Shown here one piece after another: positions 1 through 64,000 of a stretch of 64,000 bases of DNA. The position numbers and the translations under genes were made by a program. The DNA is taken from IMG/VR virus record IMGVR_UViG_3300037264_005839; one strand, given 5' to 3'. The notes under the pieces are model-generated. The model made no database searches and was not told the origin of the DNA. It saw only the letters and a list, made by a program, of their open reading frames with translations. The number at the start of each line of letters is the position of its first letter. Within the stretch, counting starts at the first letter, position 1. The stretch is from a virus.

Positions 1-9
1 AGCTGAGTC

Positions 10-378
10 ATGAACCGGGGGAGGCATCAACAACGCGAAATCCCCTGCCCGACGTGTCCTTGGCGACGTTCGGTGCCCAGCCGAGGGTTTCCTGGCGGGA
101 TCGTCGATGCTGAGAGACTTTTGCAGATTCTGCGAGACGGGCTTGAGGGGAAGATCATGCAGTGTCATTGCAGCCCCGATAACGAGCCGAGGGCTTGCGT
201 CGGTTTTGTCCTGCAGGTTGGGACCCGTAGCGTGGCGTGTCGCATCGCTGTTCTGCATGGGTTGTTCAACCCCTCAAAGATGTGTGCCGACGAACCGTTG
301 CACACCCTAGAATCATTGCTTTGTCAGCATGGAGGTCGTCCGTGCGAGAGACTGTCGGACAAGAAGGACAACAAATGA
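10..378 (+). CDS. hypothetical protein (true start may lie upstream of window)
   Basis: 122-aa ORF whose stop overlaps the next ATG (ATGA); only moderate GC3. Confidence 0.3.
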   Translation: MNRGRHQQREIPCPTCPWRRSVPSRGFPGGIVDAERLLQILRDGLEGKIMQCHCSPDNEPRACVGFVLQVGTRSVACRIAVLHGLFNPSKMCADEPLHTLESLLCQHGGRPCERLSDKKDNK

Positions 379-1727
379 GGAACTATCCAGACAACGAAGA
401 TGAAACCCGCGAGGCCCTCGACGAGCTCGCGTGCGAACAGTGGATGCTTGACCAGCTCCGGCGCAACCCGGACTACCCGCACTGGGGACCCCACGAGGAT
501 TACCAGTGGGTTCAAGATTTTCACAACCCAGACAGTCCCAGGGAATTCTCGGACTGGGACCACTTCAAGCGTTGTTTCACGGTGGGCAAGCATCCAGAGA
601 ACCCGGACGACCGCTCAGGCGGCGAGATCGTGAACTGGTATTTCTCGCTTGAGCGTCAACAACATGAGTGCCGTGACTGCGAGCGGTCCGGGCTCAACCC
701 CGCGACCAAGCGACTGTCCGACCACTGGTACAACCACATGCACCCCACGGGCAACGGGTGGTCTCATCAGCTAACCCAGGATGAGGTTGACGCGCTCCAG
801 GAGTCCGGTCGTCTGAATGAGCTTTGCGGCATGCGCACGCTCGAGGAGTTGGAGATCTTGGTGACGGCGGGCAAGATCGAACGTGCCGAGGCCGTCGCAC
901 GATGGGAGGCTCGGGACGCCTCGAAAGATCTCGTGCTGGACAACGGCAGCATCGTCAACCGGATGGTGCACTGGCGCGATCACATTCCGGCTGACGACCT
1001 CAACGAGGCCTACCGCAAAGGCATCGGTCACGATGCCATCAACCAGTGGATCTGCGTCGAGACTCGAGCCAAGCGCCTCGGCGTCTGGGGGACGTGTCTC
1101 ACCTGCGAGGGCACCGGCCGCATCTCCGTCGAGCCACGCGGTCGCCTCGCCATCGTGCTCTGGGTTGTCAACCCACGTACGGGTCAGAACTATGGTGTCG
1201 AGATCCTCAGCGTTCGCGAGACCGATTTGTCCGAGGTCTATGAATTCGTCCTCTCCTGCGGACAGCGTTTGGCCGAGCACCTCGATCTTCCCGATCTCCG
1301 CACTTTCACGGATGTCGCGGAGGTCGCCCGACGCGAGTCAGCTTGGACTCGGCCCGGGTCGGGCCTTGATGGAGACCCTCGTTACCCACAGTCGTGGTGC
1401 GCTCCCGTCGAGCAGGCATCTTGGAAAGAGATGCGACTGGTCCGAGACTGGCGGGGCAACCCTGTTCCACCGGAGGATCCGCAGCACGCCAAGCTCGGTC
1501 CCTCGTGGGAACTCGACTGCTACAACGAACTGATCGGGATCGACTTCGAACCCAACGGGCGTTACCCGGGACGCCTCCACTTCTGGATGGCTCACCCCCG
1601 CAAGGGTGCTAGCCGTCGCCTCACCATCGCCAGCTACGACGAGGGAGACCTCCCCGACATCGTCGCATGGGTCCGGGGTGCGCGGGAGCGAACTCTCAAG
1701 CGGTTCGCCTGCCGGCCCGAGGAGTAG
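375..1727 (+). CDS. hypothetical protein with CxxC pairs (possible zinc ribbon)
   Basis: ATG at 375 preceded by AAGGA; in frame with ORF 237..1727; motifs HECRDCERSG and CLTCEGTG; high GC3. Confidence 0.55.
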   Translation: MRNYPDNEDETREALDELACEQWMLDQLRRNPDYPHWGPHEDYQWVQDFHNPDSPREFSDWDHFKRCFTVGKHPENPDDRSGGEIVNWYFSLERQQHECRDCERSGLNPATKRLSDHWYNHMHPTGNGWSHQLTQDEVDALQESGRLNELCGMRTLEELEILVTAGKIERAEAVARWEARDASKDLVLDNGSIVNRMVHWRDHIPADDLNEAYRKGIGHDAINQWICVETRAKRLGVWGTCLTCEGTGRISVEPRGRLAIVLWVVNPRTGQNYGVEILSVRETDLSEVYEFVLSCGQRLAEHLDLPDLRTFTDVAEVARRESAWTRPGSGLDGDPRYPQSWCAPVEQASWKEMRLVRDWRGNPVPPEDPQHAKLGPSWELDCYNELIGIDFEPNGRYPGRLHFWMAHPRKGASRRLTIASYDEGDLPDIVAWVRGARERTLKRFACRPEE

Positions 1728-1745
1728 AAGGGGGAGGAGACCCTC

Positions 1746-2729
1746 ATGCCAGGATGGCCCTCAGGCAAGTTCTACCGCAAGACACAACACGCCAAGCCGC
1801 GTTTCCAGCTCTACCAGCCCGGCTTCAATAGCATGAACGGGTGCTGGCTCGACGGCGATTGGATCACCGTCCCAAAGGACGAGTGGGATCGTCGCAAAAA
1901 CGAGCATGACAGAACGTACAGCGCCGCCCGGAAGCGACTCTCGTCGCAGCACCATCGTGACGATGGGGTAGCTCCTGAGGCGATGACTCCAGCGCAGAGG
2001 CAGGCGTGGAAACACAACGCGGGCAACGGACGGTTTGATGCGGTTTGGCCTGATGGCCGCATCCAGGGTCTTGAACTCGGCCTGGCGGCCAACAAGATGT
2101 CGGCCGCCAGCGAACGATGGCTCCGCAACCAAGGGGCGAAACTCCTGCGCTGGGTCGTTGGCCCTGGACGCAAGAAAAAGCCGATCAATCAGCTCACCGG
2201 CTTCAACATCCCCGATGATCTCGTGAGCACGGAGCGGGGAACCACTGAGAACGATCCGGTGGACACTTGGCAGCACGTCGTGGATCAGAACGTCGCTGGG
2301 TTTGATGACATGTTCGAGGGCTGCATCCAAGAACTTGAGAGGGCTGAGGACAACGGCATTCAAAAGATTACCCTCTTCGCCGCACAGATGGCATTCCAGA
2401 GGATTATCGAGCTTGAGGAGGAGATCATCCGCATGGAGTGGAACGAGACGCGCGGAGAAAAGGACGAGTTCCAGACGATCCCCGACGAGACGAGGCGGTA
2501 CATCCGTTTAAGGGCACGGCTCTGTACGGCCCTCGACAAGGGTTCCTTCAATGATTGGTATGAGCAGGCCCGGACCACCCACAACGAGTGCGCCCGGACC
2601 AACCTCGACAACACCGAGGGGCGGTTGTACTGCTTCGTGTTGCCGAAGTTTTACGATGATGGTTCGCACGATCCGTGGGGGCCTCGCGACGTCCCGTGGG
2701 GCCAGGAAGCACAGGAGATGTTGGCATGA
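1746..2729 (+). CDS. hypothetical protein
   Basis: 327-aa ORF; GGGGGAGGAG SD-like stretch 8 nt upstream; high GC3. Confidence 0.6.
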   Translation: MPGWPSGKFYRKTQHAKPRFQLYQPGFNSMNGCWLDGDWITVPKDEWDRRKNEHDRTYSAARKRLSSQHHRDDGVAPEAMTPAQRQAWKHNAGNGRFDAVWPDGRIQGLELGLAANKMSAASERWLRNQGAKLLRWVVGPGRKKKPINQLTGFNIPDDLVSTERGTTENDPVDTWQHVVDQNVAGFDDMFEGCIQELERAEDNGIQKITLFAAQMAFQRIIELEEEIIRMEWNETRGEKDEFQTIPDETRRYIRLRARLCTALDKGSFNDWYEQARTTHNECARTNLDNTEGRLYCFVLPKFYDDGSHDPWGPRDVPWGQEAQEMLA

Positions 2730-3007
2730 AGTACCTGATCATCCCTGCGAAAGAACTCCAGGCGGGCGACGTACTGTTCACCGGGTCGCAAGGCCAAGTC
2801 GTGAACTTCTGTGGTCGTGTTGTCGGGATGAACGCTCCAACCCGAGGCGCCCCAACTCTTGAGTTCCGCGTGACGCCACTCATCGATGCGGAAACCAAGC
2901 AGACCATCCTCCAGTTCGGGATTGGTCAACTCGTGGGCGTCGCCCGCGAGGACGCCTACATCGACGTCGACGTGGCCTCAATTCTGGCCGACATTGACGA
3001 GCACTGA
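2726..3007 (+). CDS. hypothetical small protein
   Basis: ATG 2726 overlaps upstream stop (ATGA); 93 aa. Confidence 0.5.
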   Translation: MKYLIIPAKELQAGDVLFTGSQGQVVNFCGRVVGMNAPTRGAPTLEFRVTPLIDAETKQTILQFGIGQLVGVAREDAYIDVDVASILADIDEH

Positions 3008-3008
3008 A

Positions 3009-3410
3009 CTACTTTTTCTCGGAATCTTTCGATTCTTCGGAAGGGGTGGTTTCCGCGTTGCCGGCCGCTTCCTCTTTCACGGCTGTCGTTAGCTCTTGAA
3101 CCCGGATTTCGATGTTGTCGACCTTGCCGGTGATCGCCTCGAGCTTCACCGCGTTCTCGTTGGTAGAGAGCATGTCGGTGATCAGCTTGTCCTGCCGTTC
3201 GATGCGGTGCTCATGTGCTTCCACTTGGGAGCGCAGCGCTTGGTAGAGCGAGTAGAGGGCGATGTCGCCAACCAAGAGGACACCCAGGATCAAGGCAATC
3301 CCGATGCGAAACCAGGAGAGAACTCGCTCCCGCGGACCCTCCGTGACCATGAAGGGTCCCGTGTTGTTCTGGGTCGAGATGGGCTCAGGAGTGGCTTCGT
3401 CGGGCATCAT
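3009..3410 (-). CDS. membrane-anchored coiled-coil protein (single TM, Lys/Glu-rich tail)
   Basis: 133-aa ORF, hydrophobic segment IGIALILGVLLVGDIALY; lone reverse-oriented gene convergent with 2726..3007. Confidence 0.5.
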   Translation of the reverse strand: MMPDEATPEPISTQNNTGPFMVTEGPRERVLSWFRIGIALILGVLLVGDIALYSLYQALRSQVEAHEHRIERQDKLITDMLSTNENAVKLEAITGKVDNIEIRVQELTTAVKEEAAGNAETTPSEESKDSEKK

Positions 3411-3451
3411 TGGTGGGAGGTCATAGTCTGGCTATCGGAACCCATGGGTAG

Positions 3452-4699
3452 ATGGCCTTTCCGCCCATCCCTCCTCTGCCGCAGCTTCCATGGTCGCTGC
3501 CGTTTAATTTCACGATCCCGCCGTCCCACATCCTCACGTTGCCGGACGCCTCTGACGAATTTTGTGCGGAGTGCATCTCTTGCTTCCTCGACTGCCTCGT
3601 GACCGAGTGTGTGGGTCGGGCCGGCTGCGACTGGGTCATCATCCTCAACCGCAAGGTCTACTTCCTCAAGTGGCGAGACGTGACGCCACGGCCGCCGTGG
3701 ACACAACAGGTCTGGGACATCTTCAAGGTGCTCCCGCCGAACTGTGGGTGTCCTAGTGCGCCCGTGAGCTTGGGTTGGCAGTGGTGCTGGGCCGATGTCA
3801 TCAAGACCTTGCGCTACGACATCTTCCTGCACTGGCAGAACGGGGACATCTCTGGGAGCGGGCAGACGGTCGTGGCCATCGGAACGAACGCCTTCCAGTC
3901 CGCCACGGTCGGCATCCCACAGATTGGTCCCGTCCTCTACCTCGACGCAGCGGACTCGAGCTCCATCACGCTCAACGCTGGTTTCGTTGAGGCCTGGTCC
4001 GACAAGAGTACCTACTTCAACAATGCCGTGCAGGCGACGCCAGCCAACCGTCCCACGGTAGCCGCGGCATCTCTCAATGGACTCGACACGCTCCGCTTCG
4101 ATGCTGCGTTCGCGCAGTTCCTCGACGTGCCCACACTCAAGAAGCGCGCCGACTGGCATCTGTTCGTCGTGGGGCGCTTTTTCACGAACGCCGCGTGGCC
4201 TCGCGGCACCTTCTTTTCAGCGACCGGCTTTGATGCCACGTTCGGCGGCATCGAAGGCAAGGTGTATCAGGACGCGACCTTCCAACCGACAGGCACCCCC
4301 TTCACCTTCCTGAATCCGAACGACGTGCCCATGGTCGGCACGAGCTTGAGCTCGGGGACGTTCGGGATCTGGGAGTACCGCGAGAGCATCTCGGGCGACG
4401 GCACAATCAGTATCGGAGTGAATGCCTTCGATCAGCAGGTGTTCTCTGGGAACACGGCCGACGACTTCTGGGACCCGACACGGCAGACTTTCGGTGAGCC
4501 AATCCCTCTACCGGGGGCCGTGGGACGCTCGAACTGGGGAATCAACCCGCTCAGGATGTTCGACTATCTCGATGGGAACGTGGGTCAGCTCCTCCTCTAC
4601 CCGAGGGTGCTCTCCGAAGGAGAACGTGTCCAAGTGCTCAACGTGTTGCGGGCCAAGTGGGGCCTGGGCGCTCCCCTTCCTTTCCCACCCAACCCCTAG
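3452..4699 (+). CDS. hypothetical protein, C-terminal beta-sandwich (LamG/ConA-like?) region
   Basis: 415-aa ORF; good GC3; no catalytic motif recognised. Confidence 0.55.
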   Translation: MAFPPIPPLPQLPWSLPFNFTIPPSHILTLPDASDEFCAECISCFLDCLVTECVGRAGCDWVIILNRKVYFLKWRDVTPRPPWTQQVWDIFKVLPPNCGCPSAPVSLGWQWCWADVIKTLRYDIFLHWQNGDISGSGQTVVAIGTNAFQSATVGIPQIGPVLYLDAADSSSITLNAGFVEAWSDKSTYFNNAVQATPANRPTVAAASLNGLDTLRFDAAFAQFLDVPTLKKRADWHLFVVGRFFTNAAWPRGTFFSATGFDATFGGIEGKVYQDATFQPTGTPFTFLNPNDVPMVGTSLSSGTFGIWEYRESISGDGTISIGVNAFDQQVFSGNTADDFWDPTRQTFGEPIPLPGAVGRSNWGINPLRMFDYLDGNVGQLLLYPRVLSEGERVQVLNVLRAKWGLGAPLPFPPNP

Positions 4700-4714
4700 C
4701 CGGTAGAGTGGCGC

Positions 4715-5053
4715 ATGACCGACGCCGAATTCGTGGACGAGCTGGTCGAGCGATTGAACCTGTGGTTGCAGGGGGACCCTGACCGGGCCAACAAGGTTCT
4801 CTTGACCCCACTCGGTCACGCTGGCTACGCGAACGTGGGCCACCTCTTCAGCCAGTTCTGCTTCCCGCGGGGTATGGATCTCACGAAGCCCCCAGAGAGC
4901 GTGGACGAGGTCAGGTTTCTCTTCCCAGTGGTCGAGGATCGGAGGATCACCGCCTTCCGCTCCCTCTCAGGGGCCGAGATGCAGGAGCACCACCGGGCAA
5001 TGGCGGTGCGGGCGGCCAGCCAGGAGATGCCCAAAGACCCTCCGAAGCACTGA
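4715..5053 (+). CDS. hypothetical protein
   Basis: 112-aa ORF immediately preceded by CCGGTAGAGTGGCGC motif. Confidence 0.5.
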   Translation: MTDAEFVDELVERLNLWLQGDPDRANKVLLTPLGHAGYANVGHLFSQFCFPRGMDLTKPPESVDEVRFLFPVVEDRRITAFRSLSGAEMQEHHRAMAVRAASQEMPKDPPKH

Positions 5054-5102
5054 TCGGCTGACGGGGTAAAAGAAATGATCTTCCTCAGAGGAACAGACAA
5101 AC

Positions 5103-5540
5103 ATGACCACGCACACCTTCCAACTCAAAATTTCCAACTCCCTCCGAGAACTCTGCCGCCGCGCATGCCTCCAGCTCGAGAGTGAGAACGAGAAACTCTC
5201 TCTCTCCGTCGCCCAACATCTGCGGACAGCCACGAGCCTCAATGTGGACGAGGTTGCGCACCTCGAACAGGCACTCGTCGGCTACATCGATGCCAAACTC
5301 TCCAACGACATCGCGGCCCGCGACTTGGCCCGCAGTTTCGTCTGTGTGCTTGCAGATTTTCGCGCGACGCCGCTCGAGGCCGCTGTCCAAGAAGACCCGG
5401 CGCCTCAGCAGGCGAAGGCTGGCTTGGCCGCCCTTCACCGCGCGGATATGGAGTCGTTCAACCAGAAGCGTGACGAGATTTTCCGGCACATCTTCGGAGT
5501 GGACGCCGACCACACGATCTGGGGGACTGAGCGCAAGTGA
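5103..5540 (+). CDS. hypothetical protein
   Basis: 145-aa ORF; AGGAACAGACAAAC upstream. Confidence 0.5.
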   Translation: MTTHTFQLKISNSLRELCRRACLQLESENEKLSLSVAQHLRTATSLNVDEVAHLEQALVGYIDAKLSNDIAARDLARSFVCVLADFRATPLEAAVQEDPAPQQAKAGLAALHRADMESFNQKRDEIFRHIFGVDADHTIWGTERK

Positions 5541-5562
5541 CAGACGCAGTAACGAGTTTAAC

Positions 5563-6090
5563 GTGAGCGACTACGATATCGTCGAGGTCATCCGAGAACC
5601 GTACGACCCGCGCTTCCAACTATGGAAGCGAGAGGGGCTACGTCTTGAGCAAGGGGACAAGGTCCCCATCGTCGGGATGGCCCCCACCTACGCCGTGCGT
5701 CTGCATTCCCAGGTGCCGGCCCCCGCCCGCTACCTCTGGGTTCAGGACGGTGTCATCACCAATCCGATGGCCCACCAGCCTATCGGGGACGCCTCTGTTT
5801 TCGACGCATGGGGTCGCTACCTGGGACGAGGCGGAAGTCCGCTGGACCCTCCCGCCACGGGCACTTGGGAGCAAGTCCTGATACGGGAATTTTCCCCCTC
5901 ATCTTCCCCATCGCCCGTCGAGGCGTCCCCGACACCCACGGCAACCACCGAGATGTTGATGCACCGCTTTCATCTGCGACAGGATCTGGAGATTCAAGTG
6001 AGCCTTCCTGCGGATCTCGACGAACGCGATGTAGGACGCCTGTGCGTATTCCTGCGGTCTCTTCCCTTTGCATCGGAGAAGACTCCGTGA
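5563..6090 (+). CDS. hypothetical protein
   Basis: GTG 5563 in frame with ORF 5182..6090 after the end of the 5103..5540 gene; the upstream part of that ORF is a shadow of 5103..5540. Confidence 0.4.
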   Translation: MSDYDIVEVIREPYDPRFQLWKREGLRLEQGDKVPIVGMAPTYAVRLHSQVPAPARYLWVQDGVITNPMAHQPIGDASVFDAWGRYLGRGGSPLDPPATGTWEQVLIREFSPSSSPSPVEASPTPTATTEMLMHRFHLRQDLEIQVSLPADLDERDVGRLCVFLRSLPFASEKTP

Positions 6091-6809
6091 AGATCGCAGT
6101 GGCGAGCGATCTCCACTTTGAGTTTCACCGGGACGGCGGCTATACGCTTTCGCAGGAGCTGGCAGAGGCGGATGTGCTCGTGTGCGCAGGGGATCTGTCG
6201 AGCTCTCGCGGAATCGGAGGGGCGCTCCAACTGCTTTGCAGTCGCTACCCTCACGTCGTCTTCGTTGCCGGAAATCACGAGCCGTACGGGAGTTCTATCT
6301 CTCAGATTCGCGAGGTACTCCGTCGCGCAGAACAACACAGCAACGGGCGTCTTCACGTGCTCGACAACTCGGTGTGCGAGATCGGTGGCCAGCGGTTCGT
6401 CGGCACCACCATGTGGACCCGTCGAACGCCGGGTATTCAAAAACGCCAACGCATGCTCAGCGACTTCGAGTTGATCAAGGATGCCGACCCGCTAGTGTAC
6501 GAGGAGAACGAGCAAGCCATCGCATTCCTCGAGCGTGAGGTGTCCTTGAGCGACGTGGTTGTCACCCATCATCTGCCTGTCGAGGCATCCATCCACCAAC
6601 AGTACAAGGGCTCACCGCTCAACTGCTTCTTTCTGTGCGACATGGAGCCGCTCATCCTTGAGCGTCAGCCCAGGCTTTGGATCCACGGCCACACCCATAC
6701 GTCGGTGGACGTGAAGATCGGTGCCACCAGGATCTTGTGCAATCCTTTCGGCTACGCTGCCCATGAGGAGAACCCGTCATTCGATTCCAGGCTGATCGTG
6801 GAAATCTGA
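6087..6809 (+). CDS. calcineurin-like metallophosphoesterase
   Basis: GTG 6087 overlaps upstream stop (GTGA); motifs KIAVASDLHFE, GDL, VAGNHE, HGHTH typical of PF00149. Confidence 0.8.
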   Translation: MKIAVASDLHFEFHRDGGYTLSQELAEADVLVCAGDLSSSRGIGGALQLLCSRYPHVVFVAGNHEPYGSSISQIREVLRRAEQHSNGRLHVLDNSVCEIGGQRFVGTTMWTRRTPGIQKRQRMLSDFELIKDADPLVYEENEQAIAFLEREVSLSDVVVTHHLPVEASIHQQYKGSPLNCFFLCDMEPLILERQPRLWIHGHTHTSVDVKIGATRILCNPFGYAAHEENPSFDSRLIVEI

Positions 6810-6841
6810 AGCGCGTCCTGGGCACGTGGGTTGTCTCCTAT

Positions 6842-7144
6842 GTGTCCCCGGAAGATGCTCCTCAGATGCACTTGGTTGTTGCACTCACCGGGGAGAGTGC
6901 CCGAGCCAAGGTTCACGGCGCCACCGGACTTCCGTACGACAATCTCTACGCCGAGCTCGTGCATCGAGACATGTCTCCTGTTCCAGCCAACCGCTGGAAC
7001 CCCAGTCTCGAGCGGTACCTCGGCTCCCTTGCGATATTCTCGCCACGCCACTCACGGCCATGTCCAAGTTGCCCGAGGACGCCGCTCCGCGAGTGCCCAG
7101 TGTGTGCCGGAACCGGGGTGCGTCCGCGGAAGCGCCCCCAGTAG
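6842..7144 (+). CDS. hypothetical small Cys-rich protein
   Basis: 100-aa ORF filling the gap before rtcB; CPSCP...CPVCAGTG. Confidence 0.3.
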   Translation: MSPEDAPQMHLVVALTGESARAKVHGATGLPYDNLYAELVHRDMSPVPANRWNPSLERYLGSLAIFSPRHSRPCPSCPRTPLRECPVCAGTGVRPRKRPQ

Positions 7145-7292
7145 AGGGATCAACGGCCTTCCTCGTGCTGGGTGTTGGGAGGCCCCCAGGACAGCATTTG
7201 GGGCCGTCCGGTACTCCGAGAGTGTAAAAACTACAGGAGACCCGTGTACGGGAGGAGGAAGCCGTCGCGGCTGACCTGCCAGAGGAAATGCC

Positions 7293-8699
7293 ATGAGCTT
7301 CAAGTACATAGTCGAGGCCGTCTCGCCGAATCACTTCGTGCTCCCGAAGACGGGAGACATGCGGTGCCACGTGGACGCGTTCCTGAGCCAGTCGCTCTAC
7401 GAGCAGACGGACGAGGGGCTGTGGCAACAGGCCGTGGACTCTGCCTCGTACGACGGGGTGCTCGGCGTCTACCTGATGCCCGACACGCACCTCGGCTACG
7501 GCATCCCGGTCGGGGGTGTCGTGGTCACCGACAACACGATCATCCAGAGCGGGAGTGGCTACGACATCTCGTGCGGCGTTGTCCAGATGCGCGTGCCGAA
7601 GTTGCACGCCTCGGACGTTGCAGACTGGGACAAGCGCGAGCGGTGGGTCCGTGAGGTCGAGAAGCGCGTCGCTACGGGCCTCGGCAACGACCGACCGGAA
7701 CTCGCCAAGCGGATCAAGCACCGCCAAGTCGAAGATGTGCTCCGATTCGGCGCCAAGGCGCTTGGTGTCTCGGCGGATCTCTGCGAGCGCCAGTACATCG
7801 AGATCCCCGAGGACATCGACCTGACGAAGATCGAGAAGGCGCACGAGAAGTGCATCCACCAGCTCGGAAGTGTCGGAGGAGGCAATCACTTCATCGAGAT
7901 GCAGGTGGACCGTGACGAGGGCTCCGTGTGGGTGATGATCCACTGCGGGTCTCGGGGCTACGGTTGGCAGACCGCGAACCACTTTTTCCACGAAGGGGCT
8001 GCCCTCCGGGGTCTTCCAAAGAACCGACGCGAACAGTCGCACCTCTACGCGGACGAGCCCCTCGGCAAAGAATACTGGGCACATCACAACAGCGCGGCGA
8101 ACTTCGCCGTGGCGAACCGGCACACTATCGTCGAAGGCGTCCAGGAGGCACTCCGAGAGATCTATGGGACGGGGGGCGAGGTCTACTACGAGATCAGCCA
8201 CAACCTCGTGCAGCAGGAGACGCTCGTGCTCCCCGATGGCACGACCAAGAAGGGCTTCGTGCATCGCAAGGGCGCGACGCGTGCCTTCCCGGCCGGACAC
8301 CCGGATCTCCGAGGCACGAAGTGGGAAGGTACGGGCCACCCGTGCCTGATCCCGGGCTCGATGTTGAGCGGGGCCGCGATCTTGTTCCCGAAGGCCGGTG
8401 CCTACGCGTCGGGGTGCTCAGTCAACCACGGGAGCGGTCGCATGCTCGGACGCGCGGCGGCGAAGCGCGAACTCGGCGAGATGCAGGGGGACATCGACGA
8501 CGAGATGCGGACCATCGAGCGTGTGTTCGACGGGGTCCCCATCATAGGCATCGTCGGGAACACCGCGAAGACGCCGCTCGACGAGTGCGGCATGGTCTAC
8601 AAGGATCTCGACGCCGTGCTCGACGTGCTGGTTCAGGAGGGCATCGCCGAGATCGCGCACCGCATGTACCCCGTCGCCAACATTAAAGGAACCGACTGA
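7293..8699 (+). CDS. rtcB: RNA 3'-phosphate/5'-OH ligase RtcB
   Basis: 468 aa; GAGGAAA RBS; blocks GGGNHFIEMQ, HCGSRGYG, SVNHGSGR match RtcB family signatures. Confidence 0.9.
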   Translation: MSFKYIVEAVSPNHFVLPKTGDMRCHVDAFLSQSLYEQTDEGLWQQAVDSASYDGVLGVYLMPDTHLGYGIPVGGVVVTDNTIIQSGSGYDISCGVVQMRVPKLHASDVADWDKRERWVREVEKRVATGLGNDRPELAKRIKHRQVEDVLRFGAKALGVSADLCERQYIEIPEDIDLTKIEKAHEKCIHQLGSVGGGNHFIEMQVDRDEGSVWVMIHCGSRGYGWQTANHFFHEGAALRGLPKNRREQSHLYADEPLGKEYWAHHNSAANFAVANRHTIVEGVQEALREIYGTGGEVYYEISHNLVQQETLVLPDGTTKKGFVHRKGATRAFPAGHPDLRGTKWEGTGHPCLIPGSMLSGAAILFPKAGAYASGCSVNHGSGRMLGRAAAKRELGEMQGDIDDEMRTIERVFDGVPIIGIVGNTAKTPLDECGMVYKDLDAVLDVLVQEGIAEIAHRMYPVANIKGTD

Positions 8700-8747
8700 T
8701 GCCTGAGAAGAACATCCAACCACAGATGACGCAAACGCGTCCTCAAC

Positions 8748-8885
8748 ATCGAGTGGAAGGAGACACAGATCCACGTCCCTCCAGAAATCTTCACCGACGA
8801 AGACGTGACGAAGTGGACGACCGGCATCCACGCGTGGGGAGTGGACAAGGCCATCGAGTACCTGCGGAAGGTCTGGAGCTGCTGA
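8748..8885 (+). CDS. small protein, start unresolved (possible frameshift or non-canonical start)
   Basis: frame with about 89% GC3 (IEWKETQIHVPPEIFTDEDVTKWTTGIHAWGVDKAIEYLRKVWSC) has no ATG/GTG/TTG; the ATG-initiated frame at 8699 is R-rich with low GC3. Confidence 0.3.
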   Translation: MEWKETQIHVPPEIFTDEDVTKWTTGIHAWGVDKAIEYLRKVWSC

Positions 8886-8886
8886 C

Positions 8887-9252
8887 ATGACCTCGATCCC
8901 CGTCATCGACAACAGGTTCATCTGCGTACAGGGCATCGAGATTCCACTGCCCCACTCCAAGGATCCAGAAGGCTTCATCACGCCGGACTGGCATGACATC
9001 ACCGAGTTCTACGGGGCGTGGTGCAACAGGGTGGCTGCGACGGGCCTGGAACCTTGGGCCCCCCAGCCCTTCCTCCTCTCCGTGGCGAAGGAGCTGGAGC
9101 GGCTGGAGGCACGTCCTGGACGCAACGCGGAGATGTGGTTCAAGCGCATGGTTCAGCACTTTGGCCTCGGGTGGCTCAAGGAGCGCATCGAGTTCATGAA
9201 ACGGGATCGCGACGGGCGTCTCGGGCAACTCCAGGAGACAGACGATGGGTGA
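8887..9252 (+). CDS. hypothetical protein
   Basis: 121-aa ORF; high GC3. Confidence 0.55.
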   Translation: MTSIPVIDNRFICVQGIEIPLPHSKDPEGFITPDWHDITEFYGAWCNRVAATGLEPWAPQPFLLSVAKELERLEARPGRNAEMWFKRMVQHFGLGWLKERIEFMKRDRDGRLGQLQETDDG

Positions 9253-9892
9253 CCCACACAACCCGGACCGCTACGGCGAGAGGTGGAACCCAGTGCGTTG
9301 GGCTGTCCTCGCCGCCGAGATCGATGCAGTGAAGGGGTACGGCGCGCTCTCCGGTGGTTGGGCTTGGCATTTTATGAGTCCTCCTCACGACGAGGAGAAA
9401 CACCTTCATGATCATCGCGACATCGACCTGCACGCGTTCCCTGACCGCTTCACCGAACTCATCGTGTTCCTCAAGGAACGCGGTTATCATCGACAGACGA
9501 CACGCTTCGACGATCCGAGTGGGGAGTTCGTGCGTTTTGAGAAGCATGTCGAGGCGTGCCGGACGTGTGGAAGCCAGGAGATCATCAAATCTTCTGAGGA
9601 CGATTCCTCTTTGGAGGAGTGGTTGTGCTTCAAATGTGGAGCGGGATCACCTGGTGGGGGTCCCTCTTGGGAGCCGGAGACTGTAAAGGTCATCTTCGAC
9701 CTGTTCGTGCAAGACGTGCCAACAATCGAGGTGGAGGGTTACTCGGTAGTCGAGCCCGGCCACATGCTGACCTTCTACGGCGTCAAGCACAGCTCGGAGC
9801 AGTGTGTCGCCGTTCAAGCGGCACGTCGCATCCTGGCCGCAGGTGGCGAGATCGTGAAGAACCCCCTCCTCGTCGGCGACTACGGAATTTGA
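9245..9892 (+). CDS. putative Pol-beta-type nucleotidyltransferase with C-terminal Cys ribbon
   Basis: LSGGWAWHF...HDHRDIDLH resembles the GS...DxD motif; CRTCGS...CFKCG. Confidence 0.4.
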   Translation: MGDPHNPDRYGERWNPVRWAVLAAEIDAVKGYGALSGGWAWHFMSPPHDEEKHLHDHRDIDLHAFPDRFTELIVFLKERGYHRQTTRFDDPSGEFVRFEKHVEACRTCGSQEIIKSSEDDSSLEEWLCFKCGAGSPGGGPSWEPETVKVIFDLFVQDVPTIEVEGYSVVEPGHMLTFYGVKHSSEQCVAVQAARRILAAGGEIVKNPLLVGDYGI

Positions 9893-9931
9893 CCCCGGAA
9901 TGGTGAAGATCCGATAGCTCTCTCTCTGAGG

Positions 9932-10639
9932 ATGAGCCGCGTCGAAGAAGACGGGTCGCAGTACCCAGAGGGACCCGTGGATTTGGTGCACGTGGGGCCC
10001 CCAGGAGAGCCTCTCTCCTCGTTCCTGATGCTCTATCACTACGCGGGGGGCATCTTCCCTCTGGGGATGCAACACGAGCGGCATCTGTGGTGGTCCCTTG
10101 AGCCGCGGGCCGTTCTCCAGACGAACCAAGTCAAGGTGAACCGGACACTCCGCAAGGTGATCCGTCGAGGCGACTATGTGGTCCGGGCCGACACGGCCTT
10201 CGATGCCGTCGTGGAACTGTGCCGTCTCACCCGTCAGACGGATGATGGGCCGGGATCGTGGATCACCGACGAGTATGTGCGCGTCTTCAGGACGCTGCAC
10301 AGGCTCGGACACGCCCACAGCATTGAGACTTGGCGGGGGGATCAACTGGCCGGTGGCCTTTTCGGGGTTGCCATGGGCCAAATGTTCTATGGCTGCTCGA
10401 TGTTCCGGCTCCAGCCGAACGCCTCCAAAGTGGCCTTGGTGGCGCTTGCACGGCAGTTGGATGCTTGGGGGTTCCCCCTCGTCGATTGCCAGATCCACAA
10501 TCCTCACTTGGGCCGCATGGGCGCACGCCTCATCCCTCGCATGCGCTTCCACGAGGTCGTGCGGAGCCTTGTACGTGGAAAACGCAGGGTTGGCTCTTGG
10601 GCCGATCAATTCCAAGCGCCGGGCGCCGCATCGTTTTGA
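9932..10639 (+). CDS. aat: leucyl/phenylalanyl-tRNA--protein transferase
   Basis: 235 aa; conserved L/F-transferase blocks WWSLEPRAVL, DTAFDAVVELC, GSWITDEYVRVFRTLHRLGHAHSIETWRGDQLAGGLFGVAMGQMFYGCSMF, DCQIHNPHLGRMGARLIPR. Confidence 0.8.
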   Translation: MSRVEEDGSQYPEGPVDLVHVGPPGEPLSSFLMLYHYAGGIFPLGMQHERHLWWSLEPRAVLQTNQVKVNRTLRKVIRRGDYVVRADTAFDAVVELCRLTRQTDDGPGSWITDEYVRVFRTLHRLGHAHSIETWRGDQLAGGLFGVAMGQMFYGCSMFRLQPNASKVALVALARQLDAWGFPLVDCQIHNPHLGRMGARLIPRMRFHEVVRSLVRGKRRVGSWADQFQAPGAASF

Positions 10640-10871
10640 GTATAAGGGGGGATGCCGGTCGAAAGGACCACCATCCTCCTCACAGGAGAAGAGGCACGTC
10701 GTCCGACACGGCGTGCCTCTCGAGATCGGCCGGAGGGGAAGGAGCTCGACTTGTGGTTCTCGTCGAGAGTTCCTTCCACCTTTGCGCTGTAGGGTTGGGG
10801 CGGGGGGTCGCGAGGCCCTCCGTCCCTGACCCTCTTTTCACGAACACTCTACCCCCACGACGAACAAGACA

Positions 10872-11159
10872 ATGGCCCAACCACAGACCGAAACAGAACG
10901 GAAAGCCAAGCTCGACGACACGATGCGCCGATTCGAGGAGCGCATGGCCGCAAACGAGGAGAAGTCCCGGCCGAAGCGTAGCCGCCAAGAGGTGCTCAAT
11001 GCGGCGATCGACGCCGTGCAGGAGCAGCTCGTCAAGGAACGCGAAGCCCTCCAGAAGAGGTTCCACATGGCCGCGCAGGAACATGCCCAACGCGAGACGG
11101 TCGAGAGTCTCGAGTGGCTCGTCGTCGATCTCAAGCGCATCCGCGACGAAGAGGTATGA
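10872..11159 (+). CDS. hypothetical coiled-coil protein
   Basis: 95-aa ORF downstream of the TTTTCACGAACACTCTACCCCC element. Confidence 0.5.
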   Translation: MAQPQTETERKAKLDDTMRRFEERMAANEEKSRPKRSRQEVLNAAIDAVQEQLVKEREALQKRFHMAAQEHAQRETVESLEWLVVDLKRIRDEEV

Positions 11160-11284
11160 GTCACTGGCACGAGGCACCGGATGTCCAGGGCTTCCGGGGC
11201 ATCTCCGTAATCGGTGCAGAGGCAACCACCAAGAAGTTCGCCGCCGAGGCGATGATTTTGAAGATCAGGGAGAACGGCACATGA
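11156..11284 (+). CDS. hypothetical small protein
   Basis: 42 codons; ATGA overlaps at both ends. Confidence 0.35.
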   Translation: MSHWHEAPDVQGFRGISVIGAEATTKKFAAEAMILKIRENGT

Positions 11285-11745
11285 TGGAACCACTCATCGA
11301 ACACAAAAACCCACACACCCAGATGCAGAGGATGGAGTCGGCGATCACGACGAATACGCAGAAGGCCAGAGAGCTGCTGCACGCCTTGGAACGGGCTCTG
11401 GTCCGATGCGGCCACGTCCGAGACACGATCTACAACAGCCACGTCGCTAATTTCACGTCCAGGCGCGAACGTGGTGTGGTTCTCTACTGGACGAAAGGCT
11501 GTATCTTGTGGGGCAGCGGACTCCTTCCGAAAGAGAGGGGAGAACCGCCAAGGGAACGCCCCCGGATCAGCGTGGACGACATGGATGCGGGGCAGATCCT
11601 CCGGGTCGCGCAGCACCTGAGTCCGTTCGTGGACCATCTTGAGGGCCACACACGCCACCTGTGCGCAAGGTTGATGGAGGCAGTCAACATCTTGGAGGCC
11701 ATGGTCGAAAAGATCCAAGACGACCCTCATCCTCCCGCTTCGTGA
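11281..11745 (+). CDS. hypothetical protein
   Basis: 154 aa; ATG overlaps upstream stop; this is the real part of the long composite ORF 10330..11745. Confidence 0.5.
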   Translation: MMEPLIEHKNPHTQMQRMESAITTNTQKARELLHALERALVRCGHVRDTIYNSHVANFTSRRERGVVLYWTKGCILWGSGLLPKERGEPPRERPRISVDDMDAGQILRVAQHLSPFVDHLEGHTRHLCARLMEAVNILEAMVEKIQDDPHPPAS

Positions 11746-11783
11746 ATCTCACCGTGAACGCTGCCCGGTAGAGTCGGACACAC

Positions 11784-12170
11784 ATGGCAAACGTCGAGTT
11801 CTACCAAGACGAGAGCGAGAAAGCCGAGTGGCGCTGGCGCGTCACGGCGTCCGACGGGACCCTCATCGGAAAGAGCACCGAGGGCTACTCGCGCAAACAC
11901 AACGCCGAGAACAACCTACGTTCCCTTCCAAACTACACGCGGTCCGTGGACATCAAGACCGCAGCAGCCGTGGGCACCACTCGGCCTCCTGGCGCTCGGC
12001 TCCCCCTTGAGTTCTACACGGACGATGGGGGCAAGTGGCGTTGGCGCGTCACGGCTGGCAACGGCAACATCGTGTACGCGTCGCCTGCAGGCTTCGACAC
12101 GAAGGAAACCGCTGTCCTGAATCTTGAAGGACTACTCTACGCCACCGCTGCTTGGAACAAGAAATCATGA
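11784..12170 (+). CDS. tandem YegP/DUF1508-domain protein
   Basis: two repeats (EFYQDESEKAEWRWRVTASDG.. / EFYTDDGGKWRWRVTAGNG..) with the AEN/ETA signature of DUF1508. Confidence 0.65.
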   Translation: MANVEFYQDESEKAEWRWRVTASDGTLIGKSTEGYSRKHNAENNLRSLPNYTRSVDIKTAAAVGTTRPPGARLPLEFYTDDGGKWRWRVTAGNGNIVYASPAGFDTKETAVLNLEGLLYATAAWNKKS

Positions 12171-13099
12171 AGCTGCACTGCCGAATCTTCCGAGACGACG
12201 TTCTCGCCGAAGAACGCCTGTTCGATCAGGACATCATCAAGATCGGGCGTCTCGAGAGTTCACACATCTCCCTCAAAGACATCGCAAGGATGCACGCGGT
12301 GCTCGAGCGAGATCACCACGGTGTTTGGCGGCTCCTCGATCTCGGCAGTTCGATGGGATCGAAACTCAATGGCGTCTTCGTGGACAAGAATGCCGAGATC
12401 GGCTCGTCGGGGGAACTTCAATTCGGATCTTGGCGCATCCTATTCCTTGCGACAGAGGGGACCGACGTGTTGCCGAGTAATGGGCCGGCCCCTGACCCGC
12501 GGGAGCACCACCGAACGCTGCTGGAGGCGTTGATCAAAGAGATGCACAAGCACAGCAGTCAGACTGCGCGCTCCGCCGAGAAACTGCTTGCCACATGGTC
12601 TCTGTTGGACGAGGAACGGAAGCGAAAGATGCTCCGCACGCTCATTGTCGCCATCAGGAGCGCACGCGTCGACTCTGTACGCGTCGGCCGCCAGATGGTG
12701 GCGAGCATGCTCAAGCTGGGGTCCGAGGGCATCGCCGAGATCTACGAACTCGAGCCGGCACAGGCGCTTGTGCAAGCTCGAGCCGCGTTGATCACAGTGG
12801 CGCAGGCGAAGGCGGCCTTGGCAGCTCTTGAGTCGCTCAAGTTGCGCGAGGTCGTGGACAACGCCCCAACCGAAGAGGACGAGGAGAGGAAGGAGAGCAT
12901 CTCCCATTTCGTCAAGGGCCACGAAGATCTTGAGGAGCTGCTACAGCAGGAGATGGTGATGGGGGTCTCGATTCTCAGCGCATGCCTCAGCAGGGCTGGG
13001 GGTCATGTGCTCACGCATCGAGAGCGTGTCGAACTCCGACACGCCTACGAGAAACTCGAGAAGGCGGCGAACGAAGCTAGCGCTTCCACGTCAGCGTGA
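12167..13099 (+). CDS. FHA-domain protein with helical C-terminal region
   Basis: ATGA overlap; KIGRLESSHISLKD...HAVLERD..WRLLDLGSSMGSKLNG fits the FHA fold signature. Confidence 0.6.
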   Translation: MKLHCRIFRDDVLAEERLFDQDIIKIGRLESSHISLKDIARMHAVLERDHHGVWRLLDLGSSMGSKLNGVFVDKNAEIGSSGELQFGSWRILFLATEGTDVLPSNGPAPDPREHHRTLLEALIKEMHKHSSQTARSAEKLLATWSLLDEERKRKMLRTLIVAIRSARVDSVRVGRQMVASMLKLGSEGIAEIYELEPAQALVQARAALITVAQAKAALAALESLKLREVVDNAPTEEDEERKESISHFVKGHEDLEELLQQEMVMGVSILSACLSRAGGHVLTHRERVELRHAYEKLEKAANEASASTSA

Positions 13100-13736
13100 T
13101 CTGCTTCGACTCAAGTCGAAGACGGATGGTCATGCTGTCGTCGTTGATGTGCACCACGTCGCCCTCCATTTCTCGGTAGAGACCGTCGACGACGAGGACT
13201 CTCTCACCCTCAAGGAAGCGCCCTTGGATCTTCGGGGCCTGCGCGAGCAGGTGCTCGGAAGACCAAATTGCAGGCCCGTTGCCCCGGATGGGTTCGTTGA
13301 GAATGCCAGGTTTGCCTACGAGCATCTGGCACGCCGTCCTGACACGCCGGTGCGTGTCGTCGTTACGCATGTCTGTTTGGAGGTGGTTCACCAAGGCACG
13401 GAGGACCCAGTGCCGAACAGCACCCTGACTCGCGTTCATCCTACGTGCCACCTCGGACTGGCTACTCGTTTCCGCGTAGAGAGCCATCGCCTCCACATCA
13501 CTGTCCCTCGCCCCCAACTCTCGGAGAACTCCTCGAATTTCATCTGGCGAAACTCGAGGGATCTTTTCCATGAACTCAAGCCGCTCGCGGGCGCGGGCGT
13601 ACCGGTAGTTCACCGTTGGTTGCGAGACCCCCAAGATTTTCGCAACCTCGGTCTGGGACTTTCTCAACGATAAATGCAGGCGCAGGATGTCGCGCTCCAT
13701 GGGAGGGAGACGCGCGATGTCTTCGCTGTTCAGCAT
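13077..13736 (-). CDS. transcription regulator: two sigma-70 region-4-like HTH plus C-terminal KOW-like domain
   Basis: ERDILRLHLSLRKSQTEVAKILGVSQPTVNYRYARARERL and a second HTH; C-term GERVLVVDGLYREMEGDVVHINDDSMTIRLRL resembles the NusG KOW; start ATG 13736 lies 11 nt after CGGTAGAGTG. Confidence 0.6.
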   Translation of the reverse strand: MLNSEDIARLPPMERDILRLHLSLRKSQTEVAKILGVSQPTVNYRYARARERLEFMEKIPRVSPDEIRGVLRELGARDSDVEAMALYAETSSQSEVARRMNASQGAVRHWVLRALVNHLQTDMRNDDTHRRVRTACQMLVGKPGILNEPIRGNGPAIWSSEHLLAQAPKIQGRFLEGERVLVVDGLYREMEGDVVHINDDSMTIRLRLESKQITLTWKR

Positions 13737-13797
13737 CGGCCATAGACACTCTACCGAGCGATTTCTTCGTCGAAAATGACGGGGTAGAAGGGGGACC
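13737..13797. promoter_or_regulatory. divergent control region between HTH-KOW regulator and RecA-like ATPase genes
   Basis: contains CGGTAGAGTG (minus orientation), palindrome TTCGTCGAA, and GGGGTAGAAGGGGG (plus orientation). Confidence 0.45.
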
Positions 13798-14469
13798 ATG
13801 CAGATCGGGATCGAGTTTTTCGACAAGCAAGAACCCAAACCAGGGGACCTGTGGTTGGTGGCCAGTGGCCCTTCCATGGGCAAGTCGACCGTGCTCCGCA
13901 ACATCGCTGTAGGGATCGCAGACAACCTTGATGGTGGACGGATCACCTACTGGGATCTCGAGCAGACCTACGCAGCTTGGCGTTCGCGCATCGAGAAGAT
14001 GGGGTGCGACGTGCCGGCCACCCTCACCTACCGCAACGACAGTGCATACCTGGACGGCCACCGCAACGGTGAGATCCTTCCTGCCCTGAACCTCGGAGCG
14101 CCATCAGGTACTGCCGTCGTGGTTATCGATCATTTTGATCTGTTCACGGAGACTCACGATGCTGGACTCAAGACCCTCAAGATCTGGCTCGTGCGTACGG
14201 GAAAATTCGGGATCGTCTCGATGAGTCTTCCGCGCGAGGTGTGGGGCAATCTCAAGGCCGAGGGCGAGATCCACCCAGATTCTCTGCCCGAGCACATGCT
14301 CGACAACGCCGACGCTGTCTTTGCCTGTGGGAAGACTCCTCAGCGAGCCATCGACAACGGCGATGCGGACACGCTTCGCGTCGTTGTCTGCAAGACCCCA
14401 ACCGGACTGCGGGACCCCCACAACTATCACGCGTTCATCTGGAACCACAAGACCGGACGCATCTCGTAA
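13798..14469 (+). CDS. RecA-superfamily P-loop ATPase (DnaB C-terminal/KaiC-like)
   Basis: Walker A GPSMGKST, Walker B VVVIDHFD; preceded by GGGGTAGAAGGGGG. Confidence 0.65.
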   Translation: MQIGIEFFDKQEPKPGDLWLVASGPSMGKSTVLRNIAVGIADNLDGGRITYWDLEQTYAAWRSRIEKMGCDVPATLTYRNDSAYLDGHRNGEILPALNLGAPSGTAVVVIDHFDLFTETHDAGLKTLKIWLVRTGKFGIVSMSLPREVWGNLKAEGEIHPDSLPEHMLDNADAVFACGKTPQRAIDNGDADTLRVVVCKTPTGLRDPHNYHAFIWNHKTGRIS

Positions 14470-14481
14470 AGGAGGTTCCAC

Positions 14482-14898
14482 GTGAGGCGAACACCATGCA
14501 TCGCGTTGTCAATGCTCCTCGCGGGGTGCTTCGGCGAGTTTGATCCCGACCTGAGCGGCTTCCAGCCAGAGGAGGGGGTATTCAGCCCGTGCGAGTCGAG
14601 CCAGGATTGTTCCTCCGACGGCGCGTGCCTCGGGTCCTCGGACATGGCTGTCCAGCTCGACGACACATGGGATGGTGAGGGCGCCTGCACGCGGTGGGCG
14701 ACCGGCAGCGACCCTGACCTTGAGTGCGCGCCCTACCCGGAAGGGTACGCGACCGCCGAGATCGCGTACGGAATGGATGCCAGCGGCGATAGGTTCTGCG
14801 TCCTTGAGTGTGCCGGAGGGCTCAAGTGTCCCGTGGGCATGGACTGCATTCACGTCTATAGTCCTGCCGTCATGTACGAGGCCGAGGTGTGCTTGTGA
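14482..14898 (+). CDS. Cys-rich secreted lipoprotein
   Basis: GTG start 7 nt after AAGGAGG; signal peptide with lipobox LLAGC; 10+ Cys in the mature part. Confidence 0.6.
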   Translation: MRRTPCIALSMLLAGCFGEFDPDLSGFQPEEGVFSPCESSQDCSSDGACLGSSDMAVQLDDTWDGEGACTRWATGSDPDLECAPYPEGYATAEIAYGMDASGDRFCVLECAGGLKCPVGMDCIHVYSPAVMYEAEVCL

Positions 14899-14952
14899 AT
14901 TCCCGAATTCAGATGCCGCTGGGTCCCCTCCACTGGGCATGGAGATGGTGTC

Positions 14953-15288
14953 GTGTCCCAAAGTGATCGCCAGATCGAGATCCCCATCGAGCTTCTCGGG
15001 CACCAGCTTCGTGAGAAGATCGTCGAGATGCTCGTCCTCGTGGAGCACCTCTCGATCATGGCGACGCCACCAGGTCTCTCGATCTTCGGGAACCTCTGCA
15101 TGCTGGGAGCGCAGTGTTGTCAGCACGTGGCGCTGGGGCGGCGCGAGCAAGCTCTCTTCGCTGCAATCACCATTGGTCGTGCAGTGCCACATGCCTTCCC
15201 GGTCGGGCGTGAGCGGGAAGTTCTTGAGCAGGCTCTGGAGGAGATCATCGCGGTCCTCGAGTGCCCCACGAGCGACGACCTCCACTAG
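14953..15288 (+). CDS. hypothetical protein
   Basis: 111 aa; about 77% GC3; fits exactly between neighbours; the antisense ORF 14509..16572 is judged a shadow. Confidence 0.4.
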   Translation: MSQSDRQIEIPIELLGHQLREKIVEMLVLVEHLSIMATPPGLSIFGNLCMLGAQCCQHVALGRREQALFAAITIGRAVPHAFPVGREREVLEQALEEIIAVLECPTSDDLH

Positions 15289-15318
15289 ATTTTTCACGAT
15301 TGGCGTATAAGCCATGCG

Positions 15319-16614
15319 ATGAGTCGGCGACGCGTTGGGACCTTCCAGATGCTGTGGGACTGTTCCTGCGGCACCGGCCCCTTGCTGGGCATCGACCATC
15401 GGCACTGCCCTTCCTGTGGGCGCCCACAGGACCCCCTGCGTCGGTACTTCCCGGATCAGAGGGATGCGGTTCCGGCCCCCGAGTGGGTGGTCGGCAGCGG
15501 TGCTGACCTCTACTGCCCGTACTGCTCCACGGCCAACGTGGCCCAAGCCACCTTCTGTGTGGGTTGTGGGGGACCCATGGACGGCTCCAAGGAGGTCGAG
15601 CGTCGGGAGGCCAACCACGGGACCTCGGCCGAGACGATCCAAGACGCCCTCTCTGAGGCTCGCCAGGAGGCCCAGGAACGGCGCGAGGCCGTGGCAGAGG
15701 CCCAGGCCCCAGACGCGCAGCGGGCCCGGGAGAGGGCTCGTGCAGCCGATCAGGCAACCCCTCGTGAGAGCACGCAGGTGAGGGTGGAATCCCCGCGTAA
15801 ACCCCGCGCTCCGCATCCAAAAATGGCGGCCTTGAGGCGCCACTGGGATCACCTCCGACGACCGGCGATGGTCGGGATGGGGGTGCTCGGTTTGCTGGTG
15901 CTCCTGTGGGCCATCTTCGCGTGGGAGAAGACGATCACCGCCGAGGTTGAGCACCGCTCGTGGGAGCGCTCGCAGGAGATCGAGCGTTTCGTACAACTCT
16001 CTGACTCGTCGTGGTGCGACGACCGACCTGGAGATGCCTACGATGTTGATGAGAGTCGTCGACAACGAGGCACGAGGACAGTCATTGACTGTCGAGACTG
16101 CGACTGCCACACAGAGCAAGTCAAGGTTGGCGAGAACTGTTACGAGGCGAACTGCAGGACCGTCCGCACGGACAATGGCAACGGATCGTTCGACGTGACT
16201 GAAGTGTGCGACCGCAGGTGCGATCCCGTTCACGAAGACCGGCAGATCTGCAAGGACCGGACACACGAAGAGTCCGTCTACGACGAATGGTGCTCGTACA
16301 GGATGGACCGATGGCGACCCCACCGCACGGCCTCGGAAGAGGGCAACTTCTCGCGTGCCCCGGCGTGGCCGGAGCTCGATCTGCGGACGTGCGGCAGGAT
16401 CGAGTTCGGGTGCGAACGACCGGGAGCCAGGAAAGAGAACTACGTCGTCAGTTTCCGCGACGTGCAGGATGACGAGCACTACGAGTGCTCCTACCCGCAG
16501 TCGGCGTGGACTCGATACGAAGAAGGAAGTTTGTGGAAGGCAACGGTGAAGCGTCTCGGTGGCCGCTTCCAATGTGCCTCGCTCGTTGCCATGGCTTCGG
16601 AGACGGAGATCTGA
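15319..16614 (+). CDS. membrane protein with N-terminal zinc ribbons and Cys-rich extracytoplasmic domain
   Basis: CPSCG, CPYCS, CVGCG, then TM segment VGMGVLGLLVLLWAIFAW, then many Cys; TATAAG 7 nt upstream of ATG (leaderless-type). Confidence 0.6.
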   Translation: MSRRRVGTFQMLWDCSCGTGPLLGIDHRHCPSCGRPQDPLRRYFPDQRDAVPAPEWVVGSGADLYCPYCSTANVAQATFCVGCGGPMDGSKEVERREANHGTSAETIQDALSEARQEAQERREAVAEAQAPDAQRARERARAADQATPRESTQVRVESPRKPRAPHPKMAALRRHWDHLRRPAMVGMGVLGLLVLLWAIFAWEKTITAEVEHRSWERSQEIERFVQLSDSSWCDDRPGDAYDVDESRRQRGTRTVIDCRDCDCHTEQVKVGENCYEANCRTVRTDNGNGSFDVTEVCDRRCDPVHEDRQICKDRTHEESVYDEWCSYRMDRWRPHRTASEEGNFSRAPAWPELDLRTCGRIEFGCERPGARKENYVVSFRDVQDDEHYECSYPQSAWTRYEEGSLWKATVKRLGGRFQCASLVAMASETEI

Positions 16615-16633
16615 TCATGGGAGAGAACGGAAG

Positions 16634-17500
16634 ATGACCGACAAGACCTCACTTGGGGACAGGATGAAACACTACGAGGAGGTGTCCTGCACCATCCTCA
16701 CGCCTCGCATGCCGATGATCATCCGCATCGACGGACGTGCCTTCCACACGTACACGAAGAAACTGCATCACGGGATGCGGGAAGAGTCTCCGTGGAATCC
16801 CGTGATGCGCGATGCGATGACGGCTGCCGCCCGCGGTCTCATGCGTGAGATCAGCGGGGCCAAGATTGCATACCTCCAGTCTGACGAGATCAGCGTCCTC
16901 GTCACCGACTACGACAAACTGTCTTCGCAGGCTTGGTTCGACAAGGCCGCGCAGAAGGTGTGCTCGGTGGGGGCGTCCATCGCTACGATGGAGTTCAACA
17001 ACAACATCCGCGACTACATCGACTCCGGGCTCCCCGCCGAGATGTTCCCGACGACTGCGACGTTCGACGCGCGCGTCTTCGTGGTGCCGAGGGAGGATGT
17101 CTGCAACTATTTCATCTGGCGGCAGCGGGATGCAGAGAAGAACTCGATCTCGATGCTGGCGCAGACGCATTTCTCCCCCAAGCAGCTCCATGGCAAGGAC
17201 GGCAACGCAAAGCAGGACATGTTGATGCTCGAGAAGGGCGTCAACTGGAACGACCTGCCGACGTGGCAGAAACGCGGGTGGTGCGTGGACCGCAAGACGA
17301 TCACCATGACCGTGGCCGAACTCGAGATGGCGGGCGGCAAAGTGACACGGAATCCCGGCGTTGTGCTCGACCCGAACACCGAGGTCACACGCACCGTGGT
17401 TGAACCTGACTGGGAGATCCCGATCTTCACGAAGGACCGCGGCTACATCGATCAGTTCGTGAACGTGGACGAGGCGCCCTTGAAGGGGGAGGAGCCCTGA
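16634..17500 (+). CDS. Thg1-like protein (tRNA-His guanylyltransferase family 3'-5' polymerase)
   Basis: RMKHYE, RIDGRAFH, QSDEISV, FDARVF, NYFIWRQRDAEKNSI, WQKRGWC blocks. Confidence 0.8.
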   Translation: MTDKTSLGDRMKHYEEVSCTILTPRMPMIIRIDGRAFHTYTKKLHHGMREESPWNPVMRDAMTAAARGLMREISGAKIAYLQSDEISVLVTDYDKLSSQAWFDKAAQKVCSVGASIATMEFNNNIRDYIDSGLPAEMFPTTATFDARVFVVPREDVCNYFIWRQRDAEKNSISMLAQTHFSPKQLHGKDGNAKQDMLMLEKGVNWNDLPTWQKRGWCVDRKTITMTVAELEMAGGKVTRNPGVVLDPNTEVTRTVVEPDWEIPIFTKDRGYIDQFVNVDEAPLKGEEP

Positions 17501-18252
17501 TGCGCTTGGTCATCACCAGCGACACGCATGGTTTCCATCGCGGATGGGGCGTCTACGACAAGGCGATGCCTGAGGGGGACGTCCTCGTCCATGCGGGAGA
17601 CTTCTCTCGAGACCATGGCTCGTGGCAGGACGTGGTGCGCTTCGCCGCGTGGATGGAGAAGCAGCCACACCGGCACAAAATCCTGTGCCCCGGCAACCAC
17701 GATGTGGGGATCCACGAGAACCGGAACAAAGCGGCGCTGCTGTTCACGGCGCACGGAATTCATCTCCTCGGCATCCAGACCGACCGCGTCGAGATCGACG
17801 GGATCACCTTCGCAGGAGCTCCTTGGATGCCAATCAGTGGATGGGTTCCCCCTTGGGGGTTCGAGACGCCCGATTACGAGCGAGAGAGGCTGTGGGCTCG
17901 GGTAGAACCCTCGGATGTCCTCGTGACCCACTCGCCTCCCATGGGAATCCTCGATCAGACGGCCAAAGGCGAGCACATCGGGTGCCCACTGCTCCAGCGC
18001 CACGTCCTCGGGCGCCTCCGTCCACGTCTCCACATCTTTGGACACGTCCACGAAGCGCGAGGCATCCACGAGGAAGAGGGCATCGTCTTCATGAACGCCT
18101 GCTCTAACACACGGGGCACTTTTGTCCGCGACGACATCAAGGGGATCACGCACATGACCATGGGCATCCACGACCCGATGGTCTACAACCTTGAGCGTGA
18201 TCCTACCGGCCCTGCAGAAGTTGCCTATGGAGATCATAAGGTTGAGAGGTGA
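17500..18252 (+). CDS. calcineurin-like metallophosphoesterase
   Basis: TGATG overlap; ITSDTHG, HAGDFS, CPGNHD, THSPP, GHVHE motifs. Confidence 0.8.
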   Translation: MRLVITSDTHGFHRGWGVYDKAMPEGDVLVHAGDFSRDHGSWQDVVRFAAWMEKQPHRHKILCPGNHDVGIHENRNKAALLFTAHGIHLLGIQTDRVEIDGITFAGAPWMPISGWVPPWGFETPDYERERLWARVEPSDVLVTHSPPMGILDQTAKGEHIGCPLLQRHVLGRLRPRLHIFGHVHEARGIHEEEGIVFMNACSNTRGTFVRDDIKGITHMTMGIHDPMVYNLERDPTGPAEVAYGDHKVER

Positions 18253-18265
18253 GCGAGCAGGGGAC

Positions 18266-18766
18266 GTGAACACGCCGTACGGACAGTTGGAGGCACTCCT
18301 CCAGAATCTTCGGGAATGCGGCCTGACGGTCGCGTTCGCTGAATCCTGCACGGGAGGGCGCCTCTGCGCAGATCTGACGACCGTGCCGGGATCTTCTGAT
18401 GTCGTGGTTGGATCTGCTGTGTGCTACCAACTGGCAGCGAAACGGAAGGTGTTGGGTCTTGAGGATGTGGACGAGCAGAATGTGGTGTCGGGTCAGACGG
18501 CGCTGGCGATGGCGACAGCTACACGTCGCCTCTTCGGGGCGGACTTCGGTGTCGCGACGACGGGCTATCTGAGTCCGCATGAATCCAACGGACAAGCGTG
18601 GGAACCCGCCGCCTACTGGGCGATAGCAGGACCCCAGGTGGAACGGTGGGACGGCGTGGAGCTCTCGTCACACATGCCTCGAGACTTGAACCGCGAACTT
18701 GTCGTACGCGCCACGATGCAGGCATTGGTAACGGCTGTTTCTCGAGAGAAGAGGAGCCCGGCATGA
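18266..18766 (+). CDS. CinA C-terminal domain / NMN amidohydrolase PncC-like
   Basis: TVAFAESCTGGRLCADLTTVPGSSDVVVGSAVCYQLAAKRKVLGL; GTG start after AGGGGAC. Confidence 0.75.
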   Translation: MNTPYGQLEALLQNLRECGLTVAFAESCTGGRLCADLTTVPGSSDVVVGSAVCYQLAAKRKVLGLEDVDEQNVVSGQTALAMATATRRLFGADFGVATTGYLSPHESNGQAWEPAAYWAIAGPQVERWDGVELSSHMPRDLNRELVVRATMQALVTAVSREKRSPA

Positions 18767-19044
18767 CCCATGAGCAGCACATCGCCGTCCTGAAGCGGTA
18801 CGCCGAGAAGTTCACGAAGTGGTCAAGCGAGTGCTGTCCCGGCAACTTCGACCAGCCTCCAGGGGTGGGACGCGCGGTGAAACATATCAACTGGATGATC
18901 CACGAAATGCTGCACCGTCTGGAAGCCCACGAGGATCGTCCAGGACAAGCTGACCGTTGGATAGGGTTCATCCAAGGCGTCCTCTGGAACAACGGCTTTT
19001 TCACGATCGACGATATGAAGGCTCACAACACCGAGCCCGCGTAG
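18763..19044 (+). CDS. hypothetical protein
   Basis: ATGA overlap; 93 aa. Confidence 0.5.
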   Translation: MTHEQHIAVLKRYAEKFTKWSSECCPGNFDQPPGVGRAVKHINWMIHEMLHRLEAHEDRPGQADRWIGFIQGVLWNNGFFTIDDMKAHNTEPA

Positions 19045-19052
19045 GAGCACCC

Positions 19053-19493
19053 ATGGACCTCAAGTACGACCCTGCACGCCACGCCGTCTGCTGTCTCCTG
19101 ATGAATCAGGACGGGGACATACTTGCAATCTCTCGCCTCAAGGTAGGCCCTGCGGACCAGCCGGTCGCCGACCACGACCGATGGGGAATGCCGGGCGGCA
19201 AGGTCGAGAGCAACGAGTCTCTCGACGTGGCCGTCGTGCGAGAGACCTACGAAGAAACCGGCTTCGTCATCGCAGCTCCTCAGTCCGTCTACACCGCGTT
19301 CGTTCCTGGCGAGAGCAACTTCATCTGCACGACCTTCGTGGCGCACATCGTGGCACAGGCCCCGGATGCACCTCGCAGCGTGCCCTTTGAGGGTGACGTC
19401 GCCTGGGTGTCTCCCGCCGTCCTCGCCGCGGGGCCCTTCGCGGAATACAACCAGGCGTTGTTTGAACATCTCAACATCCGGTGGCATGAGTGA
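19053..19493 (+). CDS. NUDIX hydrolase
   Basis: Nudix box GGKVESNESLDVAVVRETYEETGF. Confidence 0.8.
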   Translation: MDLKYDPARHAVCCLLMNQDGDILAISRLKVGPADQPVADHDRWGMPGGKVESNESLDVAVVRETYEETGFVIAAPQSVYTAFVPGESNFICTTFVAHIVAQAPDAPRSVPFEGDVAWVSPAVLAAGPFAEYNQALFEHLNIRWHE

Positions 19494-20142
19494 GACTCAC
19501 CTGTTGGTGGCGCACACAATGAACAATCCATTCGACGAGCTTCACGAACAGGAGCGGCACTGGACTCTGAGCGACGAGGGGATCGAGATCACCTACGATG
19601 CGGATTTTCTCGTAGACGTTGACGCTGACCGTCAGTTCGCAGCCCTCAAGACAGAGATCCCGTGGCGCCGCTTCCAGATGTCAACGCCAGACGGACCACG
19701 TGCGGTGCCAAGGATGATCTCGTGGCATGCAGACGCAGATCTCAGCTACAAGTACGGCGTCGTCACTCACGCGTGGCAGGCTTGGACTCCGACTTTACTG
19801 GAAGTGCGGGGTCTTCTTGAGGCAAAGCTCGGGATCTATTTCAACGGGGTCCTCGCCAACCTCTACGAGAATGAGCGTGACTCGGTGTCTCCCCATGCGG
19901 ACGACGAGCGTGACATGGTCGACGGAGCAGCCATCGCCTCGGTGAGTTTTGGGGCCACCCGGGAGTTCGTCGTCCGGCACATGACCAACCGAAATCGCTA
20001 CGCCACCCACCTTGAACACGGATCCCTCTTGGTGATGAGCGGAGACACCCAGAGGGTCAGCCGGCACTCTGTGCCGAAGGCCAAGCGGGCGTGTGGCCCG
20101 AGGATCAATCTGACTTATCGCATCGCGCGAGGCAGCGGTTGA
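19486..20142 (+). CDS. alkB: AlkB-like Fe(II)/2-oxoglutarate dioxygenase
   Basis: HADDE..(HxD), VSFGATREFVVRH, GSLLVMSGDTQRVSRHSV(P) match the AlkB core. Confidence 0.8.
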   Translation: MSETHLLVAHTMNNPFDELHEQERHWTLSDEGIEITYDADFLVDVDADRQFAALKTEIPWRRFQMSTPDGPRAVPRMISWHADADLSYKYGVVTHAWQAWTPTLLEVRGLLEAKLGIYFNGVLANLYENERDSVSPHADDERDMVDGAAIASVSFGATREFVVRHMTNRNRYATHLEHGSLLVMSGDTQRVSRHSVPKAKRACGPRINLTYRIARGSG

Positions 20143-20203
20143 CGCGGACGCTTCTCCATGGATTCGACGAAACCCTTCGATTACCCAAGTAGGATCACCG
20201 ACG

Positions 20204-20458
20204 ATGTCTTGCTCCCCTTTGCTCAACGGTGTCTCGGACCCGCTCAAGGTGCTCAAAATCGTGTGGGAACACCGGATCTTGTGCTGGTCCGAGCCTCCAA
20301 ACACGTTCCGTCCGCTCGAGCAACTCGGGTGGGTCGTATACCGTGAGGGGGCATGGCGTATAACGGATGAGGGGAAAAAAGCTGCACTCGCAGCGGTGGC
20401 TGAGACTGTCGAAGTTGAGGACACCCCCACATCCATCGCGGAGTTCTTCGGACTATGA
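20204..20458 (+). CDS. hypothetical protein (winged-helix-like?)
   Basis: 84-aa ORF with good GC3; the alternative 20158..20346 is R-rich. Confidence 0.45.
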   Translation: MSCSPLLNGVSDPLKVLKIVWEHRILCWSEPPNTFRPLEQLGWVVYREGAWRITDEGKKAALAAVAETVEVEDTPTSIAEFFGL

Positions 20459-20784
20459 CCCCCGCAGCACAAGCTCTCCAAGAGTGGTGGGACCATATGG
20501 CTACCATGTTTGCACGCTATGGCGATGCGGAGGGGATCGAGCAGACCCCAGAGTGGTCCGAGCATCAGACACTACAGAACACCCTCCTCGTCGAGCTGCG
20601 ACGAGAGACCGTGTCGCCTGAGGAACTCCTCATGGACGTGCTTCAAGTGTCGATCCTAGCCACACTGGGTTCCGAGCCTACGCGGATGTCCCCAGATACG
20701 GCCGAATTGATTGTATCCGACACGAAGCGTCGGACCGCGGAGCACGAAGCGCGAAGGATCACGTCCGTAAATCTGATGAACTGA
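20455..20784 (+). CDS. hypothetical protein
   Basis: ATGA overlap; 109 aa. Confidence 0.5.
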   Translation: MTPAAQALQEWWDHMATMFARYGDAEGIEQTPEWSEHQTLQNTLLVELRRETVSPEELLMDVLQVSILATLGSEPTRMSPDTAELIVSDTKRRTAEHEARRITSVNLMN

Positions 20785-20794
20785 GGAGGGTACG

Positions 20795-21163
20795 ATGAGG
20801 AAGATGGAAGCGGTACTTGAGAAGATCCTTGCCCCCGGCATCCTCGCCGTGTACGGACGCAAGGGAGACAACGAGACTCTCCTATTCACCACGCACGGAC
20901 TCCCGTTGCCGCAGGAGGCGAAGGACCAGTGGCACAGCACATTGAAGGGGACCTGTCTTCTTCTCGCCACCGCGAACCGCTCGGGGTGTGGTGTTGACGA
21001 GGTCCGCGTCATGTTGGGGTACCACACGGTTCTCGTCCAACAGTGCGACGGAGTGCTCATCGGCGTCGTTTTCGTCAAAGGGAATGGGGTCGTCAAGTCA
21101 TTGGCCCGGATGGTGCGCAGAACCTTCAAGGTCTTCGGCAAAACACCAAACGTTGAGGTGTGA
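20795..21163 (+). CDS. hypothetical protein (roadblock/LC7-like?)
   Basis: GAGGAGGG RBS; 122 aa. Confidence 0.5.
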   Translation: MRKMEAVLEKILAPGILAVYGRKGDNETLLFTTHGLPLPQEAKDQWHSTLKGTCLLLATANRSGCGVDEVRVMLGYHTVLVQQCDGVLIGVVFVKGNGVVKSLARMVRRTFKVFGKTPNVEV

Positions 21164-21166
21164 GCC

Positions 21167-21862
21167 ATGGGTCTGCACGTGAAGAATGAGATTGTCGATC
21201 CCGAGGAGGATGGCGTCGCGCGAGGGATCCAGACAACTCTGAGTCGAGAAATCCGCCTCGGGGATCAGTTCCGCACCGTGGCAGCCGCCGCCATCGCCTA
21301 TTCACGCGATGAGAAGTGGGGTTACGTGGCAGCCGTAGTACTGAGCGCCACAAATTGGAGTGTTGTGTTCCGACAGCTTCTCAAGATGCCGGTCACCCGT
21401 CCGTACGAGCCAGACCTCCTCGGTTTTCGCGAGGGACCTCTTCTCCTCGAGGCACTTGTGCGGCTTCCCCGAGAACCGGATCTGATCTTGATCGATGGCT
21501 CCGGCATCGCACACCCACGCAAGTTTGGCCTCGCGTGCCACGTTGGCCTTGCGCTTGAGCACCCGACGGTGGGGATCACCAAGTACTGGCCCCTCGGATG
21601 CAAACAGGCGAAGTGCACGGTGGCGCGGAGGCGGGGTTCCAAGACGGCGCTACTGCACGAGACAAGCGGCGACCGCCTGGGCTACGAGGTCTACATGCAA
21701 GACAACACCGATCCCGTCTATGTGAGCCCTGGGCATCGCGTGTCACTCGATGATGCGGTCAGCGTCGCCCTTCGGTGTACTCCTTGGCATCGCTTGTCCG
21801 AGCCGATCCGAGCCGCCGAGAACGCCGCCAACGAACATCGTCTTGAGCAGGAGAAGACATGA
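21167..21862 (+). CDS. nfi: endonuclease V (deoxyinosine 3' endonuclease)
   Basis: ILIDGSGIAHPRKFGLACHVGLALEHPTVGITK and the YVSPGH block. Confidence 0.85.
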   Translation: MGLHVKNEIVDPEEDGVARGIQTTLSREIRLGDQFRTVAAAAIAYSRDEKWGYVAAVVLSATNWSVVFRQLLKMPVTRPYEPDLLGFREGPLLLEALVRLPREPDLILIDGSGIAHPRKFGLACHVGLALEHPTVGITKYWPLGCKQAKCTVARRRGSKTALLHETSGDRLGYEVYMQDNTDPVYVSPGHRVSLDDAVSVALRCTPWHRLSEPIRAAENAANEHRLEQEKT

Positions 21863-22137
21863 TCGTTGTCAAGATCGAAATGTGGCCCAAGGGAGATGCG
21901 TCGCGGGCGAGAGATCTTGGTCGCATGTTCATCTACAACGCCGGAGGCACTGACGAACGCGGCGACTACGAGGTCCGCGTGTGTCGGAAGGGGAACTTCA
22001 ACCCGGGGGTCGCGGCGATTCAGACGGGCGACGGCTTCACTCGAACCGGGCGCGTCGAGAACTACCCACGTCTGGCATACAACATTTGGCGCCTAGTCCT
22101 CCGGGGGCTCCGCTCCGCGTTCCCCGAGGAAGGCTGA
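21859..22137 (+). CDS. hypothetical protein
   Basis: ATGA overlap; 92 aa. Confidence 0.5.
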   Translation: MIVVKIEMWPKGDASRARDLGRMFIYNAGGTDERGDYEVRVCRKGNFNPGVAAIQTGDGFTRTGRVENYPRLAYNIWRLVLRGLRSAFPEEG

Positions 22138-22140
22138 CGG

Positions 22141-22761
22141 ATGGCTATCGTACTTCCAGGAAAGTTCATCTTCTTGGCAACGCCGTACACGGCGTCGATG
22201 GCGGTTGCACGAGCTCTCAAGACGCTGCCTGGTGTTTTCGTAGCCTATGACAAGCGACACGGGATCGGGCATCACGCGCGTCTTGACCAAATCAAGCAGG
22301 TAGCACAGCAACGTCTGACAGGGACCGAGCAGGTGATCGTGGCTGTACGGAACCCCTACGACGTGTTCGTCTCTTGGTATCTTCGCAACCTGAATCATCT
22401 CCAAGTGCTCCACTTGGTCAAGGTGAAGGGACTCCAGCGCGATCCGAATCTCCGGGAGTTCATCGAACTGTGGGCCGACCTTGACATGCCGCCCTACGTC
22501 TCCAAGGGCCGCATCTTCTACCACGCGGAAGATGGTGGCCATGCGGTGACGCGGAAAATCGTCCGCTACGAGGATCTCGAGAACAGCCTCAACGCCGCGC
22601 TGAGAGCATGCAAGGTGCCTCATGTCAAGGTGGGTCGAGAGAATGAGACACCGGACAAGGATCACTGGTCCTCGTACTACGACGAGGACACCTATGCCTT
22701 CGTGAACGAACGCTTCCGCGATGACTTCGTGAAATTCGGATACCCCTTCCTTTGGAAATGA
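22141..22761 (+). CDS. hypothetical protein (sulfotransferase-like fold?)
   Basis: 206 aa; N-terminal FIFLATPYTAS loop-like segment. Confidence 0.45.
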   Translation: MAIVLPGKFIFLATPYTASMAVARALKTLPGVFVAYDKRHGIGHHARLDQIKQVAQQRLTGTEQVIVAVRNPYDVFVSWYLRNLNHLQVLHLVKVKGLQRDPNLREFIELWADLDMPPYVSKGRIFYHAEDGGHAVTRKIVRYEDLENSLNAALRACKVPHVKVGRENETPDKDHWSSYYDEDTYAFVNERFRDDFVKFGYPFLWK

Positions 22762-23483
22762 GCCGTGGCGTAGAAGGGGGGATGTCCCCCGGACCCCGGC
22801 CCGTTCCCGTCGACCAAGGAGAGATCTCCGCCGGGCCCGTGCTCGACGCCTTGGTCGGCCCGGTTCCCGCAGGGTCGGTTGTCGTCGTGACCGGAACGTC
22901 GGGGACAGGAGTCACCACCTTTCTCCGCCACGTGGCCACGCAAATTGGGCAGCACCGACCGGTGTGGTTTGTGTCCAACAGCACCGAACCACCTCGACCG
23001 ATCGGTCCTCCTGCCGATATCGTGTGGATGCACAAAACGTCTTTGACTGACCTGGCCATGCTGACGAAAAGGTCTTTCGTTGCGACCGTCTGGATCGTCG
23101 ACGACGGCGACCAGATGCTTGCAGGGGACGGCGCCCTGGCCTCGAAGGGATGGGCGTCGTTGCTTCCACGCCTTCAAGCTAATGGTGTGACGCTGTTCCT
23201 CGGGATGAAACAACGTCGAGGACCCGACAGACGCCTGCCCCACGCCATCCCTTTCATGGCGACGCTCGGGCTTGAACTCGACGTCGTCGTGCGCACGCAA
23301 GGAAACGACTCCGTGACGGGAGTCGTCGCGGACGTGAAGCTGTGGAAGTCCAAACTTGGGCCAGCCCAGAGCACCGCAGGCCGCGTCTGGATACGGCCTC
23401 TCCACGAACCATCAGTTCGTCTCGAGGCAGGGCGAGATCCCATGCGTCTCTCCTCCCCAGAGATTGAGGGGTTCCTTGGCTGA
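22758..23483 (+). CDS. RecA-fold P-loop-like protein with degenerate Walker A (no Lys)
   Basis: VVVVTGTSGTGVTTF; Walker-B-like VWIVDDGD; ATGA overlap (alternative ATG 22782 right after GCGTAGAAGGGGGG). Confidence 0.45.
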   Translation: MSRGVEGGMSPGPRPVPVDQGEISAGPVLDALVGPVPAGSVVVVTGTSGTGVTTFLRHVATQIGQHRPVWFVSNSTEPPRPIGPPADIVWMHKTSLTDLAMLTKRSFVATVWIVDDGDQMLAGDGALASKGWASLLPRLQANGVTLFLGMKQRRGPDRRLPHAIPFMATLGLELDVVVRTQGNDSVTGVVADVKLWKSKLGPAQSTAGRVWIRPLHEPSVRLEAGRDPMRLSSPEIEGFLG

Positions 23484-23499
23484 GAACCGCAGGCAGAGC

Positions 23500-23823
23500 A
23501 TGGCGAAGAAGGAGGAGCGCGCGGTGGCTCTGCTCCGCCAGAAACACACGGCCGCGTCCGTGGCCAACCACCGATCGGTGCAGGTGCATCCGACGACAGT
23601 CCAAAGATGGGCGCGTAAGCACGGGATCCTCCTCACGTACCCCTACAACCGCCACGAGGGCCGCAAAGACCTTGTGGATGTGGACGAGATCCTGCGGTTG
23701 CGCAGGCGACAGATCGACGGGAAGTGTATCTTCACGCTCGGCGATATTGCCGACCTGTGTGAGTGCTCCTTGAGCTACGTCAAGCAGGTCTGCGCGAAGG
23801 CACGACGAGAAGGAAAGCTATGA
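23500..23823 (+). CDS. HTH DNA-binding protein
   Basis: VQVHPTTVQRWARKHGI helix-turn-helix; 107 aa. Confidence 0.5.
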   Translation: MAKKEERAVALLRQKHTAASVANHRSVQVHPTTVQRWARKHGILLTYPYNRHEGRKDLVDVDEILRLRRRQIDGKCIFTLGDIADLCECSLSYVKQVCAKARREGKL

Positions 23824-24059
23824 CGAAGATACCCTTCACGGCCGACCAAGTCGAGTCGATCAACAGCTACCAACGAGCCGGGATCTTTCACCCGTTCACC
23901 TGCGGAAATGATGGCGAGACGCTTGAGGCGACGCCCGAGGGCATGCGATGTCCCAAGTGCAGCTACGCGCAGGACTGGGTTCACGACTTCATGGCGAACT
24001 GGACATGGAGGCCACCCGAAGACTGGCCGTCCGCGCCGCCCGAAGAACCCGAGAAGTAG
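23820..24059 (+). CDS. hypothetical small Cys protein
   Basis: ATGA overlap; FTCGNDGE...CPKCSY. Confidence 0.5.
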   Translation: MTKIPFTADQVESINSYQRAGIFHPFTCGNDGETLEATPEGMRCPKCSYAQDWVHDFMANWTWRPPEDWPSAPPEEPEK

Positions 24060-25013
24060 ATGGAGGAGCCGATCAATGCCATGGGTTTATGTGCCGGGAT
24101 TGGAGGGATCGAGCTCGGGCTCCGAGCTGCCATGCCCCGATGCCGAGCGGTGGTGTACGTGGAGAGGGAAGCCTTTTCGGCCGCAGTCCTGGCTGCGCGA
24201 ATGGAAGAAGGGCGGCTACCTCCGGCGCCTATCTGGAATGACCTTGAGTCCTTCGACGCTCGAGCGTGGCGTGGAGCAGTGGATCTCGTCACTGGTGGGT
24301 TCCCTTGCCAGCCCTGGAGCGCGGCCGGGAAACGATCCAAAACTGACGACGAACGCTGGCTCTGGCCGCTCGTCGCCCGGATCATTTGCGACGCGCGACC
24401 CCGCCGAGCCGTCTTCTTGGAGAACGTCCCAGGCCTGGCAAACGGAGGCATCCACCACGTTCTCTGGGACTTGGCCGAAGCGGGGTTCGATGTTGAGTGG
24501 GGCGTGTATCGAGCTCTCGACGTCGGGGCAAATCATCGACGACCCAGGATCTTCATCCTCGCCTACCGATCCGACGAGCTTGATGGCCTTCTTCGAGCAA
24601 CATTCGGGGACGGAGGAGGACGACGAGGGTCCGGCGAACGAGTTCTACCCGAACGTATGGCCCACGGCCGTCACGACGGACGCCCCAGGAGCGGCGAGGC
24701 ACACGACGACAACGGGCATCATGAACACGGGCACAATGCTCACGGACGCGATGCGGATCTTCCTGGCGGAGATCCAGGTCAACCTGGACCCGGATTCCCG
24801 CCACCTCCATGCTCTGAAGAACGATGGCGACGATACCTTGATGCAGGCGGTCCTCTCCCCGCTGTTCGTCGAGGCGCTGATGGGATACCCGACCGGATGG
24901 ACCGACTGCGCGCCCTCGGGAATGCGGTCGTCCCCCGAGTGATCGCCGTGGCGTGGCGAGATCTCCTCCGGCAAGCCATCTCCACGCGGGAGGGATCGGG
25001 ATGCTCTTTTTGA
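24060..25013 (+). CDS. DNA (cytosine-5)-methyltransferase
   Basis: motif I LCAGIGG, motif IV GFPCQPWS, ENV (FLENVPGL), motif X GNAVVPRV. Confidence 0.85.
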   Translation: MEEPINAMGLCAGIGGIELGLRAAMPRCRAVVYVEREAFSAAVLAARMEEGRLPPAPIWNDLESFDARAWRGAVDLVTGGFPCQPWSAAGKRSKTDDERWLWPLVARIICDARPRRAVFLENVPGLANGGIHHVLWDLAEAGFDVEWGVYRALDVGANHRRPRIFILAYRSDELDGLLRATFGDGGGRRGSGERVLPERMAHGRHDGRPRSGEAHDDNGHHEHGHNAHGRDADLPGGDPGQPGPGFPPPPCSEERWRRYLDAGGPLPAVRRGADGIPDRMDRLRALGNAVVPRVIAVAWRDLLRQAISTREGSGCSF

Positions 25014-25366
25014 ACTCGACTTCGACCGCGGGCACGACGATCACGTTCACATGGAATACGGTCGCTCCGTCGAATACCACATTCACAACGAATACGGTCG
25101 CTCCGTCGAATACCACATTCACAACGACTTCCTCCGCCCACGTTCCGAAGAAGGCATCGCTTCAAAAACCCACCCCTCCACCACCGAAATTTCGGAAGGG
25201 CGACCCTGTGCGGGTGACTGCCGCAGGCGTCCTCCGCGGACGCATGGGTCTCGTGGAGGGCTTCTTGGCTGTGGGGGATCAATGGACCGTTTTCGTGGGA
25301 TGGCCTGATGGGGGCTGGACGACCTTGGGGGAAACCTCCTTGGAGACGGTGCCAGAAACCGAGTAG
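25001..25366 (+). CDS. hypothetical protein containing an exact 12-aa tandem repeat (NTVAPSNTTFTT x2)
   Basis: coding frame chosen by GC3 and a conserved-looking C-terminal domain; the repeat is encoded by the 36-bp tandem duplication. Confidence 0.45.
   Translation: MLFLNSTSTAGTTITFTWNTVAPSNTTFTTNTVAPSNTTFTTTSSAHVPKKASLQKPTPPPPKFRKGDPVRVTAAGVLRGRMGLVEGFLAVGDQWTVFVGWPDGGWTTLGETSLETVPETE
25054..25125 (+). repeat. perfect 36-bp x2 in-frame tandem duplication
   Basis: GAATACGGTCGCTCCGTCGAATACCACATTCACAAC occurs twice back-to-back. Confidence 0.9.
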
Positions 25367-25377
25367 AAGGAAAGAGC

Positions 25378-26064
25378 ATGGAAGCCACGGTCAGCAAGGT
25401 GATTCTCAGCCCAGACGGCAGCAGCGTTCCTGTCGGGACTCGGGTCACGATGGTCGAGAGCGTCCTCCTGCGAGGAGTGGACTTCGGCGATGGCCACGTC
25501 AGTCGAGTGCCCCGAGAAGATCTCCGTTTCTCGTGCCAAGTGCCGGGGTGCGAACGCGAGGCCACCTACGATGCGCCCGGATGCTGGTGCTCCGTCCACT
25601 GGACCGAGTGGTGGACGGCGGAGGGCGACGAACCCGAGTGGATGGACTTTGAGTCCGACAGGCTGGACCCGTTCGTTATCCTCAAGACAGACCTTGAGCT
25701 GCCGCACGGGGTCACCCATGCAGCCGGGACAGCCGTGACCGTGCTGACGGAGCACCTGACTATCCGCGTGAGGCTCGTCGACGGGATCGAGGTGACGGTA
25801 GCCCGTGATCATCTCTCCATCACCTGCGAGGTTACGGCCTGCCAAGAGGAGGCGCAGTTGTGGCGTCCCTGCTACGTCTGCCGTGAGCACCACGGTGCTT
25901 GGCTCGATGGGGAAATCGAACTCCCCGGGACCGATTTCGAGGAGGACCCTCCTCTGTGGCGGCAGGGACCGGGAGCAGGACGCCCCCCGGACTACCCAGA
26001 TCTATCGCCCCGCGAGCAGTGGGAGATCGACAAACGGCTCGGCATCCTCGACGAGAATTGGTGA
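25378..26064 (+). CDS. hypothetical protein with internally duplicated Cys-containing halves
   Basis: CQVPGCEREATYDAPGCWCSVHWTEWW versus CEVTACQEEAQLWRPCYVCREHHGAWL. Confidence 0.55.
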   Translation: MEATVSKVILSPDGSSVPVGTRVTMVESVLLRGVDFGDGHVSRVPREDLRFSCQVPGCEREATYDAPGCWCSVHWTEWWTAEGDEPEWMDFESDRLDPFVILKTDLELPHGVTHAAGTAVTVLTEHLTIRVRLVDGIEVTVARDHLSITCEVTACQEEAQLWRPCYVCREHHGAWLDGEIELPGTDFEEDPPLWRQGPGAGRPPDYPDLSPREQWEIDKRLGILDENW

Positions 26065-26082
26065 GCAAAGGAAGGACGACAC

Positions 26083-26598
26083 ATGTTGAGCATGATCGTA
26101 GCGATGAGCGAGAGTGCCAGGATCATTGGACTCGACGGGGACATGCCCTGGAAACTCCGGGCTGACCTCCAGAGGTTCAAGCGTCTTACGACCGGTCACA
26201 CGGTCGTGATGGGACGGCGCACTTGGGAATCGATCCCGGCCAAGTTCCGCCCCCTGCCGGATCGTCGCAACATCGTGCTCAGCCGCAACACTGGATACCA
26301 AGCCGAAGGTGCGATGGTGTTTCGGTCGCTGGATACGATGGCCACGCAACTAGCATCCGTCGAAGAGCAGCACACCTTCCTGATCGGAGGCGCGACTCTC
26401 TACGAGGCTGGCCTCGAGGTCGCAGACCGTCTCTACGTGACCTTCGTCGACTACACGGGTCCCGGAGACACCTTCTTCCCTGAGGACCCGTGGACGAAGT
26501 TCAAGCCGCTCGATCTTCAAGAACAGGTCGTGCCGGCAGACGAGAAAAATAGTCACGCCACCCGTTTCATGATCATGGAGCGCCGCAGGGGAAGTTGA
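26083..26598 (+). CDS. folA: dihydrofolate reductase
   Basis: IVAMSESARIIGLDGDMPWKL..DLQRFKRLTTGHTVVMGRRTWESIP, LIGGATLYE. Confidence 0.85.
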   Translation: MLSMIVAMSESARIIGLDGDMPWKLRADLQRFKRLTTGHTVVMGRRTWESIPAKFRPLPDRRNIVLSRNTGYQAEGAMVFRSLDTMATQLASVEEQHTFLIGGATLYEAGLEVADRLYVTFVDYTGPGDTFFPEDPWTKFKPLDLQEQVVPADEKNSHATRFMIMERRRGS

Positions 26599-26608
26599 TG
26601 ACAGTGCG

Positions 26609-26794
26609 ATGGCGAAACCCCCGAGCCGGCAGTTCAACGACTACTTCGTCGAGAGGGACGATGGTTTCGAGCGTTCAAAGATCAAGGTCTTGGATGCAAG
26701 AACGCTGGCCGCGCTCCGTGAACTTGAAGAGGTCCGAACTTGGGCCCAGTTCGTCAAACTCTGCAATGAGCAGCGCCATAAGCGAGGCTGGTAG
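26609..26794 (+). CDS. hypothetical small protein
   Basis: 61 aa; high GC3 in this frame versus the overlapping 26595 frame. Confidence 0.4.
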   Translation: MAKPPSRQFNDYFVERDDGFERSKIKVLDARTLAALRELEEVRTWAQFVKLCNEQRHKRGW

Positions 26795-27367
26795 ATGCTG
26801 AGTCACCGCGTGCGTTTCGACGACGGCCCGGATGACCGCGCCGTGGAGCTGCGGCTTGAGGGGCATCACGTTCTGTCCTTCGATTGTCGCTGGCAAGCAA
26901 AGCAGTGGGTGCCAGACACCAAACCCTTCGCCAAGGCTCTCTGGGACTTTGACGCGCACGCGATCCGCGTCTCTGAGCGCGCGATGCCTCAGGCCCTCGT
27001 CGACGCAGCTAACCGAGCGTTCGGTCCTTTGATGCGCAAGGAGGAGCGCCCGCGACAAGCCAGCCTCTTCCCGAACGCCTGTTGCGTCTGTGGGGCCGAC
27101 CGCAACACGTACCCGGAGACAGCCATCCGCGATGGCTACGGCAACATCTGCGAGACACGCGGCCAGAAGTGGGTGACCCCGGACGAGCCCATCAGGACGC
27201 CCTGCCACGTGTGTGATCGTCTCGTCTGCCGAATGTGCATGCTGACACGCCCAGACTCCGGCTCCATGCAGGAGTACTACTTCCACACGTACTGCTCGGA
27301 GGCATGCCGCAGGGCGGCCCCCTCGAGGTTTGCCCACGACGACGAGTCGATGAGTTTCGGCTCCTGA
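26795..27367 (+). CDS. hypothetical Cys-rich protein
   Basis: TAGATG junction; CCVCG, CHVCDRLVCRMC. Confidence 0.5.
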   Translation: MLSHRVRFDDGPDDRAVELRLEGHHVLSFDCRWQAKQWVPDTKPFAKALWDFDAHAIRVSERAMPQALVDAANRAFGPLMRKEERPRQASLFPNACCVCGADRNTYPETAIRDGYGNICETRGQKWVTPDEPIRTPCHVCDRLVCRMCMLTRPDSGSMQEYYFHTYCSEACRRAAPSRFAHDDESMSFGS

Positions 27368-27420
27368 CGTTGGGAACAAACAACACTCAACTCTGATTCC
27401 CTCTACGAAACGACGACCCT

Positions 27421-27993
27421 ATGGACTTCCTCGCTTGGCACAACGTGCTGTTCCTCTCCTCGACCGGCATCGGCATCTTGATTGCCATCAGCGCTGCCCT
27501 CGGAGCCGCAGACCTCGACGACCCGGACTTTGACGAGGGAGGTGGCTCAGAGGGTCCTCGACATGGGATCCTGAGTTTCCTCGATCTCGGTCATATCCCC
27601 TTCACCGTTCTCCTCCTGGTCTCGAGCCTCACGTTCGGGATCACCGGCGTGGCCGGGAGTTTAACGGCCGCGAAATTGCTCGGCAGTGACGGGCCCTGGA
27701 TGGGCGTCGTGCTGGTGGTGATCGCCTTCGCCGTCATGATCTTTCTGACCGGACGCCTCGCGCGACTGATCATCAAACACGTGCCTGCTTCCGAGACGCA
27801 TGTAGCGAGCCCGGTCGACGTTGTTGGGCACGAAGGGGTGATGTTCACGTTCTCGTTCGCCGACGTGTGCATCGGAGCAGACGTGCACAGGATCTCGTGC
27901 AGGAGCGAGAGCACCCTCGCTCCCGGAGCGCGCGTTCACGTGCTCAGCTACGACGACGACACCAAGACCTACGAAGTCACTCCGCTCAACTGA
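27421..27993 (+). CDS. NfeD-like membrane protein
   Basis: three TM segments plus a C-terminal beta-barrel-like tail; immediately upstream of the flotillin gene. Confidence 0.6.
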   Translation: MDFLAWHNVLFLSSTGIGILIAISAALGAADLDDPDFDEGGGSEGPRHGILSFLDLGHIPFTVLLLVSSLTFGITGVAGSLTAAKLLGSDGPWMGVVLVVIAFAVMIFLTGRLARLIIKHVPASETHVASPVDVVGHEGVMFTFSFADVCIGADVHRISCRSESTLAPGARVHVLSYDDDTKTYEVTPLN

Positions 27994-28017
27994 GCCTCAC
28001 CAGGAACATACAGACAA

Positions 28018-29856
28018 ATGGCACTCACACTCCTCTTCATCGTTGGGTTGCTGCTTTTGGCAGCCCCCATTCTCCTGCCAATCTTTGGCATCAACATCCC
28101 CCTCTCCGCCACCTTCGCCATGCTCGGTGTGGGCGGCTCTCTGGTCGGCCTCATCGGCCTCCTGTGGATCTTCAAGAAGCTGTACGTCAAGACGCGCGCC
28201 GACTTGGCGTTCGTGCGCACGGGACGAGGGTTCAAGATCATCAAGGATGGGGGCAGCATCGTGATCCCGTTCCTGCACGAGATCATCTGGGTCTCGCTGC
28301 GTACTTTCGAGGTGAAGGTGGAGCGCCGAGACAAGGATGCTCTCCTGACGAAGGACAAACTGCGGGCAAACATCGCCGCCGAGTTCTACGTGAAGGTCAA
28401 GCCGGACGACGACGCCATCGGAGCGGCGAGCCGTTCTTTCGGTGAGGAGATGAACGCACATGGCATCCTCCGCATCGTCGAGAAAAAGTTGATCAGCAAC
28501 CTGCGCACCGTTGCCGCGCAGAAGACTCTTGAGGAGCTGAACTCGGACCGCGCAGCTTTCATGGAGCAGGTGACCCACCTCTGCGCGCAGGATCTGATCC
28601 ACAACGGCCTCACACTGGAGTCGGCGGCCATCTCGTCGCTGGACCAGACGAGCAGTGAACACCTGGACCCGAAGAATGTCTTCGACGCCCAAGGCCTCAG
28701 GACCATCGCCGACATCACGGAGGCGAACATGACCCACACAAACAAGCTCCAACGCAACGGCGAGGAGGCGCGCAAGCGCCAAGACGTCGAAACGCGCAAG
28801 GCCATGCTCTCGCTCGAGCAGGAGCGGGAAAAGGCCGAGGCCGAGCAGATAGCCGAGATCAAGCGCATCAAGGCTGAACAGGGGCGACTGGCCCGCGAGA
28901 AGGAGATCGAGGCTACGAAGGCGGTCGAGCTCGCAGAGGTTGAGAAGCACGAGCGTATCGAGGTTGCCAAGAAGGCACAGGAGCAGGCTGTCGAGGTCGC
29001 CGCGCAGGCGAAGGAGCAAGCCGTCGAGGTTGCCACCAGGGCCAAGGAAGCCGCCATCTCCACGGCCGAGAAGGAGCGCGCCGAGAAACAGGCCGAGCAG
29101 GCCGACGCCGAGCGACTGCGTCAGGAGAAGACGGAGGCAATCAAGACCGTCACCATGGTGCAGGAGGCCGAGCGCAAGAAGCAGCAGGCGATCATCGAAG
29201 CGCAGGCTGAGGCCGAGCGCAAGCTGATCTCCGCGCAGAAAGGTGCCGACGCCGAGGCGTACAAGGTGGAGAAAGACGCCGCGGCCCGGAAGGCGGCTGC
29301 TGATGCCGACGCTGAGGCCACGCGCAAGAAGGCCGAGGCGGACAAAGACGCCGAAATCGCCCGCGCAGAGGGCGAGAAGGCGAGGGCCATGGTGCCTATT
29401 GAGGTCAAGAAGGCCGAGCTCGCCATCGAAAAAAGCCGGATCGAGGAGGTCGTCAAGCCGGAACTCGAGGCTCGCGATGCTCACGGCCAGTCGGCGCAGG
29501 AGTTTGAGCTGGCGAAGCTGTATATCGAGGAGCACGCCAAGGTGGAGATCGAGCGCGCGAAGGCCAGCGTCGAGATCTACCGCAAGGTCGAGGTGCAGGC
29601 TTTCACCACGCTCGAGCAGATGGCTGCCGTGCAGCAGCAAGTCGTCCGGGGTCACGGGCTCGCCGGCATGATCAATGGATTTCGCGAGAATCTCGACGTT
29701 GACTCGGCATCTGAGGCAGTCGGAGCCATCAAGAGCATCATCGAAGCTATTCGCGGGTCGCAGCCCAAGTCGGGATCGAACGGAGCACCTGAACCCAAAA
29801 CGGTCGCTCCGAGCGTTTCTCCAGCACCCGCCGCGAAGCCGACGCCCGCAGGCTGA
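28018..29856 (+). CDS. flotillin-like SPFH/band-7 protein
   Basis: N-terminal TM, SPFH core, long E/A/K-rich coiled coil (YqiK/FloT architecture). Confidence 0.8.
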   Translation: MALTLLFIVGLLLLAAPILLPIFGINIPLSATFAMLGVGGSLVGLIGLLWIFKKLYVKTRADLAFVRTGRGFKIIKDGGSIVIPFLHEIIWVSLRTFEVKVERRDKDALLTKDKLRANIAAEFYVKVKPDDDAIGAASRSFGEEMNAHGILRIVEKKLISNLRTVAAQKTLEELNSDRAAFMEQVTHLCAQDLIHNGLTLESAAISSLDQTSSEHLDPKNVFDAQGLRTIADITEANMTHTNKLQRNGEEARKRQDVETRKAMLSLEQEREKAEAEQIAEIKRIKAEQGRLAREKEIEATKAVELAEVEKHERIEVAKKAQEQAVEVAAQAKEQAVEVATRAKEAAISTAEKERAEKQAEQADAERLRQEKTEAIKTVTMVQEAERKKQQAIIEAQAEAERKLISAQKGADAEAYKVEKDAAARKAAADADAEATRKKAEADKDAEIARAEGEKARAMVPIEVKKAELAIEKSRIEEVVKPELEARDAHGQSAQEFELAKLYIEEHAKVEIERAKASVEIYRKVEVQAFTTLEQMAAVQQQVVRGHGLAGMINGFRENLDVDSASEAVGAIKSIIEAIRGSQPKSGSNGAPEPKTVAPSVSPAPAAKPTPAG

Positions 29857-29906
29857 TCTTCGAACAGCCCGGAGAGCCCCCACCCTCCGGGCTGTATCAT
29901 GTCGAC

Positions 29907-30122
29907 ATGGCCAGCTCTCCGGCTTGTTCAACCATCAGCGACCCCGCATACGCGACCGAGACCGAGGTCGTGATCCTTCGCGGTCGCGTCACCGAGCTGG
30001 AAGCGCTCGTGGAGCTCCTTCAGAAGAAGATCGAGACAATGGAGAGCGAAAATGTCGAACTCCGAATGGTTGTGAAGGGAATGCGCGACGGGGTGTGGCT
30101 TAGTCAAGGCGACCGGCTTTAG
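29907..30122 (+). CDS. hypothetical small coiled-coil protein
   Basis: 71-aa ORF. Confidence 0.4.
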   Translation: MASSPACSTISDPAYATETEVVILRGRVTELEALVELLQKKIETMESENVELRMVVKGMRDGVWLSQGDRL

Positions 30123-30243
30123 CGTGGCGACCGTGTGCCAGAGAAGACGCACGCGGGATCACCTTTGAGGCCCTTCCGATGTGCCAGAACCTCCTAGAAG
30201 GGGCAATTCAAGGACCATCCGTGCGAGGAGTATAACGAGGGCG

Positions 30244-30903
30244 ATGCTTTCGGTCTTGCACAATGTGGTCGATCTCGACCTCCTCGGTCTCCTGCGAAAA
30301 CGAAGGGACTGGCGGTCGGTGCATGTCACCTACCACCCGCCACGTGTCGAGCGACTGTGGATCCAGCACGGATCGTTTCGCGTCTTCCTCCACCGCATCT
30401 GGCCATGCGAGGAAGGGGAAGCTCTGCTCCACCCGCATCAGTGGCCCTCTGCCGTGCAGGTGATGAGCGGTAGCTACGAGCACTTGACCGCGTCTCTGGA
30501 CGAAACATCGCCTCGGTCTTCCCCAGACCACGGTCCCATTCTGTGCCGGTCGATTCTGACGGCCGGGTGCTCGTACGAGATGACGCACCCACATGCGTGG
30601 CATTCGGTACGTCCACTCGGAGGGCCCTCTGACTCCATCATGGTCGTCGGACCCCTCTATGCGCCCGCACCGACGATGCCCAGCCCCCCGACAGAGAAGC
30701 AGGGACCCTTGTTACAGGAGCGCTTCGACGCGCTGTTCGAGATGTGGCACGACCTCCTCGACCGCCGCGTGGAGTGCCACGGGTGCGGATGGGAAGGACG
30801 TCGCAGCCACTTGGCCCACTTTGCAGTGGAATCCCCATACGCACGCTGCCCTGAGTGTCTCGATGAGGATCAGGTATGCAGCTTGGACAGGAAGGAAGCA
30901 TGA
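30244..30903 (+). CDS. hypothetical protein (cupin-like?)
   Basis: ATG directly after GAGTATAACGAGGGCG; C-terminal CHGCG...CPEC. Confidence 0.5.
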   Translation: MLSVLHNVVDLDLLGLLRKRRDWRSVHVTYHPPRVERLWIQHGSFRVFLHRIWPCEEGEALLHPHQWPSAVQVMSGSYEHLTASLDETSPRSSPDHGPILCRSILTAGCSYEMTHPHAWHSVRPLGGPSDSIMVVGPLYAPAPTMPSPPTEKQGPLLQERFDALFEMWHDLLDRRVECHGCGWEGRRSHLAHFAVESPYARCPECLDEDQVCSLDRKEA

Positions 30904-31283
30904 GCGACGAGAAAATCAAACAAGAGATGCTCGTTGTCCACAAGGTGATGGCCGAGGCGGTCGCCGAGTGGAGTCAAGAGGTGGGTCTCGATAGTCTGTC
31001 ACAGGAGACACAAGACGCCCTCGTGTCGACGTTTCAGGATGGCTACGGGGCATGCCTCAATCGCACGCTGCGTCCCGCCGTCGATCTGTCGATGGTGCTG
31101 CTCCAGATGATCTCGCTACAGCGAAACAACGGAGCCAAGGATTTCAGGATCTCATCCGAGGCATTGGGCTTCCTGGAGAACTTGTGTAACAAGATCGTGG
31201 GGCTTCCCGAGCAGTGGCAACTCGACGACGTGGTCGAAACCGTCAACGCAGGGGATCTCCCTGACGAGGAGAAGACGGAGTAG
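30900..31283 (+). CDS. hypothetical protein
   Basis: ATGA overlap; 127 aa. Confidence 0.5.
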   Translation: MSDEKIKQEMLVVHKVMAEAVAEWSQEVGLDSLSQETQDALVSTFQDGYGACLNRTLRPAVDLSMVLLQMISLQRNNGAKDFRISSEALGFLENLCNKIVGLPEQWQLDDVVETVNAGDLPDEEKTE

Positions 31284-31290
31284 ACGCATC

Positions 31291-31536
31291 GTGAACGCGT
31301 CAGCACGTGGCTTCGACAAGTTATCGCCGGAGGAAAGAGGGGTCCTCGCGCGCACCCTCCTCGACAAGGCATCGTCGGTGACGCCAGAGGAGGAAGAGGA
31401 TCTCTCCGTGCTGATGCTCATGGGCCTTGGACTGACGGAGAAGGAGGCACGGGCAGACCTCGACCTGCGGCGCCGGCAGCAGGCCAGCATGACGCCTCGA
31501 CCCCCGAAGAAGATGATGCCCCCATGGATGCGCTGA
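31291..31536 (+). CDS. hypothetical small protein
   Basis: GTG start; 81 aa. Confidence 0.4.
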   Translation: MNASARGFDKLSPEERGVLARTLLDKASSVTPEEEEDLSVLMLMGLGLTEKEARADLDLRRRQQASMTPRPPKKMMPPWMR

Positions 31537-31835
31537 GCTGTCCTCCGTGCCCCGTCTGTGGCCGACCAATGGTGCCGGGACCCTCCGTGGGGGATCACCA
31601 TCTCGTCCCCAAGCTCAAGGGTGGGAAGGTGGCTGAACCTGTTCACCAAGTCTGCCACGGCAAGATTCACGCGACCTGGGACGAGAACCAGCTCCGCGAC
31701 GAGTACAACACGTGGAAGAAGATCCGCGAAGCCCCGGAGATGCAATTGTTCATCACGTGGGTCCGCAAGAAACCCCCAGAATTCAGGGACAGCAGCAAGA
31801 TGCGCAACGGACACAAGCGAAGGAAGAGGCACTGA
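31524..31835 (+). CDS. HNH endonuclease
   Basis: CPPCPVCG...DHHLVPKLKGGK...HQVCHGKIH. Confidence 0.7.
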   Translation: MDALSCPPCPVCGRPMVPGPSVGDHHLVPKLKGGKVAEPVHQVCHGKIHATWDENQLRDEYNTWKKIREAPEMQLFITWVRKKPPEFRDSSKMRNGHKRRKRH

Positions 31836-32326
31836 TGGGTGTCGAGGTCACGGCCTACCTGGGCCCCTACGTCGAGTACACCGTACGGGTGCTGCCGCGT
31901 ACGGTCAGCCGTTGCCCGGAACCAGCCGCGTGCCCGAAACCTACCGAGAACTTCTGTCAACGCTGCGGCAAGAGGGCGTCGGACATCCTAGTGCTGACCA
32001 ATTACGAGGAGCCAAAGGTGGACTTCACCGAGGACTATGACGAGGCGTTCTACACGACGAACTTCTACTCGCAACCCATGATTTTTGAGGGCCGGTGCAG
32101 CTACAGAGCGCTCCCGAATCAGAGTCGTCCGGGACGCCCAGAGCGCGAGGATCGATGGGACGCCAAGCGTGGCGAGGAGACGGCAACGAACGTGGCTCCC
32201 GAACAGATCGGCGTGGAGACGGCGTGGTTTGAGACGGCCTTCGCCCCGGAGCTCAAGAAGCTGCGAGACCAGTGTGGTCATGACAACGTACGAGTCCTGT
32301 GGGGGCTCATCATCTACTGCTCCTGA
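31835..32326 (+). CDS. hypothetical protein
   Basis: TGATG overlap; 163 aa; CQRCGK. Confidence 0.5.
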   Translation: MGVEVTAYLGPYVEYTVRVLPRTVSRCPEPAACPKPTENFCQRCGKRASDILVLTNYEEPKVDFTEDYDEAFYTTNFYSQPMIFEGRCSYRALPNQSRPGRPEREDRWDAKRGEETATNVAPEQIGVETAWFETAFAPELKKLRDQCGHDNVRVLWGLIIYCS

Positions 32327-32345
32327 CCTGAGAGGAAAACGAACG

Positions 32346-33230
32346 ATGGACAAGTACATGCTCGAGGAGAGGACCAAGAAGACCGAGTACTTGGTGGAAG
32401 CTGACAACTTTGCCATCCTGAGTCTGTGGCGATGTTATGCCGAGGACGCGATCGAGAAGTTCGGCGACTGGCCTCGATACTCGTGGAAGCAACAGCAGCC
32501 CTCCTGCGGCATTGAGATCGGGCAGCTTGCCGGGTACCCGGTCATGCTCTCACTCGAGTGGAACGTGGTGGGAGGCGCACTGCTGTGCTTCTTCTCAAGC
32601 CCGAGCCGCGTCGTGGATCACCAGATGGTTCGTGATTTCTTGGCGGAACACTTCCCGAACGTGCCCAGGACCGATGCCGTCAACTTCCCATGTGAGCACC
32701 TCCAGCGTCGGGAAGCACCGCCGGTGATCCTTGAGGAGAATGCCCGCACCCTCGGCCGCGAGGCCCTCGAGCGATTCGCCTCACAGGGCATCTTGACGAC
32801 TCAAGAACTCGAGCTTGCCGAGGTGGCCGCCATGCGTGGAGAGGAAGGTGCCGATGCTCTCGTGCGAGCCGTCAGGCAAGTCGGAGATGCCTGCGACCAC
32901 TTCCGGGAGAAGGTGTGGTTGCGGTGGCTCAAGGGCTATTACGACTCCTCACCGGACCGGGGTCACCTCGCGGAGTCTGACAATCTCACCCTGATGGTTT
33001 ACGGCCTCGCTGGGCGCGTCATGGTGACCCTACGCCGGCGCAACCCAGAGAAGACCGACCAATACGTTTCGCTGCTCGGGTACGATGGCAAGGGAGGAGA
33101 CAACATGTATGTTCGGGGAGGGTACGGGACCGCGGAGGATCTCTCCGAGATGATCAACGAGGCCGTGCGTCTTGATGACTCCCTCCAAAAGGGCATCCGA
33201 CCCGACAGCGAGATCCAGCTAGGCATCTGA
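32346..33230 (+). CDS. hypothetical protein
   Basis: GAGAGGAAAA RBS; 294 aa. Confidence 0.55.
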   Translation: MDKYMLEERTKKTEYLVEADNFAILSLWRCYAEDAIEKFGDWPRYSWKQQQPSCGIEIGQLAGYPVMLSLEWNVVGGALLCFFSSPSRVVDHQMVRDFLAEHFPNVPRTDAVNFPCEHLQRREAPPVILEENARTLGREALERFASQGILTTQELELAEVAAMRGEEGADALVRAVRQVGDACDHFREKVWLRWLKGYYDSSPDRGHLAESDNLTLMVYGLAGRVMVTLRRRNPEKTDQYVSLLGYDGKGGDNMYVRGGYGTAEDLSEMINEAVRLDDSLQKGIRPDSEIQLGI

Positions 33231-33237
33231 AAGAAAC

Positions 33238-33699
33238 ATGGCATTCACTGAACAGCAGGCACTTGAGAAGGCCGTGTTGGTCGCTGCGATGTCGCCATGC
33301 GCCAAGAGCAAGCGCGGGGTGGTCATCTTCCACCGGCGCCAGGGGATCGTTGCGACCGGGTTCAACCATCCGCCCCACCCTTTCAAGTGCGACGGATCGG
33401 AAGAATGCCGCACCAACTGCAACAAGGTCTGCGTTCACGCTGAGACGGCGGCCCTTCACGACCTCAGACTTCAACTCGTGCGACTGCACCCGAACACCCT
33501 TGAGATGCTGCACGTCAAAGCCGTCGACGGTACGGCCGTAGCGAGCGGTCCTCCTTCGTGCTGGCAGTGCTCGCGCGAGATCCTCGAGGCGCGCATCTCC
33601 GCCTTCTGGCTACTGCATGCCGAGGGGTTGCGCCGTTACACGGCCGAGGAGTTTCACACTCTAACCATGCAGCAATGCGGGCTGCCGGTGATCCGATGA
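33238..33699 (+). CDS. dCMP/cytidine-deaminase-fold zinc enzyme
   Basis: VHAETAAL ... PCWQC (H-x-E ... PC-x2-C zinc site). Confidence 0.7.
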   Translation: MAFTEQQALEKAVLVAAMSPCAKSKRGVVIFHRRQGIVATGFNHPPHPFKCDGSEECRTNCNKVCVHAETAALHDLRLQLVRLHPNTLEMLHVKAVDGTAVASGPPSCWQCSREILEARISAFWLLHAEGLRRYTAEEFHTLTMQQCGLPVIR

Positions 33700-34838
33700 A
33701 GATCGTCTACGCTCTCCAAGAACCTCCCACCACGATCGAACGATCCGTGTTCCTCGCAGGACCCACTCCCAGGGCCGAGACAGGGGGCAGCTCGTGGCGC
33801 CCGGCCATGCTCGACGCCCTGCGGGCTGCCGGATACGACGGGGTCGTATACGTCCCTGAGACCGAGGACGGACGGTGGCAGCACAGCTACGTCGATCAGG
33901 TTGGGTGGGAGCAGCGGTACTTGGACCAAGCCGACCTCATCCTGGTGTGGGTGCCGCGAGATCTCTCGATCCTTCCCGGATTCACGACGAACTTCGAGAT
34001 GGGTGAGCGGCTGTCGTCGGGCCGTCTCGTGTACGGGCGCCCAGACGGAGCTCCCAAGACCCAGTATCTCGACCGACGCGTGTTTCTTGAGCCCGGTGGT
34101 TTCGTGCACCAGACCATGAACAGTCTTGCCGAGGAGACGGTCGTTCGACTTGGCCGCCCACATCCGAGGACGGATGGGGAGCGGTCTGTCCCGGCCCTCG
34201 TGTGGGCAAGCCCACAGTTCCAAGCATGGTACGCGTCGGTGCGTGACGCCGGCAATCGTCTCGACGACGCGCGCATTCTGTGGGTGTTCCGCGTTGGGCC
34301 AGGCGCGCGCTTCCTGTTCTCGTACGCCTTGTGGGTCAAGGTCTGGGTGGCACAGGAAAACAGGCACAAGGAAAATGAGTACGTGTTCTCGCGGACGGAT
34401 ATCTCCTGCGTCGTGGCTCACCGCGGCGACGAGGTCGTCCTCGTTCGAGAGTTCCGCTCCCCGGGTCGCACGCGCGACGGATTCGTCCATGAACTTCCCG
34501 GAGGGTCCTCTTTCAAGCCAGGACGCGACCCGCTCGTCTGTGCCGCGGAGGAGCTGAGAGAAGAAACGGGACTGCGGGTGGACGCCTCGAGATTCCGCGT
34601 GGTCGGAGAACGTCAGGTCGCAGCCACTCTCTCGAGCCACACGGCGCATGTCTTCGCAGTAGAACTCACTGCCGAGGAGATAGCGTGGGCGCGCGCGGAA
34701 GCCGACGCAAGCATCTTCCGTGGAGTCGCGGCCGACTCCGAGCGCACGTACATCGAGGTTGTTACCGTTGGGGGGATCGTTCGTGACCGTCTGCTCGACT
34801 GGTCGAGCCTCGGCATGATCTTGGAGGCGCTCGCATGA
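33696..34838 (+). CDS. nucleoside 2-deoxyribosyltransferase-like domain fused to a NUDIX domain
   Basis: N-term IVYALQEPP..VFLAGP; C-term Nudix box GGSSFKPGRDPLVCAAEELREETGL. Confidence 0.6.
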   Translation: MKIVYALQEPPTTIERSVFLAGPTPRAETGGSSWRPAMLDALRAAGYDGVVYVPETEDGRWQHSYVDQVGWEQRYLDQADLILVWVPRDLSILPGFTTNFEMGERLSSGRLVYGRPDGAPKTQYLDRRVFLEPGGFVHQTMNSLAEETVVRLGRPHPRTDGERSVPALVWASPQFQAWYASVRDAGNRLDDARILWVFRVGPGARFLFSYALWVKVWVAQENRHKENEYVFSRTDISCVVAHRGDEVVLVREFRSPGRTRDGFVHELPGGSSFKPGRDPLVCAAEELREETGLRVDASRFRVVGERQVAATLSSHTAHVFAVELTAEEIAWARAEADASIFRGVAADSERTYIEVVTVGGIVRDRLLDWSSLGMILEALA

Positions 34839-35044
34839 GCGAGGGATCGAAGGAAGAGGTACCCGCAGGATGTCCGGGATGCAACCCAGACGGCGTCTTG
34901 CCTCTCCTGGAGGCCCGTAACATCAGGGTCGAGGAAGTACCGCGCCCACGACACGCGTGGACAGACATCATCGTATGCGAGGCATGCGGACGCGCGTGGT
35001 TAATGATCCCTCGCCGTGGAGATCCGGGAGCCCCGGTAGCATGA
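34835..35044 (+). CDS. hypothetical small zinc-ribbon protein
   Basis: ATGA overlap; CPGCN...CEACG. Confidence 0.45.
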   Translation: MSEGSKEEVPAGCPGCNPDGVLPLLEARNIRVEEVPRPRHAWTDIIVCEACGRAWLMIPRRGDPGAPVA

Positions 35045-35286
35045 CAGCCATGAGATCGCTCTTTTTGCTCTGCTTGTCCTCTTGCCTTGTCGCCTATGTG
35101 CGTCAGATGGTGCTACCTGCGTCCCAAAGTTTATGGCAGCAAGTGGCCAACAACCATCGGGGGCGGCGAGAAATTGCGATCAAGCACATTGAGAAGCTCG
35201 AGCGCATCCGTACCATTCTCGGGGTTGTGCTCCTGGTTCAGGTGATCGTGGTGGCGACGGCGACGATCATCTTGGTTACGCGCTGA
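35041..35286 (+). CDS. hypothetical small membrane protein
   Basis: ATGA overlap; N- and C-terminal hydrophobic segments. Confidence 0.4.
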   Translation: MTAMRSLFLLCLSSCLVAYVRQMVLPASQSLWQQVANNHRGRREIAIKHIEKLERIRTILGVVLLVQVIVVATATIILVTR

Positions 35287-35288
35287 CG

Positions 35289-35510
35289 TCATCGAGAGAC
35301 AGCCTCCAGCACCTGCATGGCTCGGCGAAGATGCCACTCGACGGCTGGCGCACTCCATCCATGCCGCATGGCGATGTCCCCCACCGTGAAATTCTCGAGC
35401 CAGCGCAGACGGCAGATGTACACGGTCCGGTCGTTCACGTTGGTCCGAGGCAATGGCGGCAGGAGTTCCTCGAGCCGCTCAAGGAGCAGGATCATGTCGC
35501 GCACGAGCAT
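35289..35510 (-). CDS. small sigma-70 region-4-like HTH protein
   Basis: RLRWLENFTVGDIAMRHGWSAPAVEWHLRRAMQVL. Confidence 0.5.
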   Translation of the reverse strand: MLVRDMILLLERLEELLPPLPRTNVNDRTVYICRLRWLENFTVGDIAMRHGWSAPAVEWHLRRAMQVLEAVSR

Positions 35511-35620
35511 AGTTGTACCGCGGAAGCAGTCGCGAGCACGGACGTTACTCCTCCTATCGTTTGGCGGAGGAAGCGAAACAGATCCAACGAGTCATTCGTG
35601 AAACTCTGGTGGGTAGAAGG

Positions 35621-36037
35621 ATGGAGATGTACCGAGCCGTTTGCGGATTCTATTTCTCTGAGGACCGAGAACGCGTCGTCCTGATCAGGAAGATGAGACC
35701 CTCGTGGCAGTTCGAGCTTCTCAACGGCGTGGGTGGGAAAGTCGAGGAAAACGAGTTCGCCAAGGACGCGATGGTCCGTGAGTTCGAGGAAGAGACGGGC
35801 GTCCACGTTGAGAACTGGATCCCATTCTGTGTCCACGAGGACTTATCGCACGGGGTGCACGTCACCTACTACCGGGCCTTCGGGGACGTGAGTGGCTGCC
35901 GTACGACCACGGACGAGAAGATCAGCGTCGAGTTCGTGGCACACTTGGTCCAGCTAGAGACGATCCAGAATTTGAGATGGATCGTGCCCATGGCACTGGA
36001 CCCGACGCTTCAAGAAGCGCACACTGTCTGGCGATGA
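35621..36037 (+). CDS. NUDIX hydrolase
   Basis: GGKVEENEFAKDAMVREFEEETGV; ATG directly after GGGTAGAAGG. Confidence 0.7.
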   Translation: MEMYRAVCGFYFSEDRERVVLIRKMRPSWQFELLNGVGGKVEENEFAKDAMVREFEEETGVHVENWIPFCVHEDLSHGVHVTYYRAFGDVSGCRTTTDEKISVEFVAHLVQLETIQNLRWIVPMALDPTLQEAHTVWR

Positions 36038-36069
36038 TTCCCCTCGCCGAAAAGAAGGCAAACTGACCC

Positions 36070-36303
36070 GTGGCCAAACAGCAAACGAGACGAGCCATCA
36101 GCATCCGAGGACTTACCTACCAGCGGATCAAAGATCACTGCGACGCGATCGGCAAACCCATCAGTGGGTGGATTGAGGAGATCGTCTCCGAAAAGCTCGA
36201 CGAGCTCGGCGTCCCTGAATCATCTGTACTGCGTCCTCGGCCTCCGGCGCCTCCTCGCGCCACGAAGTCGGATGACTTCAAGGGCAGTCACTTCACGTTC
36301 TAG
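36070..36303 (+). CDS. ribbon-helix-helix (CopG/Arc-like) DNA-binding protein
   Basis: RRAISIRGLTYQRIKDHCDAIGKPISGWIEEIV. Confidence 0.5.
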   Translation: MAKQQTRRAISIRGLTYQRIKDHCDAIGKPISGWIEEIVSEKLDELGVPESSVLRPRPPAPPRATKSDDFKGSHFTF

Positions 36304-36698
36304 CCACTCTCGGCCCACTCCTTGGTCCGCTCCGCCCGGTCTCGGATCGTGGAGAACATCTCTTCCAAGCTCTCGTAGTGACGACAGCGTAGAGCATGCT
36401 CGGAAATCCGCACGACCTCCCCGTACCAGCGGTTATCGACTCTCCGTCCAGAGTGCTTGATGGAGTCGGCTCCGAACTCGATCAAGTCTCCCTCCACTAA
36501 AGCTATCACGTTGTAGCGGAGCCGCCCTCGTCCTCGCGGACACCATGTCCGCGACACGCCCCCGGGCGCGCAACCATCGGGCGCAATGACGGCCAGCCAG
36601 TTACGAGCCTGCGGGAAGAAGTCATTCCAGACAGGAGGCCCGACGACATGCCAGTCCTCAAGGGGAAGCTCGTAGCAGGTGCCCTCGTCGTCTGTCAC
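36300..36698 (-). CDS. hypothetical protein
   Basis: GTG start overlapping the stop of the upstream minus-strand gene (GTGA); the longer ORF to 36860 would overlap that gene by 165 nt. Confidence 0.45.
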   Translation of the reverse strand: MTDDEGTCYELPLEDWHVVGPPVWNDFFPQARNWLAVIAPDGCAPGGVSRTWCPRGRGRLRYNVIALVEGDLIEFGADSIKHSGRRVDNRWYGEVVRISEHALRCRHYESLEEMFSTIRDRAERTKEWAESG

Positions 36699-37159
36699 AG
36701 ATCGTTCCACGGCAAGATGTGCGCGTCCTCTCCGAGCATCGTCGCCGCTTGTTCGCACAGGGCCATCCCCATGAGCTGATTTGACGGAGGCTCCCAGGGC
36801 CCTTCCCACCGCCGGTGACACTCCGCTGCGAGGGCCCGCCACGAATGACGTCGTTCGCATCGCAGATCACGTACTTCTTGAGCACGACTATCCGTCATCG
36901 TCTTCATCGCGTAGACGGAGAAAACGCTGGAAGTGCGGCCGGCCGCGCGCTGCATTTCTCGCAGGCCGTCAGGCGTGAGTTCGAAGAACCCCGGCACGGG
37001 TTCCGGTGGTCGCTCGCTCTCGGGCATTTTGCGGAGCACCTCGAGCAGCTCCAAGGACGAGACGACGCGGAGGCCCGGGCGCAGGATCTCTTGGTCCGCT
37101 GGATCGACGATGCCTGGGGTGCGCATGTACAGGTCGTCGGTGACGGCGAGATTGGCCAT
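36695..37159 (-). CDS. hypothetical protein
   Basis: 154 aa; ATG preceded by GTAGAAGGAGCG, with ATTTTCACGAAAGAC further upstream. Confidence 0.5.
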   Translation of the reverse strand: MANLAVTDDLYMRTPGIVDPADQEILRPGLRVVSSLELLEVLRKMPESERPPEPVPGFFELTPDGLREMQRAAGRTSSVFSVYAMKTMTDSRAQEVRDLRCERRHSWRALAAECHRRWEGPWEPPSNQLMGMALCEQAATMLGEDAHILPWNDL

Positions 37160-37273
37160 ACGCTCCTTCTACGATCTGCGAGCCCCGCAGACCAGTCTTT
37201 CGTGAAAATAGGGCGTCGGAAATGACGCAGCCTGACGGATGCCTCAGCCTCAGTGATCCCGGTAGAGTGGGGG

Positions 37274-37651
37274 ATGCTTCCCTGTCCAGAGTGCCACGGG
37301 GTCGGTCAGATTGTCTTGTTTCAGTACCCGAGGACATGCCCCACCTGTCAAGGAGGGGGTGTTCTTGAGGAGCCGGCGAAAAAGGAATCCACGCCCGAAA
37401 GCCGGATCTCTCGCTCGACCCCAGACATCACGATCACCGGAGGGTACGGATCAGGGGGAGGAAACTTCACCACCGTCACCGGAGGGAGCAGTACCTCCAT
37501 CACGATCACTGGAGGGGGAAGTACCTTCACCACATCATCCAGCACGGGAACTCTCACCTTCACCACATCATCCAGCACATCATCCAGCACGGGGATCTTT
37601 GACATTGCTCTCTCCGCCCCAAGGATCACCTTGAGTCCGCCAAAGGGCTGA
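37274..37651 (+). CDS. Zn-ribbon plus Gly/Ser/Thr-rich low-complexity repeat protein
   Basis: CPECHG..CPTCQGGG then ITITGGYGSGGGNFTTVTGGSSTSITITGGGSTFTTSSSTG...; ATG directly after CCCGGTAGAGTGGGGG. Confidence 0.5.
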   Translation: MLPCPECHGVGQIVLFQYPRTCPTCQGGGVLEEPAKKESTPESRISRSTPDITITGGYGSGGGNFTTVTGGSSTSITITGGGSTFTTSSSTGTLTFTTSSSTSSSTGIFDIALSAPRITLSPPKG

Positions 37652-37698
37652 CGGCGACCTCTGCCGAACCTTCCGGTGGGATGGGGTATAAGGGCCAG

Positions 37699-37965
37699 AT
37701 GCCCCCTGGCGACAATACGGAAGCGAGCACGTACGAATTGCTCGCCCGACAGGGCGACGAGCGCTATGAGCCCGGGAAAGGCCCATGGGCCAAGGATGAG
37801 GAACTCGACCAAGTCGACCTCGTGAGGCTTGAGGAGCTCGCGGCCAGGTACGGGATTCTCTCCGACGAGCGCGGGCTTCTCTCGGGTTGCGTGGAGCGTT
37901 TGGTCGAGGAAGTTCGTCGAGCCCGAGGATGGCCAACGCCCCCGCACGGCGAGGAGAACGAGTGA
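37699..37965 (+). CDS. hypothetical protein
   Basis: second ATG chosen because GGGGTATAAGGGCCAG immediately precedes it; alternative start 37681. Confidence 0.45.
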   Translation: MPPGDNTEASTYELLARQGDERYEPGKGPWAKDEELDQVDLVRLEELAARYGILSDERGLLSGCVERLVEEVRRARGWPTPPHGEENE

Positions 37966-38345
37966 TGGACGCTCTGTGTGTCAACTTCCCGGATCGAGCT
38001 GGTGCCCGCATCGACCTCGTTAACGTGAGCCGTGTCCGTGGAGGGGCATACGAAGGCGATGTTGACCGGCCTACCGTGATGCGGACGATGGCCGAGATTG
38101 GTCAGAAACTGTGGGGCGACCGAAGGACAATCCTCTACGCGTGTGATGATCCGCCGGGAGACATGATGGCGCTCGTCTGGCTGAGCCACCATGATCCTGT
38201 GAAGGATGACGCGGCCCACGGGAGCCACGCGTTCCTTGCCTTTTGCGGGGACCACCACGGACTCGACGTAGTCGGAGTCCTGCAGCGCTTCATTGACCGT
38301 CGCGGCCTCATGTGGGCCAATGTGGCGGAGGACTTCGAGATCTGA
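37965..38345 (+). CDS. hypothetical protein
   Basis: TGATG overlap; 126 aa. Confidence 0.5.
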   Translation: MDALCVNFPDRAGARIDLVNVSRVRGGAYEGDVDRPTVMRTMAEIGQKLWGDRRTILYACDDPPGDMMALVWLSHHDPVKDDAAHGSHAFLAFCGDHHGLDVVGVLQRFIDRRGLMWANVAEDFEI

Positions 38346-38361
38346 CGAGAGGAAACAACCG

Positions 38362-38880
38362 ATGACATGGATCATGGTGGATATCGAGAGCGACGGCCCG
38401 GTGCCAGGGCTCTACAGCATGGTGAGTCTCGGAGCCGTGGTCGTGGAACCGAGTCTGCAGCGTACCTTCTACGCACAGTTCCGTCCGATCTCGGACGGGT
38501 GGGTGCCTGAGGCGCTCGCAGTCTCCGGCCACACACGCGAGGAGTGCATGGAGTTTCCTTCCCCCGAAAAGGGAATGAACGAGTTCGCCTCGTGGCTCGC
38601 CAAGAATGGAGGCAATCGGCCGATGTTCGTGAGCGACAACAATGGCTTCGACTGGATGTTCGTGTGTTGGTACTTCTGGAAGTTCACCGGAGGATGTCCC
38701 CTCGGTCACTCGAGCACGAATCTCGGAAGCCTCTACAAGGGGCTCGTCCAGGACATGTCGAAGAACTTCAAGCATCTGAGGAAGACGCGTCACAGCCACC
38801 ACCCAGTTGAAGACGCAAAGGGAAATGCCGAGGCGATGCTCCACCTCAAAGACGAGTTGGGTCTCAAGATCGGATGGTGA
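38362..38880 (+). CDS. DEDD-family 3'-5' exonuclease
   Basis: MVDIESDGP (Exo I motif) and a later H..D; GAGAGGAAAC RBS. Confidence 0.75.
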   Translation: MTWIMVDIESDGPVPGLYSMVSLGAVVVEPSLQRTFYAQFRPISDGWVPEALAVSGHTREECMEFPSPEKGMNEFASWLAKNGGNRPMFVSDNNGFDWMFVCWYFWKFTGGCPLGHSSTNLGSLYKGLVQDMSKNFKHLRKTRHSHHPVEDAKGNAEAMLHLKDELGLKIGW

Positions 38881-38980
38881 TGTCGATGGCCGAGAATGAC
38901 GACTACGAACCCACCTCCGAGGAATTGAAGCTGAGCGCAAGTTCCATGAACTCAGGGAGCGTTACCCCACCTTCCTGCTG

Positions 38981-39217
38981 GTGTCGAAGATCGTGACGCG
39001 GCGCGCGAGGCTTCACCACCTCCGTTCGTTGGGCGCACCGCAAATAGTCTTGGAAGCTGAACAGACAATCCTCGACAACGCGCTCGACGCCTTGTGCGAG
39101 GCACTCCCCTTCGATGCTGAAGAACAGGGCTACCCGCTTCTTGGGACTCTCTTCCACTTCCGTGCAGAGTTCCTTCGATCTCCAGCACGACGTCCCTCGG
39201 GAAAACTCGACTCGTGA
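38981..39217 (+). CDS. hypothetical small protein
   Basis: GTG start; stop overlaps the next GTG start (GTGA), suggesting coupling; competing antisense ORF 38903..39226. Confidence 0.35.
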   Translation: MSKIVTRRARLHHLRSLGAPQIVLEAEQTILDNALDALCEALPFDAEEQGYPLLGTLFHFRAEFLRSPARRPSGKLDS

Positions 39218-39399
39218 CCATGACATTGAGTATTGTGGACGCTCCGACCGAGGTTCTCGCGCAGATCCTTGAGCTCATGGCCGACGACCATGATGACGAG
39301 GAAGTCATCTTGGAAGTGAGGCGCTTGTCTGGAGTTCTCCAGCAAGTCTCACTCAAGATTGGTGATGTTCGTCGGGAACATCGGCGGAGGATGAACTAG
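39214..39399 (+). CDS. hypothetical small acidic protein
   Basis: 61 aa. Confidence 0.45.
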   Translation: MTMTLSIVDAPTEVLAQILELMADDHDDEEVILEVRRLSGVLQQVSLKIGDVRREHRRRMN

Positions 39400-39401
39400 A
39401 C

Positions 39402-40067
39402 ATGGGCAAGAGACTCCTGCCCGTCATCCACGTCGTCGACGAGGCGCAAGCTCTAGCGCAGGTAAAGGTCGCCCGCGATGCAGGAGCCGATGGCGTGTGG
39501 CTCATTGGTCACGCGATGCCTGCCTTGGAGCTGCGGCGGGTCTTCATGAGCGCCCGGCGTGCACACGGCGATTTCTGGCTCGGGATCAACTTCCTCGATT
39601 TGACTGGCCCGAAGGCGATGATGACGGCGAGCGCCCTCACCTTGGTCGCCCGCGTGGATGGTCTGTGGACGGATAACGCCGACCCCGGCTCCTCCATGGC
39701 ATCCCTCGTGTGGGGTATCAAGCAACGAGAAGGCTGGACTGGACAGTATTTCGGGGGAGTAGCCTTCAAGTACCAGCGCGAAGTCAAGGATGTCGCAGCA
39801 GCGGCCGTAGCCGCGATGGCATGTATGGATGTCGTGACAACTTCCGGGGACGCTACTGGCGAGGCCGCCCGTATCGAGAAAATCGCGATGATGAAGCGTG
39901 CCATCGGCTCCTTCCCCCTCGCCATTGCTTCGGGAATTTCTCCCGAAAATGTGGGGGACTACCTCCCCCACGTGGATTGCTTCCTGGTGGCCACCGGGAT
40001 CAGCCGAGATTTCCACGAGCTCGATCCGGGACGTACCCGGACGCTGGCCAACCTCGTGCACGGCTAG
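39402..40067 (+). CDS. TIM-barrel-type protein (BtpA/SgcQ- or PcrB-like?)
   Basis: LPVIHVVDEAQAL...GADGVWLIGH...; function not resolved. Confidence 0.4.
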   Translation: MGKRLLPVIHVVDEAQALAQVKVARDAGADGVWLIGHAMPALELRRVFMSARRAHGDFWLGINFLDLTGPKAMMTASALTLVARVDGLWTDNADPGSSMASLVWGIKQREGWTGQYFGGVAFKYQREVKDVAAAAVAAMACMDVVTTSGDATGEAARIEKIAMMKRAIGSFPLAIASGISPENVGDYLPHVDCFLVATGISRDFHELDPGRTRTLANLVHG

Positions 40068-40160
40068 CCCCTCTGGACACGGATCACCCCACCTCGCTGG
40101 TGACGCTCTACGACGCCTCCTGAGGGCCTGTACTTCTCAGGGGGTACAAGGGAGGAGGCC

Positions 40161-40328
40161 ATGCCCGCCGAATCCCTGACGACCGTCCAGGAGGCCCCAG
40201 AGCCCCTCGACCAAGACCACCTCCAAGAGTCCCTCGACCTCATCAGAGACGAGGCCACGGAGACAGTGCGCCATGGGCGCGGAAGTGTCCCCACACCCGG
40301 CCCGCGAGATGGAAAAGCCGATGAGTGA
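40161..40328 (+). CDS. hypothetical small acidic protein
   Basis: ATG right after GGGGTACAAGGGAGGAGGCC; 55 aa. Confidence 0.35.
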   Translation: MPAESLTTVQEAPEPLDQDHLQESLDLIRDEATETVRHGRGSVPTPGPRDGKADE

Positions 40329-40674
40329 CAAGTGCCCTGATTGCGGAGTATCTCCCGGAGAAGAGCACCAAAGCGGCTGCGACGTAGAGCGCTGCTCCGT
40401 GTGCAAAGGCCAGTGGATCTCGTGCGGCCATGAGGAGCACGACTCGTCGCTGTCGAAGTGGATGGGTGAGTGGCCTGGCGTCGCTGAGTGCCGCGAGCGT
40501 GGCTGGTACGCCGTGCATCGTCCAGACCTCGGCGCCTGCGTGCCGGGGACCGGGAATTGGTGGCCGTGCACGAAGGACTACCCCGACGCGTCGGAGGATC
40601 TCAACCGTTGGACGTACTTCAACCAAACAGGTCACGACCTCTTCGCGGACGCCCCCACCCTCAAGGAGAATTGA
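40321..40674 (+). CDS. Cys/His-rich zinc-binding protein
   Basis: CPDCG...SGCDVERCSVCKGQWISCGHEEH. Confidence 0.5.
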   Translation: MSDKCPDCGVSPGEEHQSGCDVERCSVCKGQWISCGHEEHDSSLSKWMGEWPGVAECRERGWYAVHRPDLGACVPGTGNWWPCTKDYPDASEDLNRWTYFNQTGHDLFADAPTLKEN

Positions 40675-40675
40675 C

Positions 40676-41155
40676 GTGTCAACGCTCGAGCTCGACGAGA
40701 AAGAATCCGAAGTTGTTGTTGTCCTCGTGCGTCGCTTCGCCCGACGCTTGCGTGAGGATGTGTCAGGCGCGATCCTTATGAACATCCCGTCTGGGATCCT
40801 CGACGACAAGGGCGTCGTCGCGCTTGCCAACAAGATCGAGAATCTGACCATCCGAGAGGGATTGCGAGATCGTGACGACGTGCAAATGGGGGCTCCTTCG
40901 TACCTCCCCGACTCCTTCGACACCATCACCGTGAACGTCCTCCTCGATCTGCTTGGGCTTGTGATGGCCCCGGACGAAATGCCGTCGGACAAGATGTTGG
41001 AGGGGCTCACCCGGGAGCAGCTTGAGGAGGTAGGTCGTTGGTGCGGAGACGTGCACCTGGGCGCGTCTGACAATCCGGTTGAGGCCGGCCCGATGCCCGT
41101 GTGCCTCCGGGATCATCTACCAGACGGACACACCTACAAGACTTGGAGGGTGTAA
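40676..41155 (+). CDS. hypothetical protein
   Basis: GTG start 2 nt after upstream stop; 159 aa. Confidence 0.5.
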   Translation: MSTLELDEKESEVVVVLVRRFARRLREDVSGAILMNIPSGILDDKGVVALANKIENLTIREGLRDRDDVQMGAPSYLPDSFDTITVNVLLDLLGLVMAPDEMPSDKMLEGLTREQLEEVGRWCGDVHLGASDNPVEAGPMPVCLRDHLPDGHTYKTWRV

Positions 41156-41158
41156 GCC

Positions 41159-41866
41159 ATGAAACCGGCGCTGCTGATAACGTGGACAGAATCCGAGGCG
41201 GGATGGGGGCAGCGTCCAGATGGTGCGTCGCTGCACCTGTCGCAGGAGGATGTGACCGCCTACATCAAGGACTACTGGGATCGCGAGAAGGAACTCAATC
41301 CAAGTGGCGCTACTCCCCACGAGTACTCACGCCCGGACGGAGACCGAGGACGACTCGTCTTGGTCGATGACAATATCTACGAGAAGATCAAGGCAAGCAC
41401 GAATGGCGTCCTGGTGTGGCAGACGGAGTACAGCAAGATGCGTTCGGAGAAACGCATCGTGACCGACATCGGCAGCCGCCAAGAGGCTGCGACCGTCGAG
41501 CCCGAGGCTGCCTTCGTCGGCATCGTCGAGCGCAACGACTGGGAAGGAGAGGTGTTCGGCTACTACTGGGATCGCACGCCCGAGGCAGAGGAGGCGCTGG
41601 CCGGCATCTTGAAGCGGTACGAGGCCGAGGGCGACATCAGCATGCGCCTGGAGCTGGCGACGGAAGAACGCCTGCGTGAGCTCGACGACGCCGACCGCAA
41701 CGGCTACCGCAAACGCATCACCATCTACGAGCCCCCGGACGACTGGTCCTCGTTCGTCAAGAAACTTGCCCCGGACGCCCAGAAGATCACCGACGACGAT
41801 GTGCACCCCTTCTACAAGGGGCGAGGTCTCCCAACGGAGATGGAACGTCCTCGGTGGAGGGAGTAG
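41159..41866 (+). CDS. hypothetical protein
   Basis: GGAGGGTGTAAGCC RBS; 235 aa. Confidence 0.55.
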   Translation: MKPALLITWTESEAGWGQRPDGASLHLSQEDVTAYIKDYWDREKELNPSGATPHEYSRPDGDRGRLVLVDDNIYEKIKASTNGVLVWQTEYSKMRSEKRIVTDIGSRQEAATVEPEAAFVGIVERNDWEGEVFGYYWDRTPEAEEALAGILKRYEAEGDISMRLELATEERLRELDDADRNGYRKRITIYEPPDDWSSFVKKLAPDAQKITDDDVHPFYKGRGLPTEMERPRWRE

Positions 41867-41875
41867 GATCGAAGC

Positions 41876-42094
41876 ATGCCTCGTGCTGAGTGTCCCGTGT
41901 GCCGCATGCTGCTCTCCGACCAACGGTACCTGCCATCCATCGACGGCAAGCACTGGGAGTGCGCCGTAGGGGCATGGGGCGTCCAGATGATCGAGGAGCA
42001 CGGCGTGCTGTGGCCCGTCAAGTTCGTCGTGAGCATGTTCGTGCTGTCCTTCTTCGCCTCGTGCGCCCTGACAATGTGTGGGGTGTCGTCATGA
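41876..42094 (+). CDS. small Zn-ribbon membrane protein
   Basis: CPVCRM..; C-terminal TM. Confidence 0.45.
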   Translation: MPRAECPVCRMLLSDQRYLPSIDGKHWECAVGAWGVQMIEEHGVLWPVKFVVSMFVLSFFASCALTMCGVSS

Positions 42095-42600
42095 CCGTGA
42101 TCGACATGAAGGAGGCGCGCGAGCGGCTTGAGCGACGCCGGGAGGATGCCGCGCATCAGCGCATGCGCCACAAGATCGAGGAGGAGAAGTCCGAGGCTCG
42201 AGCCAATGGTCTCACCTGGACCAAGTACCGCCCCTTCCACACGAACATGGAGGCCGTAGGAGCAATGGTGTGCTGCTCGTGCCAAGGCCGTGGCCGCAAG
42301 CGTTCAACTGCTCGAGCCGCCCAGTACGTGAGCTACTCGACAGAGCTTCCCGGCCGCGTGACCCAGTGCACTTGGTGCTACGAAGGACTCGGTGTCGTGG
42401 CGGATGAGCTGACCCTCCGCATGAGGGAGATGCTCTCCTACGCCTACGACGAGGATGGCCACGAATGCCTGACTGTCCCGCCAGCCACCCGAGCAGCTCT
42501 GCGACGACGAGACTTGGTGAATGGATGCAGCCTGACCGAGAATGGTCTCAAGGCACGCCTACTCATTCAGGAAGAAGCCAAGCGGAGGCGCACGTCGTGA
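42091..42600 (+). CDS. hypothetical protein
   Basis: ATGA overlap; CCSCQGRG. Confidence 0.5.
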   Translation: MTVIDMKEARERLERRREDAAHQRMRHKIEEEKSEARANGLTWTKYRPFHTNMEAVGAMVCCSCQGRGRKRSTARAAQYVSYSTELPGRVTQCTWCYEGLGVVADELTLRMREMLSYAYDEDGHECLTVPPATRAALRRRDLVNGCSLTENGLKARLLIQEEAKRRRTS

Positions 42601-43319
42601 GCTCGGACATCAGCGACGACCGGGTGCGACGGCTCCTTGAGTACGACCCTCTTCTCGAGGCGGAGTCGGAGTCGCAGGTCACGGGTGTGGATGCGGACGC
42701 CATCGGACTCTTCAACGTCCACGCCAACGCAGCCGCCAAGCAGGAGGCACTGTCAAAGCGTAGGGACACATTCTGGTCGTGTCCGATCGACTACTTCCGC
42801 GAGATCCTGAAAATCGAGGGCTTCTGGCTCATCGACAAGACGGGTGTGCAGGGAGACGAAGAGCAGTTCTACTGGCAACCCGAAGACGGGATCCTGCTGC
42901 ACTCGTCACAGCACGGAGAGACAGACCCTCACCTCGACGCTGCGAGCCTGTACTTCAACTGCCTCGTCCCGTTCGGGAAGTGGAAGGAGTTGCGCGGGGT
43001 CCCGTGCTCCTCTGCTCCCGTCAAGTTGTCGACGGGCGACGAGTTCACGTGCCGATACACGCTCGACGGGCGTGAAGGGATGCGCTTCAAGTTGCGCAAG
43101 CTCAGGACCTACGGGGCCTTCGTGAGCCCATGGATCATGCCTCCACTCTTGACACCCCTCGTCTTCTCAAGCGAGTGGTATGCCATCCGGCGCGCCAGGG
43201 ACGACACGTCATTCCTGCTTGAAGATCCGAGTGTGGTGTCCGTACACGACAAGCGGATCGCTCGCATGCCAGTAGATGTGCGGGCGTGCTTGGCCGTCTG
43301 CCAGGAGAATCGACGGTGA
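42597..43319 (+). CDS. hypothetical protein
   Basis: GTGA overlap; 240 aa. Confidence 0.5.
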   Translation: MSSDISDDRVRRLLEYDPLLEAESESQVTGVDADAIGLFNVHANAAAKQEALSKRRDTFWSCPIDYFREILKIEGFWLIDKTGVQGDEEQFYWQPEDGILLHSSQHGETDPHLDAASLYFNCLVPFGKWKELRGVPCSSAPVKLSTGDEFTCRYTLDGREGMRFKLRKLRTYGAFVSPWIMPPLLTPLVFSSEWYAIRRARDDTSFLLEDPSVVSVHDKRIARMPVDVRACLAVCQENRR

Positions 43320-43711
43320 GGCGGCTCCTCATCGATGACGCCCTCCGGGAGGCATGCAGCAGGTTGCGGGCGCACGCCCACGATCCGGCGCACTGGTACA
43401 GGCTTGGAAAGTCCACGGTCGTGCCAGGGGATATGCCCGAGCATGTGCTCTCGTTGCCCGAAGGGTTTCGCGTGGTGTTCAGTGTCACCGAGGCCCCTGA
43501 GTATAGGCCGCGTCCCTTCCGGCACCTGAGCGTGTCGGTCGACGGCCCGAATTACCCTCATCCGATCGCCGTATGGACACTCGCGGATCTCCTTGGTTTC
43601 ACGGGCGCCGAGATGACGGATGCCGTTGTCGTCGGCCCCGGACCATGGGCCATGGACATCGACAAGACAGAGCACTGCATCGTTGTCCAACAACCGCTGG
43701 AAGATGCCTGA
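43316..43711 (+). CDS. hypothetical protein
   Basis: GTGA overlap; 131 aa. Confidence 0.5.
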   Translation: MRRLLIDDALREACSRLRAHAHDPAHWYRLGKSTVVPGDMPEHVLSLPEGFRVVFSVTEAPEYRPRPFRHLSVSVDGPNYPHPIAVWTLADLLGFTGAEMTDAVVVGPGPWAMDIDKTEHCIVVQQPLEDA

Positions 43712-43721
43712 CAGGAGAAAC

Positions 43722-43922
43722 ATGACCGACCGCATCCATGCCCTCACCGTGATCCTGGACCAAGACTACCGTGACGACGACGTCCAATCCATCATCCAAG
43801 CCATCCAGATGACCAAAGGTGTCCTCGACGTCAAGATGCACGTGACGGATATCTCGGATCTCACGGCCCGAGAACGCGTCAAGCACGAGATGCAGATGAA
43901 GATCTTGGGTCTGTTCAAATGA
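43722..43922 (+). CDS. hypothetical small protein
   Basis: AGGAGAAAC RBS; 66 aa. Confidence 0.45.
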   Translation: MTDRIHALTVILDQDYRDDDVQSIIQAIQMTKGVLDVKMHVTDISDLTARERVKHEMQMKILGLFK

Positions 43923-44668
43923 GCGACGACAAGCAGAACTTGGGCCCATTACTGGCCGGTCTAGGCGCCCGACGGATAGGCGTCGAACACTGGACCGAGC
44001 ACGACTTCGAGATGGAGCGCATCGGTCGTGAACAGAACCAGCGCACGTACGCGCGACGCCTTGAGCAGCTCGAGGCTGCAGGCTGGGTTCCTTTCCAGGG
44101 ACCTTTCTACTACGCGCGTCGAGAGTTCCACGGCGGCCATCTCATCCCGGACACGAAGAAGCGCGTACCCACCAAGGTTGCGTTCGCCATGTTTCGGGAT
44201 CAGAACCCGGATGTCGCACTCGAGCCCTACAGGCCGCACCCGCATGGATGGACGTCACCTCCGAGTACGCGCGGGTTGATCCACCAAGAAATCGTCAGTG
44301 TCGAGCCGATGAAGGTCCCGACGTTCGGGCTCTTCGCGATGAAGAACGAGGATTTCGGCTACGGCACGGAGAATCTCGAGCGTGCAGACCGATGGAGGGT
44401 CTTCTGCGCTGGGTTCACTGGCGTGCGTAGCACGGGGACCGGATCGTCAAGGGACGAGGAGACCGGGAAAGGGCGCGACGCCGTGTTCGTCACACTTGAC
44501 CATGATGCCGACGCGGCGAAGTTCCCTGCCGAGTGGGAGGGACGCCTCGTCGTCGTGCGCGTCAAAGCCGAAGCCGACGAGCTCGCCGAGAAGAAAGCCC
44601 GGCGCGAGATTGAGGAGGCCAGCTACCGGGAAGAGTCCGAGTGGCTCAGAAAGGCAAGGATCTCGTGA
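43919..44668 (+). CDS. hypothetical protein
   Basis: ATGA overlap; 249 aa. Confidence 0.55.
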   Translation: MSDDKQNLGPLLAGLGARRIGVEHWTEHDFEMERIGREQNQRTYARRLEQLEAAGWVPFQGPFYYARREFHGGHLIPDTKKRVPTKVAFAMFRDQNPDVALEPYRPHPHGWTSPPSTRGLIHQEIVSVEPMKVPTFGLFAMKNEDFGYGTENLERADRWRVFCAGFTGVRSTGTGSSRDEETGKGRDAVFVTLDHDADAAKFPAEWEGRLVVVRVKAEADELAEKKARREIEEASYREESEWLRKARIS

Positions 44669-45150
44669 GCGACCACTACAGTTTCCCCATCTACGAGGTT
44701 GTCCCCGCGCTTCGCGACGCAAGGGTGTCCCCTGCGGAACCCTTCAGCCGGAGCCTCTCTCAGGTCGGAGCCAAGGCTCTTGGGGAGGCAGCAGAACTGT
44801 TGAGCAATCACCTCATCCACAACCGCAAAGAAACAGGCATCACGGACGAGGAACTAGACGCGCTTCGGTCGATCCGGCGCAAGCTCGAAGCATGCGAGAA
44901 GGCCGATCTCTTGTTGCGCCGCAAGCAAGACCTGATCCTGCGGTGCATGCATCCCGACGGCTGCTACCACGGTTATCTCTCGAAGGAGATCAAGCTCCGC
45001 GCGTACGAACTTGCCGGAGCCGATCCTCTCGACGGCCTGCATGGGCTGCATCTCGGGTGGGAGAACCAGCAGCTAAACGCCGTCTTTGAATTTCTGGCTG
45101 GGCATGTCGAGAGGTTGCAGCGCGAGGACTTCGCGCGCTGCAGGATCTAG
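44665..45150 (+). CDS. hypothetical protein
   Basis: GTGA overlap; last gene of the long plus-strand block. Confidence 0.5.
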   Translation: MSDHYSFPIYEVVPALRDARVSPAEPFSRSLSQVGAKALGEAAELLSNHLIHNRKETGITDEELDALRSIRRKLEACEKADLLLRRKQDLILRCMHPDGCYHGYLSKEIKLRAYELAGADPLDGLHGLHLGWENQQLNAVFEFLAGHVERLQREDFARCRI

Positions 45151-45371
45151 TTCAGACACTGTTTAGGTGCAGCGACAACTTGGAAGCGGACGGTCATAGG
45201 GAAGACCACCTGCATCCAGCCTTCGGCCTCACGTCGCTCGTCTACGGTGCAGTTCTGGATCTCGATGCGGACATCGCCGATGCCGAGGTCCAAGACGTAC
45301 ACGCGCTCACGGCCGATGCCAAGTTTCTCGGAGAGGACGCTCTTAACTTCTTCGATCTTCGTAGGGGACAT
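45147..45371 (-). CDS. hypothetical small protein
   Basis: 74-aa ORF, convergent with 44665..45150. Confidence 0.4.
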   Translation of the reverse strand: MSPTKIEEVKSVLSEKLGIGRERVYVLDLGIGDVRIEIQNCTVDERREAEGWMQVVFPMTVRFQVVAAPKQCLN

Positions 45372-45396
45372 CTTCTATTCTACGCTGCGGGAGAAG

Positions 45397-45618
45397 TCAT
45401 GGTCGTTGGGGAATGCGGTAGTGCTTGGAGAAACGCTCGCTCGCCTCGTGCAGCGTCTCGCCCTCAAACTCGAATTCCTCGCGCGTGATGATTCTCCAAC
45501 CTCGCTCGACGCTATGCGTCTGACGGTCGAGGCCCAGGAACATCGGGTGATCGAAGACCCGCGCAAGCCAGTCCGGCACCCGGTCCTCTGCCTGCTGAAC
45601 CTGCTTGAGCCAGCTCAT
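45397..45618 (-). CDS. hypothetical small protein
   Basis: 73-aa ORF. Confidence 0.45.
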   Translation of the reverse strand: MSWLKQVQQAEDRVPDWLARVFDHPMFLGLDRQTHSVERGWRIITREEFEFEGETLHEASERFSKHYRIPQRP

Positions 45619-45622
45619 ACTT

Positions 45623-45919
45623 CTACGCTTTCAGCCATTGTTCCAAGAAGTCCGCCACCTGCCGCAGTTCGACTGGTGTGGCGTCGCTTTTAAGTGTGTT
45701 GGCACGATGCGAAAGCACGAGGACGTTCCCACGAACATACCCCAGCCGAGGGTCGATGCGGTCCAAAGATGGAGAATAGGGCGACGCTTTCCCCTCTCCG
45801 GTCCGCAGCGGAATCCCGAGCACAGGGCACTGTTCGGGAACCAAGATGTCGTCGAGAGTCAGGTCGAACGGTAGCCCGTACCGTAGAGCCCGTTGCCTTG
45901 CATTCTGCAGAAGCACCAC
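45623..45919 (-). CDS. HNH-family endonuclease
   Basis: CPVLGIPL...LDRIDPRLGYVRGNVLVLSHRANTLKSD. Confidence 0.6.
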   Translation of the reverse strand: MVLLQNARQRALRYGLPFDLTLDDILVPEQCPVLGIPLRTGEGKASPYSPSLDRIDPRLGYVRGNVLVLSHRANTLKSDATPVELRQVADFLEQWLKA

Positions 45920-45974
45920 TTCCGGTCGAGTCCGGTGGTGCCGTCGATCGGCCGGGGTTTCACCAAGTCAGACA

Positions 45975-46427
45975 TCAGCCTGTCCTGCTCTCTTCCTCGA
46001 AACGTGCTTGTGCCTCAGCATATCGCTTCTCCTGTGCCGCCCACCACCGCTCACGCTGCCGCCGCGCTTTGGCCAACTTCCAGTAGGGCTGGTCTCGCGG
46101 GCTGTCCCTTCCGATCATGGCCGAACCCTTGATAAACTCGGCTCGCTCCTGTGAAAGTACGAGGGAGAACTCAGTGGGCTTCGGGGCGCCTTCGGGACGC
46201 TCCTCGCCCTCAACGACGATCCCCACCTTCTTGGCGACCTGCTGGATCACCTCCCTGAGCGTGTACTCGAGGTGATTGATGTAATCGTAGAGCTCGCGGC
46301 ACTCGTCAGCGGTCAGCGTCGCGTCGCAGTGTGCCTGTGATGCAACGCCGAGGATCCCGTTGACACTTCCGGGACGGATGTCGCCTGGGTGATACATGTG
46401 AAGGGGAGGGCAGTGTGTTCGAGACAT
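45975..46427 (-). CDS. hypothetical protein
   Basis: ATG preceded by TTTTCACGAA...GAGTATAACGAGAGGTC. Confidence 0.5.
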   Translation of the reverse strand: MSRTHCPPLHMYHPGDIRPGSVNGILGVASQAHCDATLTADECRELYDYINHLEYTLREVIQQVAKKVGIVVEGEERPEGAPKPTEFSLVLSQERAEFIKGSAMIGRDSPRDQPYWKLAKARRQRERWWAAQEKRYAEAQARFEEESRTG

Positions 46428-46514
46428 GACCTCTCGTTATACTCGATCCGCGTTCGTGAAAAGTGTGGATCGACCGCGTGCACGGCAAGAATGTCCCTGT
46501 GCCGAAACGGCGTC

Positions 46515-47300
46515 CTATGACCCTTCGGGGCGGTGATCCTCCCCGGAATTGTTGATTTGGGGTGTGCAGCCCTCCACGAGTTGATCCCATCGATGTTCGA
46601 TCAGGTCGCTGTAGAGACGCGCATCCAGGCCGTAGGACCCCAGGGAGATCATGTCGTTGACCTCGACAAGGAGCGTACGCCCGTCCCGAACCCGACCAAA
46701 GTCCAGCGCACAGGCCCGTGGCATGTCGTCGTAGCCGGCGAACGCATGCAGGGCTTGGTGCACGACATCCGCATCCGGGAAGAGAAAGGGATCACCACGG
46801 TAGTGCCCGATGCCAACAGCTTGCCCGTCACGGCAGTAGACGCGCCACTCACTGAGGAACTCGACATACTCGACGCAATACACAAGCGTCGTCGCATCCA
46901 AATGGCTCGTCACGATCAGGTCGCCGAAGCGCGAGACCACTTGGCCAAGGAACAACTTGTGGTGCACCGGCTTGATGAACACGGGAGGACCAGGCTCGTT
47001 GTACCGACGACGGATCACGCTGAGCACATCGACATCGACTCTCCGTCCCATGAAGGGGCGGAGCCGGGACGGGTAATCGAGATGCGTCGGCGTGCAACCG
47101 AGGCGCGCCAAGTAATCTCGCACGATGTTCACGTCGCCGAAGACGAGACAGTCTGGAGTTGCCGGGAGTTCCTCGATCTGCGTCGGATTCAGGGTGCACA
47201 CGTCACGCCCCCGTGCTCGGAACCCGAGGAAGGCCGCGCACAGGGCCGCATTCGGAAATTGCCCGTCCTCGTCGATCTGAATGACTACGCGGTCGATCAC
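46515..47300 (-). CDS. ATP-grasp fold enzyme
   Basis: VFIKP..., EWRVYCRDG, TLLVEVN typical of ATP-grasp ligases. Confidence 0.6.
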   Translation of the reverse strand: MIDRVVIQIDEDGQFPNAALCAAFLGFRARGRDVCTLNPTQIEELPATPDCLVFGDVNIVRDYLARLGCTPTHLDYPSRLRPFMGRRVDVDVLSVIRRRYNEPGPPVFIKPVHHKLFLGQVVSRFGDLIVTSHLDATTLVYCVEYVEFLSEWRVYCRDGQAVGIGHYRGDPFLFPDADVVHQALHAFAGYDDMPRACALDFGRVRDGRTLLVEVNDMISLGSYGLDARLYSDLIEHRWDQLVEGCTPQINNSGEDHRPEGS

Positions 47301-47647
47301 TTGAGTGCATCCACGATGCCCTGCATCACGGCCTTGGCATCCTCAGGGGTTATGTTGTCGCGACCATTCGTCTTGGCACGCCACAGGGCACGCACAAGAC
47401 CCTCCTCCATGGCCTCCCTGATGCGCGGGAGTTCCTCGCAGCCGGTCATCTGGATGAGGAAGTGGACGACGGGCATCGCCTGCCTGGTTCGCATCACCGC
47501 CGCCCCTCGACCTCTGTCGTTGAGCGTCTCCATGTGCAGGTTGCCCCAGATGCAGAACTGTGCCGTGAAGGCGCCGGGACCGAGACGCTGGATATCCTCG
47601 ATCGTCTTCTTGACGTACTCGAGATCCTCGGGATCGACATCCATCAT
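47297..47647 (-). CDS. hypothetical protein
   Basis: overlapping stop/start with neighbours. Confidence 0.5.
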   Translation of the reverse strand: MMDVDPEDLEYVKKTIEDIQRLGPGAFTAQFCIWGNLHMETLNDRGRGAAVMRTRQAMPVVHFLIQMTGCEELPRIREAMEEGLVRALWRAKTNGRDNITPEDAKAVMQGIVDALK

Positions 47648-48267
47648 CGGGAACGTCGCAGCAGTTGGTCAAGGGTGAGTTGCTCGCCCCGCTCAGAGCC
47701 CCACCGTGGGAGGGTCTCCTTCGTCCACGGACACTCATCGTCCTTGATGCTCTCCCATTCCTCGGCGGTCGGCTCGCGCCATTCTCCCGTCGCCTCGAAG
47801 TCCCAGTCGTCGCCGTAGTCGATTGTGGAGACGCGGTAGGACCCCATGGAACCTATCCATACCCAGACTCCAGGGCCCGGGGCCGCGAGGTCGAGGTCGG
47901 AGCACGAGCGCCCGATCTCGTCGAGGTGCCAGTCGATGGCAGGCCCGCACGCATGCAGGAGCACGTCATTGCCCTTCCCGTCCGACGCCACGACAGCACA
48001 TGACTGGTAGATTTTCCCCTCGCCGTCGCGCCACGGGTTCGTGAACTCGTGGATCCACTCGGCCGCCAAGCGTCCCTCAGGAGTCAGCGAGTCGCCGAGG
48101 ATTAGGTCACGCTGTGTCAGGCTGACCCGTACCTCGTTGGGGATGGCGGGATCATCCTCGCGCCACCTGAGGGTGGAGAGAACGTCCCACTCCGCCTCGC
48201 TCAGTTCATGTAGACGGTCGAAACACTTGGGCTTCGGTGGTTCTTCAACGTACTTGATGGTGGTCAT
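47644..48267 (-). CDS. hypothetical protein
   Basis: 207 aa; upstream palindrome carrying GGGGTATAA. Confidence 0.5.
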   Translation of the reverse strand: MTTIKYVEEPPKPKCFDRLHELSEAEWDVLSTLRWREDDPAIPNEVRVSLTQRDLILGDSLTPEGRLAAEWIHEFTNPWRDGEGKIYQSCAVVASDGKGNDVLLHACGPAIDWHLDEIGRSCSDLDLAAPGPGVWVWIGSMGSYRVSTIDYGDDWDFEATGEWREPTAEEWESIKDDECPWTKETLPRWGSERGEQLTLDQLLRRSR

Positions 48268-48303
48268 GGGATCGAAAACCTCGGGCGAAGAAGTCTCTTG
48301 TTT

Positions 48304-48331
48304 TATACCCCGCGTACATGGCCGGGGTATA
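48304..48331. other. perfect 9-bp stem/10-nt loop palindrome TATACCCCG-N10-CGGGGTATA
   Basis: between sirtuin 3' end and start of 47644..48267; no U-tract, so probably regulatory rather than an intrinsic terminator. Confidence 0.6.
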
Positions 48332-48348
48332 AGGGGAAATGTCGCCCG

Positions 48349-49206
48349 CTAGCGCGTCAGGAAATCCACGAGCTCAGGTAACACGACGCCGGCTCGGCCG
48401 CGCAGCCACACCCCTTGCTGCCGTGCAAGGTTAGCGAGGGGGCTGTCCTCAGGGTTGACATCGATGACAATCGCGTCTCGGACCACCGCGTAGTTCGTCA
48501 AGATCTGCGCGATTGGGACGACGGCACTGCACCCCACGGTGAGGACGAGATCGGCCTCCTGTGCGAAGTTGTGGGCCTCCTCGCTCCGGTAGAGCTCCTG
48601 CGAGTACATCTCATCGAACAGGAGCACGTGCGGCCGCATGATGTATCCGCAGTCGGGACAGGTCAGGTCCTCGGGAAACCGGGCGTTCTCTGGAATGTCC
48701 GCGAATTTCGGAACGCCCTGGTTGTTACGTAACCAGCACTCGTCGCTGCATCGCATGCGCTTGTCCCCGTGGAGTTCGATGCACTTCTCGGGTGTGTTGC
48801 CGGCTTCAAGGTGCAGCCCATCGATGTTCTGCGTGACGAGCAGGAACTGACCCTCCGTGGAGTGCATGTAATTCTCGAGGTAGGCGATGGCTAGGTGCGC
48901 CGGGTTGGGCTCCTTACCGCGCATCGTTCCAGCGAATCGGTCAAGGTAGTACTCCCAGAGTTTGTCGATCTGGTGCTCAACCGTGGTACTGCGCAGGAAC
49001 TCAACCGGATTCCAATCGTCGGAATCGTAGATCCCGGTACCGTCGACAGAGCGGAATGTTGGGATACCACTCTCGGCCGAGATGCCAGCTCCGGTGATGA
49101 CGAGCACCTTCCCTTCGTGGACAGCACGACGGGCCCGGCTCCACACGCGGGACGGGATCGAAGCAAGGGCCTCCACTTCTTGTTCGTGCAAGGAAGTTGT
49201 CGTCAT
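48349..49206 (-). CDS. Sir2-family NAD-dependent deacylase (sirtuin) with zinc ribbon
   Basis: GAGISAESGIPTFR, CPDCG...C, catalytic-His region; start ATG 49206 overlaps upstream stop. Confidence 0.8.
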   Translation of the reverse strand: MTTTSLHEQEVEALASIPSRVWSRARRAVHEGKVLVITGAGISAESGIPTFRSVDGTGIYDSDDWNPVEFLRSTTVEHQIDKLWEYYLDRFAGTMRGKEPNPAHLAIAYLENYMHSTEGQFLLVTQNIDGLHLEAGNTPEKCIELHGDKRMRCSDECWLRNNQGVPKFADIPENARFPEDLTCPDCGYIMRPHVLLFDEMYSQELYRSEEAHNFAQEADLVLTVGCSAVVPIAQILTNYAVVRDAIVIDVNPEDSPLANLARQQGVWLRGRAGVVLPELVDFLTR

Positions 49207-49436
49207 GAAATCTCTGGTTCCTTCCACCCGGACTGGCTGCGGATCTCGATAATTTGTTCCCACGAGAGCTTCTCAGGGTTGAGCGCCTCGTCGGGATCTA
49301 TCCACCCCTGACGCCGGGCATACCCCGTCGAGAAGACGGCTCGCGCCATCCCGATGCGCTGGACCTCGGCCGCCTCGTCCTCAGATCCGAGGTGAACGAA
49401 GACGCCCTTGCCGAAGGGGTTTTTGATGGTTGCCAT
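49203..49436 (-). CDS. hypothetical small protein
   Basis: ATG preceded by GGGGGTATAACGCTGGAGGC. Confidence 0.45.
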   Translation of the reverse strand: MATIKNPFGKGVFVHLGSEDEAAEVQRIGMARAVFSTGYARRQGWIDPDEALNPEKLSWEQIIEIRSQSGWKEPEIS

Positions 49437-49488
49437 GCCTCCAGCGTTATACCCCCACGCTACTCGTCCTATCCCTGTCCTCTGATGG

Positions 49489-49839
49489 ATGCAGCAGATG
49501 CCCAAGATCGTGCGCCCGATCAAGATCGTGCAGGTGCCGTCGAGCTGCGCCAGCCCGCTCTTGTTGCTGCATAAGCGGTGGGTTGGACCCATCGTCTTCT
49601 TGGCGCAGGGGGACGTCCCAATAGTGGTCGATGCCCCATCCCGAGCGGTGATCCCCCTCCTGCCGAATCGTGGGACGGTGGGGCGAGAGGCGGCCGCGAG
49701 TTTGCTCAGGGAGGCTGCCCCATATCCTGCGGAGATCTACCTCGTCGCCGTCGAGACGGCTGCTGGCATCCACGGCTTCGGGATGCTCGCGGTTCCGGTG
49801 GCGATGACTCCGACGTTCACGACGGCCCCGACGCCCTAG
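49489..49839 (+). CDS. hypothetical protein
   Basis: about 85% GC3 versus low GC3 for antisense ORF 49447..49773; single plus-strand gene inside the minus-strand island. Confidence 0.5.
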   Translation: MQQMPKIVRPIKIVQVPSSCASPLLLLHKRWVGPIVFLAQGDVPIVVDAPSRAVIPLLPNRGTVGREAAASLLREAAPYPAEIYLVAVETAAGIHGFGMLAVPVAMTPTFTTAPTP

Positions 49840-50231
49840 GCGAACTTCGGCATGAGAGGGTCCTCGTTGCGCTGCTCGCCGTTCACGATGATCTCACGGT
49901 AGCGCTTGAGGAGGGAGACCTCGATCTCCACCACGCGCTTGGTCTCTTGGCTCACGAACTTCGCCAAGAGAGCCTCTTCCTGTTGCTTGATGCGTCGGTC
50001 AAGCCACGCCGCCAAACCTTGGCGCTCCGTCTTCCGCATGTCCTTCTGCTCCTGGAGCTCGCTCCGCAGTTTGTCGTTGGATCGGTCGCTCCAGCGCAAC
50101 CTGTTCCGTTCCTTCGCAAGGGCCTCCCTTGTTTGGTTGAGTTCGTCCTCGAGCGTCTTGATCTGACCCTCAAGGGACTCCACGATGTCGAGAGCTTTTT
50201 GGCTCAGGTCTGCGTTGTCCAAGATGTCCAT
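49836..50231 (-). CDS. coiled-coil protein
   Basis: 131 aa, heptad-rich; ATG preceded by GAGTAGAATGGAGGC. Confidence 0.55.
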   Translation of the reverse strand: MDILDNADLSQKALDIVESLEGQIKTLEDELNQTREALAKERNRLRWSDRSNDKLRSELQEQKDMRKTERQGLAAWLDRRIKQQEEALLAKFVSQETKRVVEIEVSLLKRYREIIVNGEQRNEDPLMPKFA

Positions 50232-50265
50232 GCCTCCATTCTACTCCACGTGGTACGGTGGGAAG

Positions 50266-50796
50266 ATGAGCAACGTGAGAGAGCATGCAGCCAGGGCCTT
50301 CGCAGTCCAGGCTCACGGGGATCAACGGTACGGATCGAAGCCCTATGTCGCGCATCTGGATGACGTGGCTGCCCTCGTGGAGGAGATCGCCGAAATTCAC
50401 GAACGAGAGATCCTCCTCGCCGTCGCATATCTTCACGACGTGCTCGAGGACACCGATGCCACACAAGAACAGATCGACGAGCTGTTCGGTCCAGTTGTGG
50501 CCCAGGCCGTCGCGGAGATCACCGATCCCCCGGGTGAGACACGAAGCGAGCGCAAGAAGATCTTGCACTGGCGCCTTGAGGAGCTGAACGCGAAGACTCC
50601 GGCTGGACACGCGGCGCTGATCGTGAAGGCGGCCGACCGTCTCGCCAACGTGCGTGCCTGCATCGTCGAGGGGAAGGAGGATCTGATCAAGATGTACGTG
50701 AGCGAGCACCTCGAGTTCCGCAAGGGCGCGCACAGGCGAGGCATGTGCGACGCATGGTGGGCCGAACTGGATGCCCTCCACCACGCAAGGCGTTAG
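50266..50796 (+). CDS. HD-domain phosphohydrolase (RelA/SpoT-hydrolase-like)
   Basis: HGDQRYGSKPYVAHL..., LHDVLEDT; ATG preceded by GGTACGGTGGGAAG. Confidence 0.7.
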   Translation: MSNVREHAARAFAVQAHGDQRYGSKPYVAHLDDVAALVEEIAEIHEREILLAVAYLHDVLEDTDATQEQIDELFGPVVAQAVAEITDPPGETRSERKKILHWRLEELNAKTPAGHAALIVKAADRLANVRACIVEGKEDLIKMYVSEHLEFRKGAHRRGMCDAWWAELDALHHARR

Positions 50797-50945
50797 GACG
50801 AGAGGAAGGCGGTGTGGGGAGCCGGTGGTCGAGGCTGCATGAAACGAGAAGACCTCCGGCTTGAACTTGGCGCGTACACCCTCGTCGGTGACGACCGGGA
50901 TGATGACGTCCATCGTCACGCAACAGATGCCGGAGCGTTGGCAGA

Positions 50946-51212
50946 TCAATGGATCATCCTCTCGTCAACGATGGTGCCCCCGAACTGCTCGACGATCTGG
51001 CGTGCCTGCGCCATCGCCTGTTCGTAGTTCTCGCGCAACGCGATCACGAAAAATGTCTGGTCGCCCTCTTGGCTCCCCACAGCCTTCACGGCGATCAAGC
51101 CGTCCTCGGGGCCGTCCTTCTCGAGAGGGCACTCGTCGCCCACGAAGATGACCAGGCCCCCGCTCTCGCAGGCGGTCTTGATCTCCTCGGGTGTTCGCAG
51201 AATCCGATCCAT
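50946..51212 (-). CDS. hypothetical protein
   Basis: internal ATG chosen because GGGGTACAAGGCGAG precedes it; 88 aa. Confidence 0.5.
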   Translation of the reverse strand: MDRILRTPEEIKTACESGGLVIFVGDECPLEKDGPEDGLIAVKAVGSQEGDQTFFVIALRENYEQAMAQARQIVEQFGGTIVDERMIH

Positions 51213-51565
51213 CTCGCCTTGTACCCCTTGACGCGGGTATCGTCGAAGGGTGGCAGCGAACACCAGTTGGAAGGCAGTCCTCGGCCGGGAGAACGTGACG
51301 GTCGTGGCGACGACGCCTGGACCCCTGACGGGCGACGTCGTCTACATGGTCAAACACGAAGATGGGTGTACGAGCTCGTGGCTTCGCCCCTTCAACCAGT
51401 CAATCCCCTACGTGACGGGCTCCCACGCAACCACGCTGCGCCGGAGGTAGGGATCACCGGGCCTCCGCGGAATAGGTGTAGGGAGACCTCGGTTCTGGGG
51501 CCAGCAGGGGCTCAGGCGCCAGACGGCGTAGAAACAGAGCCAAGCCTGATTTTCACGAAAGCCTC

Positions 51566-52213
51566 ATGAAGGAAGCCACCATGTCGAAGCACCACGTCCT
51601 ACGCCGCATCCTCGCGTGCGCCCTCACGGCCGCGATCCCCACCACGCTCGTCCTCCAGTCGGCAGGATGCCTGTGCGGCGTGGACAAGCACGACAAACTC
51701 ACGGCGACGTACCTGACCTGTGACGAAGAGTGGGCGAACATCGAGGCGCAGTACCAGCGCCGCATGGACCTCATCCCGAACCTCGTGAAGGTCGTGAAGG
51801 CATCCGCAGCTCACGAGAAGGACACGCTCGAGGCCGTGATGAAGGCGCGCGCCGAGGCGTCGAAAGTCACTCTCGACGCGAAGTCCCTCTCCGATCCCGA
51901 AGCGATGGCGAAGTTCCAGGCGGCGCAAGGCGAGGTGTCACAGGCACTCGGCAAACTGATGATGGTCTCGGAGGCATACCCGGACCTCAAAGCCAACGAG
52001 CAGTTCGCCACGCTGATGGAGCAGATCGAGGGCACGGAAAACCGCATCCTCGTCGCCCGCAAGAAGTACAACGCCGCCGTCAAGGACTACAACTTCGAGG
52101 TGATGAACTCGGGCGGCAAGGTCTTCAACGCGATCACCGGCGAGATGTTCACGGCCCGCGTCATGTTCACGGCCCAAGCGGGTGCCAACCAGGCGCCGGA
52201 AGTGGACCTGTAG
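51566..52213 (+). CDS. LemA-family protein
   Basis: N-terminal TM; EEWANIEAQYQRRMDLIPNLV...; start could be the second ATG at 51581 (AAGGAAG RBS). Confidence 0.75.
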   Translation: MKEATMSKHHVLRRILACALTAAIPTTLVLQSAGCLCGVDKHDKLTATYLTCDEEWANIEAQYQRRMDLIPNLVKVVKASAAHEKDTLEAVMKARAEASKVTLDAKSLSDPEAMAKFQAAQGEVSQALGKLMMVSEAYPDLKANEQFATLMEQIEGTENRILVARKKYNAAVKDYNFEVMNSGGKVFNAITGEMFTARVMFTAQAGANQAPEVDL

Positions 52214-52214
52214 G

Positions 52215-53006
52215 ATGCAGGCACTCTCGCGCGGGCTCCTCGCGGCAATCGTCGCGCTCGTAGTTTTTCTGCTGAGTTCCGTCGCGTCGGCGGAGTTCAA
52301 GGTGCCACCTCGGCCCGATGGTCCCGTCCACGACGGTGCCGACGTGCTGACGGGCGCACAGGAACGCGCACTTGAGATCAAGCTGGAGAAGTTCCGCGAC
52401 GCCCAAGGCCCTTCCGTCGTCGTGGCATTCATCCCGTCACTCGACGGCGAGCCCATCAACGAGGCCGCGTACGAGATCTTCTCGGCATGGGGCATCGGCA
52501 AGAAGAAACAGAATGATGGTGTGCTCCTCCTGATATCGGTCGCGGAGGCGAAAAAGGCAGGGCCCGGCGCCACGAAGTGCGGCTGTGCGAGGATCGAGGT
52601 CGGCGAGTACATCGAGGGCACCCTCACGGACGCCCGATCTCTCAAGATCCTCAAGGACGATGTGCTCGCGGCCGTCGTGAGCGGCAAGTTCGATGAGGGC
52701 GCCACCAAGGCCACGGACAGCATCATCGGTGTCCTCTCAGGCGACCCAGAGGCCCTTTCGGCGACCGACCCGGGGGATGGGGGCTCCGGCCTCCCCGACC
52801 TGCCCTGGTGGCTCTGGGTGGCCCTCGTGCTGCTCGGCCTCTACGTCCTCTACATCGCCGCCAAGCACGGCCTTCTGGAGGCATTCCTCAGCGGTGGAGG
52901 GGGATCGAGCGGGGGATCCTGGGGTGGGGGATCCAGCGGAGGGGGATCGAGTGGTGGCTCGTCCTTCGGAGGGGGATCGAGCGGAGGCGGGGGCGCCAGC
53001 GTCTGA
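52215..53006 (+). CDS. TPM-domain (TLP18.3/Psb32-like) protein with Gly/Ser-rich tail
   Basis: signal peptide, TPM core DGADVLTG...VVVAFIPSLDG...GVLLLISV, TM, GGGSSGG repeats. Confidence 0.75.
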   Translation: MQALSRGLLAAIVALVVFLLSSVASAEFKVPPRPDGPVHDGADVLTGAQERALEIKLEKFRDAQGPSVVVAFIPSLDGEPINEAAYEIFSAWGIGKKKQNDGVLLLISVAEAKKAGPGATKCGCARIEVGEYIEGTLTDARSLKILKDDVLAAVVSGKFDEGATKATDSIIGVLSGDPEALSATDPGDGGSGLPDLPWWLWVALVLLGLYVLYIAAKHGLLEAFLSGGGGSSGGSWGGGSSGGGSSGGSSFGGGSSGGGGASV

Positions 53007-53028
53007 GATCCTCGCCGCCGAGGGACCG

Positions 53029-53550
53029 CTAGCTCGCGGCCTCCTGGCGTGTTCCCTTCTGCGAACGAGGCCCGAGCGTCATGGACATGTTGCGTCCGTC
53101 CATGCGCGATGCCTGGACGACACTGCACACGTCGGAGAGTTCTCGGCACACGCGGTCAAGGATCGCCTGTCCTGTCTCCGGGTGCACCATCTGGCGCCCT
53201 CTGAACTGCACGAGCAGCTTGACCCGGTGGCCTTCCTCGAGGAAGTCCCGGGTGTGCTTCGCCTTGAAGGTGAAGTCGTGATCGCCGATCTGAGGTCTGA
53301 ACTTCACCTCCTTGAGCTCCTGAGCAGTACGGTTCTTCTTGGAGTCGCGGGCCAGCTTGGCCTGCTCGTACTTGTACTTGCCGTAGTCGATGATTTTACA
53401 AACCGGAGGTTCCGCGTTCGGCGATACCTCGACGAGGTTGAGACCGAGAGCTTGGGCGCGCCGCTGAGCATCGCGGGTGTCCAAGATCCCGAGTTGTTCG
53501 CCCTCCGGTCCGATCACGCGTACTTGCGGTACGCGGATGCGATGGTCCAT
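53029..53550 (-). CDS. infC: translation initiation factor IF-3
   Basis: 173 aa; N- and C-domain blocks (VRVIGPEGEQLGI, EVSPNAEPPVCKIIDYGKYKYE, KEVKFRPQIGDHDF...); TATAAT about 65 nt upstream. Confidence 0.85.
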   Translation of the reverse strand: MDHRIRVPQVRVIGPEGEQLGILDTRDAQRRAQALGLNLVEVSPNAEPPVCKIIDYGKYKYEQAKLARDSKKNRTAQELKEVKFRPQIGDHDFTFKAKHTRDFLEEGHRVKLLVQFRGRQMVHPETGQAILDRVCRELSDVCSVVQASRMDGRNMSMTLGPRSQKGTRQEAAS

Positions 53551-53619
53551 GCGAGGCCCCTTCTGGGGCTGAGGCTTCCTGCCATTTCCGTGTGCCAGAG
53601 TTCCTTCTCCTTGTTTCCC

Positions 53620-53625
53620 ATTATA
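53620..53625 (-). promoter_or_regulatory. candidate -10 element (TATAAT) for infC
   Basis: perfect TATAAT on the minus strand in the 90-nt gap upstream of IF-3; no good -35 seen. Confidence 0.35.
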
Positions 53626-53640
53626 CGCATTCGGTCGTCA

Positions 53641-53838
53641 TCAGCTCGAAGGGTCCACGGACCACTTGCCTGTGTCCATGCCCCCTTGATCGTCAAAATC
53701 CTCGGGGCCATCGTCGTCCTCGGGGGCCTCCTTGCGTCGAATCCCCGATCCTCCACACGCATCGCATGATTCGCGGAGGTGGAAAAGGACGGTCCATCCT
53801 CGACCTTTGCAACGGAGGCATGGCTCCTCGTCTGACAT
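53641..53838 (-). CDS. small acidic zinc-ribbon protein
   Basis: CLRCKG...CDACGG; ATG directly after the tail-fibre gene stop. Confidence 0.45.
   Translation of the reverse strand: MSDEEPCLRCKGRGWTVLFHLRESCDACGGSGIRRKEAPEDDDGPEDFDDQGGMDTGKWSVDPSS

Positions 53839-64000: not shown

Follow-up and report, generated by a model that had tools for sequence, protein, structure and literature searches.

Probably separately acting RNA repair candidates RtcB, a Thg1-like protein and an unclassified nucleotidyltransferase in an uncultivated huge phage

In phage T4, a kinase and a HAD phosphatase heal RNA ends and an ATP-dependent ligase seals 3′-OH to 5′-P. In bacterial Pnkp, the kinase, phosphatase and ligase domains form a single protein, with Hen1 as its partner. 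RtcB operates differently, using GTP to ligate 3′-phosphate or 2′,3′-cyclic-phosphate ends directly to 5′-OH ends, so that end-healing is not needed. A survey of jumbo phages (Iyer, Anantharaman, Krishnan, Burroughs & Aravind 2021, Viruses 13:63, PMC7824862, section 3.4.9), which reportedly builds on work of Burroughs and Aravind from 2016 (NAR 44:8525), interpreted RtcB, calcineurin-like phosphatases, Pol-β nucleotidyltransferases and Thg1 of these phages as RNA repair against host tRNA nucleases, thereby anticipating the RtcB/Thg1 counter-defence that the original prediction for the present locus had considered undescribed as a co-ordinated phage module. One RNA-ligase-associated Pol-β nucleotidyltransferase, RlaP (PF10127), repairs damaged 3′-OH ends of RNA by attaching one or two NMPs, and tRNA function is thereby restored (Carruthers, Fatma & Huang 2025 preprint, PMC12776372).

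Here we analyse a window of 64,000 nt, one strand of IMG/VR record IMGVR_UViG_3300037264_005839. The region of interest in it is best explained as lying in the accessory-gene arm of a huge phage that has not been cultivated and is most closely related to contigs of 235 and 619 kb. It encodes RtcB, a Thg1-like protein (TLP), a putative nucleotidyltransferase (p215) and two metallophosphoesterases (MPE1 and MPE2). We favour, at a probability of roughly 0.55, a reading in which RtcB, TLP and p215 act separately as tRNA or RNA maintenance enzymes, probably in counter-defence, and do not form one operon-like module, with the phosphoesterases standing apart.

Gene layout and conservation of linkage

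All five genes are present where the original prediction had placed them, and the RtcB, Thg1 and PF00149 (Metallophos) assignments held in profile searches (Table 1).

Table 1 Genes of the locus, with positions in the 64,000-nt window
Gene product	Position	Strand	Evidence
MPE1, calcineurin-like metallophosphoesterase	6087..6809	+	Metallophos E=1.3e-13; phrog_1649 E=3.8e-46; alternative start 6042 (metagenome gene call, 45 nt upstream)
RtcB, 3′-phosphate/5′-OH RNA ligase, 468 aa	7293..8699	+	PF01139 E=4.4e-85
p121, conserved hypothetical protein	8887..9252	+	Gene call (L001); 45% identical homologue in L088
p215, minimal Pol-β-fold nucleotidyltransferase, unclassified family	9245..9892	+	Fold and motifs
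Aat, leucyl/phenylalanyl-tRNA-protein transferase	9932..10639	+	PF03588 E=2e-60; TIGR00667 182.8 bits (cutoff 143.55)
Sigma-70 region-4-like protein	13077..13736	-	Precomputed Pfam Sigma70_r4/r4_2 on gene calls
TLP, Thg1-like protein, bacterial type, 288 aa	16634..17500	+	PF04446 E=1.1e-27
MPE2, MPPED2-type (class III) metallophosphodiesterase	17500..18252	+	Metallophos E=9.4e-13
CinA/PncC-domain protein, nicotinamide-nucleotide amidohydrolase family	18266..18766	+	PF02464 E=1.6e-30; TIGR00199 74.9 bits (cutoff 68.9); start from L001 gene call

The 3′ end of p121, which matched no family in Pfam, PHROG and NCBIfam-type profile searches, overlaps the start of p215 by 8 nt. The context gene aat, whose product uses aminoacyl-tRNA, starts 39 nt downstream of p215, and it adjoins or stands near p215 in relatives L087, L088 and L290 as well. 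Further along, MPE2 is followed after 13 nt by the CinA/PncC-domain gene, also a context gene, and then by genes for a Nudix hydrolase and AlkB. The minus-strand sigma-like gene, identified by its Pfam domains in the gene calls of L001, L087 and L088, is 55–59% identical and keeps its orientation in relatives. This gene is the boundary between the RtcB-containing and TLP-containing transcription units and divides the region into at least two such units. Additional translation or RNA genes in the window encode IF-3, EndoV and a DEDD exonuclease besides Aat; the open reading frames of the window that were scanned include neither a polynucleotide kinase nor an Rnl-type ligase, no Rfam family was detected in the 64 kb, and a scan of 74 kb, comprising the window and 10 kb of upstream sequence, gave no tRNA gene.

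RtcB homologues with 57–82% identity occur in 21 IMG/VR contigs of 41–619 kb; searches found no sequenced isolate related to this phage lineage, and a scan of genome contigs returned no close relative. The order MPE1-RtcB-p215-Aat-FHA-sigma-TLP-MPE2 recurs in L290 (a 618,736-bp contig) and L087 (235 kb), the two closest relatives visible in full, and only in such closest relatives. This conserved order suits the original prediction of a single heal-and-seal pathway, in which the phosphoesterases heal, the nucleotidyltransferase and TLP rebuild and RtcB seals, as a non-T4 answer to anticodon nucleases. So do the intactness of all five enzymes, the one base shared by the TLP stop and MPE2 start codons (…CCC TGATG CGC…), an overlap correctly noted in that prediction, and an MPE2 homologue directly upstream of TLP in the unrelated viral locus L265. 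However, co-ordination is contradicted within the locus by the minus-strand sigma-like gene and the more than 10 unrelated genes interleaved among the five candidates. It is contradicted outside the locus by the scarcity of linkage: RtcB lies within 10 kb of TLP at 2 of 155 other TLP loci from viruses and at 1 of 21 from genomes, and neither TLP nor RtcB lies within 6 kb of MPE2 homologues at any of 80 viral loci, in counts that, like those for p215 and RtcB loci below, are not phylogenetically independent. Even among relatives, three genes separate TLP from MPE2 in L087, and L088 keeps MPE2 and lacks TLP. A position of MPE1 upstream of RtcB is confined to the nearest relatives (L087, L111/L290 and L117).

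RtcB, TLP and p215 as candidate RNA maintenance enzymes

The RtcB match covers profile positions 1–426 of 426, and the protein can be aligned from end to end with its Pyrococcus horikoshii counterpart (1uc2/4dwr, E~1e-47). It is full length, free of an intein and of the archaeal/eukaryal-like long type. The alignment shows conservation of D91, C94, N198-H199, H217, H303 and H379, the last being the GMP-accepting histidine; RtcB is intact and a plausible tRNA/RNA repair enzyme of a large phage. Such an enzyme would reseal RNA breaks bearing 2′,3′-cyclic-phosphate or 3′-phosphate and 5′-OH ends, the ends left by metal-independent anticodon nucleases and by HEPN or toxin RNases. Among large phages RtcB is common, and 513 of 50,697 phage records carry it.

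TLP additionally matches phrog_4717 (E=1.7e-87), and among solved structures it is matched best by the Thg1-like protein of Bacillus thuringiensis (4kgk, E=4.7e-65). Alignment to 4kgk places an insert of about 36 residues ahead of the C-terminal segment. The catalytic residues D33 and D84-E85 are conserved, every catalytic residue of both RtcB and TLP is kept, and the motif DAEKNSISM replaces DCHINNLYN of eukaryotic Thg1. On these sequence features, TLP is an intact 3′-5′ nucleotidyltransferase of the bacterial type and a plausible tRNA repair enzyme, which would restore 5′ nucleotides lost from tRNA acceptor stems through templated 3′-5′ addition. We know of no defence nuclease that truncates tRNA 5′ ends, and the in vivo repair substrate of TLP is therefore hypothetical. 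The literature searched contained no experimental work on any phage TLP.

The p215 protein matches nothing in Pfam, PHROG or NCBIfam. Its structure nevertheless upholds the putative Pol-β nucleotidyltransferase of the original prediction: p215 folds as a minimal enzyme of this type with conserved GG/DxD/D motifs, a loop rich in histidine (SGGWAWHFMSPPHxExKHLHDHxDID) and a CxxC…CxxC insert specific to the lineage. The nearest folds are ANT/Lnu and MenT/TglT, the latter being tRNA-nucleotidylating toxins, and structural neighbours also include small-molecule (antibiotic) nucleotidyltransferases. The one fresh lead of the region is that the p215 family recurs beside RtcB and inside tRNA gene arrays. 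Across 14 distinct huge-phage groups, RtcB lies within 10 kb in five and a tRNA array in six. In L291, one of these five, an RtcB of an unrelated clade (27% identity) starts 240 nt downstream of the p215 homologue within a 14-tRNA array, and in L297 the homologue stands between tRNA-Met and tRNA-Cys. Compared with TLP loci, the association is significant by Fisher test for RtcB (p=3.5e-5) and for tRNA arrays (p=0.002, or p=0.02 with a conservative lineage count), the loci again not being independent. Distant homologues in L084, L086 and 7 of the 14 IMG/VR groups have neither RtcB nor tRNA genes nearby. We infer that p215 most likely extends an RNA 3′ end, probably that of tRNA, by nucleotide addition.

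Proximity to tRNA genes also raises the prospect that RtcB, TLP and p215 mature the phage's own tRNA and tmRNA as a self-encoded translation kit, for example by linking processed pieces, supplying tRNA-His with G-1 or finishing 3′ ends. In sister lineages, RtcB stands at the edge of arrays of 5–23 tRNA genes with tmRNA. Among 19 distinct related RtcB loci, 13 have tRNA genes within 10 kb and 10 have at least five; six of those with tRNA genes also carry a tmRNA gene, and of seven loci that Rfam was run on, two have bacterial RNase P RNA. Between about a quarter and a third of TLP loci in viruses likewise have tRNA genes no more than 10 kb away, homologues of p215 sit inside arrays and IF-3 is encoded in the window. 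However, the tRNA-island context of RtcB comes from the sister lineages, the window itself having no tRNA gene, and bacterial-type TLPs in vitro favour 5′-truncated tRNAs over G-1 addition to tRNA-His. Moreover, an ARAGORN intron search of related RtcB loci gave only a few doubtful calls, no tRNA gene was credibly split or interrupted by an intron, and Rfam found no group I intron in the seven loci, so that the tRNA arrays beside RtcB do not point to splicing, the alternative to repair that had been named at the outset. We regard maturation, with its example tasks, as rather unlikely. Under the favoured reading of separate maintenance, RtcB, TLP and p215 would together sustain translation in the infected cell, probably in the face of RNA-targeting defence or toxin effectors of the host.

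The two metallophosphoesterases

Both phosphoesterases are real, intact genes. MPE1 has all its motif residues (D8/H10, D36, N63/H64, H161-162 and H202/H204) and MPE2 keeps the full metal-binding motif set. MPE1 belongs to a widespread phage family. Its homologues, present in 193 phage records, are common in T4-like vibriophages and in cyanophages, groups that are not among the ten most frequent RtcB-carrying genera. Its only PDB match is a weak one to 6unc, an uncharacterised Metallophos-domain protein (profile E=1.8e-4). MPE2 matches MPPED2 (3rl4, E=8e-27; family profile E=4.3e-51, full length). Neither protein returned Pnkp or lambda phosphatase in sequence and profile searches of the PDB, and the Pnkp-like end-healing modules of the original prediction are not supported; as judged from sequence, neither is an RNA-repair role for MPE1 or MPE2. 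Because RtcB directly joins ends that carry a 3′-phosphate or a 2′,3′-cyclic phosphate, a 3′-phosphatase would remove its substrate rather than prepare it, and the window offers no kinase or Rnl-type ligase to use healed ends. Although calcineurin-like phosphatases have been noted in RNA repair of a few jumbo phages (PMC7824862), we consider a single heal-and-seal pathway very unlikely. What survives of the proposed RNA repair toolkit is the intact RtcB and TLP and the tie of p215 to RtcB and tRNA arrays, without the phosphoesterases or the single module.

MPE2 is a phosphodiesterase of MPPED2 type whose substrates are probably nucleotides, cyclic or otherwise. The two phosphoesterases could belong, possibly together with p215, to nucleotide-signal or NAD-centred counter-defence or to nucleotide salvage, with RtcB and TLP as unrelated neighbours; the MPE2, CinA and Nudix proteins would break down cyclic-nucleotide signals or signals derived from ADP-ribose, or would recycle nucleotides. 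Hydrolysis of cAMP and cGMP is reported for an MPPED orthologue (PMC10547211), and calcineurin-like phosphodiesterases have been predicted to act against cyclic-nucleotide signals (PMC7824862). Consistent with this possibility are the genes that follow MPE2, the position of an MPE2 homologue between dNMP kinase and nucleoside deoxyribosyltransferase in Tunturiibacter phage Tunturi_5, and the Sir2, deoxyribosyltransferase-like/Nudix fusion, HD_4 domain, DHFR and dCMP deaminase genes of the window. Yet clustering of neighbours in the 80 viral loci revealed no recurrent functional partner of MPE2, and why p215 is associated with RtcB and with tRNA arrays is left unaccounted for, making this explanation quite doubtful.

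Comparison with known repair systems

As with T4 Pnkp and Rnl1, which act on PrrC-cleaved tRNA-Lys, the presumed aim here is to restore tRNA cut by a host abortive-infection nuclease. Unlike in T4, sealing would proceed through RtcB, from 3′-phosphate or cyclic-phosphate to 5′-OH with GTP and no healing, and no Pnkp or Rnl homologue was found in the window. A calcineurin-fold phosphoesterase is shared with bacterial Pnkp-Hen1 of the Clostridium thermocellum type, but MPE1 and MPE2 stand alone, show no sequence similarity that could be detected to PDB chains of the Pnkp or lambda phosphatases and have no kinase, ligase-adenylyltransferase or Hen1 nearby.

Phage phiCbK similarly carries RtcB in an accessory region, there with Band-7, HD and NAD-salvage genes as neighbours. 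The sets of tRNA, tmRNA and RtcB in large phages (for example mycobacteriophage and phiCbK-type) resemble the RtcB loci of the relatives, which adjoin tRNA/tmRNA arrays, whereas RtcB in the window is detached from any such array and of the long type. TLP shares with BtTLP (4kgk) and other bacterial and archaeal TLPs the catalytic carboxylates and the TLP-type motif in place of eukaryotic HINNLYN, and differs from BtTLP by its insert. Similar to RlaP, its biochemical precedent, p215 is a small Pol-β-fold protein, with putative nucleotidyltransferase activity, near RNA ligase genes; unlike RlaP, it has no PF10127 match, has its own His-rich loop and is nearest in fold to ANT/Lnu and MenT/TglT.

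Relative to the jumbo-phage RNA-repair complements (PMC7824862), which also include phage tRNAs, the window lacks an ATP-grasp/Rnl ligase, polynucleotide kinase and HAD phosphatase, and its nucleotidyltransferase is neither RlaP nor a CCA-adding enzyme and belongs to a family without an HMM model. The locus shares with those complements RtcB, a Pol-β nucleotidyltransferase, Thg1 and the occasional calcineurin-like phosphatases, together with the same proposed purpose.

Intact RtcB and Thg1-like proteins

The original prediction named five genes as an RNA end-healing and sealing toolkit: an RtcB ligase, a Thg1-like protein (TLP), two calcineurin-type metallophosphoesterases (MPE1 and MPE2) and a putative Pol-beta nucleotidyltransferase (p215). 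All five are real and correctly placed. RtcB is full-length, as had been claimed, with PF01139 matched end to end (286.9 bits, cutoff 27; profile positions 1–426 of 426) and Pyrococcus horikoshii RtcB alignable along its whole length. Residues D91, C94, H199, H217, H303 and H379 align to P. horikoshii D95, C98, H203, H234, H329 and H404, the metal-binding Asp, Cys and His residues and the GMP-accepting (guanylylated) His, so that the catalytic set is kept. The Thg1-like assignment held as well: PF04446 matches TLP above cutoff (97 bits versus 29.2), and D33, D84 and E85 correspond to the conserved catalytic carboxylates (human D29, D76 and E77). The nearest solved protein is Bacillus thuringiensis TLP (4kgk, E=4.7e-65; human Thg1, E=1.3e-12), and the window protein reads DAEKNSISM at human DCHINNLYN, lacking the HINNLYN motif. 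By sequence, it falls in the bacterial-type TLP branch and not with eukaryotic Thg1. RtcB occurs in 513 and TLP in 162 of 50,697 phage records. A literature search found no experimental study of any phage TLP; this intact protein, resembling that of B. thuringiensis, and its relatives offer material for testing the purpose of 5′-end tRNA repair in infection.

Features of the window discussed in the text
Feature	Coordinates	Strand	Evidence or remark
MPE1, calcineurin-like phosphoesterase	6087-6809	+	Pfam Metallophos E=1.3e-13; phrog_1649 E=3.8e-46
Small putative ORF in the MPE1–RtcB gap	6842-7144	+	CxxC…CPVCAGTG zinc-finger motif
RtcB, RNA ligase	7293-8699	+	PF01139 E=4.4e-85
p215, Pol-beta-fold nucleotidyltransferase (predicted)	9245-9892	+	No family-library match
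Aat, leucyl/phenylalanyl-tRNA-protein transferase (N-degron pathway)	9932-10639	+	TIGR00667 above cutoff; adjoins p215
Bidirectional hairpin	11238-11252		After the ORF that follows Aat
FHA-domain gene	12167-13099	+	
Sigma-70 region-4-like gene	13077-13736	-	Same orientation kept in relatives
TLP, Thg1-like protein	16634-17500	+	PF04446 E=1.1e-27; phrog_4717 E=1.7e-87
MPE2, calcineurin-like phosphoesterase	17500-18252	+	Metallophos E=9.4e-13
CinA/PncC-domain gene	from 18266	+	Start of run 18266-21862, directly after MPE2
148-aa protein without assignment	within 18266-21862	+	Between CinA/PncC and Nudix
Nudix	19053-19493	+	
AlkB-like dioxygenase	19516-20142	+	
Endonuclease V (EndoV)	21167-21862	+	E=1.8e-51
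YqiJ_N (NfeD-like) and 612-aa SPFH/Band-7 pair	27421-29856	+	
C5 DNA methylase, two R2K-clade ATP-grasp, AAA_16/STAND-type NTPase	40000-48000		Pfam matches at interval level
Sir2-family protein	48349-49263	-	
HD_4 protein (RelA/SpoT-type HD hydrolase)	50185-50796	+	
LemA and probable TPM-domain pair	51566-53006	+	
IF-3, complete	53029-53550	-	IF3_N E=1.9e-29; IF3_C E=3.2e-32
1013-aa protein	53839-56880	-	Laminin_G_3 domain; neighbours 2074-aa ORF
2074-aa ORF	56953-63177	-	No Pfam or PHROG match; essentially without phage homologue

Related RtcB proteins (57–82% identical) are encoded on 21 IMG/VR viral contigs of 41–619 kb. Of the 19 distinct related loci, 13 have tRNA genes no more than 10 kb from RtcB; ten hold 5–23 such genes, mostly just upstream and in the same orientation, and six of the related loci with tRNA genes additionally carry a tmRNA gene. 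Bacterial RNase P RNA was detected by Rfam at two of seven related loci. Both copies are class A and full length (259–262 bits; L115 143–483 and L119 641–983, on contigs classified as viral) and sit within arrays of about 18–22 tRNA genes with tmRNA, upstream of RtcB. These sister lineages conserve the order tRNA array–tmRNA–HNH–vWA–RtcB–p130–GroEL; in 12 of their contigs (L112–L131), genes for a 130-aa conserved protein and for a GroEL-like chaperonin of full length follow RtcB about 1.5–2.5 kb downstream. In the window and 10 kb upstream we found no tRNA genes, nor did ARAGORN (with and without intron search) or Rfam at gathering thresholds detect structured RNAs in the window.

Linkage to intron-containing tRNA genes, pointing to splicing rather than repair, had been named as grounds for rejecting the prediction. 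ARAGORN in intron mode made few calls at the related RtcB loci, all implausible, and Rfam found no group I introns in the seven scanned. Because the tRNA-linked loci thus hold no credible introns, we dropped a splicing role, and this objection does not arise. ORFs scanned across the window included no detectable Archease or RtcA partner gene. In one close relative (L117 8645–11134; RtcB 82% identical), RtcB is interrupted in frame by an intein of about 350 residues, placed exactly in front of the catalytic cysteine (…GYDIS|CFTKD…VFVHN|CGVV…); the window RtcB has none. MPE1 and RtcB are 483 nt apart, with a small putative ORF in the gap; at the same place L087, a relative on a 235-kb JGI contig, has a 129-aa gene that faintly matches DnaJ_CXXCXGXG.

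Gene linkage and the two phosphoesterases

The proposal of a co-ordinated phage module fails on both layout and conservation of linkage. The minus-strand sigma-like gene stands between the RtcB and TLP groups, and the five genes are interspersed with more than ten unrelated ones. RtcB lies within 10 kb of TLP at only 2 of 155 viral TLP loci and adjoins it at 1 of 21 genomic ones; an MPE2 homologue is present at five of the 155 (±10 kb; four distinct), directly adjacent in one only. Conversely, neither TLP nor RtcB occurs within 6 kb of an MPE2-family gene at any of 80 viral loci, and the TLP loci of Bacillus phages Eldridge and G have neither a phosphoesterase nor RtcB nearby. The order MPE1–RtcB–p215–Aat–FHA–sigma–TLP–MPE2 is common to the window's relatives L087 and L111/L290 (one 618,736-bp contig). 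In L087, three other genes separate TLP from MPE2, and in L088, from the same lineage, MPE2 is kept and TLP is missing at that position. Given this variation and the rarity of the linkage elsewhere, the shared order is most simply explained as synteny by descent. The FHA-domain gene converges on the sigma-like gene with an overlap of about 23 nt, and the pair is kept in L087, L088 and L290.

The chemistry of the enzymes does not impose a sequence either. RtcB joins 3′-phosphate or 2′,3′-cyclic-phosphate ends directly to 5′-OH ends, and a 3′-phosphatase would destroy its substrate; TLP works on 5′-phosphorylated ends. An obligatory series of the enzymes is thus not formed. A promoter scan returned fewer promoter-like sites than shuffled sequence and few well-placed terminators, evidence too weak for defining operons.

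MPE1 and MPE2 are phosphoesterases of the calcineurin type, as predicted, with Metallophos matches and complete metal-binding motif sets (DxH, GD, GNH[ED], H and GHxH). This binuclear set is common to the whole metallophosphoesterase superfamily and is therefore not specific for the phosphatase of Pnkp, the end-healing enzyme invoked for them. Over its full length, MPE2 is homologous to MPPED2, a class III metallophosphodiesterase (E=8e-27 for the single sequence; E=4.3e-51 for the family profile against 3rl4, profile positions 2–183 of 186), and an orthologue of MPPED2 hydrolyses cAMP and cGMP (PMC10547211). Members of the MPE1 family occur in 193 phage records, of which T4-like vibriophages and cyanophages make up many; the sole match of MPE1 among all PDB chains, by phmmer and profile, is 6unc. 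Neither Pnkp nor lambda phosphatase appeared among the PDB matches to either protein up to E=1 in these sequence-level searches, and the scanned window ORFs include no polynucleotide kinase, Rnl-type/ATP-dependent ligase or Hen1 Pfam family. Both phosphoesterases are likely engaged in something other than RNA repair.

The MPE2 start codon and the TLP stop overlap by one base (TGATG). Downstream of MPE2 come CinA, Nudix and AlkB genes, part of a plus-strand stretch of genes for nucleotide and nucleic-acid 'clean-up'. The MPE2 homologue of Tunturi_5, an acidobacterial jumbo phage, has a dNMP kinase on one side and a nucleoside deoxyribosyltransferase on the other. Clustering of the neighbours at 80 viral MPE2 loci yielded lineage-specific hypothetical proteins only and was uninformative on function.

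An uncultivated huge phage and its accessory genes

The occurrence of RtcB relatives on viral contigs of 41–619 kb, together with shared gene order, indicates that the window is part of an uncultivated huge phage. Its GC content is 59–64%, and genes at 4.7–36 kb are nearly all on the plus strand. At the nucleotide level, megablast of the region found no relative among 50,697 phage records, tblastn of the 2074-aa and a 415-aa window protein against phages gave almost no homologue, and the phage has no isolate relative. Searching TLP against genome contigs for a host signal produced only scattered matches of at most 46% identity in unrelated MAGs.

The remainder of the window consists of accessory genes typical of huge phages, among them DHFR, dCMP-deaminase-like, deoxyribosyltransferase-like/Nudix fusion, DEDD exonuclease and Nudix hydrolase genes. 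Aat is conserved in L087, L088 and L290, has homologues in 7 of 50,697 phage records and belongs to no PHROGs family. The HD_4 and Sir2 proteins could be relevant to defences based on alarmones, tRNA pyrophosphorylation or NAD, and the 2074-aa and 1013-aa proteins may be structural or involved in host interaction. The YqiJ_N/SPFH and LemA/TPM genes form membrane-associated pairs unusual for a phage; phiCbK, too, has a Band-7 gene, which there adjoins RtcB.

Jumbo-phage RNA repair is set out in Iyer et al. 2021 (PMC7824862), whose section 3.4.9 describes RtcB and ATP-grasp RNA ligases, RlaP (PF10127, RNA-ligase-associated) and CCA-adding Pol-beta nucleotidyltransferases, Thg1, and, besides kinases, phosphatases that are 'in a small number… calcineurin-like'. 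All of them are presented there as countermeasures to host tRNA attack. On that account, the claim of novelty made for this set does not stand. The RtcB/Thg1 kit places one more uncultivated huge-phage lineage in a picture that comparative genomics had already drawn, and so changes little.

The p215 nucleotidyltransferase family

The unclassified family p215 is the one novel element, and modestly so. It has no match in Pfam (E≤0.01), PHROGs or NCBIfam, and none of its more than 145 metagenomic homologues is annotated. Across a 37-sequence alignment, S36-G37-G38 and D59-x-D61 are invariant, D152 is nearly so, and a strikingly conserved His-rich loop separates the first two motifs. In a structural model (pLDDT 90), S36-G37-G38 is positioned at the end of strand 33–36 and the start of helix 37–44, D59-x-D61 on strand 60–64 and D152 on strand 145–155, giving the motif set hG[GS] … [DE]x[DE] … [DE] on a canonical strand–helix–strand core. 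The modelled fold resembles solved nucleotidyltransferases. This conservation of GG, DxD and D motifs and their predicted placement uphold the 'putative Pol-beta nucleotidyltransferase' guess at fold level.

Scanning IMG/VR with the alignment recovered 19 loci in about 14 distinct groups; GC content at these loci spans 25–63%, and the contigs reach 619 kb. RtcB, from two independent clades, lies within 10 kb of the p215 homologue in 5 of 14 groups, and arrays of at least five tRNA genes do so in six of about 14. At L291, an RtcB of another clade (27% identity) begins 240 nt downstream of the homologue in a 14-tRNA array; at L297, the homologue is flanked by tRNA-Met and tRNA-Cys within an array of 24 tRNA genes. 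Relative to the background of TLP loci, and in a small, phylogenetically structured sample, the enrichment gave Fisher p=3.5e-5 for RtcB (p=0.02 when the related RtcB lineage is conservatively counted once) and p=0.002 for tRNA arrays. Some homologues have neither nearby, and Pfam searches at these loci revealed mixed neighbours (among others a LigD 3′-phosphoesterase at one, HD, Macro, MBL and PRPP synthetase) and no second recurrent partner. The association with RtcB and tRNA arrays is suggestive, not proven.

One could extend this association into a scheme in which p215, a new huge-phage Pol-beta-fold family tied to RtcB and tRNA arrays, completes a three-site rebuilding of tRNA. RtcB would mend anticodon-loop breaks, TLP would restore the 5′ acceptor end, and p215 would repair or re-tailor the 3′ end, functionally analogous to RlaP or a CCA-adding enzyme, or alternatively reverse damage at the acceptor 3′ end, so that all three vulnerable tRNA sites would be covered; MPE2 or the HD_4-domain protein might further remove blocking 3′ phosphoryl groups. 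We regard this scheme, taken whole, as unlikely. The best reading is that RtcB, TLP and probably p215 each act on their own in tRNA/RNA maintenance, their genes belonging to the accessory arm of a huge phage. Collectively, the original interpretation is partly supported: RtcB, TLP and the nucleotidyltransferase fold stand, and the module, Pnkp-type healing and novelty do not.

Absent from Pfam, PHROGs and NCBIfam, the p215 family offers a concrete new candidate enzyme for RNA repair or tRNA modification. RlaP provides a biochemical precedent: this Pol-beta nucleotidyltransferase extends damaged RNA 3′ ends by one or two nucleotides, restoring the function of tRNA (PMC12776372). Like RlaP, p215 has a predicted Pol-beta nucleotidyltransferase fold; a recurrent proximity to RNA ligase genes is suggested by RtcB within 10 kb in 5 of 14 groups of a small, phylogenetically structured sample. 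Unlike RlaP (PF10127), p215 has no match to that family at E≤0.01 and falls into none of the families described.

What the first reader, a model, noticed from the sequence alone, without database searches (positions are those of the whole stretch)
13077..14469. Divergent pair: HTH-HTH-KOW regulator and RecA-like ATPase sharing a motif-rich 61-bp control region
Seen in sequence: the minus-strand regulator has two sigma-70 region-4-type HTH and a NusG-like KOW (GERVLVVDGLYREMEGDVVHIN). The plus-strand gene encodes a DnaB-C-terminal/KaiC-like ATPase with intact Walker A/B. The shared intergenic region carries both start-associated motifs in opposite orientation and the palindrome TTCGTCGAA. Inference: this is an autoregulated transcription switch (KOW suggests RNAP or antiterminator coupling) controlling a replication or recombination ATPase. 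The second RecA-fold protein with a lysine-less P-loop at 22758-23483 could be its inactive partner. An r4+KOW architecture is unusual.
Basis: partly seen in the sequence, partly recalled or inferred. Interest (0 to 1): 0.55.

Follow-up and report, generated by a model that had tools for sequence, protein, structure and literature searches.

The report
Huge-phage sigma4-KOW regulator and ATPase neighbour
A clade of very large uncultured phages carries a conserved small DNA-binding protein that joins a sigma-factor-type promoter-recognition domain to a NusG-type KOW adaptor domain, always on the opposite strand to its neighbours and with its own promoter-like motif; the helicase-like ATPase next to it is an optional neighbour, not its dedicated target.

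Summary

Homologues occur only in metagenomes, on contigs up to 618 kb (huge phages). The regulator is the lone minus-strand gene in a plus-strand array. In all 19 distinct loci it is preceded by cGGTAnnnTG, a -10-like element 7-13 nt before the ATG. The divergent gene is always preceded by GrGTAnAA.

The ATPase is missing in 6 of 19 loci, while the regulator and both motifs persist. The TTCGTCGAA palindrome is at chance level and not conserved. No TTTTCACGA site lies in the intergenic region. The lysine-less P-loop protein is not linked to the ATPase.

Best reading: an early phage transcription factor that couples promoter DNA binding to a KOW-mediated contact with RNA polymerase, ribosome or Rho. 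It is not a dedicated switch for the ATPase. This is a new domain architecture built from known parts, of moderate interest.

The parts
13077..13736 (-). Regulator gene, 219 aa: sigma-4-type HTH + second HTH + KOW barrel
   Evidence: ORF and homologue lengths; Pfam; AF2 pLDDT 92.7, pTM 0.81
13578..13709 (-). HTH1, sigma-70 region 4 (residues 10-53, LPPMERD...SQPTVNYRYARARERL)
13392..13466 (-). HTH2 (residues 91-115, SSQSEVARRMNASQGAVRHWVLRAL), region-4-like but below threshold
   Evidence: Second r4_2 stretch; alone 1.8e-4, 21.5 bits, below 25.7; Q93 S94 E95 V96 R98 S103 Q104 R108 invariant
13080..13265 (-). C-terminal KOW/SH3-like six-stranded barrel (residues about 158-219)
13737..13797 (.). 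61-bp divergent control region; length kept at 58-63 bp wherever the ATPase is present
13748..13755 (-). GGTAGAGT: -10-like TAnnnT element with a GG prefix, 11 nt before the regulator ATG; the likely regulator promoter, giving a near-leaderless mRNA
   Evidence: cGGTAnnnTG present in all 19 distinct loci with only the three middle bases varying; 5 copies against 0.70 expected, 4 of 5 just before ORF starts
13782..13789 (+). GGGTAGAA: general start-associated motif G[GAC]GTAnAA, 8 nt before the ATPase ATG
   Evidence: G(G/A)GTAnAA conserved in 15 of the 16 aligned loci whatever gene follows (L017 has GGTAGGAG instead); 29 copies against 13.5 expected in the window; no conserved upstream element
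13766..13774 (.). TTCGTCGAA palindrome: present but at chance level and not conserved as a palindrome
   Evidence: 2 copies against 0.97 expected; alignment of 16 loci keeps only C...G.CG
13798..14469 (+). 223-aa protein made only of a DnaB C-terminal (RecA-fold) domain; an optional neighbour
   Evidence: Family profile against PDB DnaB CTD 2.8e-4, T7 gp4 2e-3; phrog_19 3.3e-8; absent in 6 of 19 loci
13861..13890 (+). Walker A ASGPSMGKST
   Evidence: K29 replaced by R (P0095) and T (P0097) in 2 of 22 homologues
14116..14136 (+). Walker B VVVIDHF (D111 invariant)
12167..13099 (+). FHA-domain gene converging on the regulator and overlapping its 3' end by 23 bp, with no terminator between
   Evidence: Pfam FHA 7.2e-9; convergent overlap conserved; no terminator-like site at the junction
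11740..11774 (+). Composite promoter-like element TCGTGAAT-N18-GGTAGAGT upstream of the DUF1508-FHA genes that run towards the regulator
   Evidence: TCGTGAAAA-N17-20-GGTAGA(G/A)T upstream of an ATGGCAA start (the DUF1508 start in the window) in L008, L015, L016, L020 and L022; the same composite occurs in L009 and L010 without that start

Best explanation
The minus-strand gene encodes a phage transcription factor specific to a clade of huge phages. It is not a sigma factor, because it has no sigma-2 domain. It probably binds DNA through a region-4-type HTH helped by a second HTH, and uses a NusG-type KOW barrel as a protein-protein adaptor towards the transcription/translation machinery (RNA polymerase, ribosomal protein S10 or Rho). 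It is the only gene on its strand. It has its own host-type -10 element (cGGTAnnnTG) 7-13 nt before the ATG, so it is probably made early, from a nearly leaderless mRNA, independently of the surrounding plus-strand array. Its promoter lies back to back with a second motif class (GrGTAnAA) that restarts the rightward genes. Its 3' end overlaps the incoming FHA gene, so its expression and rightward transcription probably interfere with each other. The DnaB-CTD-like ATPase is simply the first rightward gene in most lineages; it is an accessory gene, not the regulator's obligate partner. Shown: the domain architecture, the conservation, the synteny, the motifs and the loss of the ATPase. Inferred: DNA binding, the KOW partner, the timing, promoter function and interference.
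For: Architecture.

Conservation: 34 invariant columns, concentrated in the two recognition helices, across 38 homologues of 44-83% identity.

Huge-phage origin: contigs of 618 kb (IMG/VR) and 235-311 kb, and a tblastn hit in the 485-kb uncultured phage LR745208.1.

Lone minus-strand gene in a plus-strand array.

The cGGTAnnnTG motif keeps T, A and T fixed while the three middle bases vary (TAGAGT, TAAAGT, TAGGGT, TAAGGT, TAGCGT, TAAGAT, TACAGT, TACAAT) in all 19 loci, which is the pattern of a sigma-70-family -10 element. In the 20-kb loci L001 and L005 this motif occurs before only two genes, one of them the regulator.

The regulator and both motifs persist where the ATPase (6 loci) or FHA (L024) is lost.

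Distant paralogues sit in a transcription-type neighbourhood of other huge phages. A phage NusG homologue (NGN 25.5 bits, above the gathering score, plus a KOW) lies immediately upstream of the sigma4-HTH gene in L030. In L029 the order is a KOW protein, then a sigma4-HTH-KOW-like protein, then a further sigma4-HTH protein.
Confidence: 0.5

Rival explanations
1. One reading: an autoregulated switch in which the regulator binds the shared 61-bp region (palindrome and motifs) and specifically controls a replication or recombination ATPase.
For: Divergent arrangement with an intergenic length of 58-63 bp conserved in 13 loci. The two promoter-like motifs are close enough (about 26 bp apart) for one bound protein to affect both. 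The window has a TCGTcGAAAA sequence 7 nt upstream of GTAGAA, resembling the TCGTGAAA-N9-GTAGAA arrangement at 35590-35618.
Against: The ATPase is absent in 6 of 19 loci while the regulator and both motifs are retained. The palindrome is at chance level and not conserved. The neighbouring genes are RNA-repair and NAD-type genes, not replication genes. Walker A lysine is lost in 2 of 22 ATPase homologues.
Confidence: 0.2
2. An RNA-polymerase-binding co-factor rather than a DNA-binding factor. The region-4-like domain docks on the beta-flap in place of, or beside, host sigma region 4 (as T4 gp33 does), and the KOW tethers another partner, redirecting host polymerase to phage promoters.
For: The fold is closest to true sigma region 4, not to LuxR/GerE (GerE only 5.6e-3). 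There is no sigma-2, so it cannot be a sigma factor itself. The phage has many -10-only-type start motifs with no conserved upstream element. Paralogues are adjacent to a phage NusG homologue.
Against: The recognition-helix residues (SQPTVNYR; SQGAVRHW) are the most conserved part of the protein, as expected for DNA contact. There are two HTH units in tandem. Beta-flap contact cannot be tested with these tools.
Confidence: 0.17
3. A replication module: an origin-binding HTH initiator paired with a minimal DnaB/RepA-like hexameric helicase, with the origin in or near the intergenic region.
For: The ATPase aligns with the DnaB CTD and T7 gp4 helicase motifs H1 to H3. Initiator-helicase gene pairs are common in phages and plasmids (general knowledge). 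Distant paralogues lie near Toprim and clamp-loader genes.
Against: The ATPase is dispensable in 6 lineages. No iterons or AT-rich repeats are apparent in the 61 bp when read by eye (repeat finder was not run). GC skew shows no local switch. The helicase lacks the DnaB N-terminal domain and linker. The KOW and sigma-4 domains point to transcription.
Confidence: 0.08
4. A small-terminase-like DNA-recognition protein (N-terminal HTH, helical core, C-terminal beta-barrel).
Against: The hits cover only the generic HTH. The barrel is a self-contained KOW. There are no packaging genes nearby.
Confidence: 0.02

Closest known systems
Sigma-70 family region 4 (ECF and group-3 sigma factors: SigF, SigD, SigH, SigE, FliA)
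   Different: There is no sigma-2 or sigma-3 domain, because the protein starts at region 4. It is followed by a second HTH and a KOW, so it cannot act as a sigma factor.
NusG / RfaH / Spt5 KOW domain
   Same: The C-terminal barrel matches NusG, Spt5 and RfaH KOW by profile (best E 1.8e-3, including the PK-rich linker) and by fold. The pattern G-E-x-V-x-V-x-D-G-x-Y-x-x-h-x-G-x-V parallels the NusG KOW.
   Different: There is no NGN domain, so there is no NusG-type docking on the polymerase clamp. Pfam KOW is below threshold. The partner of the KOW is unknown.
T4 late and middle transcription co-factors (gp33 as a sigma-4 mimic; MotA/AsiA sigma appropriation)
   Same: Small phage proteins that replace or re-use the sigma region 4 function to redirect host polymerase. 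The window also has abundant -10-only-type start motifs. This is a functional analogy drawn from general knowledge and PMC6755090 / PMC2988021, which were listed but not read in detail.
   Different: No sequence or fold relationship was tested or found. gp33 lacks DNA binding, and MotA has a different fold.
T4 MotB
   Same: An early phage DNA-binding protein predicted to carry a KOW motif joined to a nucleic-acid-binding domain (PMC7827196).
   Different: MotB has an N-terminal KOW plus an OB fold and no HTH. It binds DNA non-specifically and is not homologous.
DnaB C-terminal domain / T7 gp4 helicase domain (and, from memory, the CTD-only helicase RepA of RSF1010)
   Same: The ATPase aligns from the TGxxxLD/FFD segment through Walker A, the SLEM-type glutamate, Walker B and the QLSR-type motif.
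   Different: It is only 223 aa, with no N-terminal domain or linker helix. It is below the Pfam DnaB_C threshold (19.3 against 27 bits). It is lost in some lineages, and the Walker lysine is lost in 2 of 22 homologues. No comparison with RepA was run.

Membership tests
Sigma-70 family sigma factor | Region 4 HTH (-35 recognition, beta-flap binding) | tested here: met
Sigma-70 family sigma factor | Region 2 (core binding, -10 recognition and melting) | tested here: not met
   No r2 hit in Pfam or NCBIfam. Region 4 begins at residue 7, leaving no room for region 2
NusG/Spt5 family | NGN domain that binds the RNA polymerase clamp | tested here: not met
   No PF02357 hit; the N-terminal 140 residues are all helical HTH domains
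NusG/Spt5 family | KOW motif / SH3-like barrel | tested here: inconclusive
LuxR/GerE-type response-regulator effector HTH | GerE-type four-helix HTH above threshold | tested here: not met
DnaB-family replicative helicase | RecA-like C-terminal domain with motifs H1, H1a, H2 and H3 | tested here: inconclusive
   Family profile against PDB DnaB 2.8e-4 with the motifs aligned; phrog_19 3.3e-8; but Pfam DnaB_C 19.3 bits, below 27
DnaB-family replicative helicase | N-terminal domain and linker helix (primase contact, hexamer collar) | tested here: not met
   The protein begins at the segment that aligns with DnaB residue about 189-199; it is 223 aa in total
DnaB-family replicative helicase | Hexamer formation and helicase activity | not testable with these tools
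KaiC / RadA (Sms) family | A family-specific profile match | tested here: not met
   TIGR00416 sms E 0.19; RadA in PDB E 0.1; no KaiC hit for the ATPase
Known anti-phage defence systems (PADLOC) | A match to any system component | tested here: not met
   Only generic HTH or P-loop hits (mad1 3.1e-9 over the HTH; mad8 4.4e-3)

The most novel reading that the evidence does not exclude
A single polypeptide carries out 'sigma-4 replacement plus coupling'. The region-4 domain takes the place of host sigma region 4 at phage promoters that have no canonical -35 element. Such promoters would include the -10-only GrGTAnAA class, or those with a TTTTCACGA box at the -35 position. The NusG-type KOW would simultaneously recruit ribosomal protein S10 (the ribosome) or Rho to the initiating polymerase. 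This would link initiation directly to translation of the leaderless-type mRNAs that these start motifs imply.
Probability: 0.1. Interest if true: 0.8.

Novelty: new variant of a known kind. Interest (0 to 1): 0.45.

Why it matters
Huge phages carry many transcription and translation genes whose roles are unknown. A conserved protein that fuses a promoter-recognition module (sigma region 4) to the adaptor domain NusG uses to reach the ribosome and Rho would be a new way of wiring initiation to downstream events. It gives a concrete, small (219 aa) and well-folded target for experiments. The result also corrects a tempting over-reading: gene adjacency to a helicase-like ATPase does not make a functional pair here.

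Tried and rejected
- **Palindrome as operator:** rejected. It is at chance frequency and not conserved.
- **TTTTCACGA in the control region:** none at up to 1 mismatch. There is only an indel variant, TTTTCgACGA, and it is not conserved in related loci.
- **Canonical sigma-70 promoter or intrinsic terminator in 12900-14700:** no promoter, and one chance-level terminator-like site inside the regulator gene.
- **Internal duplication of HTH1 and HTH2:** no detectable similarity.
- **The lysine-less P-loop protein as a paralogue or partner of the ATPase:** no similarity and no synteny.
- **A conserved -35-like element upstream of GrGTAnAA sites:** none.
- **Rfam and tRNA scans of the window:** nothing.
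- **Cultured or annotated phage relatives:** only one unannotated 485-kb metagenomic phage for the regulator, and a weak primase hit for the ATPase.
- **Defence-system models:** nothing specific.
- **Literature search for a sigma region 4 plus KOW combination or huge-phage sigma/NusG:** no description of this architecture.
- **NusG-like gene in the window:** none by tblastn with the huge-phage NusG homologues.

Full report
**1. What is at the coordinates**

The minus-strand ORF 13077-13946 is open up to a GTG. All 84 database homologues are about 220 aa and align from the ATG at 13736, so the gene is 13077-13736 and encodes 219 aa. The plus-strand gene is 13798-14469 and encodes 223 aa. The spacer 13737-13797 is 61 bp.

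**2. The regulator**

- **HTH2.** Scanned alone, the second helical unit still prefers region 4, but below threshold (1.8e-4, 21.5 bits). The two units show no detectable similarity to each other.

The first domain is secure, the KOW is well supported, and calling the second HTH 'r4' is only suggestive. The protein has no sigma-2 region, so it is not a sigma factor. It has no NGN domain, so it is not a NusG.

**3. The ATPase**

Single-sequence hits are weak: DnaB_C 8.2e-4, AAA_25, and phrog_19 'DnaB-like replicative helicase' at 3.3e-8. A profile of 22 family members hits DnaB helicases (4nmn 2.8e-4; 2r6a) and the T7 gp4 helicase domain (2e-3). The alignment covers Walker A, the SLEM-type glutamate (E55, invariant), Walker B (D111, invariant) and an 'SxQLPRE' segment that matches the DnaB 'SQLSR' motif.

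The protein starts exactly where the DnaB C-terminal domain starts, so it lacks the N-terminal domain and the linker. The Walker lysine is replaced by R in P0095 and by T in P0097.

**4. Where it comes from**

Both proteins have homologues only in metagenomes, and these share contigs. The contigs reach 618 kb (IMG/VR) and 311 and 235 kb. The regulator's N-terminal half also hits the 485-kb uncultured phage LR745208.1. The neighbouring genes are RtcB, a Leu/Phe-tRNA-protein transferase, DUF1508, FHA, Thg1, metallophosphatases, CinA, NUDIX, NADAR, 2OG-Fe(II) oxygenase and endonuclease V. This is the accessory region of a huge phage, not a replication module.

**5. Synteny**

The regulator is the only gene on its strand within about 20 kb of co-directional genes. 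It converges on the FHA gene, and the two overlap by 17-38 bp (23 bp in the window).

I compared 19 distinct loci.
- In 13 of them the DnaB-like ATPase is the divergent neighbour, with a spacer of 58-63 bp.
- In 6 (L013/14, L017, L022, L023, L024, L025) the ATPase gene is absent. There the regulator faces orthologues of window genes 14953-15288 or 15349-16614, or an unrelated small gene.
- In L024 the FHA gene is also missing, and DUF1508 is the convergent neighbour.

The regulator is thus the fixed element, and the ATPase and FHA genes are optional.

**6. The control region**

An alignment of 16 loci shows two conserved blocks separated by variable sequence.

- **Next to the regulator.** On its coding strand the sequence reads TCGGTAGAGTG-n-CTAT, then 3-5 nt, then ATG. 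Across all 19 loci the core is cGGTAnnnTG, with T, A and T fixed and the three middle bases free (TAGAGT, TAAAGT, TAGGGT, TAAGGT, TAGCGT, TAAGAT, TACAGT, TACAAT). It lies 7-13 nt before the ATG. This is the conservation pattern of a sigma-70-family -10 hexamer with G at -14, placed so that the mRNA would have a leader of 0-6 nt. That reading is an inference; the consensus -35/-10 scan finds nothing there.
- **In the window as a whole.** GGTAGAGT occurs 5 times against 0.70 expected. Four of the five lie 5-11 nt before the start of an ORF of at least 112 aa, against a 15% background. In the 20-kb loci L001 and L005, GGTAnnnT precedes only the regulator and the Leu/Phe-transferase gene.
- **Next to the rightward gene.** The conserved block is G(G/A)GTAnAA, 4-8 nt before the start codon, whichever gene follows. 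It is present in 15 of the 16 aligned loci; L017 has GGTAGGAG instead. The same class, G[GAC]GTAnAA, occurs 29 times in the window against 13.5 expected, and about 20 of these lie 2-20 nt before ORF starts. It has no conserved upstream element. I cannot decide whether it is a -10-only promoter for a phage-specific factor, an RBS-associated element, or both. Its rarity in L001 and L005 favours a promoter.

The TTCGTCGAA palindrome occurs at chance frequency, and only 'C...G.CG' is retained across loci. No TTTTCACGA site lies in the spacer.

**7. The wider family**

An exhaustive profile search finds 711 cluster representatives, 273 of them below 1e-10. Only about ten cover the KOW as well. These include AT-rich, distant members (P0156, P0165, P0180, P0216) that keep a G-D-x-V-x-I-x-E-G-A-Y-type tail. 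Most are about 200-aa proteins with the two HTH units and a 45-residue N-terminal extension. All come from metagenomes, and several lie on contigs of 109-358 kb.

Two of these were looked at in context.
- In L030, a phage NusG homologue (NGN 25.5 bits, above the gathering score, plus a KOW) lies immediately upstream of the sigma4-HTH gene.
- In L029, the order is a 166-aa KOW protein, then the sigma4-HTH-KOW-like P0165, then another sigma4-HTH protein, next to Toprim and clamp-loader genes.

This places the family among huge-phage transcription genes and suggests that the KOW was recruited from a phage NusG-like protein (inference). No full-length structural match exists in PDB or BFVD.

**8. 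Mechanism**

- **Shown:** the architecture, conservation, strand isolation, motif conservation, and the optional status of the ATPase.
- **Inferred (most likely, about 0.5):** an early phage transcription factor that binds DNA through the region-4-type HTH, helped by HTH2, and uses the KOW as an adaptor to the transcription/translation machinery. It would be expressed from its own host-type, near-leaderless promoter. It sits where its transcription and the rightward array (driven from the composite promoter-like element at 11740-11774) must collide, because the 3' ends overlap with no terminator between them.

**9. Novelty and score**

The individual domains are well known, and the gene is annotated generically in JGI as 'transcriptional regulator / sigma24 family'. 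The combination of sigma region 4, a second HTH and a NusG-type KOW, without sigma-2 and without NGN, has no described or structural counterpart that I could find. It is conserved across a clade of huge phages. I rate it a new variant of a known kind, with interest 0.45. It is worth an experiment but is not a new class of system. The specific claim of an ATPase switch should be dropped.

Noticed in passing
window 4179, 10835, 15291, 18998, 51550 (+); 37200, 46454, 63205 (-): TTTTCACGA occurs 8 times exactly against 0.49 expected. All eight are co-oriented with the local genes, and seven lie about 15-50 nt upstream of a start codon. The spacing to the G[GAC]GTAnAA motif varies (3, 9 and 26 nt), and reversed copies (TCGTGAAA) lie upstream of the starts at 22782 and 35630. 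It looks like a transcription-factor box; which protein binds it is unknown.
   Followed up: partly
window 11740-11774 (+); L008 4681, L009 2739, L010 5480, L015 2658, L016 2464, L020 5365, L022 5350: A composite element TCGTGAAAA-N17-20-GGTAGA(G/A)T. In L008, L015, L016, L020 and L022 it lies upstream of an ATGGCAA start like the DUF1508 (YegP-like) gene start in the window. The box sits at a fixed distance where a -35 element would be, but 3-5 bp too far for a standard sigma-70 promoter.
   Followed up: partly
window, about 20 sites, e.g. 1722, 15303, 22768, 25361, 30228, 35611, 37684, 48325 (+); 45385, 46444, 49454, 50246, 51226 (-): G[GAC]GTAnAA followed 2-15 nt later (mostly 5-10) by a start codon. 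This is a very regular start-associated motif with no upstream partner. It suggests leaderless or very short-leader mRNAs from a -10-only type promoter, or an RBS-linked signal.
   Followed up: partly
window 10640-10871: An unusually long (233 bp) intergenic region. It contains GAGTATAA at 10638, and TTTTCACGA directly abutting the reverse complement of GGTAGAGT (10835-10853). The composite GGTAGrGTGTTCkTGAAAA is conserved in L010 at 6450. There is no Rfam hit. It could be a minus-strand promoter or a small RNA.
   Followed up: partly
window 22782-23483 (+): A P-loop protein whose Walker A lysine is replaced by valine (GTSGTGVTT, 22893-22919). It has only sub-threshold AAA_16 and KaiC-like hits, and no homologue in the flanks of related loci. 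Its start carries the same GCGTAGAAGGGGGG-ATG context as the ATPase.
   Followed up: partly
P0095 and P0097 (ATPase homologues), alignment A2: The Walker A lysine is replaced by arginine (GPAMGRST) or threonine (GPAMGTST) in two otherwise well-conserved family members, one of them on a 311-kb contig. ATP hydrolysis may therefore not be required in all lineages.
   Followed up: no
window 14482-14898 (+): The gene immediately after the ATPase starts MRRTPCIALSMLLAGCFGEF, a lipoprotein-type signal peptide with an LAGC lipobox, followed by a Cys-rich 138-aa product. This is unexpected next to a helicase-like gene.
   Followed up: no
L030 5452-5991; L029 5495-5995: Huge phages encode their own NusG homologues (NGN above the Pfam threshold plus a KOW in L030; KOW only detected in L029), directly upstream of sigma4-HTH paralogues of the regulator.
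   Followed up: partly
window 3452-23736 and 48349-49263: A dense set of RNA-repair, tRNA and NAD-related genes: RtcB, Leu/Phe-tRNA-protein transferase, Thg1, two metallophosphatases, CinA, NUDIX, 2OG-Fe(II) oxygenase and endonuclease V, plus a SIR2-family protein on the minus strand. This is typical counter-defence or host-takeover cargo of huge phages.
   Followed up: no
window 56953-63177 (-): A 2074-aa ORF with no Pfam match at 1e-3, preceded by a TTTTCACGA box at 63205-63213. The neighbouring 1013-aa ORF has only a Laminin_G_3 domain.
   Followed up: no

Follow-up and report, generated by a model that had tools for sequence, protein, structure and literature searches.

The genome of an uncultivated virus, probably a phage, of ~66 kb and high GC content (about 61%) encodes an AlkB-family dioxygenase and, nearby in the same long co-directional block of accessory genes, a protein with the endonuclease V (EndoV) fold that has lost the first catalytic aspartate of its family. 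The stretch analysed here, referred to as the window, comprises 64,000 nucleotides of this genome (IMG/VR record IMGVR_UViG_3300037264_005839). The reading we prefer, and hold with about even confidence, is that of an AlkB with a complete active site and an EndoV-fold, lesion-binding pseudo-nuclease, which are neighbours through a syntenic gene array. Judged from its sequence, the EndoV-like protein is probably a selected, non-cleaving binder of hypoxanthine or another lesion; the loss of the aspartate, the conservation of the base pocket and the purifying selection on the gene come directly out of the analysis. Several losses of the nuclease centre, with the pocket remaining frozen, point to the EndoV fold acting as a reader of hypoxanthine-type bases and not as a cutter.

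The two genes are part of a conserved array with the order NUDIX-AlkB-s84-s109-s122-EndoV-like-p92-p206 (Table 1). An earlier note on this DNA had placed them three small genes apart, and exactly three small open reading frames (84, 109 and 122 amino acids) do lie between them, both genes being encoded on the plus strand; the RtcB and Thg1 genes, which that note had named as context, were found as well, by their PF01139 and PF04446 domains. A metallophosphoesterase is also among the neighbours, and in relatives an Acb5-family gene occurs around the array. The NUDIX gene is syntenic in six related loci (L002, L003, L005, L007, L010 and L012), and p206, besides its weak sulfotransferase-fold match, is assigned to phrog_3347 (E 8e-7) and has tblastn matches of 45-78% identity in eight of ten related loci. 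No Pfam, PHROG or NCBIfam match was obtained for s84 and s109. In s122, the invariant columns V94, K101, S102, L103 and R105 form a C-terminal VK...KSL.R motif; the homologue search returned s122 alone, and scanning of each of its six syntenic homologues revealed no shared Pfam family at E<=5. A Roadblock/LC7-like fold was considered for s122 and dropped, since the Pfam scans of the homologues lent it no support. Megablast of positions 16500-24000 against deposited phages gave zero matches; hence, no annotated relative was usable. Within the window, tRNA genes are absent, promoter-like sites are not in excess, and the number of terminator-like sites (10 vs 5.7+/-2.4 expected) does not rise convincingly above background.

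Table 1. Features of the array and of its surroundings, in window coordinates.
Feature	Coordinates	Strand	Basis
RtcB RNA ligase	7293..8699	+	PF01139, 287 bits, E 4e-85
Thg1-like 3'-5' nucleotidyltransferase	16634..17500	+	PF04446 on public gene call
NUDIX hydrolase, first gene of the array	19053..19493	+	PF00293, E 7e-15; public gene call
AlkB-family Fe(II)/2-oxoglutarate dioxygenase, ALKBH2/3-like	19519..20142	+	PF13532, solved relatives, ligand alignment
s84 (84 aa), conserved small ORF	20204..20458	+	tblastn 50-58% identity, 9 loci
s109 (109 aa), conserved small ORF	20455..20784	+	present in L002, L003, L007, L010, L011, L012
s122 (122 aa), directly upstream of the EndoV-like gene	20795..21163	+	same-position homologues, six loci
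EndoV-fold protein without catalytic Asp, predicted non-cleaving	21167..21862	+	PF04493; fold model; catalytic columns
Codon GCC (Ala42), equivalent to the catalytic Asp43 in T. maritima EndoV	21290..21292	+	HMMER and MAFFT alignments
p92 (phrog_8231), directly after the EndoV-like gene in 7/10 related loci	21859..22137	+	synteny
p206, weak sulfotransferase-fold match, downstream of p92	22141..22761	+	PF03567, 23.5 bits (cut-off 22)
C5-cytosine methyltransferase	24060..25013		TIGR00675, E 9e-24

AlkB is located upstream of the EndoV-like gene in nine of ten distinct related loci. The earlier statement that the two genes are carried together thus holds among these relatives. However, none of four unrelated viral contigs with a canonical EndoV (L013-L016) has an AlkB within 4 kb of it, so that a test for independent co-occurrence revealed no convergent AlkB-EndoV linkage in these contigs. 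The genes adjoin as members of an array that is syntenic across a phage family; given that the adjacency lies inside this longer array and is missing from the unrelated contigs, it does not amount to evidence of functional coupling, and a functional pairing of AlkB and the EndoV-like protein is hypothetical.

The AlkB domain, proposed at 19486-20142, is confirmed by the 2OG-Fe(II) AlkB-type family (PF13532, 97.9 bits at a cut-off of 31.2, E 1.2e-27) and by phrog_21963, “alkylated DNA repair” (E 2e-31). Its start was moved to 19519 (MNNPFDEL...), where the public gene call and the N-termini of homologues place it, the upstream ATG at 19486 probably being 33 nt too early. Top relatives of solved structure are human ALKBH2 and ALKBH3 (E 5e-28); equivalence to Escherichia coli AlkB, as assessed by NCBIfam NF011930, fails (21.4 bits vs a cut-off of 267). 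The metal and co-substrate ligands, whose absence would have spoken against an AlkB enzyme, are all present in the alignment: the Fe(II) facial triad HxD...H is complete (H126/D128/H183, numbered from the 19519 start) and matches the human ALKBH2 motifs HRDDE and YHS, and the 2-oxoglutarate arginines of the RxNxTxR motif are found as R195/R201 in PRINLTYR (PRVNLTFR in ALKBH2). The enzyme is, thus, predicted to be active, and most likely it would oxidatively remove lesions of the 1-methyladenine/3-methylcytosine type from single-stranded DNA or RNA. Its dN/dS is 0.15 between the window and the closest relative. In another relative (L005), the neighbouring AlkB shows active-site damage. A response to 3-methylcytosine formed as a side product of the phage's own C5-cytosine methyltransferase was considered as the reason for carrying AlkB; it is unsupported as a general one, because no DNA-methylase Pfam family was found among the called genes of the closest relative (L007).

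Membership of the second protein in the EndoV family is clear. PF04493 (Endonuclease_5) matches with 175 bits (cut-off 23.4, E 1.8e-51), and the AF2 model has a pLDDT of 93, with the best 35 Foldseek matches in the PDB all being EndoV structures (TM 0.68-0.81). The designation as a typical Nfi endonuclease V was therefore right regarding family and fold at 21167-21862, but not regarding “typical”: the catalytic Asp43 is replaced by Ala42, the wedge reads PYEPD, and the scores stay below the equivalog cut-offs of both NCBIfam models, i.e., deoxyribonuclease V NF008629 (161 vs 230 bits) and endonuclease V NF041102 (144 vs 300 bits).

In every alignment, Ala42 is found in the column of the catalytic Asp of the EndoVs of Thermotoga maritima (D43), E. 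coli and Streptomyces avermitilis, so that the check for the EndoV catalytic Asp/Glu residues, proposed along with the original annotation, ended with the first of them missing. This placement relies on pairwise HMMER alignments to 3GOC, 4XPU, 2W35 and 2W36 and on MAFFT column counts; for E. coli, we take the equivalent residue to be D35. The window protein aligns with 96.4 bits to 2W36, the D43A mutant of the T. maritima enzyme, presumably in DNA-bound form, and slightly lower, with 94.0 bits, to the wild type 2W35; both entries carry the PDB title “Structures of endonuclease V with DNA”. An identical protein is encoded in two independent assemblies, and Ala42 is thus not a read error. The acidic stretch YSRDE just past Ala42 is not a compensating novelty either, since relatives that retain D43 share it (YSLDDE, YSRDD). 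The remainder of the catalytic set, the metal or phosphate ligands E89, D110 and K139, is retained; with only D43 being lost, the loss in the window copy may be evolutionarily recent. Typical EndoV incision takes place at the second phosphodiester bond 3' of inosine; as D43 is missing, incision at this position is predicted to be absent in the window protein. Mutagenesis of T. maritima EndoV is informative in this context: among 36 mutants, only D43A, D43C and D43H were devoid of inosine-dependent cleavage, and Mn2+ did not restore it, whereas H214D and H214E remained active and H116 mutants lost binding of inosine-containing DNA (PMC3025561). The window protein has Glu at the H214 site and contains all residues of the pocket and DNA-binding motifs III/IV (G111, G113, A115, H116, P117, R118, G121, H125 and G136). 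In the strand-separating wedge (PYEPD vs PYIPG), Y80 and P82 are kept, and I81 is changed to Glu and G83 to Asp. Both altered residues adjoin the pocket; the actual ligand may be something other than hypoxanthine.

The protein belongs to a clade of ~46 cluster representatives known only from metagenomic phage-like contigs, which is separate from other EndoVs (206-524 bits among members vs <= 153 bits to others). D43 is retained in 30 of 45 clade members, compared with 68 of 72 other EndoVs, and Glu takes the place of I81 in 35 of 46. The pocket is frozen: G111, G113, A115, H116, P117, R118, G121 and G136 are invariant in 46/46 members, and H125 is His in 45/46. In a neighbour-joining tree, a rough one without support values, the D43-less sequences occupy at least ~5 separate positions, suggesting at least about five losses of D43 within the clade. 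Purifying selection continues after this loss: dN/dS is 0.073 between L010 and L011 (both D43A and K139E; dS about 1.0) and 0.086 between the window and its closest relative (A42 vs S42), in comparison with 0.14-0.16 in two D43-retaining pairs, all of these being approximate values, as dS values of 1-2 are near saturation.

These data bear directly on the question of whether the gene is merely decaying and has no function left in the window's phage. A key catalytic residue is gone, catalytic losses recur in the clade, and the damaged AlkB of L005 demonstrates that accessory genes of the array can degenerate. On the other hand, the open reading frame is full-length, dN/dS amounts to 0.07-0.09 in the two D43-less pairs, the predicted fold is confident, and none of the 11 positions of the pocket motif varies among the 15 D43-less members, whose pairwise identity averages 52%; decay is, hence, the least probable of the explanations considered and can be given hardly any credence.

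A second possibility, unlikely but the foremost of the alternatives, retains the view of the earlier note that both are active damage-reversal enzymes. The EndoV-like protein would then still nick at inosine or at deaminated bases in spite of Ala42, by virtue of a compensating residue or of water-mediated metal binding, and would, together with AlkB, repair phage nucleic acids that the host has alkylated or deaminated. RNase H-like active sites can occasionally be rebuilt. Strong EndoV membership by Pfam and fold, the E89, D110 and K139 equivalents in the window copy, the full catalytic set in 30/45 clade members, strong purifying selection and the RNA- and nucleotide-repair-type neighbours (RtcB, Thg1, metallophosphoesterase and NUDIX) are all in line with such a role. 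Against it speak the loss of inosine-dependent cleavage in the D43A, D43C and D43H mutants of the T. maritima enzyme even with Mn2+ (PMC3025561), and the closest relative, in which D43 is replaced by Ser and Y80 and R88 are gone as well. Furthermore, the loss of D43 goes along with that of other residues, K139 being kept in only 2/15, Y80 in 6/15 and D110 in 8/15 D43-less members, which is the pattern expected once catalysis is no longer selected, and no new acidic residue near the site is specific to these members. With two thirds of the clade possessing the full catalytic set, cleavage is probably still its ancestral and commonest function; a binding-only role would also have to be of use in that genomic slot.

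According to the preferred reading of a non-cleaving binder, the EndoV-like protein would dock, in DNA or RNA, on deaminated purines of the hypoxanthine type or on comparable distortions. Without Asp43 and with the altered PYEPD wedge, no incision would follow; most likely, the protein binds and does not cut. It might then occupy the sites and keep host EndoV or other nucleases off, or, alternatively, present them to a partner protein.

If it is the partner that does the chemistry, the EndoV-like protein could be the recognition subunit of a module with p92, p206 (sulfotransferase or P-loop-like) and/or s122 and locate a particular base or structure, which would explain why its nuclease site can decay. 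The genes for the EndoV-like protein, p92 and p206 are contiguous in 7/10 related loci, among them L008 and L009, which lack most of the upstream genes; the start of p92 overlaps the EndoV-like stop (ATGA), and p92 (model pLDDT 92.9; dN/dS 0.07-0.11) equals the EndoV-like protein in conservation. We consider such a module improbable, albeit consistent with this synteny.

A comparably low probability is assigned to the more far-reaching proposal that the clade is a phage-specific EndoV lineage that has repeatedly become a pseudo-nuclease and reads hypoxanthine or similar bases for counter-defence. Deaminated or deliberately inosine-substituted sites of phage DNA or RNA could be shielded from host EndoV and other nucleases, or inosine nucleotides of host immunity, such as the dITP signal of Kongming or the products of RADAR-type deamination, could be soaked up. 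In a narrower form of the latter route, the protein would bind free hypoxanthine nucleotides in place of polymeric nucleic acid, a sponge that counters host immune systems relying on or generating ITP/dITP. The invariance of the base pocket, together with the dispensability of the wedge and of the catalytic residues required for work on duplex DNA, would suit a sponge, as would the nucleotide-directed enzymes nearby, the Acb5-family gene in relatives and the precedent of dITP as a documented bacterial immune messenger countered by phages (bioRxiv 10.1101/2024.12.20.629578). The contacts to flanking phosphates, R88 and R118, are still conserved, which fits a polymer ligand better. Moreover, to our knowledge, EndoV binding of mononucleotides is without precedent, and we regard the sponge as very unlikely.

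Nfi-type endonuclease V is essentially unknown from phages. There was no genuine phage homologue of the EndoV-like protein among 50,697 deposited phage records searched by tblastn; three matches of ~32% identity, all from Salmonella, are host-nfi-like and were discarded as phage copies, two of them being chromosomal contigs annotated as deoxyribonuclease V and one a 10-kb unannotated “phage” record. In PHROGs, no family matches the protein, and IMG/VR holds a single contig of the clade. A search of genome contigs returned no close relatives and, consequently, no clue to a host or prophage. A literature search turned up neither a natural catalytically inactive EndoV nor a phage Nfi-type EndoV. 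Inosine and hypoxanthine chemistry is a recent topic in phage-host conflict, comprising deoxyinosine-substituted genomes with EndoV inhibitors, dITP signalling and deaminase-based systems, for which the EndoV-like protein would be a cheap and well-defined candidate; it could also serve as a natural inosine-binding reagent. Should it simply cut, it would be a rare but ordinary repair gene beside an ordinary phage AlkB.

Among known systems, the window AlkB resembles human ALKBH2 and ALKBH3 in having the same domain and all Fe(II) and 2-oxoglutarate ligands. AlkB annotations already exist in 20 phage records on deposit, mostly of genomes >= 200 kb, and those of jumbo phages have been discussed (PMC7824862). 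The phage AlkBs of phrog_21963, including those of Caulobacter phage CcrColossus and Xanthomonas phage XacN1, are 27-40% identical to the window enzyme, which differs from them in the size of its phage (~66 kb) and in the EndoV-like gene nearby. A possible functional analogue of the EndoV-like protein is gp119 of Fletchervirus, an ArdA-like inhibitor of host EndoV, which is a phage protein that stops EndoV incision at deoxyinosine (PMC13091555). A non-cleaving EndoV on the sites that EndoV targets would lead to the same outcome, yet fold and mechanism are unrelated, gp119 mimicking DNA and binding to the enzyme and not to the lesion, and there is no evidence of deoxyinosine in the window's phage.

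With bacterial Nfi (T. maritima TM1865, E. coli Nfi and S. avermitilis SAV1684), the EndoV-like protein shares the PF04493 domain and the fold at 30-36% identity (Foldseek TM 0.73-0.81 to 3GOC, 4XPU and 3HD0), the pocket motif DG.G.AHPR.FG.A.H.G and residues equivalent to E89, D110 and K139; it deviates in D43 (Ala), in the wedge (PYEPD instead of PYIPG), in H214 (Glu) and in its sub-cut-off NCBIfam scores. A counterpart in the catalytic centre is the D43A form of T. maritima EndoV (2W36), an engineered mutant that binds lesions without cleaving and in which the equivalent Asp is likewise exchanged for Ala. This mutant, however, is a laboratory construct, whereas the change in the window protein is natural, recurs in the clade, is accompanied by wedge changes and is maintained under purifying selection.

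AlkB and the gene of an endonuclease V (EndoV)-like protein lie in a densely packed, co-directional gene row (sequence GC 61%), whose coordinates follow the public gene calls on a contig, L001, that is identical to the window. Both domains, which the earlier note had read from the sequence as a damage-reversal pair, are real and far above chance, but the description of the second protein as a "typical" Nfi EndoV does not hold. In pairwise HMMER alignments to the Streptomyces avermitilis, Escherichia coli and Thermotoga maritima (Tma) enzymes, Ala42 (VAAAAIAY; codon GCC) aligns with the catalytic Asp (VAGVDLSF; Tma D43), the strand-separating wedge reads PYEPD in place of PYIPG, and both NCBIfam EndoV equivalog cut-offs are missed (161 against 230, and 144 against 300). 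Ala42 is not an error, because the identical protein is found in two independent assemblies; the protein also aligns with a better score to the crystallographic D43A mutant, 2W36, than to the wild type, 2W35. Thus, of the catalytic Asp/Glu residues on which the earlier note had made its assignment depend, the first Asp is absent.

Genes of the window and of related loci (window coordinates unless a locus is named)
Feature	Coordinates	Strand	Matches and remarks
Virion structural protein	3452-4699		PHROG match
RtcB	7293-8699		
Leucyl/phenylalanyl-tRNA-protein transferase Aat	9932-10639		PF03588, E 2e-60; near RtcB
Thg1-like	16634-17500	+	
Metallophosphoesterase	17500-18252	+	
CinA/PncC-like	18266-18766	+	
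93-aa ORF	L001 7597-7878		between CinA/PncC-like and NUDIX
NUDIX	19053-19493	+	
AlkB	19519-20142	+	PF13532, 97.9 bits, E 1.2e-27; phrog_21963 "alkylated DNA repair"
s84	20204-20458	+	
s109	20455-20784	+	
s122	20795-21163	+	
EndoV-like	21167-21862	+	PF04493, 175 bits, E 1.8e-51; no PHROG family match
p92	21859-22137	+	
p206	22141-22761	+	206 aa; marginal sulfotransferase-fold match (PF03567, 23.5 bits; phrog_3347)
C5-cytosine DNA methyltransferase	24060-25013		TIGR00675, E 9e-24; PCQ and ENV motifs
Membrane-associated gene pairs	51566-53006; 27421-29856		LemA + TPM-domain phosphatase; YqiJ-like + SPFH/Band 7 protein
Nucleotide-/NAD-related genes	33558-34838; 35513-36037; 48349-49263 (-); 50185-50796		nucleoside 2-deoxyribosyltransferase-like + NUDIX fusion; third NUDIX; Sir2-family; HD-domain
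Initiation factor IF-3, full-length	53029-53550	-	PF05198 IF3_N, E 2e-29; PF00707 IF3_C, E 3e-32
2074-aa ORF	56953-63177	-	good coding statistics; no Pfam or PHROG match
AlkB of L005	L005 8477-9085		
Acb5-family (PF26761), NADAR-domain and TnpB/IS605-type genes of relatives	L002 4981-5292; L003 5142-5426; L005 7136-7666; L005 11042-12145; L008 8780-9991		

Despite these atypical residues, the EndoV fold is predicted to be intact: the AF2 model reaches a pLDDT of 93, and EndoV structures account for all of its 35 best PDB matches (TM 0.68-0.81). In the Tma enzyme, the metal-binding active site is composed of D43, E89, D110 and H214, and among 36 mutants D43A, D43C and D43H alone lost inosine-dependent cleavage, while H214D and H214E stayed active (PMC3025561); the window protein has Glu at the H214 position. 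That the protein is still an active EndoV is, on this record, unlikely.

The homologue search delimits a discrete clade around the window protein (P0001-P0046, 524-206 bits), followed by a gap, with all other EndoVs at 153 bits or less. Its members were found solely in contigs from metagenomes, with lengths of 44-110 kb for several; no close relative was found in species genomes, and none of 50,697 deposited phage records holds an EndoV in a true phage. In IMG/VR, one contig belongs to the clade, and four giant viral contigs unrelated to it carry a canonical EndoV. Counted by alignment column (Tma numbering) for 45 or 46 clade sequences versus 72 other EndoVs, D43 is kept in 30/45 versus 68/72, K139 in 29/46 versus 70/72 and Y80 in 36/46 versus 70/72; position 81 is Glu in 35/46 clade members versus Val or Ile in 69/72 others. 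G111, G113, A115, H116, P117, R118 and G136 are invariant in the clade (46/46), and all 11 pocket-motif positions are fully conserved across the 15 members that lack D43 (mean identity 52%), in which K139 is left in two, Y80 in six and D110 in eight. A rough neighbour-joining tree puts these D43-less proteins in at least about five distinct places; the window protein is joined to P0002 (Ser42, plus Y80S and R88G), the remaining members of their group keeping Asp. A second small, more degenerate EndoV-like group (P0048, P0050) has D43 replaced by Ala, Y80 by Glu, D110 by Gln and K139 by Leu, and the AHPR motif by ADAS or ADPS.

Purifying selection on the EndoV-like protein persists after D43 loss, with dN/dS ratios that are approximate owing to high dS: 0.073 between relatives L010 and L011, both D43A + K139E (dS about 1.0), and 0.086 between the window and its closest relative, L007, compared with 0.14-0.16 for two D43-retaining pairs and, between the window and L007, 0.15 for AlkB and 0.11 for p92. 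The reading as a decaying relic, with which recurrent residue loss would agree and sustained constraint would not, is given less weight than an active enzyme. Taken together, a recognition surface that is kept, catalytic and wedge residues that can be lost, and constraint that continues are what is usually seen when an enzyme fold has been reused as a binder.

The AlkB half of the earlier claim is correct and ordinary, except for the start, which homologues (conserved N-terminus MNPF...) and the gene call move from 19486 to 19519. Among proteins of solved structure, human ALKBH2 and ALKBH3 match best (E 5e-28); the E. coli AlkB equivalog profile gives 21 bits where 267 are required, so the protein is not of that type. 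When aligned with ALKBH2 and with five homologues from syntenic loci, it has in place all the Fe/2OG ligands, on which the earlier note had likewise relied: the Fe(II) triad H126, D128, H183 and the 2OG arginines R195 and R201. The protein is a putative oxidative demethylase acting on ssDNA or RNA. Twenty deposited phage records, mostly genomes of at least 200 kb, already carry an AlkB annotation, and a jumbo-phage survey discusses such genes (PMC7824862).

Searching the fetched loci with the window proteins (tblastn) revealed the array NUDIX-AlkB-s84-s109-s122-EndoV-like-p92-p206, with small variations, in L002, L003/L004, L007, L010 and L012, and a shortened version of it in L005, L009 and L011; L008 lacks AlkB and has a TnpB/IS605 gene upstream. 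AlkB lies upstream of the EndoV-like gene in 9/10 distinct related loci; this adjacency is whole-array synteny inside one phage family. Tighter and more persistent neighbours are p92, whose start overlaps the EndoV-like stop and which follows directly in 7/10 loci, and p206, kept downstream of p92 in 8/10. This arrangement would suit a partner-dependent module, a reading to which we attach smaller weight than to residual nuclease activity. In L005, which carries P0036, the reciprocal of the window's situation is seen: a four-residue deletion removes the Asp of the AlkB HxD motif (HA----EV) and the first 2OG-binding Arg is changed to Cys, while the EndoV-like protein keeps every catalytic residue. 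Given this damaged AlkB, the closer p92 and p206, and four unrelated viral contigs in which AlkB is absent within 4 kb of a canonical EndoV, co-location is confirmed and a functional damage-reversal pair is unproven. The relatives' array also carries Acb5-family, NADAR-domain and TnpB/IS605-type genes, which suggests a variable island for counter-defence and repair. The C5-cytosine methyltransferase lies 2 kb 3' of the EndoV-like gene; among the called genes of L007, no DNA-methylase Pfam family was found (Pfam scan of the gene calls only).

The sequence is, on indirect evidence, probably that of a phage: a virion structural protein and several neighbour genes of the region match PHROGs, one IMG/VR member supports viral origin, and the relatives' contigs (66-110 kb) carry RNR, clamp-loader-like, UvrD and sigma-factor genes. 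This status stays short of proof because scans of the window with Pfam and PHROGs brought up no terminase, portal or capsid gene. IF-3, in a putative phage of about 66 kb, and Aat, unusual in phage, accompany further nucleotide- or NAD-related genes and two cellular-type membrane-associated gene pairs.

The analysis shows that the AlkB centre is intact, that the EndoV fold keeps its base-pocket motif intact and lacks D43, and that loss recurs across the clade under purifying selection. A pseudo-nuclease has, in our estimate, an even chance of being the right reading: the protein would still dock on hypoxanthine-type sites without incising them, and could sit there, excluding host EndoV, or pass such sites to a partner. 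A nucleotide sponge, which could likewise use the conserved pocket, receives smaller weight than an active EndoV. The protein is cheap to test, and a binder or counter-defence role, if true, would be notable. While the EndoV family itself is known, the phage-restricted clade in which the nuclease centre is lost repeatedly is new here; in the literature we found neither a naturally occurring, catalytically dead EndoV nor an EndoV of Nfi type in a phage. Context for the pseudo-nuclease reading, and no proof of it, comes from two known systems: Fletcherviruses, in which dI replaces dG and the encoded gp119 blocks host EndoV (PMC13091555), and the Kongming system, in which dITP is an immune messenger counteracted by phages (bioRxiv 10.1101/2024.12.20.629578).

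What the first reader, a model, noticed from the sequence alone, without database searches (positions are those of the whole stretch)
27421..29856. Phage-borne NfeD-flotillin membrane-microdomain module
Seen in sequence: an NfeD-like three-TM protein is followed directly by a 612-aa flotillin (TM + SPFH + long E/A-rich coiled coil). This is the classic bacterial operon order. Established: flotillins scaffold functional membrane microdomains, and NfeD partners them. Inference: the phage may remodel host membrane organisation, for example for replication compartment, assembly or superinfection exclusion. A second membrane pair, LemA+TPM (51566-53006), strengthens the theme.
Basis: partly seen in the sequence, partly recalled or inferred. 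Interest (0 to 1): 0.5.

Follow-up and report, generated by a model that had tools for sequence, protein, structure and literature searches.

The report
Flotillin-NfeD gene pair in huge phage
A fragment of a very large bacteriophage genome carries an intact two-gene bacterial cassette (YqiJ/NfeD-like partner plus YqiK-type flotillin) that builds membrane scaffolds; related phages keep it, other huge phages carry it too, and its role during infection is untested.

Summary
ORF 27421-27993 is a three-helix membrane protein of the YqiJ family whose modelled C-terminal domain is an NfeD-type OB fold. ORF 28018-29856, 24 bp downstream, is a YqiK-type flotillin with a hydrophobic hairpin, an SPFH domain and about 300 residues of A/E/K-rich helix. 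YqiJ sits directly upstream of the flotillin in 75 of 87 loci examined.

The context is phage. The window is collinear with a 619-kb IMG/VR viral genome at one end, and with three phage-like contigs around the pair. In those contigs the pair occupies the same slot and shows dN/dS of 0.16-0.37.

The closest non-phage copies (68-70% identity) lie in a conserved chromosomal locus of Nannocystaceae-like myxobacteria. Those bacteria share only the two genes with the phage, so the cassette moved between phage and bacterium. The direction is unresolved.

The same pair occurs in nine further viral contigs (32-469 kb, seven measured at GC 27-58%), including the cultured jumbo phage Phosso. I found no paper describing it.

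The function is inferred: a cytoplasm-facing SPFH-NfeD cage that preserves or reorganises the host membrane during infection. This is a new member of a known kind, of moderate interest.

The parts
27421..27993 (+). yqiJ-like gene: NfeD-family partner protein, 190 aa
   Evidence: Pfam YqiJ_N E 6e-8. The start 'MDFLAWHN' is conserved in bacterial and phage homologues. Identity to bacterial and phage homologues is 54-60%. dN/dS is 0.31-0.37 against the phage copies.
27427..27780 (+). Membrane part of the YqiJ-like protein (aa 3-120): three helices with an acidic loop after helix 1
   Evidence: Hydropathy segments at 8-32, 49-82 and 86-119. AlphaFold helices at 3-30, 50-87 and 92-120. The same layout appears in 20 aligned homologues, all of which match YqiJ_N.
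27808..27990 (+). C-terminal OB-fold domain of the YqiJ-like protein (aa 130-190), the predicted flotillin-binding domain
27994..28017 (+). 24-bp spacer between the two genes, with AGGAA 11 nt before the flotillin ATG
   Evidence: Read from the sequence. No terminator-like or sigma-70-like site lies between or around the genes, which is consistent with co-transcription. This is inferred.
28018..29856 (+). yqiK-type flotillin gene, 612 aa
   Evidence: Pfam Band_7 E 2e-9. 34% identity to E. coli YqiK, E 1e-61. More than 1800 homologues, several named flotillin or YqiK by their sources. dN/dS is 0.16-0.31 among phage copies.
28018..28182 (+). N-terminal hydrophobic hairpin or anchor (aa 1-55)
   Evidence: Hydropathy. 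AlphaFold helices at 2-23 and 29-55 with pLDDT 80-85. It is followed by the basic stretch KKLYVKTR.
28183..28722 (+). SPFH/Band-7 domain (aa 56-235)
   Evidence: The Pfam match covers residues 65-209. This is the densest block of invariant residues across 16 homologues.
28723..29577 (+). A/E/K-rich helical 'flotillin' region (aa 236-520)
   Evidence: Composition A 22%, E 20%, K 12%. Modelled helices at 227-346 and 351-527. It aligns to Flotillin-1 up to about residue 420.
29578..29853 (+). C-terminal region with a short helix and a Pro/Ala-rich tail (aa 521-612)
   Evidence: Read from the sequence. Model confidence is low here. 'GHGLAGMINGF' is conserved with the bacterial clade.
51566..53006 (+). 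Separate LemA + TPM-domain membrane pair. It shares the theme but was not shown to be linked to the module.
   Evidence: Pfam LemA E 2.5e-48 and TPM_phosphatase E 1.2e-28. LemA homologues occur in other large phages.

Best explanation
The two genes are an intact YqiJ/YqiK-type NfeD-flotillin cassette carried on a fragment of a huge bacteriophage genome. The host is probably a Nannocystaceae-like myxobacterium.

Shown here: the family identity and architecture of both proteins; the phage context; vertical maintenance of the pair under purifying selection in a lineage of at least four collinear phage contigs; transfer of exactly these two genes between that lineage and a bacterial lineage; and recurrence of the same pair in nine other viral contigs.

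Inferred mechanism: both genes are transcribed within the long co-directional phage gene block, and both proteins insert into the host inner membrane. The flotillin's SPFH domain and long helical region face the cytoplasm and oligomerise into a dome or cage. The OB domain of the YqiJ-like partner binds the flotillin and promotes or stabilises that assembly, as in the solved QmcA-YbbJ cage.

Inferred purpose: the phage supplies its own copy of a host envelope-stress and membrane-organising scaffold. This would keep the membrane fluid, energised and intact, and keep membrane-protein complexes functional, through a long infection after host gene expression declines. The LemA+TPM pair may serve the same end.
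For: Identity.

Conserved pairing.

Phage context:
- Genes typical of huge phages are present (RtcB, Thg1, IF3, DNA methyltransferases, DHFR, a sigma factor, two 'virion structural' PHROGs), and most ORFs have no family.
- Window 1.5-6.8 kb is collinear with a 618,736-bp IMG/VR genome.
- 12 to 15 flanking genes are collinear with L002 and L007, and the L102 gene table shows the same methyltransferase - DHFR - three small genes - YqiJ - flotillin order.

Selection: dN/dS is 0.16-0.37, and the family's invariant residues are kept.

Cassette exchange: bacterial contigs L003, L006 and L103 share only the two genes, at 55-70% identity, in a conserved chromosomal locus. The bacterial lineage is assigned to Nannocystaceae through a neighbouring CzcA gene.

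Recurrence: a 305-kb contig, seven IMG/VR contigs of 32-424 kb, and the cultured 469-kb phage Phosso.

Mechanistic analogy, from papers: the QmcA-YbbJ cage of 26 heterodimers protrudes into the cytoplasm, and S. aureus FloA-NfeD stabilises unfolded proteins under stress (PMC13086221). B. subtilis floA and floT belong to the sigma-W regulon, which responds to membrane stress including phage infection (PMC8581546). The YqiK C-terminus is predicted to be cytoplasmic (10.1101/2022.07.25.501378).
Against: - There are no data on expression, localisation or phenotype.
- No hallmark capsid, portal or terminase gene was identified inside the window.
- The flotillin model is of low confidence (pLDDT 56), so oligomerisation is by analogy only.
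- E. coli and P. aeruginosa SPFH mutants show few or subtle phenotypes, so a strong benefit is not assured.
- The related 619-kb viral genome was not found to carry the pair, so the pair is not universal even among relatives.
- dS is near saturation, so the dN/dS values are rough.
Confidence: 0.55

Rival explanations
1. The phage proteins do not maintain the membrane but hijack or exclude. One version: they co-assemble with the host's own 68-70% identical flotillin and retarget host microdomains. Another version: they form a membrane structure that blocks DNA entry by competing phages (superinfection exclusion) or neutralises membrane-acting abortive-infection effectors.
For: High identity to the probable host's copy would permit mixed oligomers. 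Phage membrane proteins with no lysis role are often exclusion factors (general knowledge). Recurrence in many unrelated large phages shows a phage-specific benefit.
Against: There is no match to any PADLOC defence model. Nothing distinguishes the phage copies in length or architecture from the bacterial ones. No known exclusion system uses SPFH-NfeD, and none was found in the literature searches.
Confidence: 0.15
2. The cage acts as a protease or quality-control compartment, as HflK/C does for FtsH. It would sequester or regulate a host membrane protease or unfolded membrane proteins, protecting phage proteins or timing lysis.
For: HflK/C cages regulate FtsH. S. aureus FloA-NfeD acts as an ATP-independent holdase. 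Large extrachromosomal elements also carry SPFH proteins alongside FtsH copies.
Against: The YqiK type faces the cytoplasm, whereas HflK/C faces the periplasm. No FtsH or protease gene was seen beside the pair in any phage locus. The YqiJ-like partner is a short NfeD with no protease domain.
Confidence: 0.12
3. The window is not phage DNA. It would be bacterial chromosome, a genomic island or a megaplasmid-like element, and the pair would be ordinary cellular cargo.
For: No capsid, portal, terminase or integrase gene was identified in the window. There is no nucleotide match to 50,697 phage records, and the contig is not in IMG/VR. Megaplasmids can carry SPFH and translation genes.
Against: Several genes are collinear with a 619-kb IMG/VR viral genome. 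There are PHROG virion-structural hits. Most ORFs are small, co-directional and without family. No conjugation, partition or housekeeping genes were seen among the reported Pfam families. True bacterial contigs share only the two genes.
Confidence: 0.07
4. The pair is a neutral, recently captured passenger with no function for the phage.
For: Huge phages accumulate host-like genes. Mutants of bacterial homologues have weak phenotypes.
Against: The pair sits in the same slot in four diverged collinear phage contigs whose flanking genes are only 36-69% identical. dN/dS is below 0.4. Both ORFs are intact in all 13 viral contigs.
Confidence: 0.03

Closest known systems
E. coli YqiJ-YqiK (NfeD-like protein plus flotillin-family inner-membrane protein)
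   Same: The gene order and spacing are the same (yqiJ, then yqiK 26 bp later). The flotillin is 34% identical over 437 aa. The partner matches Pfam YqiJ_N. The architecture is the same: anchor, SPFH, long helical region.
   Different: The partner is only about 20% identical and does not reach the YqiJ_OB model. The flotillin has an extra N-terminal hydrophobic helix and is 59 aa longer. The location is a phage genome.
B. subtilis NfeD2 (YuaF)-FloT (YuaG)
   Different: The score is far below the FloT equivalog cut-off, 27 against 700 bits, so it is not a FloT orthologue. FloT is under sigma-W control, whereas here there is no recognisable host-type promoter.
E. coli QmcA-YbbJ SPFH-NfeD cage (cryo-EM, Tan et al. 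2024, as cited in PMC13086221)
   Same: It is an SPFH protein plus its NfeD operon partner, forming a cytoplasm-facing cage. It is the best structural template for how the pair may work.
   Different: QmcA is stomatin-like and short, and the gene order is reversed (SPFH first). There is no detectable sequence match of the YqiJ-like profile to any PDB chain.
SPFH-domain ORFs noted in other phages (T4-like 44RR, Aeh1 and RB43; Schitoviridae GIB1; Xanthomonas phage X1)
   Same: These are phage-encoded SPFH-domain proteins of unknown role.
   Different: They are reported only as single SPFH or Band-7 domain hits in annotation tables. No NfeD partner or flotillin-type helical region is mentioned. 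tblastn of the window flotillin against 50,697 phage records found only one full YqiK-type gene, in Phosso.
Sinorhizobium phage Phosso gp491-gp492 (469-kb cultured jumbo phage)
   Same: A YqiJ_N+YqiJ_OB protein lies directly upstream of a 566-aa SPFH protein that is 35% identical to the window flotillin. This is the only isolate found with the pair.
   Different: It is distant and branches outside all other sequences in the tree. The flanking genes are unrelated. A TelA-like gene lies two genes downstream.
HflK/HflC-FtsH complex
   Same: It belongs to the SPFH superfamily, forms an oligomeric membrane cage, and has a classical link to phage biology through FtsH.
   Different: It faces the periplasm and has no NfeD partner. 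There is no Pfam or NCBIfam match to HflK/C models.

Membership tests
SPFH superfamily, flotillin type (YqiK/FloT-like) | SPFH/Band-7 domain | tested here: met
   Pfam PF01145 E 2.2e-9, 38 bits against a cut-off of 23.6, residues 65-209.
SPFH superfamily, flotillin type (YqiK/FloT-like) | N-terminal membrane anchor (TM helix or hairpin) | tested here: met
   Residues 1-53 are hydrophobic. Modelled helices at 2-23 and 29-55, pLDDT 80-85.
SPFH superfamily, flotillin type (YqiK/FloT-like) | Long heptad-rich, Glu/Ala-rich helical 'flotillin' region after the SPFH domain | tested here: met
   Residues 236-520 are A 22%, E 20%, K 12%. Helices at 227-346 and 351-527. The region aligns to Flotillin-1 residues 25-343.
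SPFH superfamily, flotillin type (YqiK/FloT-like) | Sequence relationship to named flotillins | tested here: met
   E. coli YqiK E 1e-61. Human Flotillin-1 E 1e-5. Homologues are named flotillin or YqiK by JGI.
SPFH superfamily, flotillin type (YqiK/FloT-like) | Orthology to B. subtilis FloT (NCBIfam equivalog NF058507) | tested here: not met
   27 bits against a cut-off of 700. E. coli YqiK is also below it at 86 bits. The protein is therefore YqiK-like, not FloT.
SPFH superfamily, flotillin type (YqiK/FloT-like) | Oligomerisation into membrane foci or cages | not testable with these tools
   Only a low-confidence monomer model is available. This needs biochemistry or cryo-EM.
NfeD family, short form (YqiJ subfamily) | Multi-helix membrane N-terminal part of YqiJ type | tested here: met
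   Pfam YqiJ_N E 6e-8, above its cut-off. Three helices. 20 of 20 aligned partners match YqiJ_N.
NfeD family, short form (YqiJ subfamily) | C-terminal five-strand OB fold (partner-binding domain) | tested here: met
NfeD family, short form (YqiJ subfamily) | Sequence match to Pfam NfeD (PF01957) or YqiJ_OB (PF07290) | tested here: not met
   There is no hit at E <= 0.1 for the window protein. Only 4 of 20 relatives reach YqiJ_OB and 2 of 20 reach NfeD. The close subfamily, including its bacterial members, has a shortened OB domain.
NfeD family, short form (YqiJ subfamily) | Encoded next to, and in the same direction as, an SPFH gene | tested here: met
   24-bp gap. The same arrangement occurs in 75 of 87 loci and in 7 of 7 IMG/VR loci.
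NfeD family, short form (YqiJ subfamily) | Physical binding to the SPFH partner | not testable with these tools
This needs a complex prediction or a pull-down.
Phage-encoded auxiliary (host-like) gene | Lies inside a viral genome with viral genes on both sides | tested here: met
   Collinear phage genes lie on both sides in L002 and L007, and L102 has the same gene order. The window is collinear with a 619-kb IMG/VR genome. No capsid or terminase gene was identified in the window itself.
Phage-encoded auxiliary (host-like) gene | Maintained under selection in the phage lineage | tested here: met
   dN/dS is 0.16-0.37, with dS near saturation. The syntenic slot is kept in four contigs.
Phage-encoded auxiliary (host-like) gene | Expressed during infection | not testable with these tools
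   No transcript data are available. No promoter or terminator was predicted nearby.
Known anti-phage defence systems (PADLOC) | Match to a defence-system protein model | tested here: not met
   No PADLOC family matches either protein at E <= 0.01.

The most novel reading that the evidence does not exclude
Huge phages of many hosts maintain their own flotillin-NfeD cages as a dedicated phage membrane platform, not merely a spare copy of a host gene. Such a platform might anchor or time replication, assembly, exclusion or lysis. In addition, phages act as vectors and even donors of this cassette to bacteria: the Nannocystaceae chromosomal yqiJK locus would descend from a phage copy, as the nested tree topology suggests.
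Probability: 0.12. Interest if true: 0.75.

Novelty: new member of a known kind. Interest (0 to 1): 0.45.

Why it matters
What bacterial flotillins and their NfeD partners actually do remains unsettled, because mutants usually show weak phenotypes. Phages keep only genes that pay their way. A cassette retained under selection in a phage lineage, and present in many unrelated large phages, therefore points to a condition (infection) in which the scaffold matters.

It also offers a tractable test system: phage Phosso on Sinorhizobium meliloti. The finding adds membrane-homeostasis genes (flotillin-NfeD, LemA-TPM) to the known repertoire of huge phages. It gives a host clue (Nannocystaceae-like myxobacteria) for an uncultured huge-phage lineage. 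It also documents exchange of a precise two-gene cassette between phage and bacterium.

Tried and rejected
- **Nucleotide searches:** megablast of 20 kb of the window against 50,697 phage records found no match. An exact 48-mer from the flotillin gene was not found in IMG/VR.
- **Family libraries:** PHROGs and PADLOC gave no family for either protein.
- **GTDB genomes:** the single-protein scan confirmed nothing. The alignment-based scan gave only relatives at 48% identity or less, so the 70% bacterial clade has no GTDB representative there.
- **IMG/VR pattern scans:** the scan with the close-family alignment A3 found nothing. Only the broader alignment A4 worked.
- **The 619-kb relative:** I looked for the pair near it by searching with the gene downstream of the pair (A7) and found none. 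The 2074-aa protein also had no IMG/VR relative.
- **Flotillin structure:** the AlphaFold model was too poor (pLDDT 56) to use for fold search.
- **Partner protein against the PDB:** a sequence-profile search with the YqiJ-like alignment found nothing meaningful.
- **Large ORFs against the PDB:** sequence searches with three large window ORFs, aimed at finding virion hallmarks, found nothing.
- **Signals and tRNAs:** the promoter and terminator scan gave nothing above shuffled expectation. There are no tRNAs in the window.
- **Organism names:** the cluster look-up gave none.
- **Literature:** searches for phage flotillin, YqiK or NfeD found only annotation-level mentions of SPFH domains.
- **Readings rejected:** the minus-strand shadow ORF 27997-29931 (644 aa) as a gene, because of its codon-position GC and the homology of the plus frame; a known defence system; and HflK/C identity.
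Full report
**1. Observation**

Both show the codon-position GC pattern of real genes in this 61% GC sequence (GC3 0.79 and 0.82; GC2 0.45 and 0.39). The long minus-strand ORF that overlaps the second gene is a shadow frame.

**2. Identity of ORF1**

- It matches Pfam YqiJ_N (E 6e-8, above the curated cut-off) and nothing in PHROGs or PADLOC.
- Hydropathy and an AlphaFold model agree on three membrane helices (about 3-30, 50-87, 92-120) with an acidic loop after the first. A basic stretch, a conserved P-x-x-E-T motif and a five-strand beta domain at 138-188 (block pLDDT 81-90) follow.
- 'NfeD-like three-TM protein' is therefore correct. More precisely it is a short NfeD of the YqiJ subfamily.
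- Its sequence does not reach the Pfam NfeD or YqiJ_OB models. Only 4 of 20 aligned relatives reach YqiJ_OB and 2 reach NfeD. The closest subfamily, including its bacterial members, has a shortened OB domain.

**3. Identity of ORF2**

- It matches Pfam Band_7/SPFH (E 2e-9).
- It is 34% identical to E. coli YqiK over 437 residues (E 1e-61) and matches human Flotillin-1 chains at E 1e-5.
- Its only NCBIfam hit is the FloT model, far below the equivalog cut-off, as is E. coli YqiK itself.
- Residues 1-53 form a hydrophobic hairpin. Residues 56-235 are the SPFH domain. Residues 236-520 are 22% Ala, 20% Glu and 12% Lys and are modelled as two very long helices.
- The whole-protein model is of low confidence (pLDDT 56), so I did not use it further.

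**4. The pairing is the family norm**

With HMMs built from the aligned homologues, a YqiJ-like ORF lies directly upstream of the flotillin in 75 of 87 loci fetched. This includes E. coli yqiJ-yqiK and all seven IMG/VR loci. A published description of E. coli also notes the NfeD-like yqiJ upstream of yqiK (10.1101/2022.07.25.501378).

**5. Is it phage?**

The window has no nucleotide match in 50,697 phage records, and its contig is not in IMG/VR. Its content is nevertheless that of the accessory region of a huge phage:

- About 70 mostly small, mostly co-directional ORFs, most without any family.
- RtcB, Thg1, translation factor IF3, several DNA methyltransferases and DHFR.
- A nucleoside deoxyribosyltransferase-NUDIX fusion, AlkB-like, EndoV, Sir2, HD and metallophosphoesterase proteins, and a sigma factor.
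- Two 'virion structural protein' PHROGs.
- Giant ORFs of 1013 and 2074 aa.

Two results are decisive. First, the 415-aa structural-PHROG protein (3452-4699) is 72% identical to a protein of IMG/VR genome UViG_3300022719_000283, which is 618,736 bp. tblastx shows window 1.5-6.8 kb collinear with that genome over several genes. Second, 12 and 15 genes flanking the pair are collinear, at 36-69% identity, with two phage-like metagenome contigs (L002, L007). The gene table of a third contig (L102) shows the same order: methyltransferase, DHFR, three small genes, YqiJ, flotillin.

I found no capsid, portal, terminase, integrase, conjugation or housekeeping gene in the window. I give about 7% to a non-phage origin. 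Megaplasmids can also carry SPFH and translation genes.

**6. Evolution**

- The flotillin has more than 1800 homologues. The nearest, at 64-72% identity, fall into two sets.
- Set one is the phage contigs above.
- Set two is bacterial contigs (L003, L006, L103). There the pair sits in a conserved chromosomal locus (AstE/AspA-like gene, YqiJ, flotillin, four Usp genes, a sigma-54 activator), with ECF sigma, RND efflux, chemotaxis and Ser/Thr kinase genes around it.
- These bacterial contigs share only the two genes with the window. Their GC is 67-68%.
- The CzcA pump next to the pair in L003 is 68-82% identical to Enhygromyxa, Pseudenhygromyxa and Nannocystaceae proteins. The bacterial lineage is therefore a Nannocystaceae-like myxobacterium and a plausible host group. 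This host assignment is inferred.
- Neighbour-joining trees of the whole flotillin, of the SPFH part, of the helical part and of YqiJ all give the same topology. The window groups with the bacterial clade (bootstrap 95-98%), then with the other phage contigs (100%), then with a clade holding a 305-kb phage-like contig and a bacterial sequence (93%).
- This shows transfer of exactly the two-gene cassette between phage and bacterium. It does not fix the direction. The candidates are phage-to-bacterium transfer, replacement of the phage copy by a host copy, or rate artefacts.
- Within the phage lineage the pair is under purifying selection. dN/dS is 0.16-0.31 for the flotillin and 0.26-0.37 for YqiJ, with dS near saturation.

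**7. Recurrence in other phages**

The same ordered pair occurs in:

- a 305-kb phage-like contig;
- seven IMG/VR contigs of 32-424 kb with GC 27-58%, three of them above 200 kb;
- the cultured 469-kb Sinorhizobium jumbo phage Phosso. There the upstream 'hypothetical protein' matches both YqiJ_N and YqiJ_OB, and a TelA-like gene lies two genes downstream.

These copies fall in at least four or five separate supported clades mixed with bacterial sequences. The backbone of the tree is unsupported. They share no flanking genes with the window.

Among deposited phage genomes, Phosso is the only record with a full YqiK-type gene. No deposited phage record has a detectable relative of the window's YqiJ.

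**8. Mechanism (inferred)**

By analogy with solved SPFH assemblies, the flotillin should oligomerise on the cytoplasmic face of the host inner membrane, with the YqiJ-like OB domain bound to it. The analogues are the QmcA-YbbJ cage of 26 SPFH-NfeD heterodimers facing the cytoplasm, and the flotillin and HflK/C cages (PMC13086221; PDB 9bq2).

Bacterial flotillins influence membrane fluidity. In B. subtilis they belong to the sigma-W envelope-stress regulon, which responds to phage infection among other stresses (PMC8581546). S. aureus FloA-NfeD stabilises unfolded proteins under stress.

I therefore favour a membrane-homeostasis role. The phage supplies the scaffold itself so that the membrane stays energised and intact through a long infection. 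The confirmed LemA+TPM pair, also seen in other large phages, fits this but is not shown to be connected.

Rival roles cannot be excluded: hijack of host microdomains, superinfection exclusion, or a protease and quality-control compartment. A neutral passenger is unlikely.

**9. Novelty**

SPFH-domain ORFs in phages have been listed since 2006, and their purpose has been called unclear (PMC1524935, PMC13239085, PMC13384950). I found no description of a complete flotillin-NfeD cassette in phages.

The proteins themselves are orthodox family members. The finding is therefore a new member of a known kind in an unusual carrier, with moderate interest and a clear experimental route.

Noticed in passing
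window 53029-53550 (-): A complete translation initiation factor IF3 gene (IF3_N E 2e-29, IF3_C E 3e-32; PHROG 'translation initiation factor' E 9e-45) lies directly after the LemA-TPM pair. Translation genes are typical of huge phages.
   Followed up: partly
window 7293-8699 (+) and 16559-17500 (+): RtcB RNA ligase (E 4e-85) and a Thg1-type tRNA-His guanylyltransferase (PHROG E 2e-87) suggest a tRNA repair or maturation set. ARAGORN nevertheless finds no tRNA gene in the 64 kb.
   Followed up: partly
window 51566-53006 (+): LemA and a TPM-domain protein overlap by 32 nt. LemA weakly matches the magnetosome protein MamQ model, and TPM weakly matches Psb32. LemA homologues occur in a 240-kb Acinetobacter phage and a 635-kb uncultured phage.
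   Followed up: partly
window 53839-63177 (-): Two giant ORFs (1013 aa with a Laminin_G_3/ConA-like domain, and 2074 aa with no family) lie on the opposite strand, where GC skew turns negative. The only phage match is a short stretch in a 485-kb uncultured phage. They may be fibre or structural proteins.
   Followed up: partly
window 33558-34838 (+): A fusion of a nucleoside 2-deoxyribosyltransferase-like domain and NUDIX, 59% identical in phage contig L002. There it sits beside genes with CTP_transf_like and dCMP deaminase domains and near a UDG-like gene. Together with DHFR and several methyltransferases this hints at DNA base modification.
   Followed up: no
window 25042-25127: A 36-bp tandem repeat (2.4 copies, 94% match) lies in the gap between the C5-cytosine methyltransferase gene and the next gene. 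Its purpose is unknown.
   Followed up: no
window 48349-49263 (-): A Sir2-family protein (Pfam E 3e-29; PHROG E 1e-32) is encoded on the minus strand in a phage context. It could relate to NAD metabolism or counter-defence.
   Followed up: no
L001 (Sinorhizobium phage Phosso) 5290-9470: In Phosso the YqiJ-flotillin pair is followed, one gene later, by a 'toxic anion resistance' (TelA-like) protein, which is another membrane-stress-associated gene.
   Followed up: no
L010, L011, L018, L019 (GTDB MAG contigs): Flotillin pairs from MAGs labelled Enterobacteriaceae, Magasanikbacteria and Uhrbacteria group together in the tree, with three of them forming a 100%-bootstrap clade. For such unrelated taxa this suggests a shared mobile element or mis-binned phage contigs.
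   Followed up: no
L101 (IMG/VR UViG_3300022719_000283, 618,736 bp) against window 1500-6800: Several genes are collinear at 50-75% amino-acid identity with a 619-kb viral genome of 57% GC. This places the window in a very large phage lineage. The flotillin pair was not detected in that genome by the pattern scans.
   Followed up: partly
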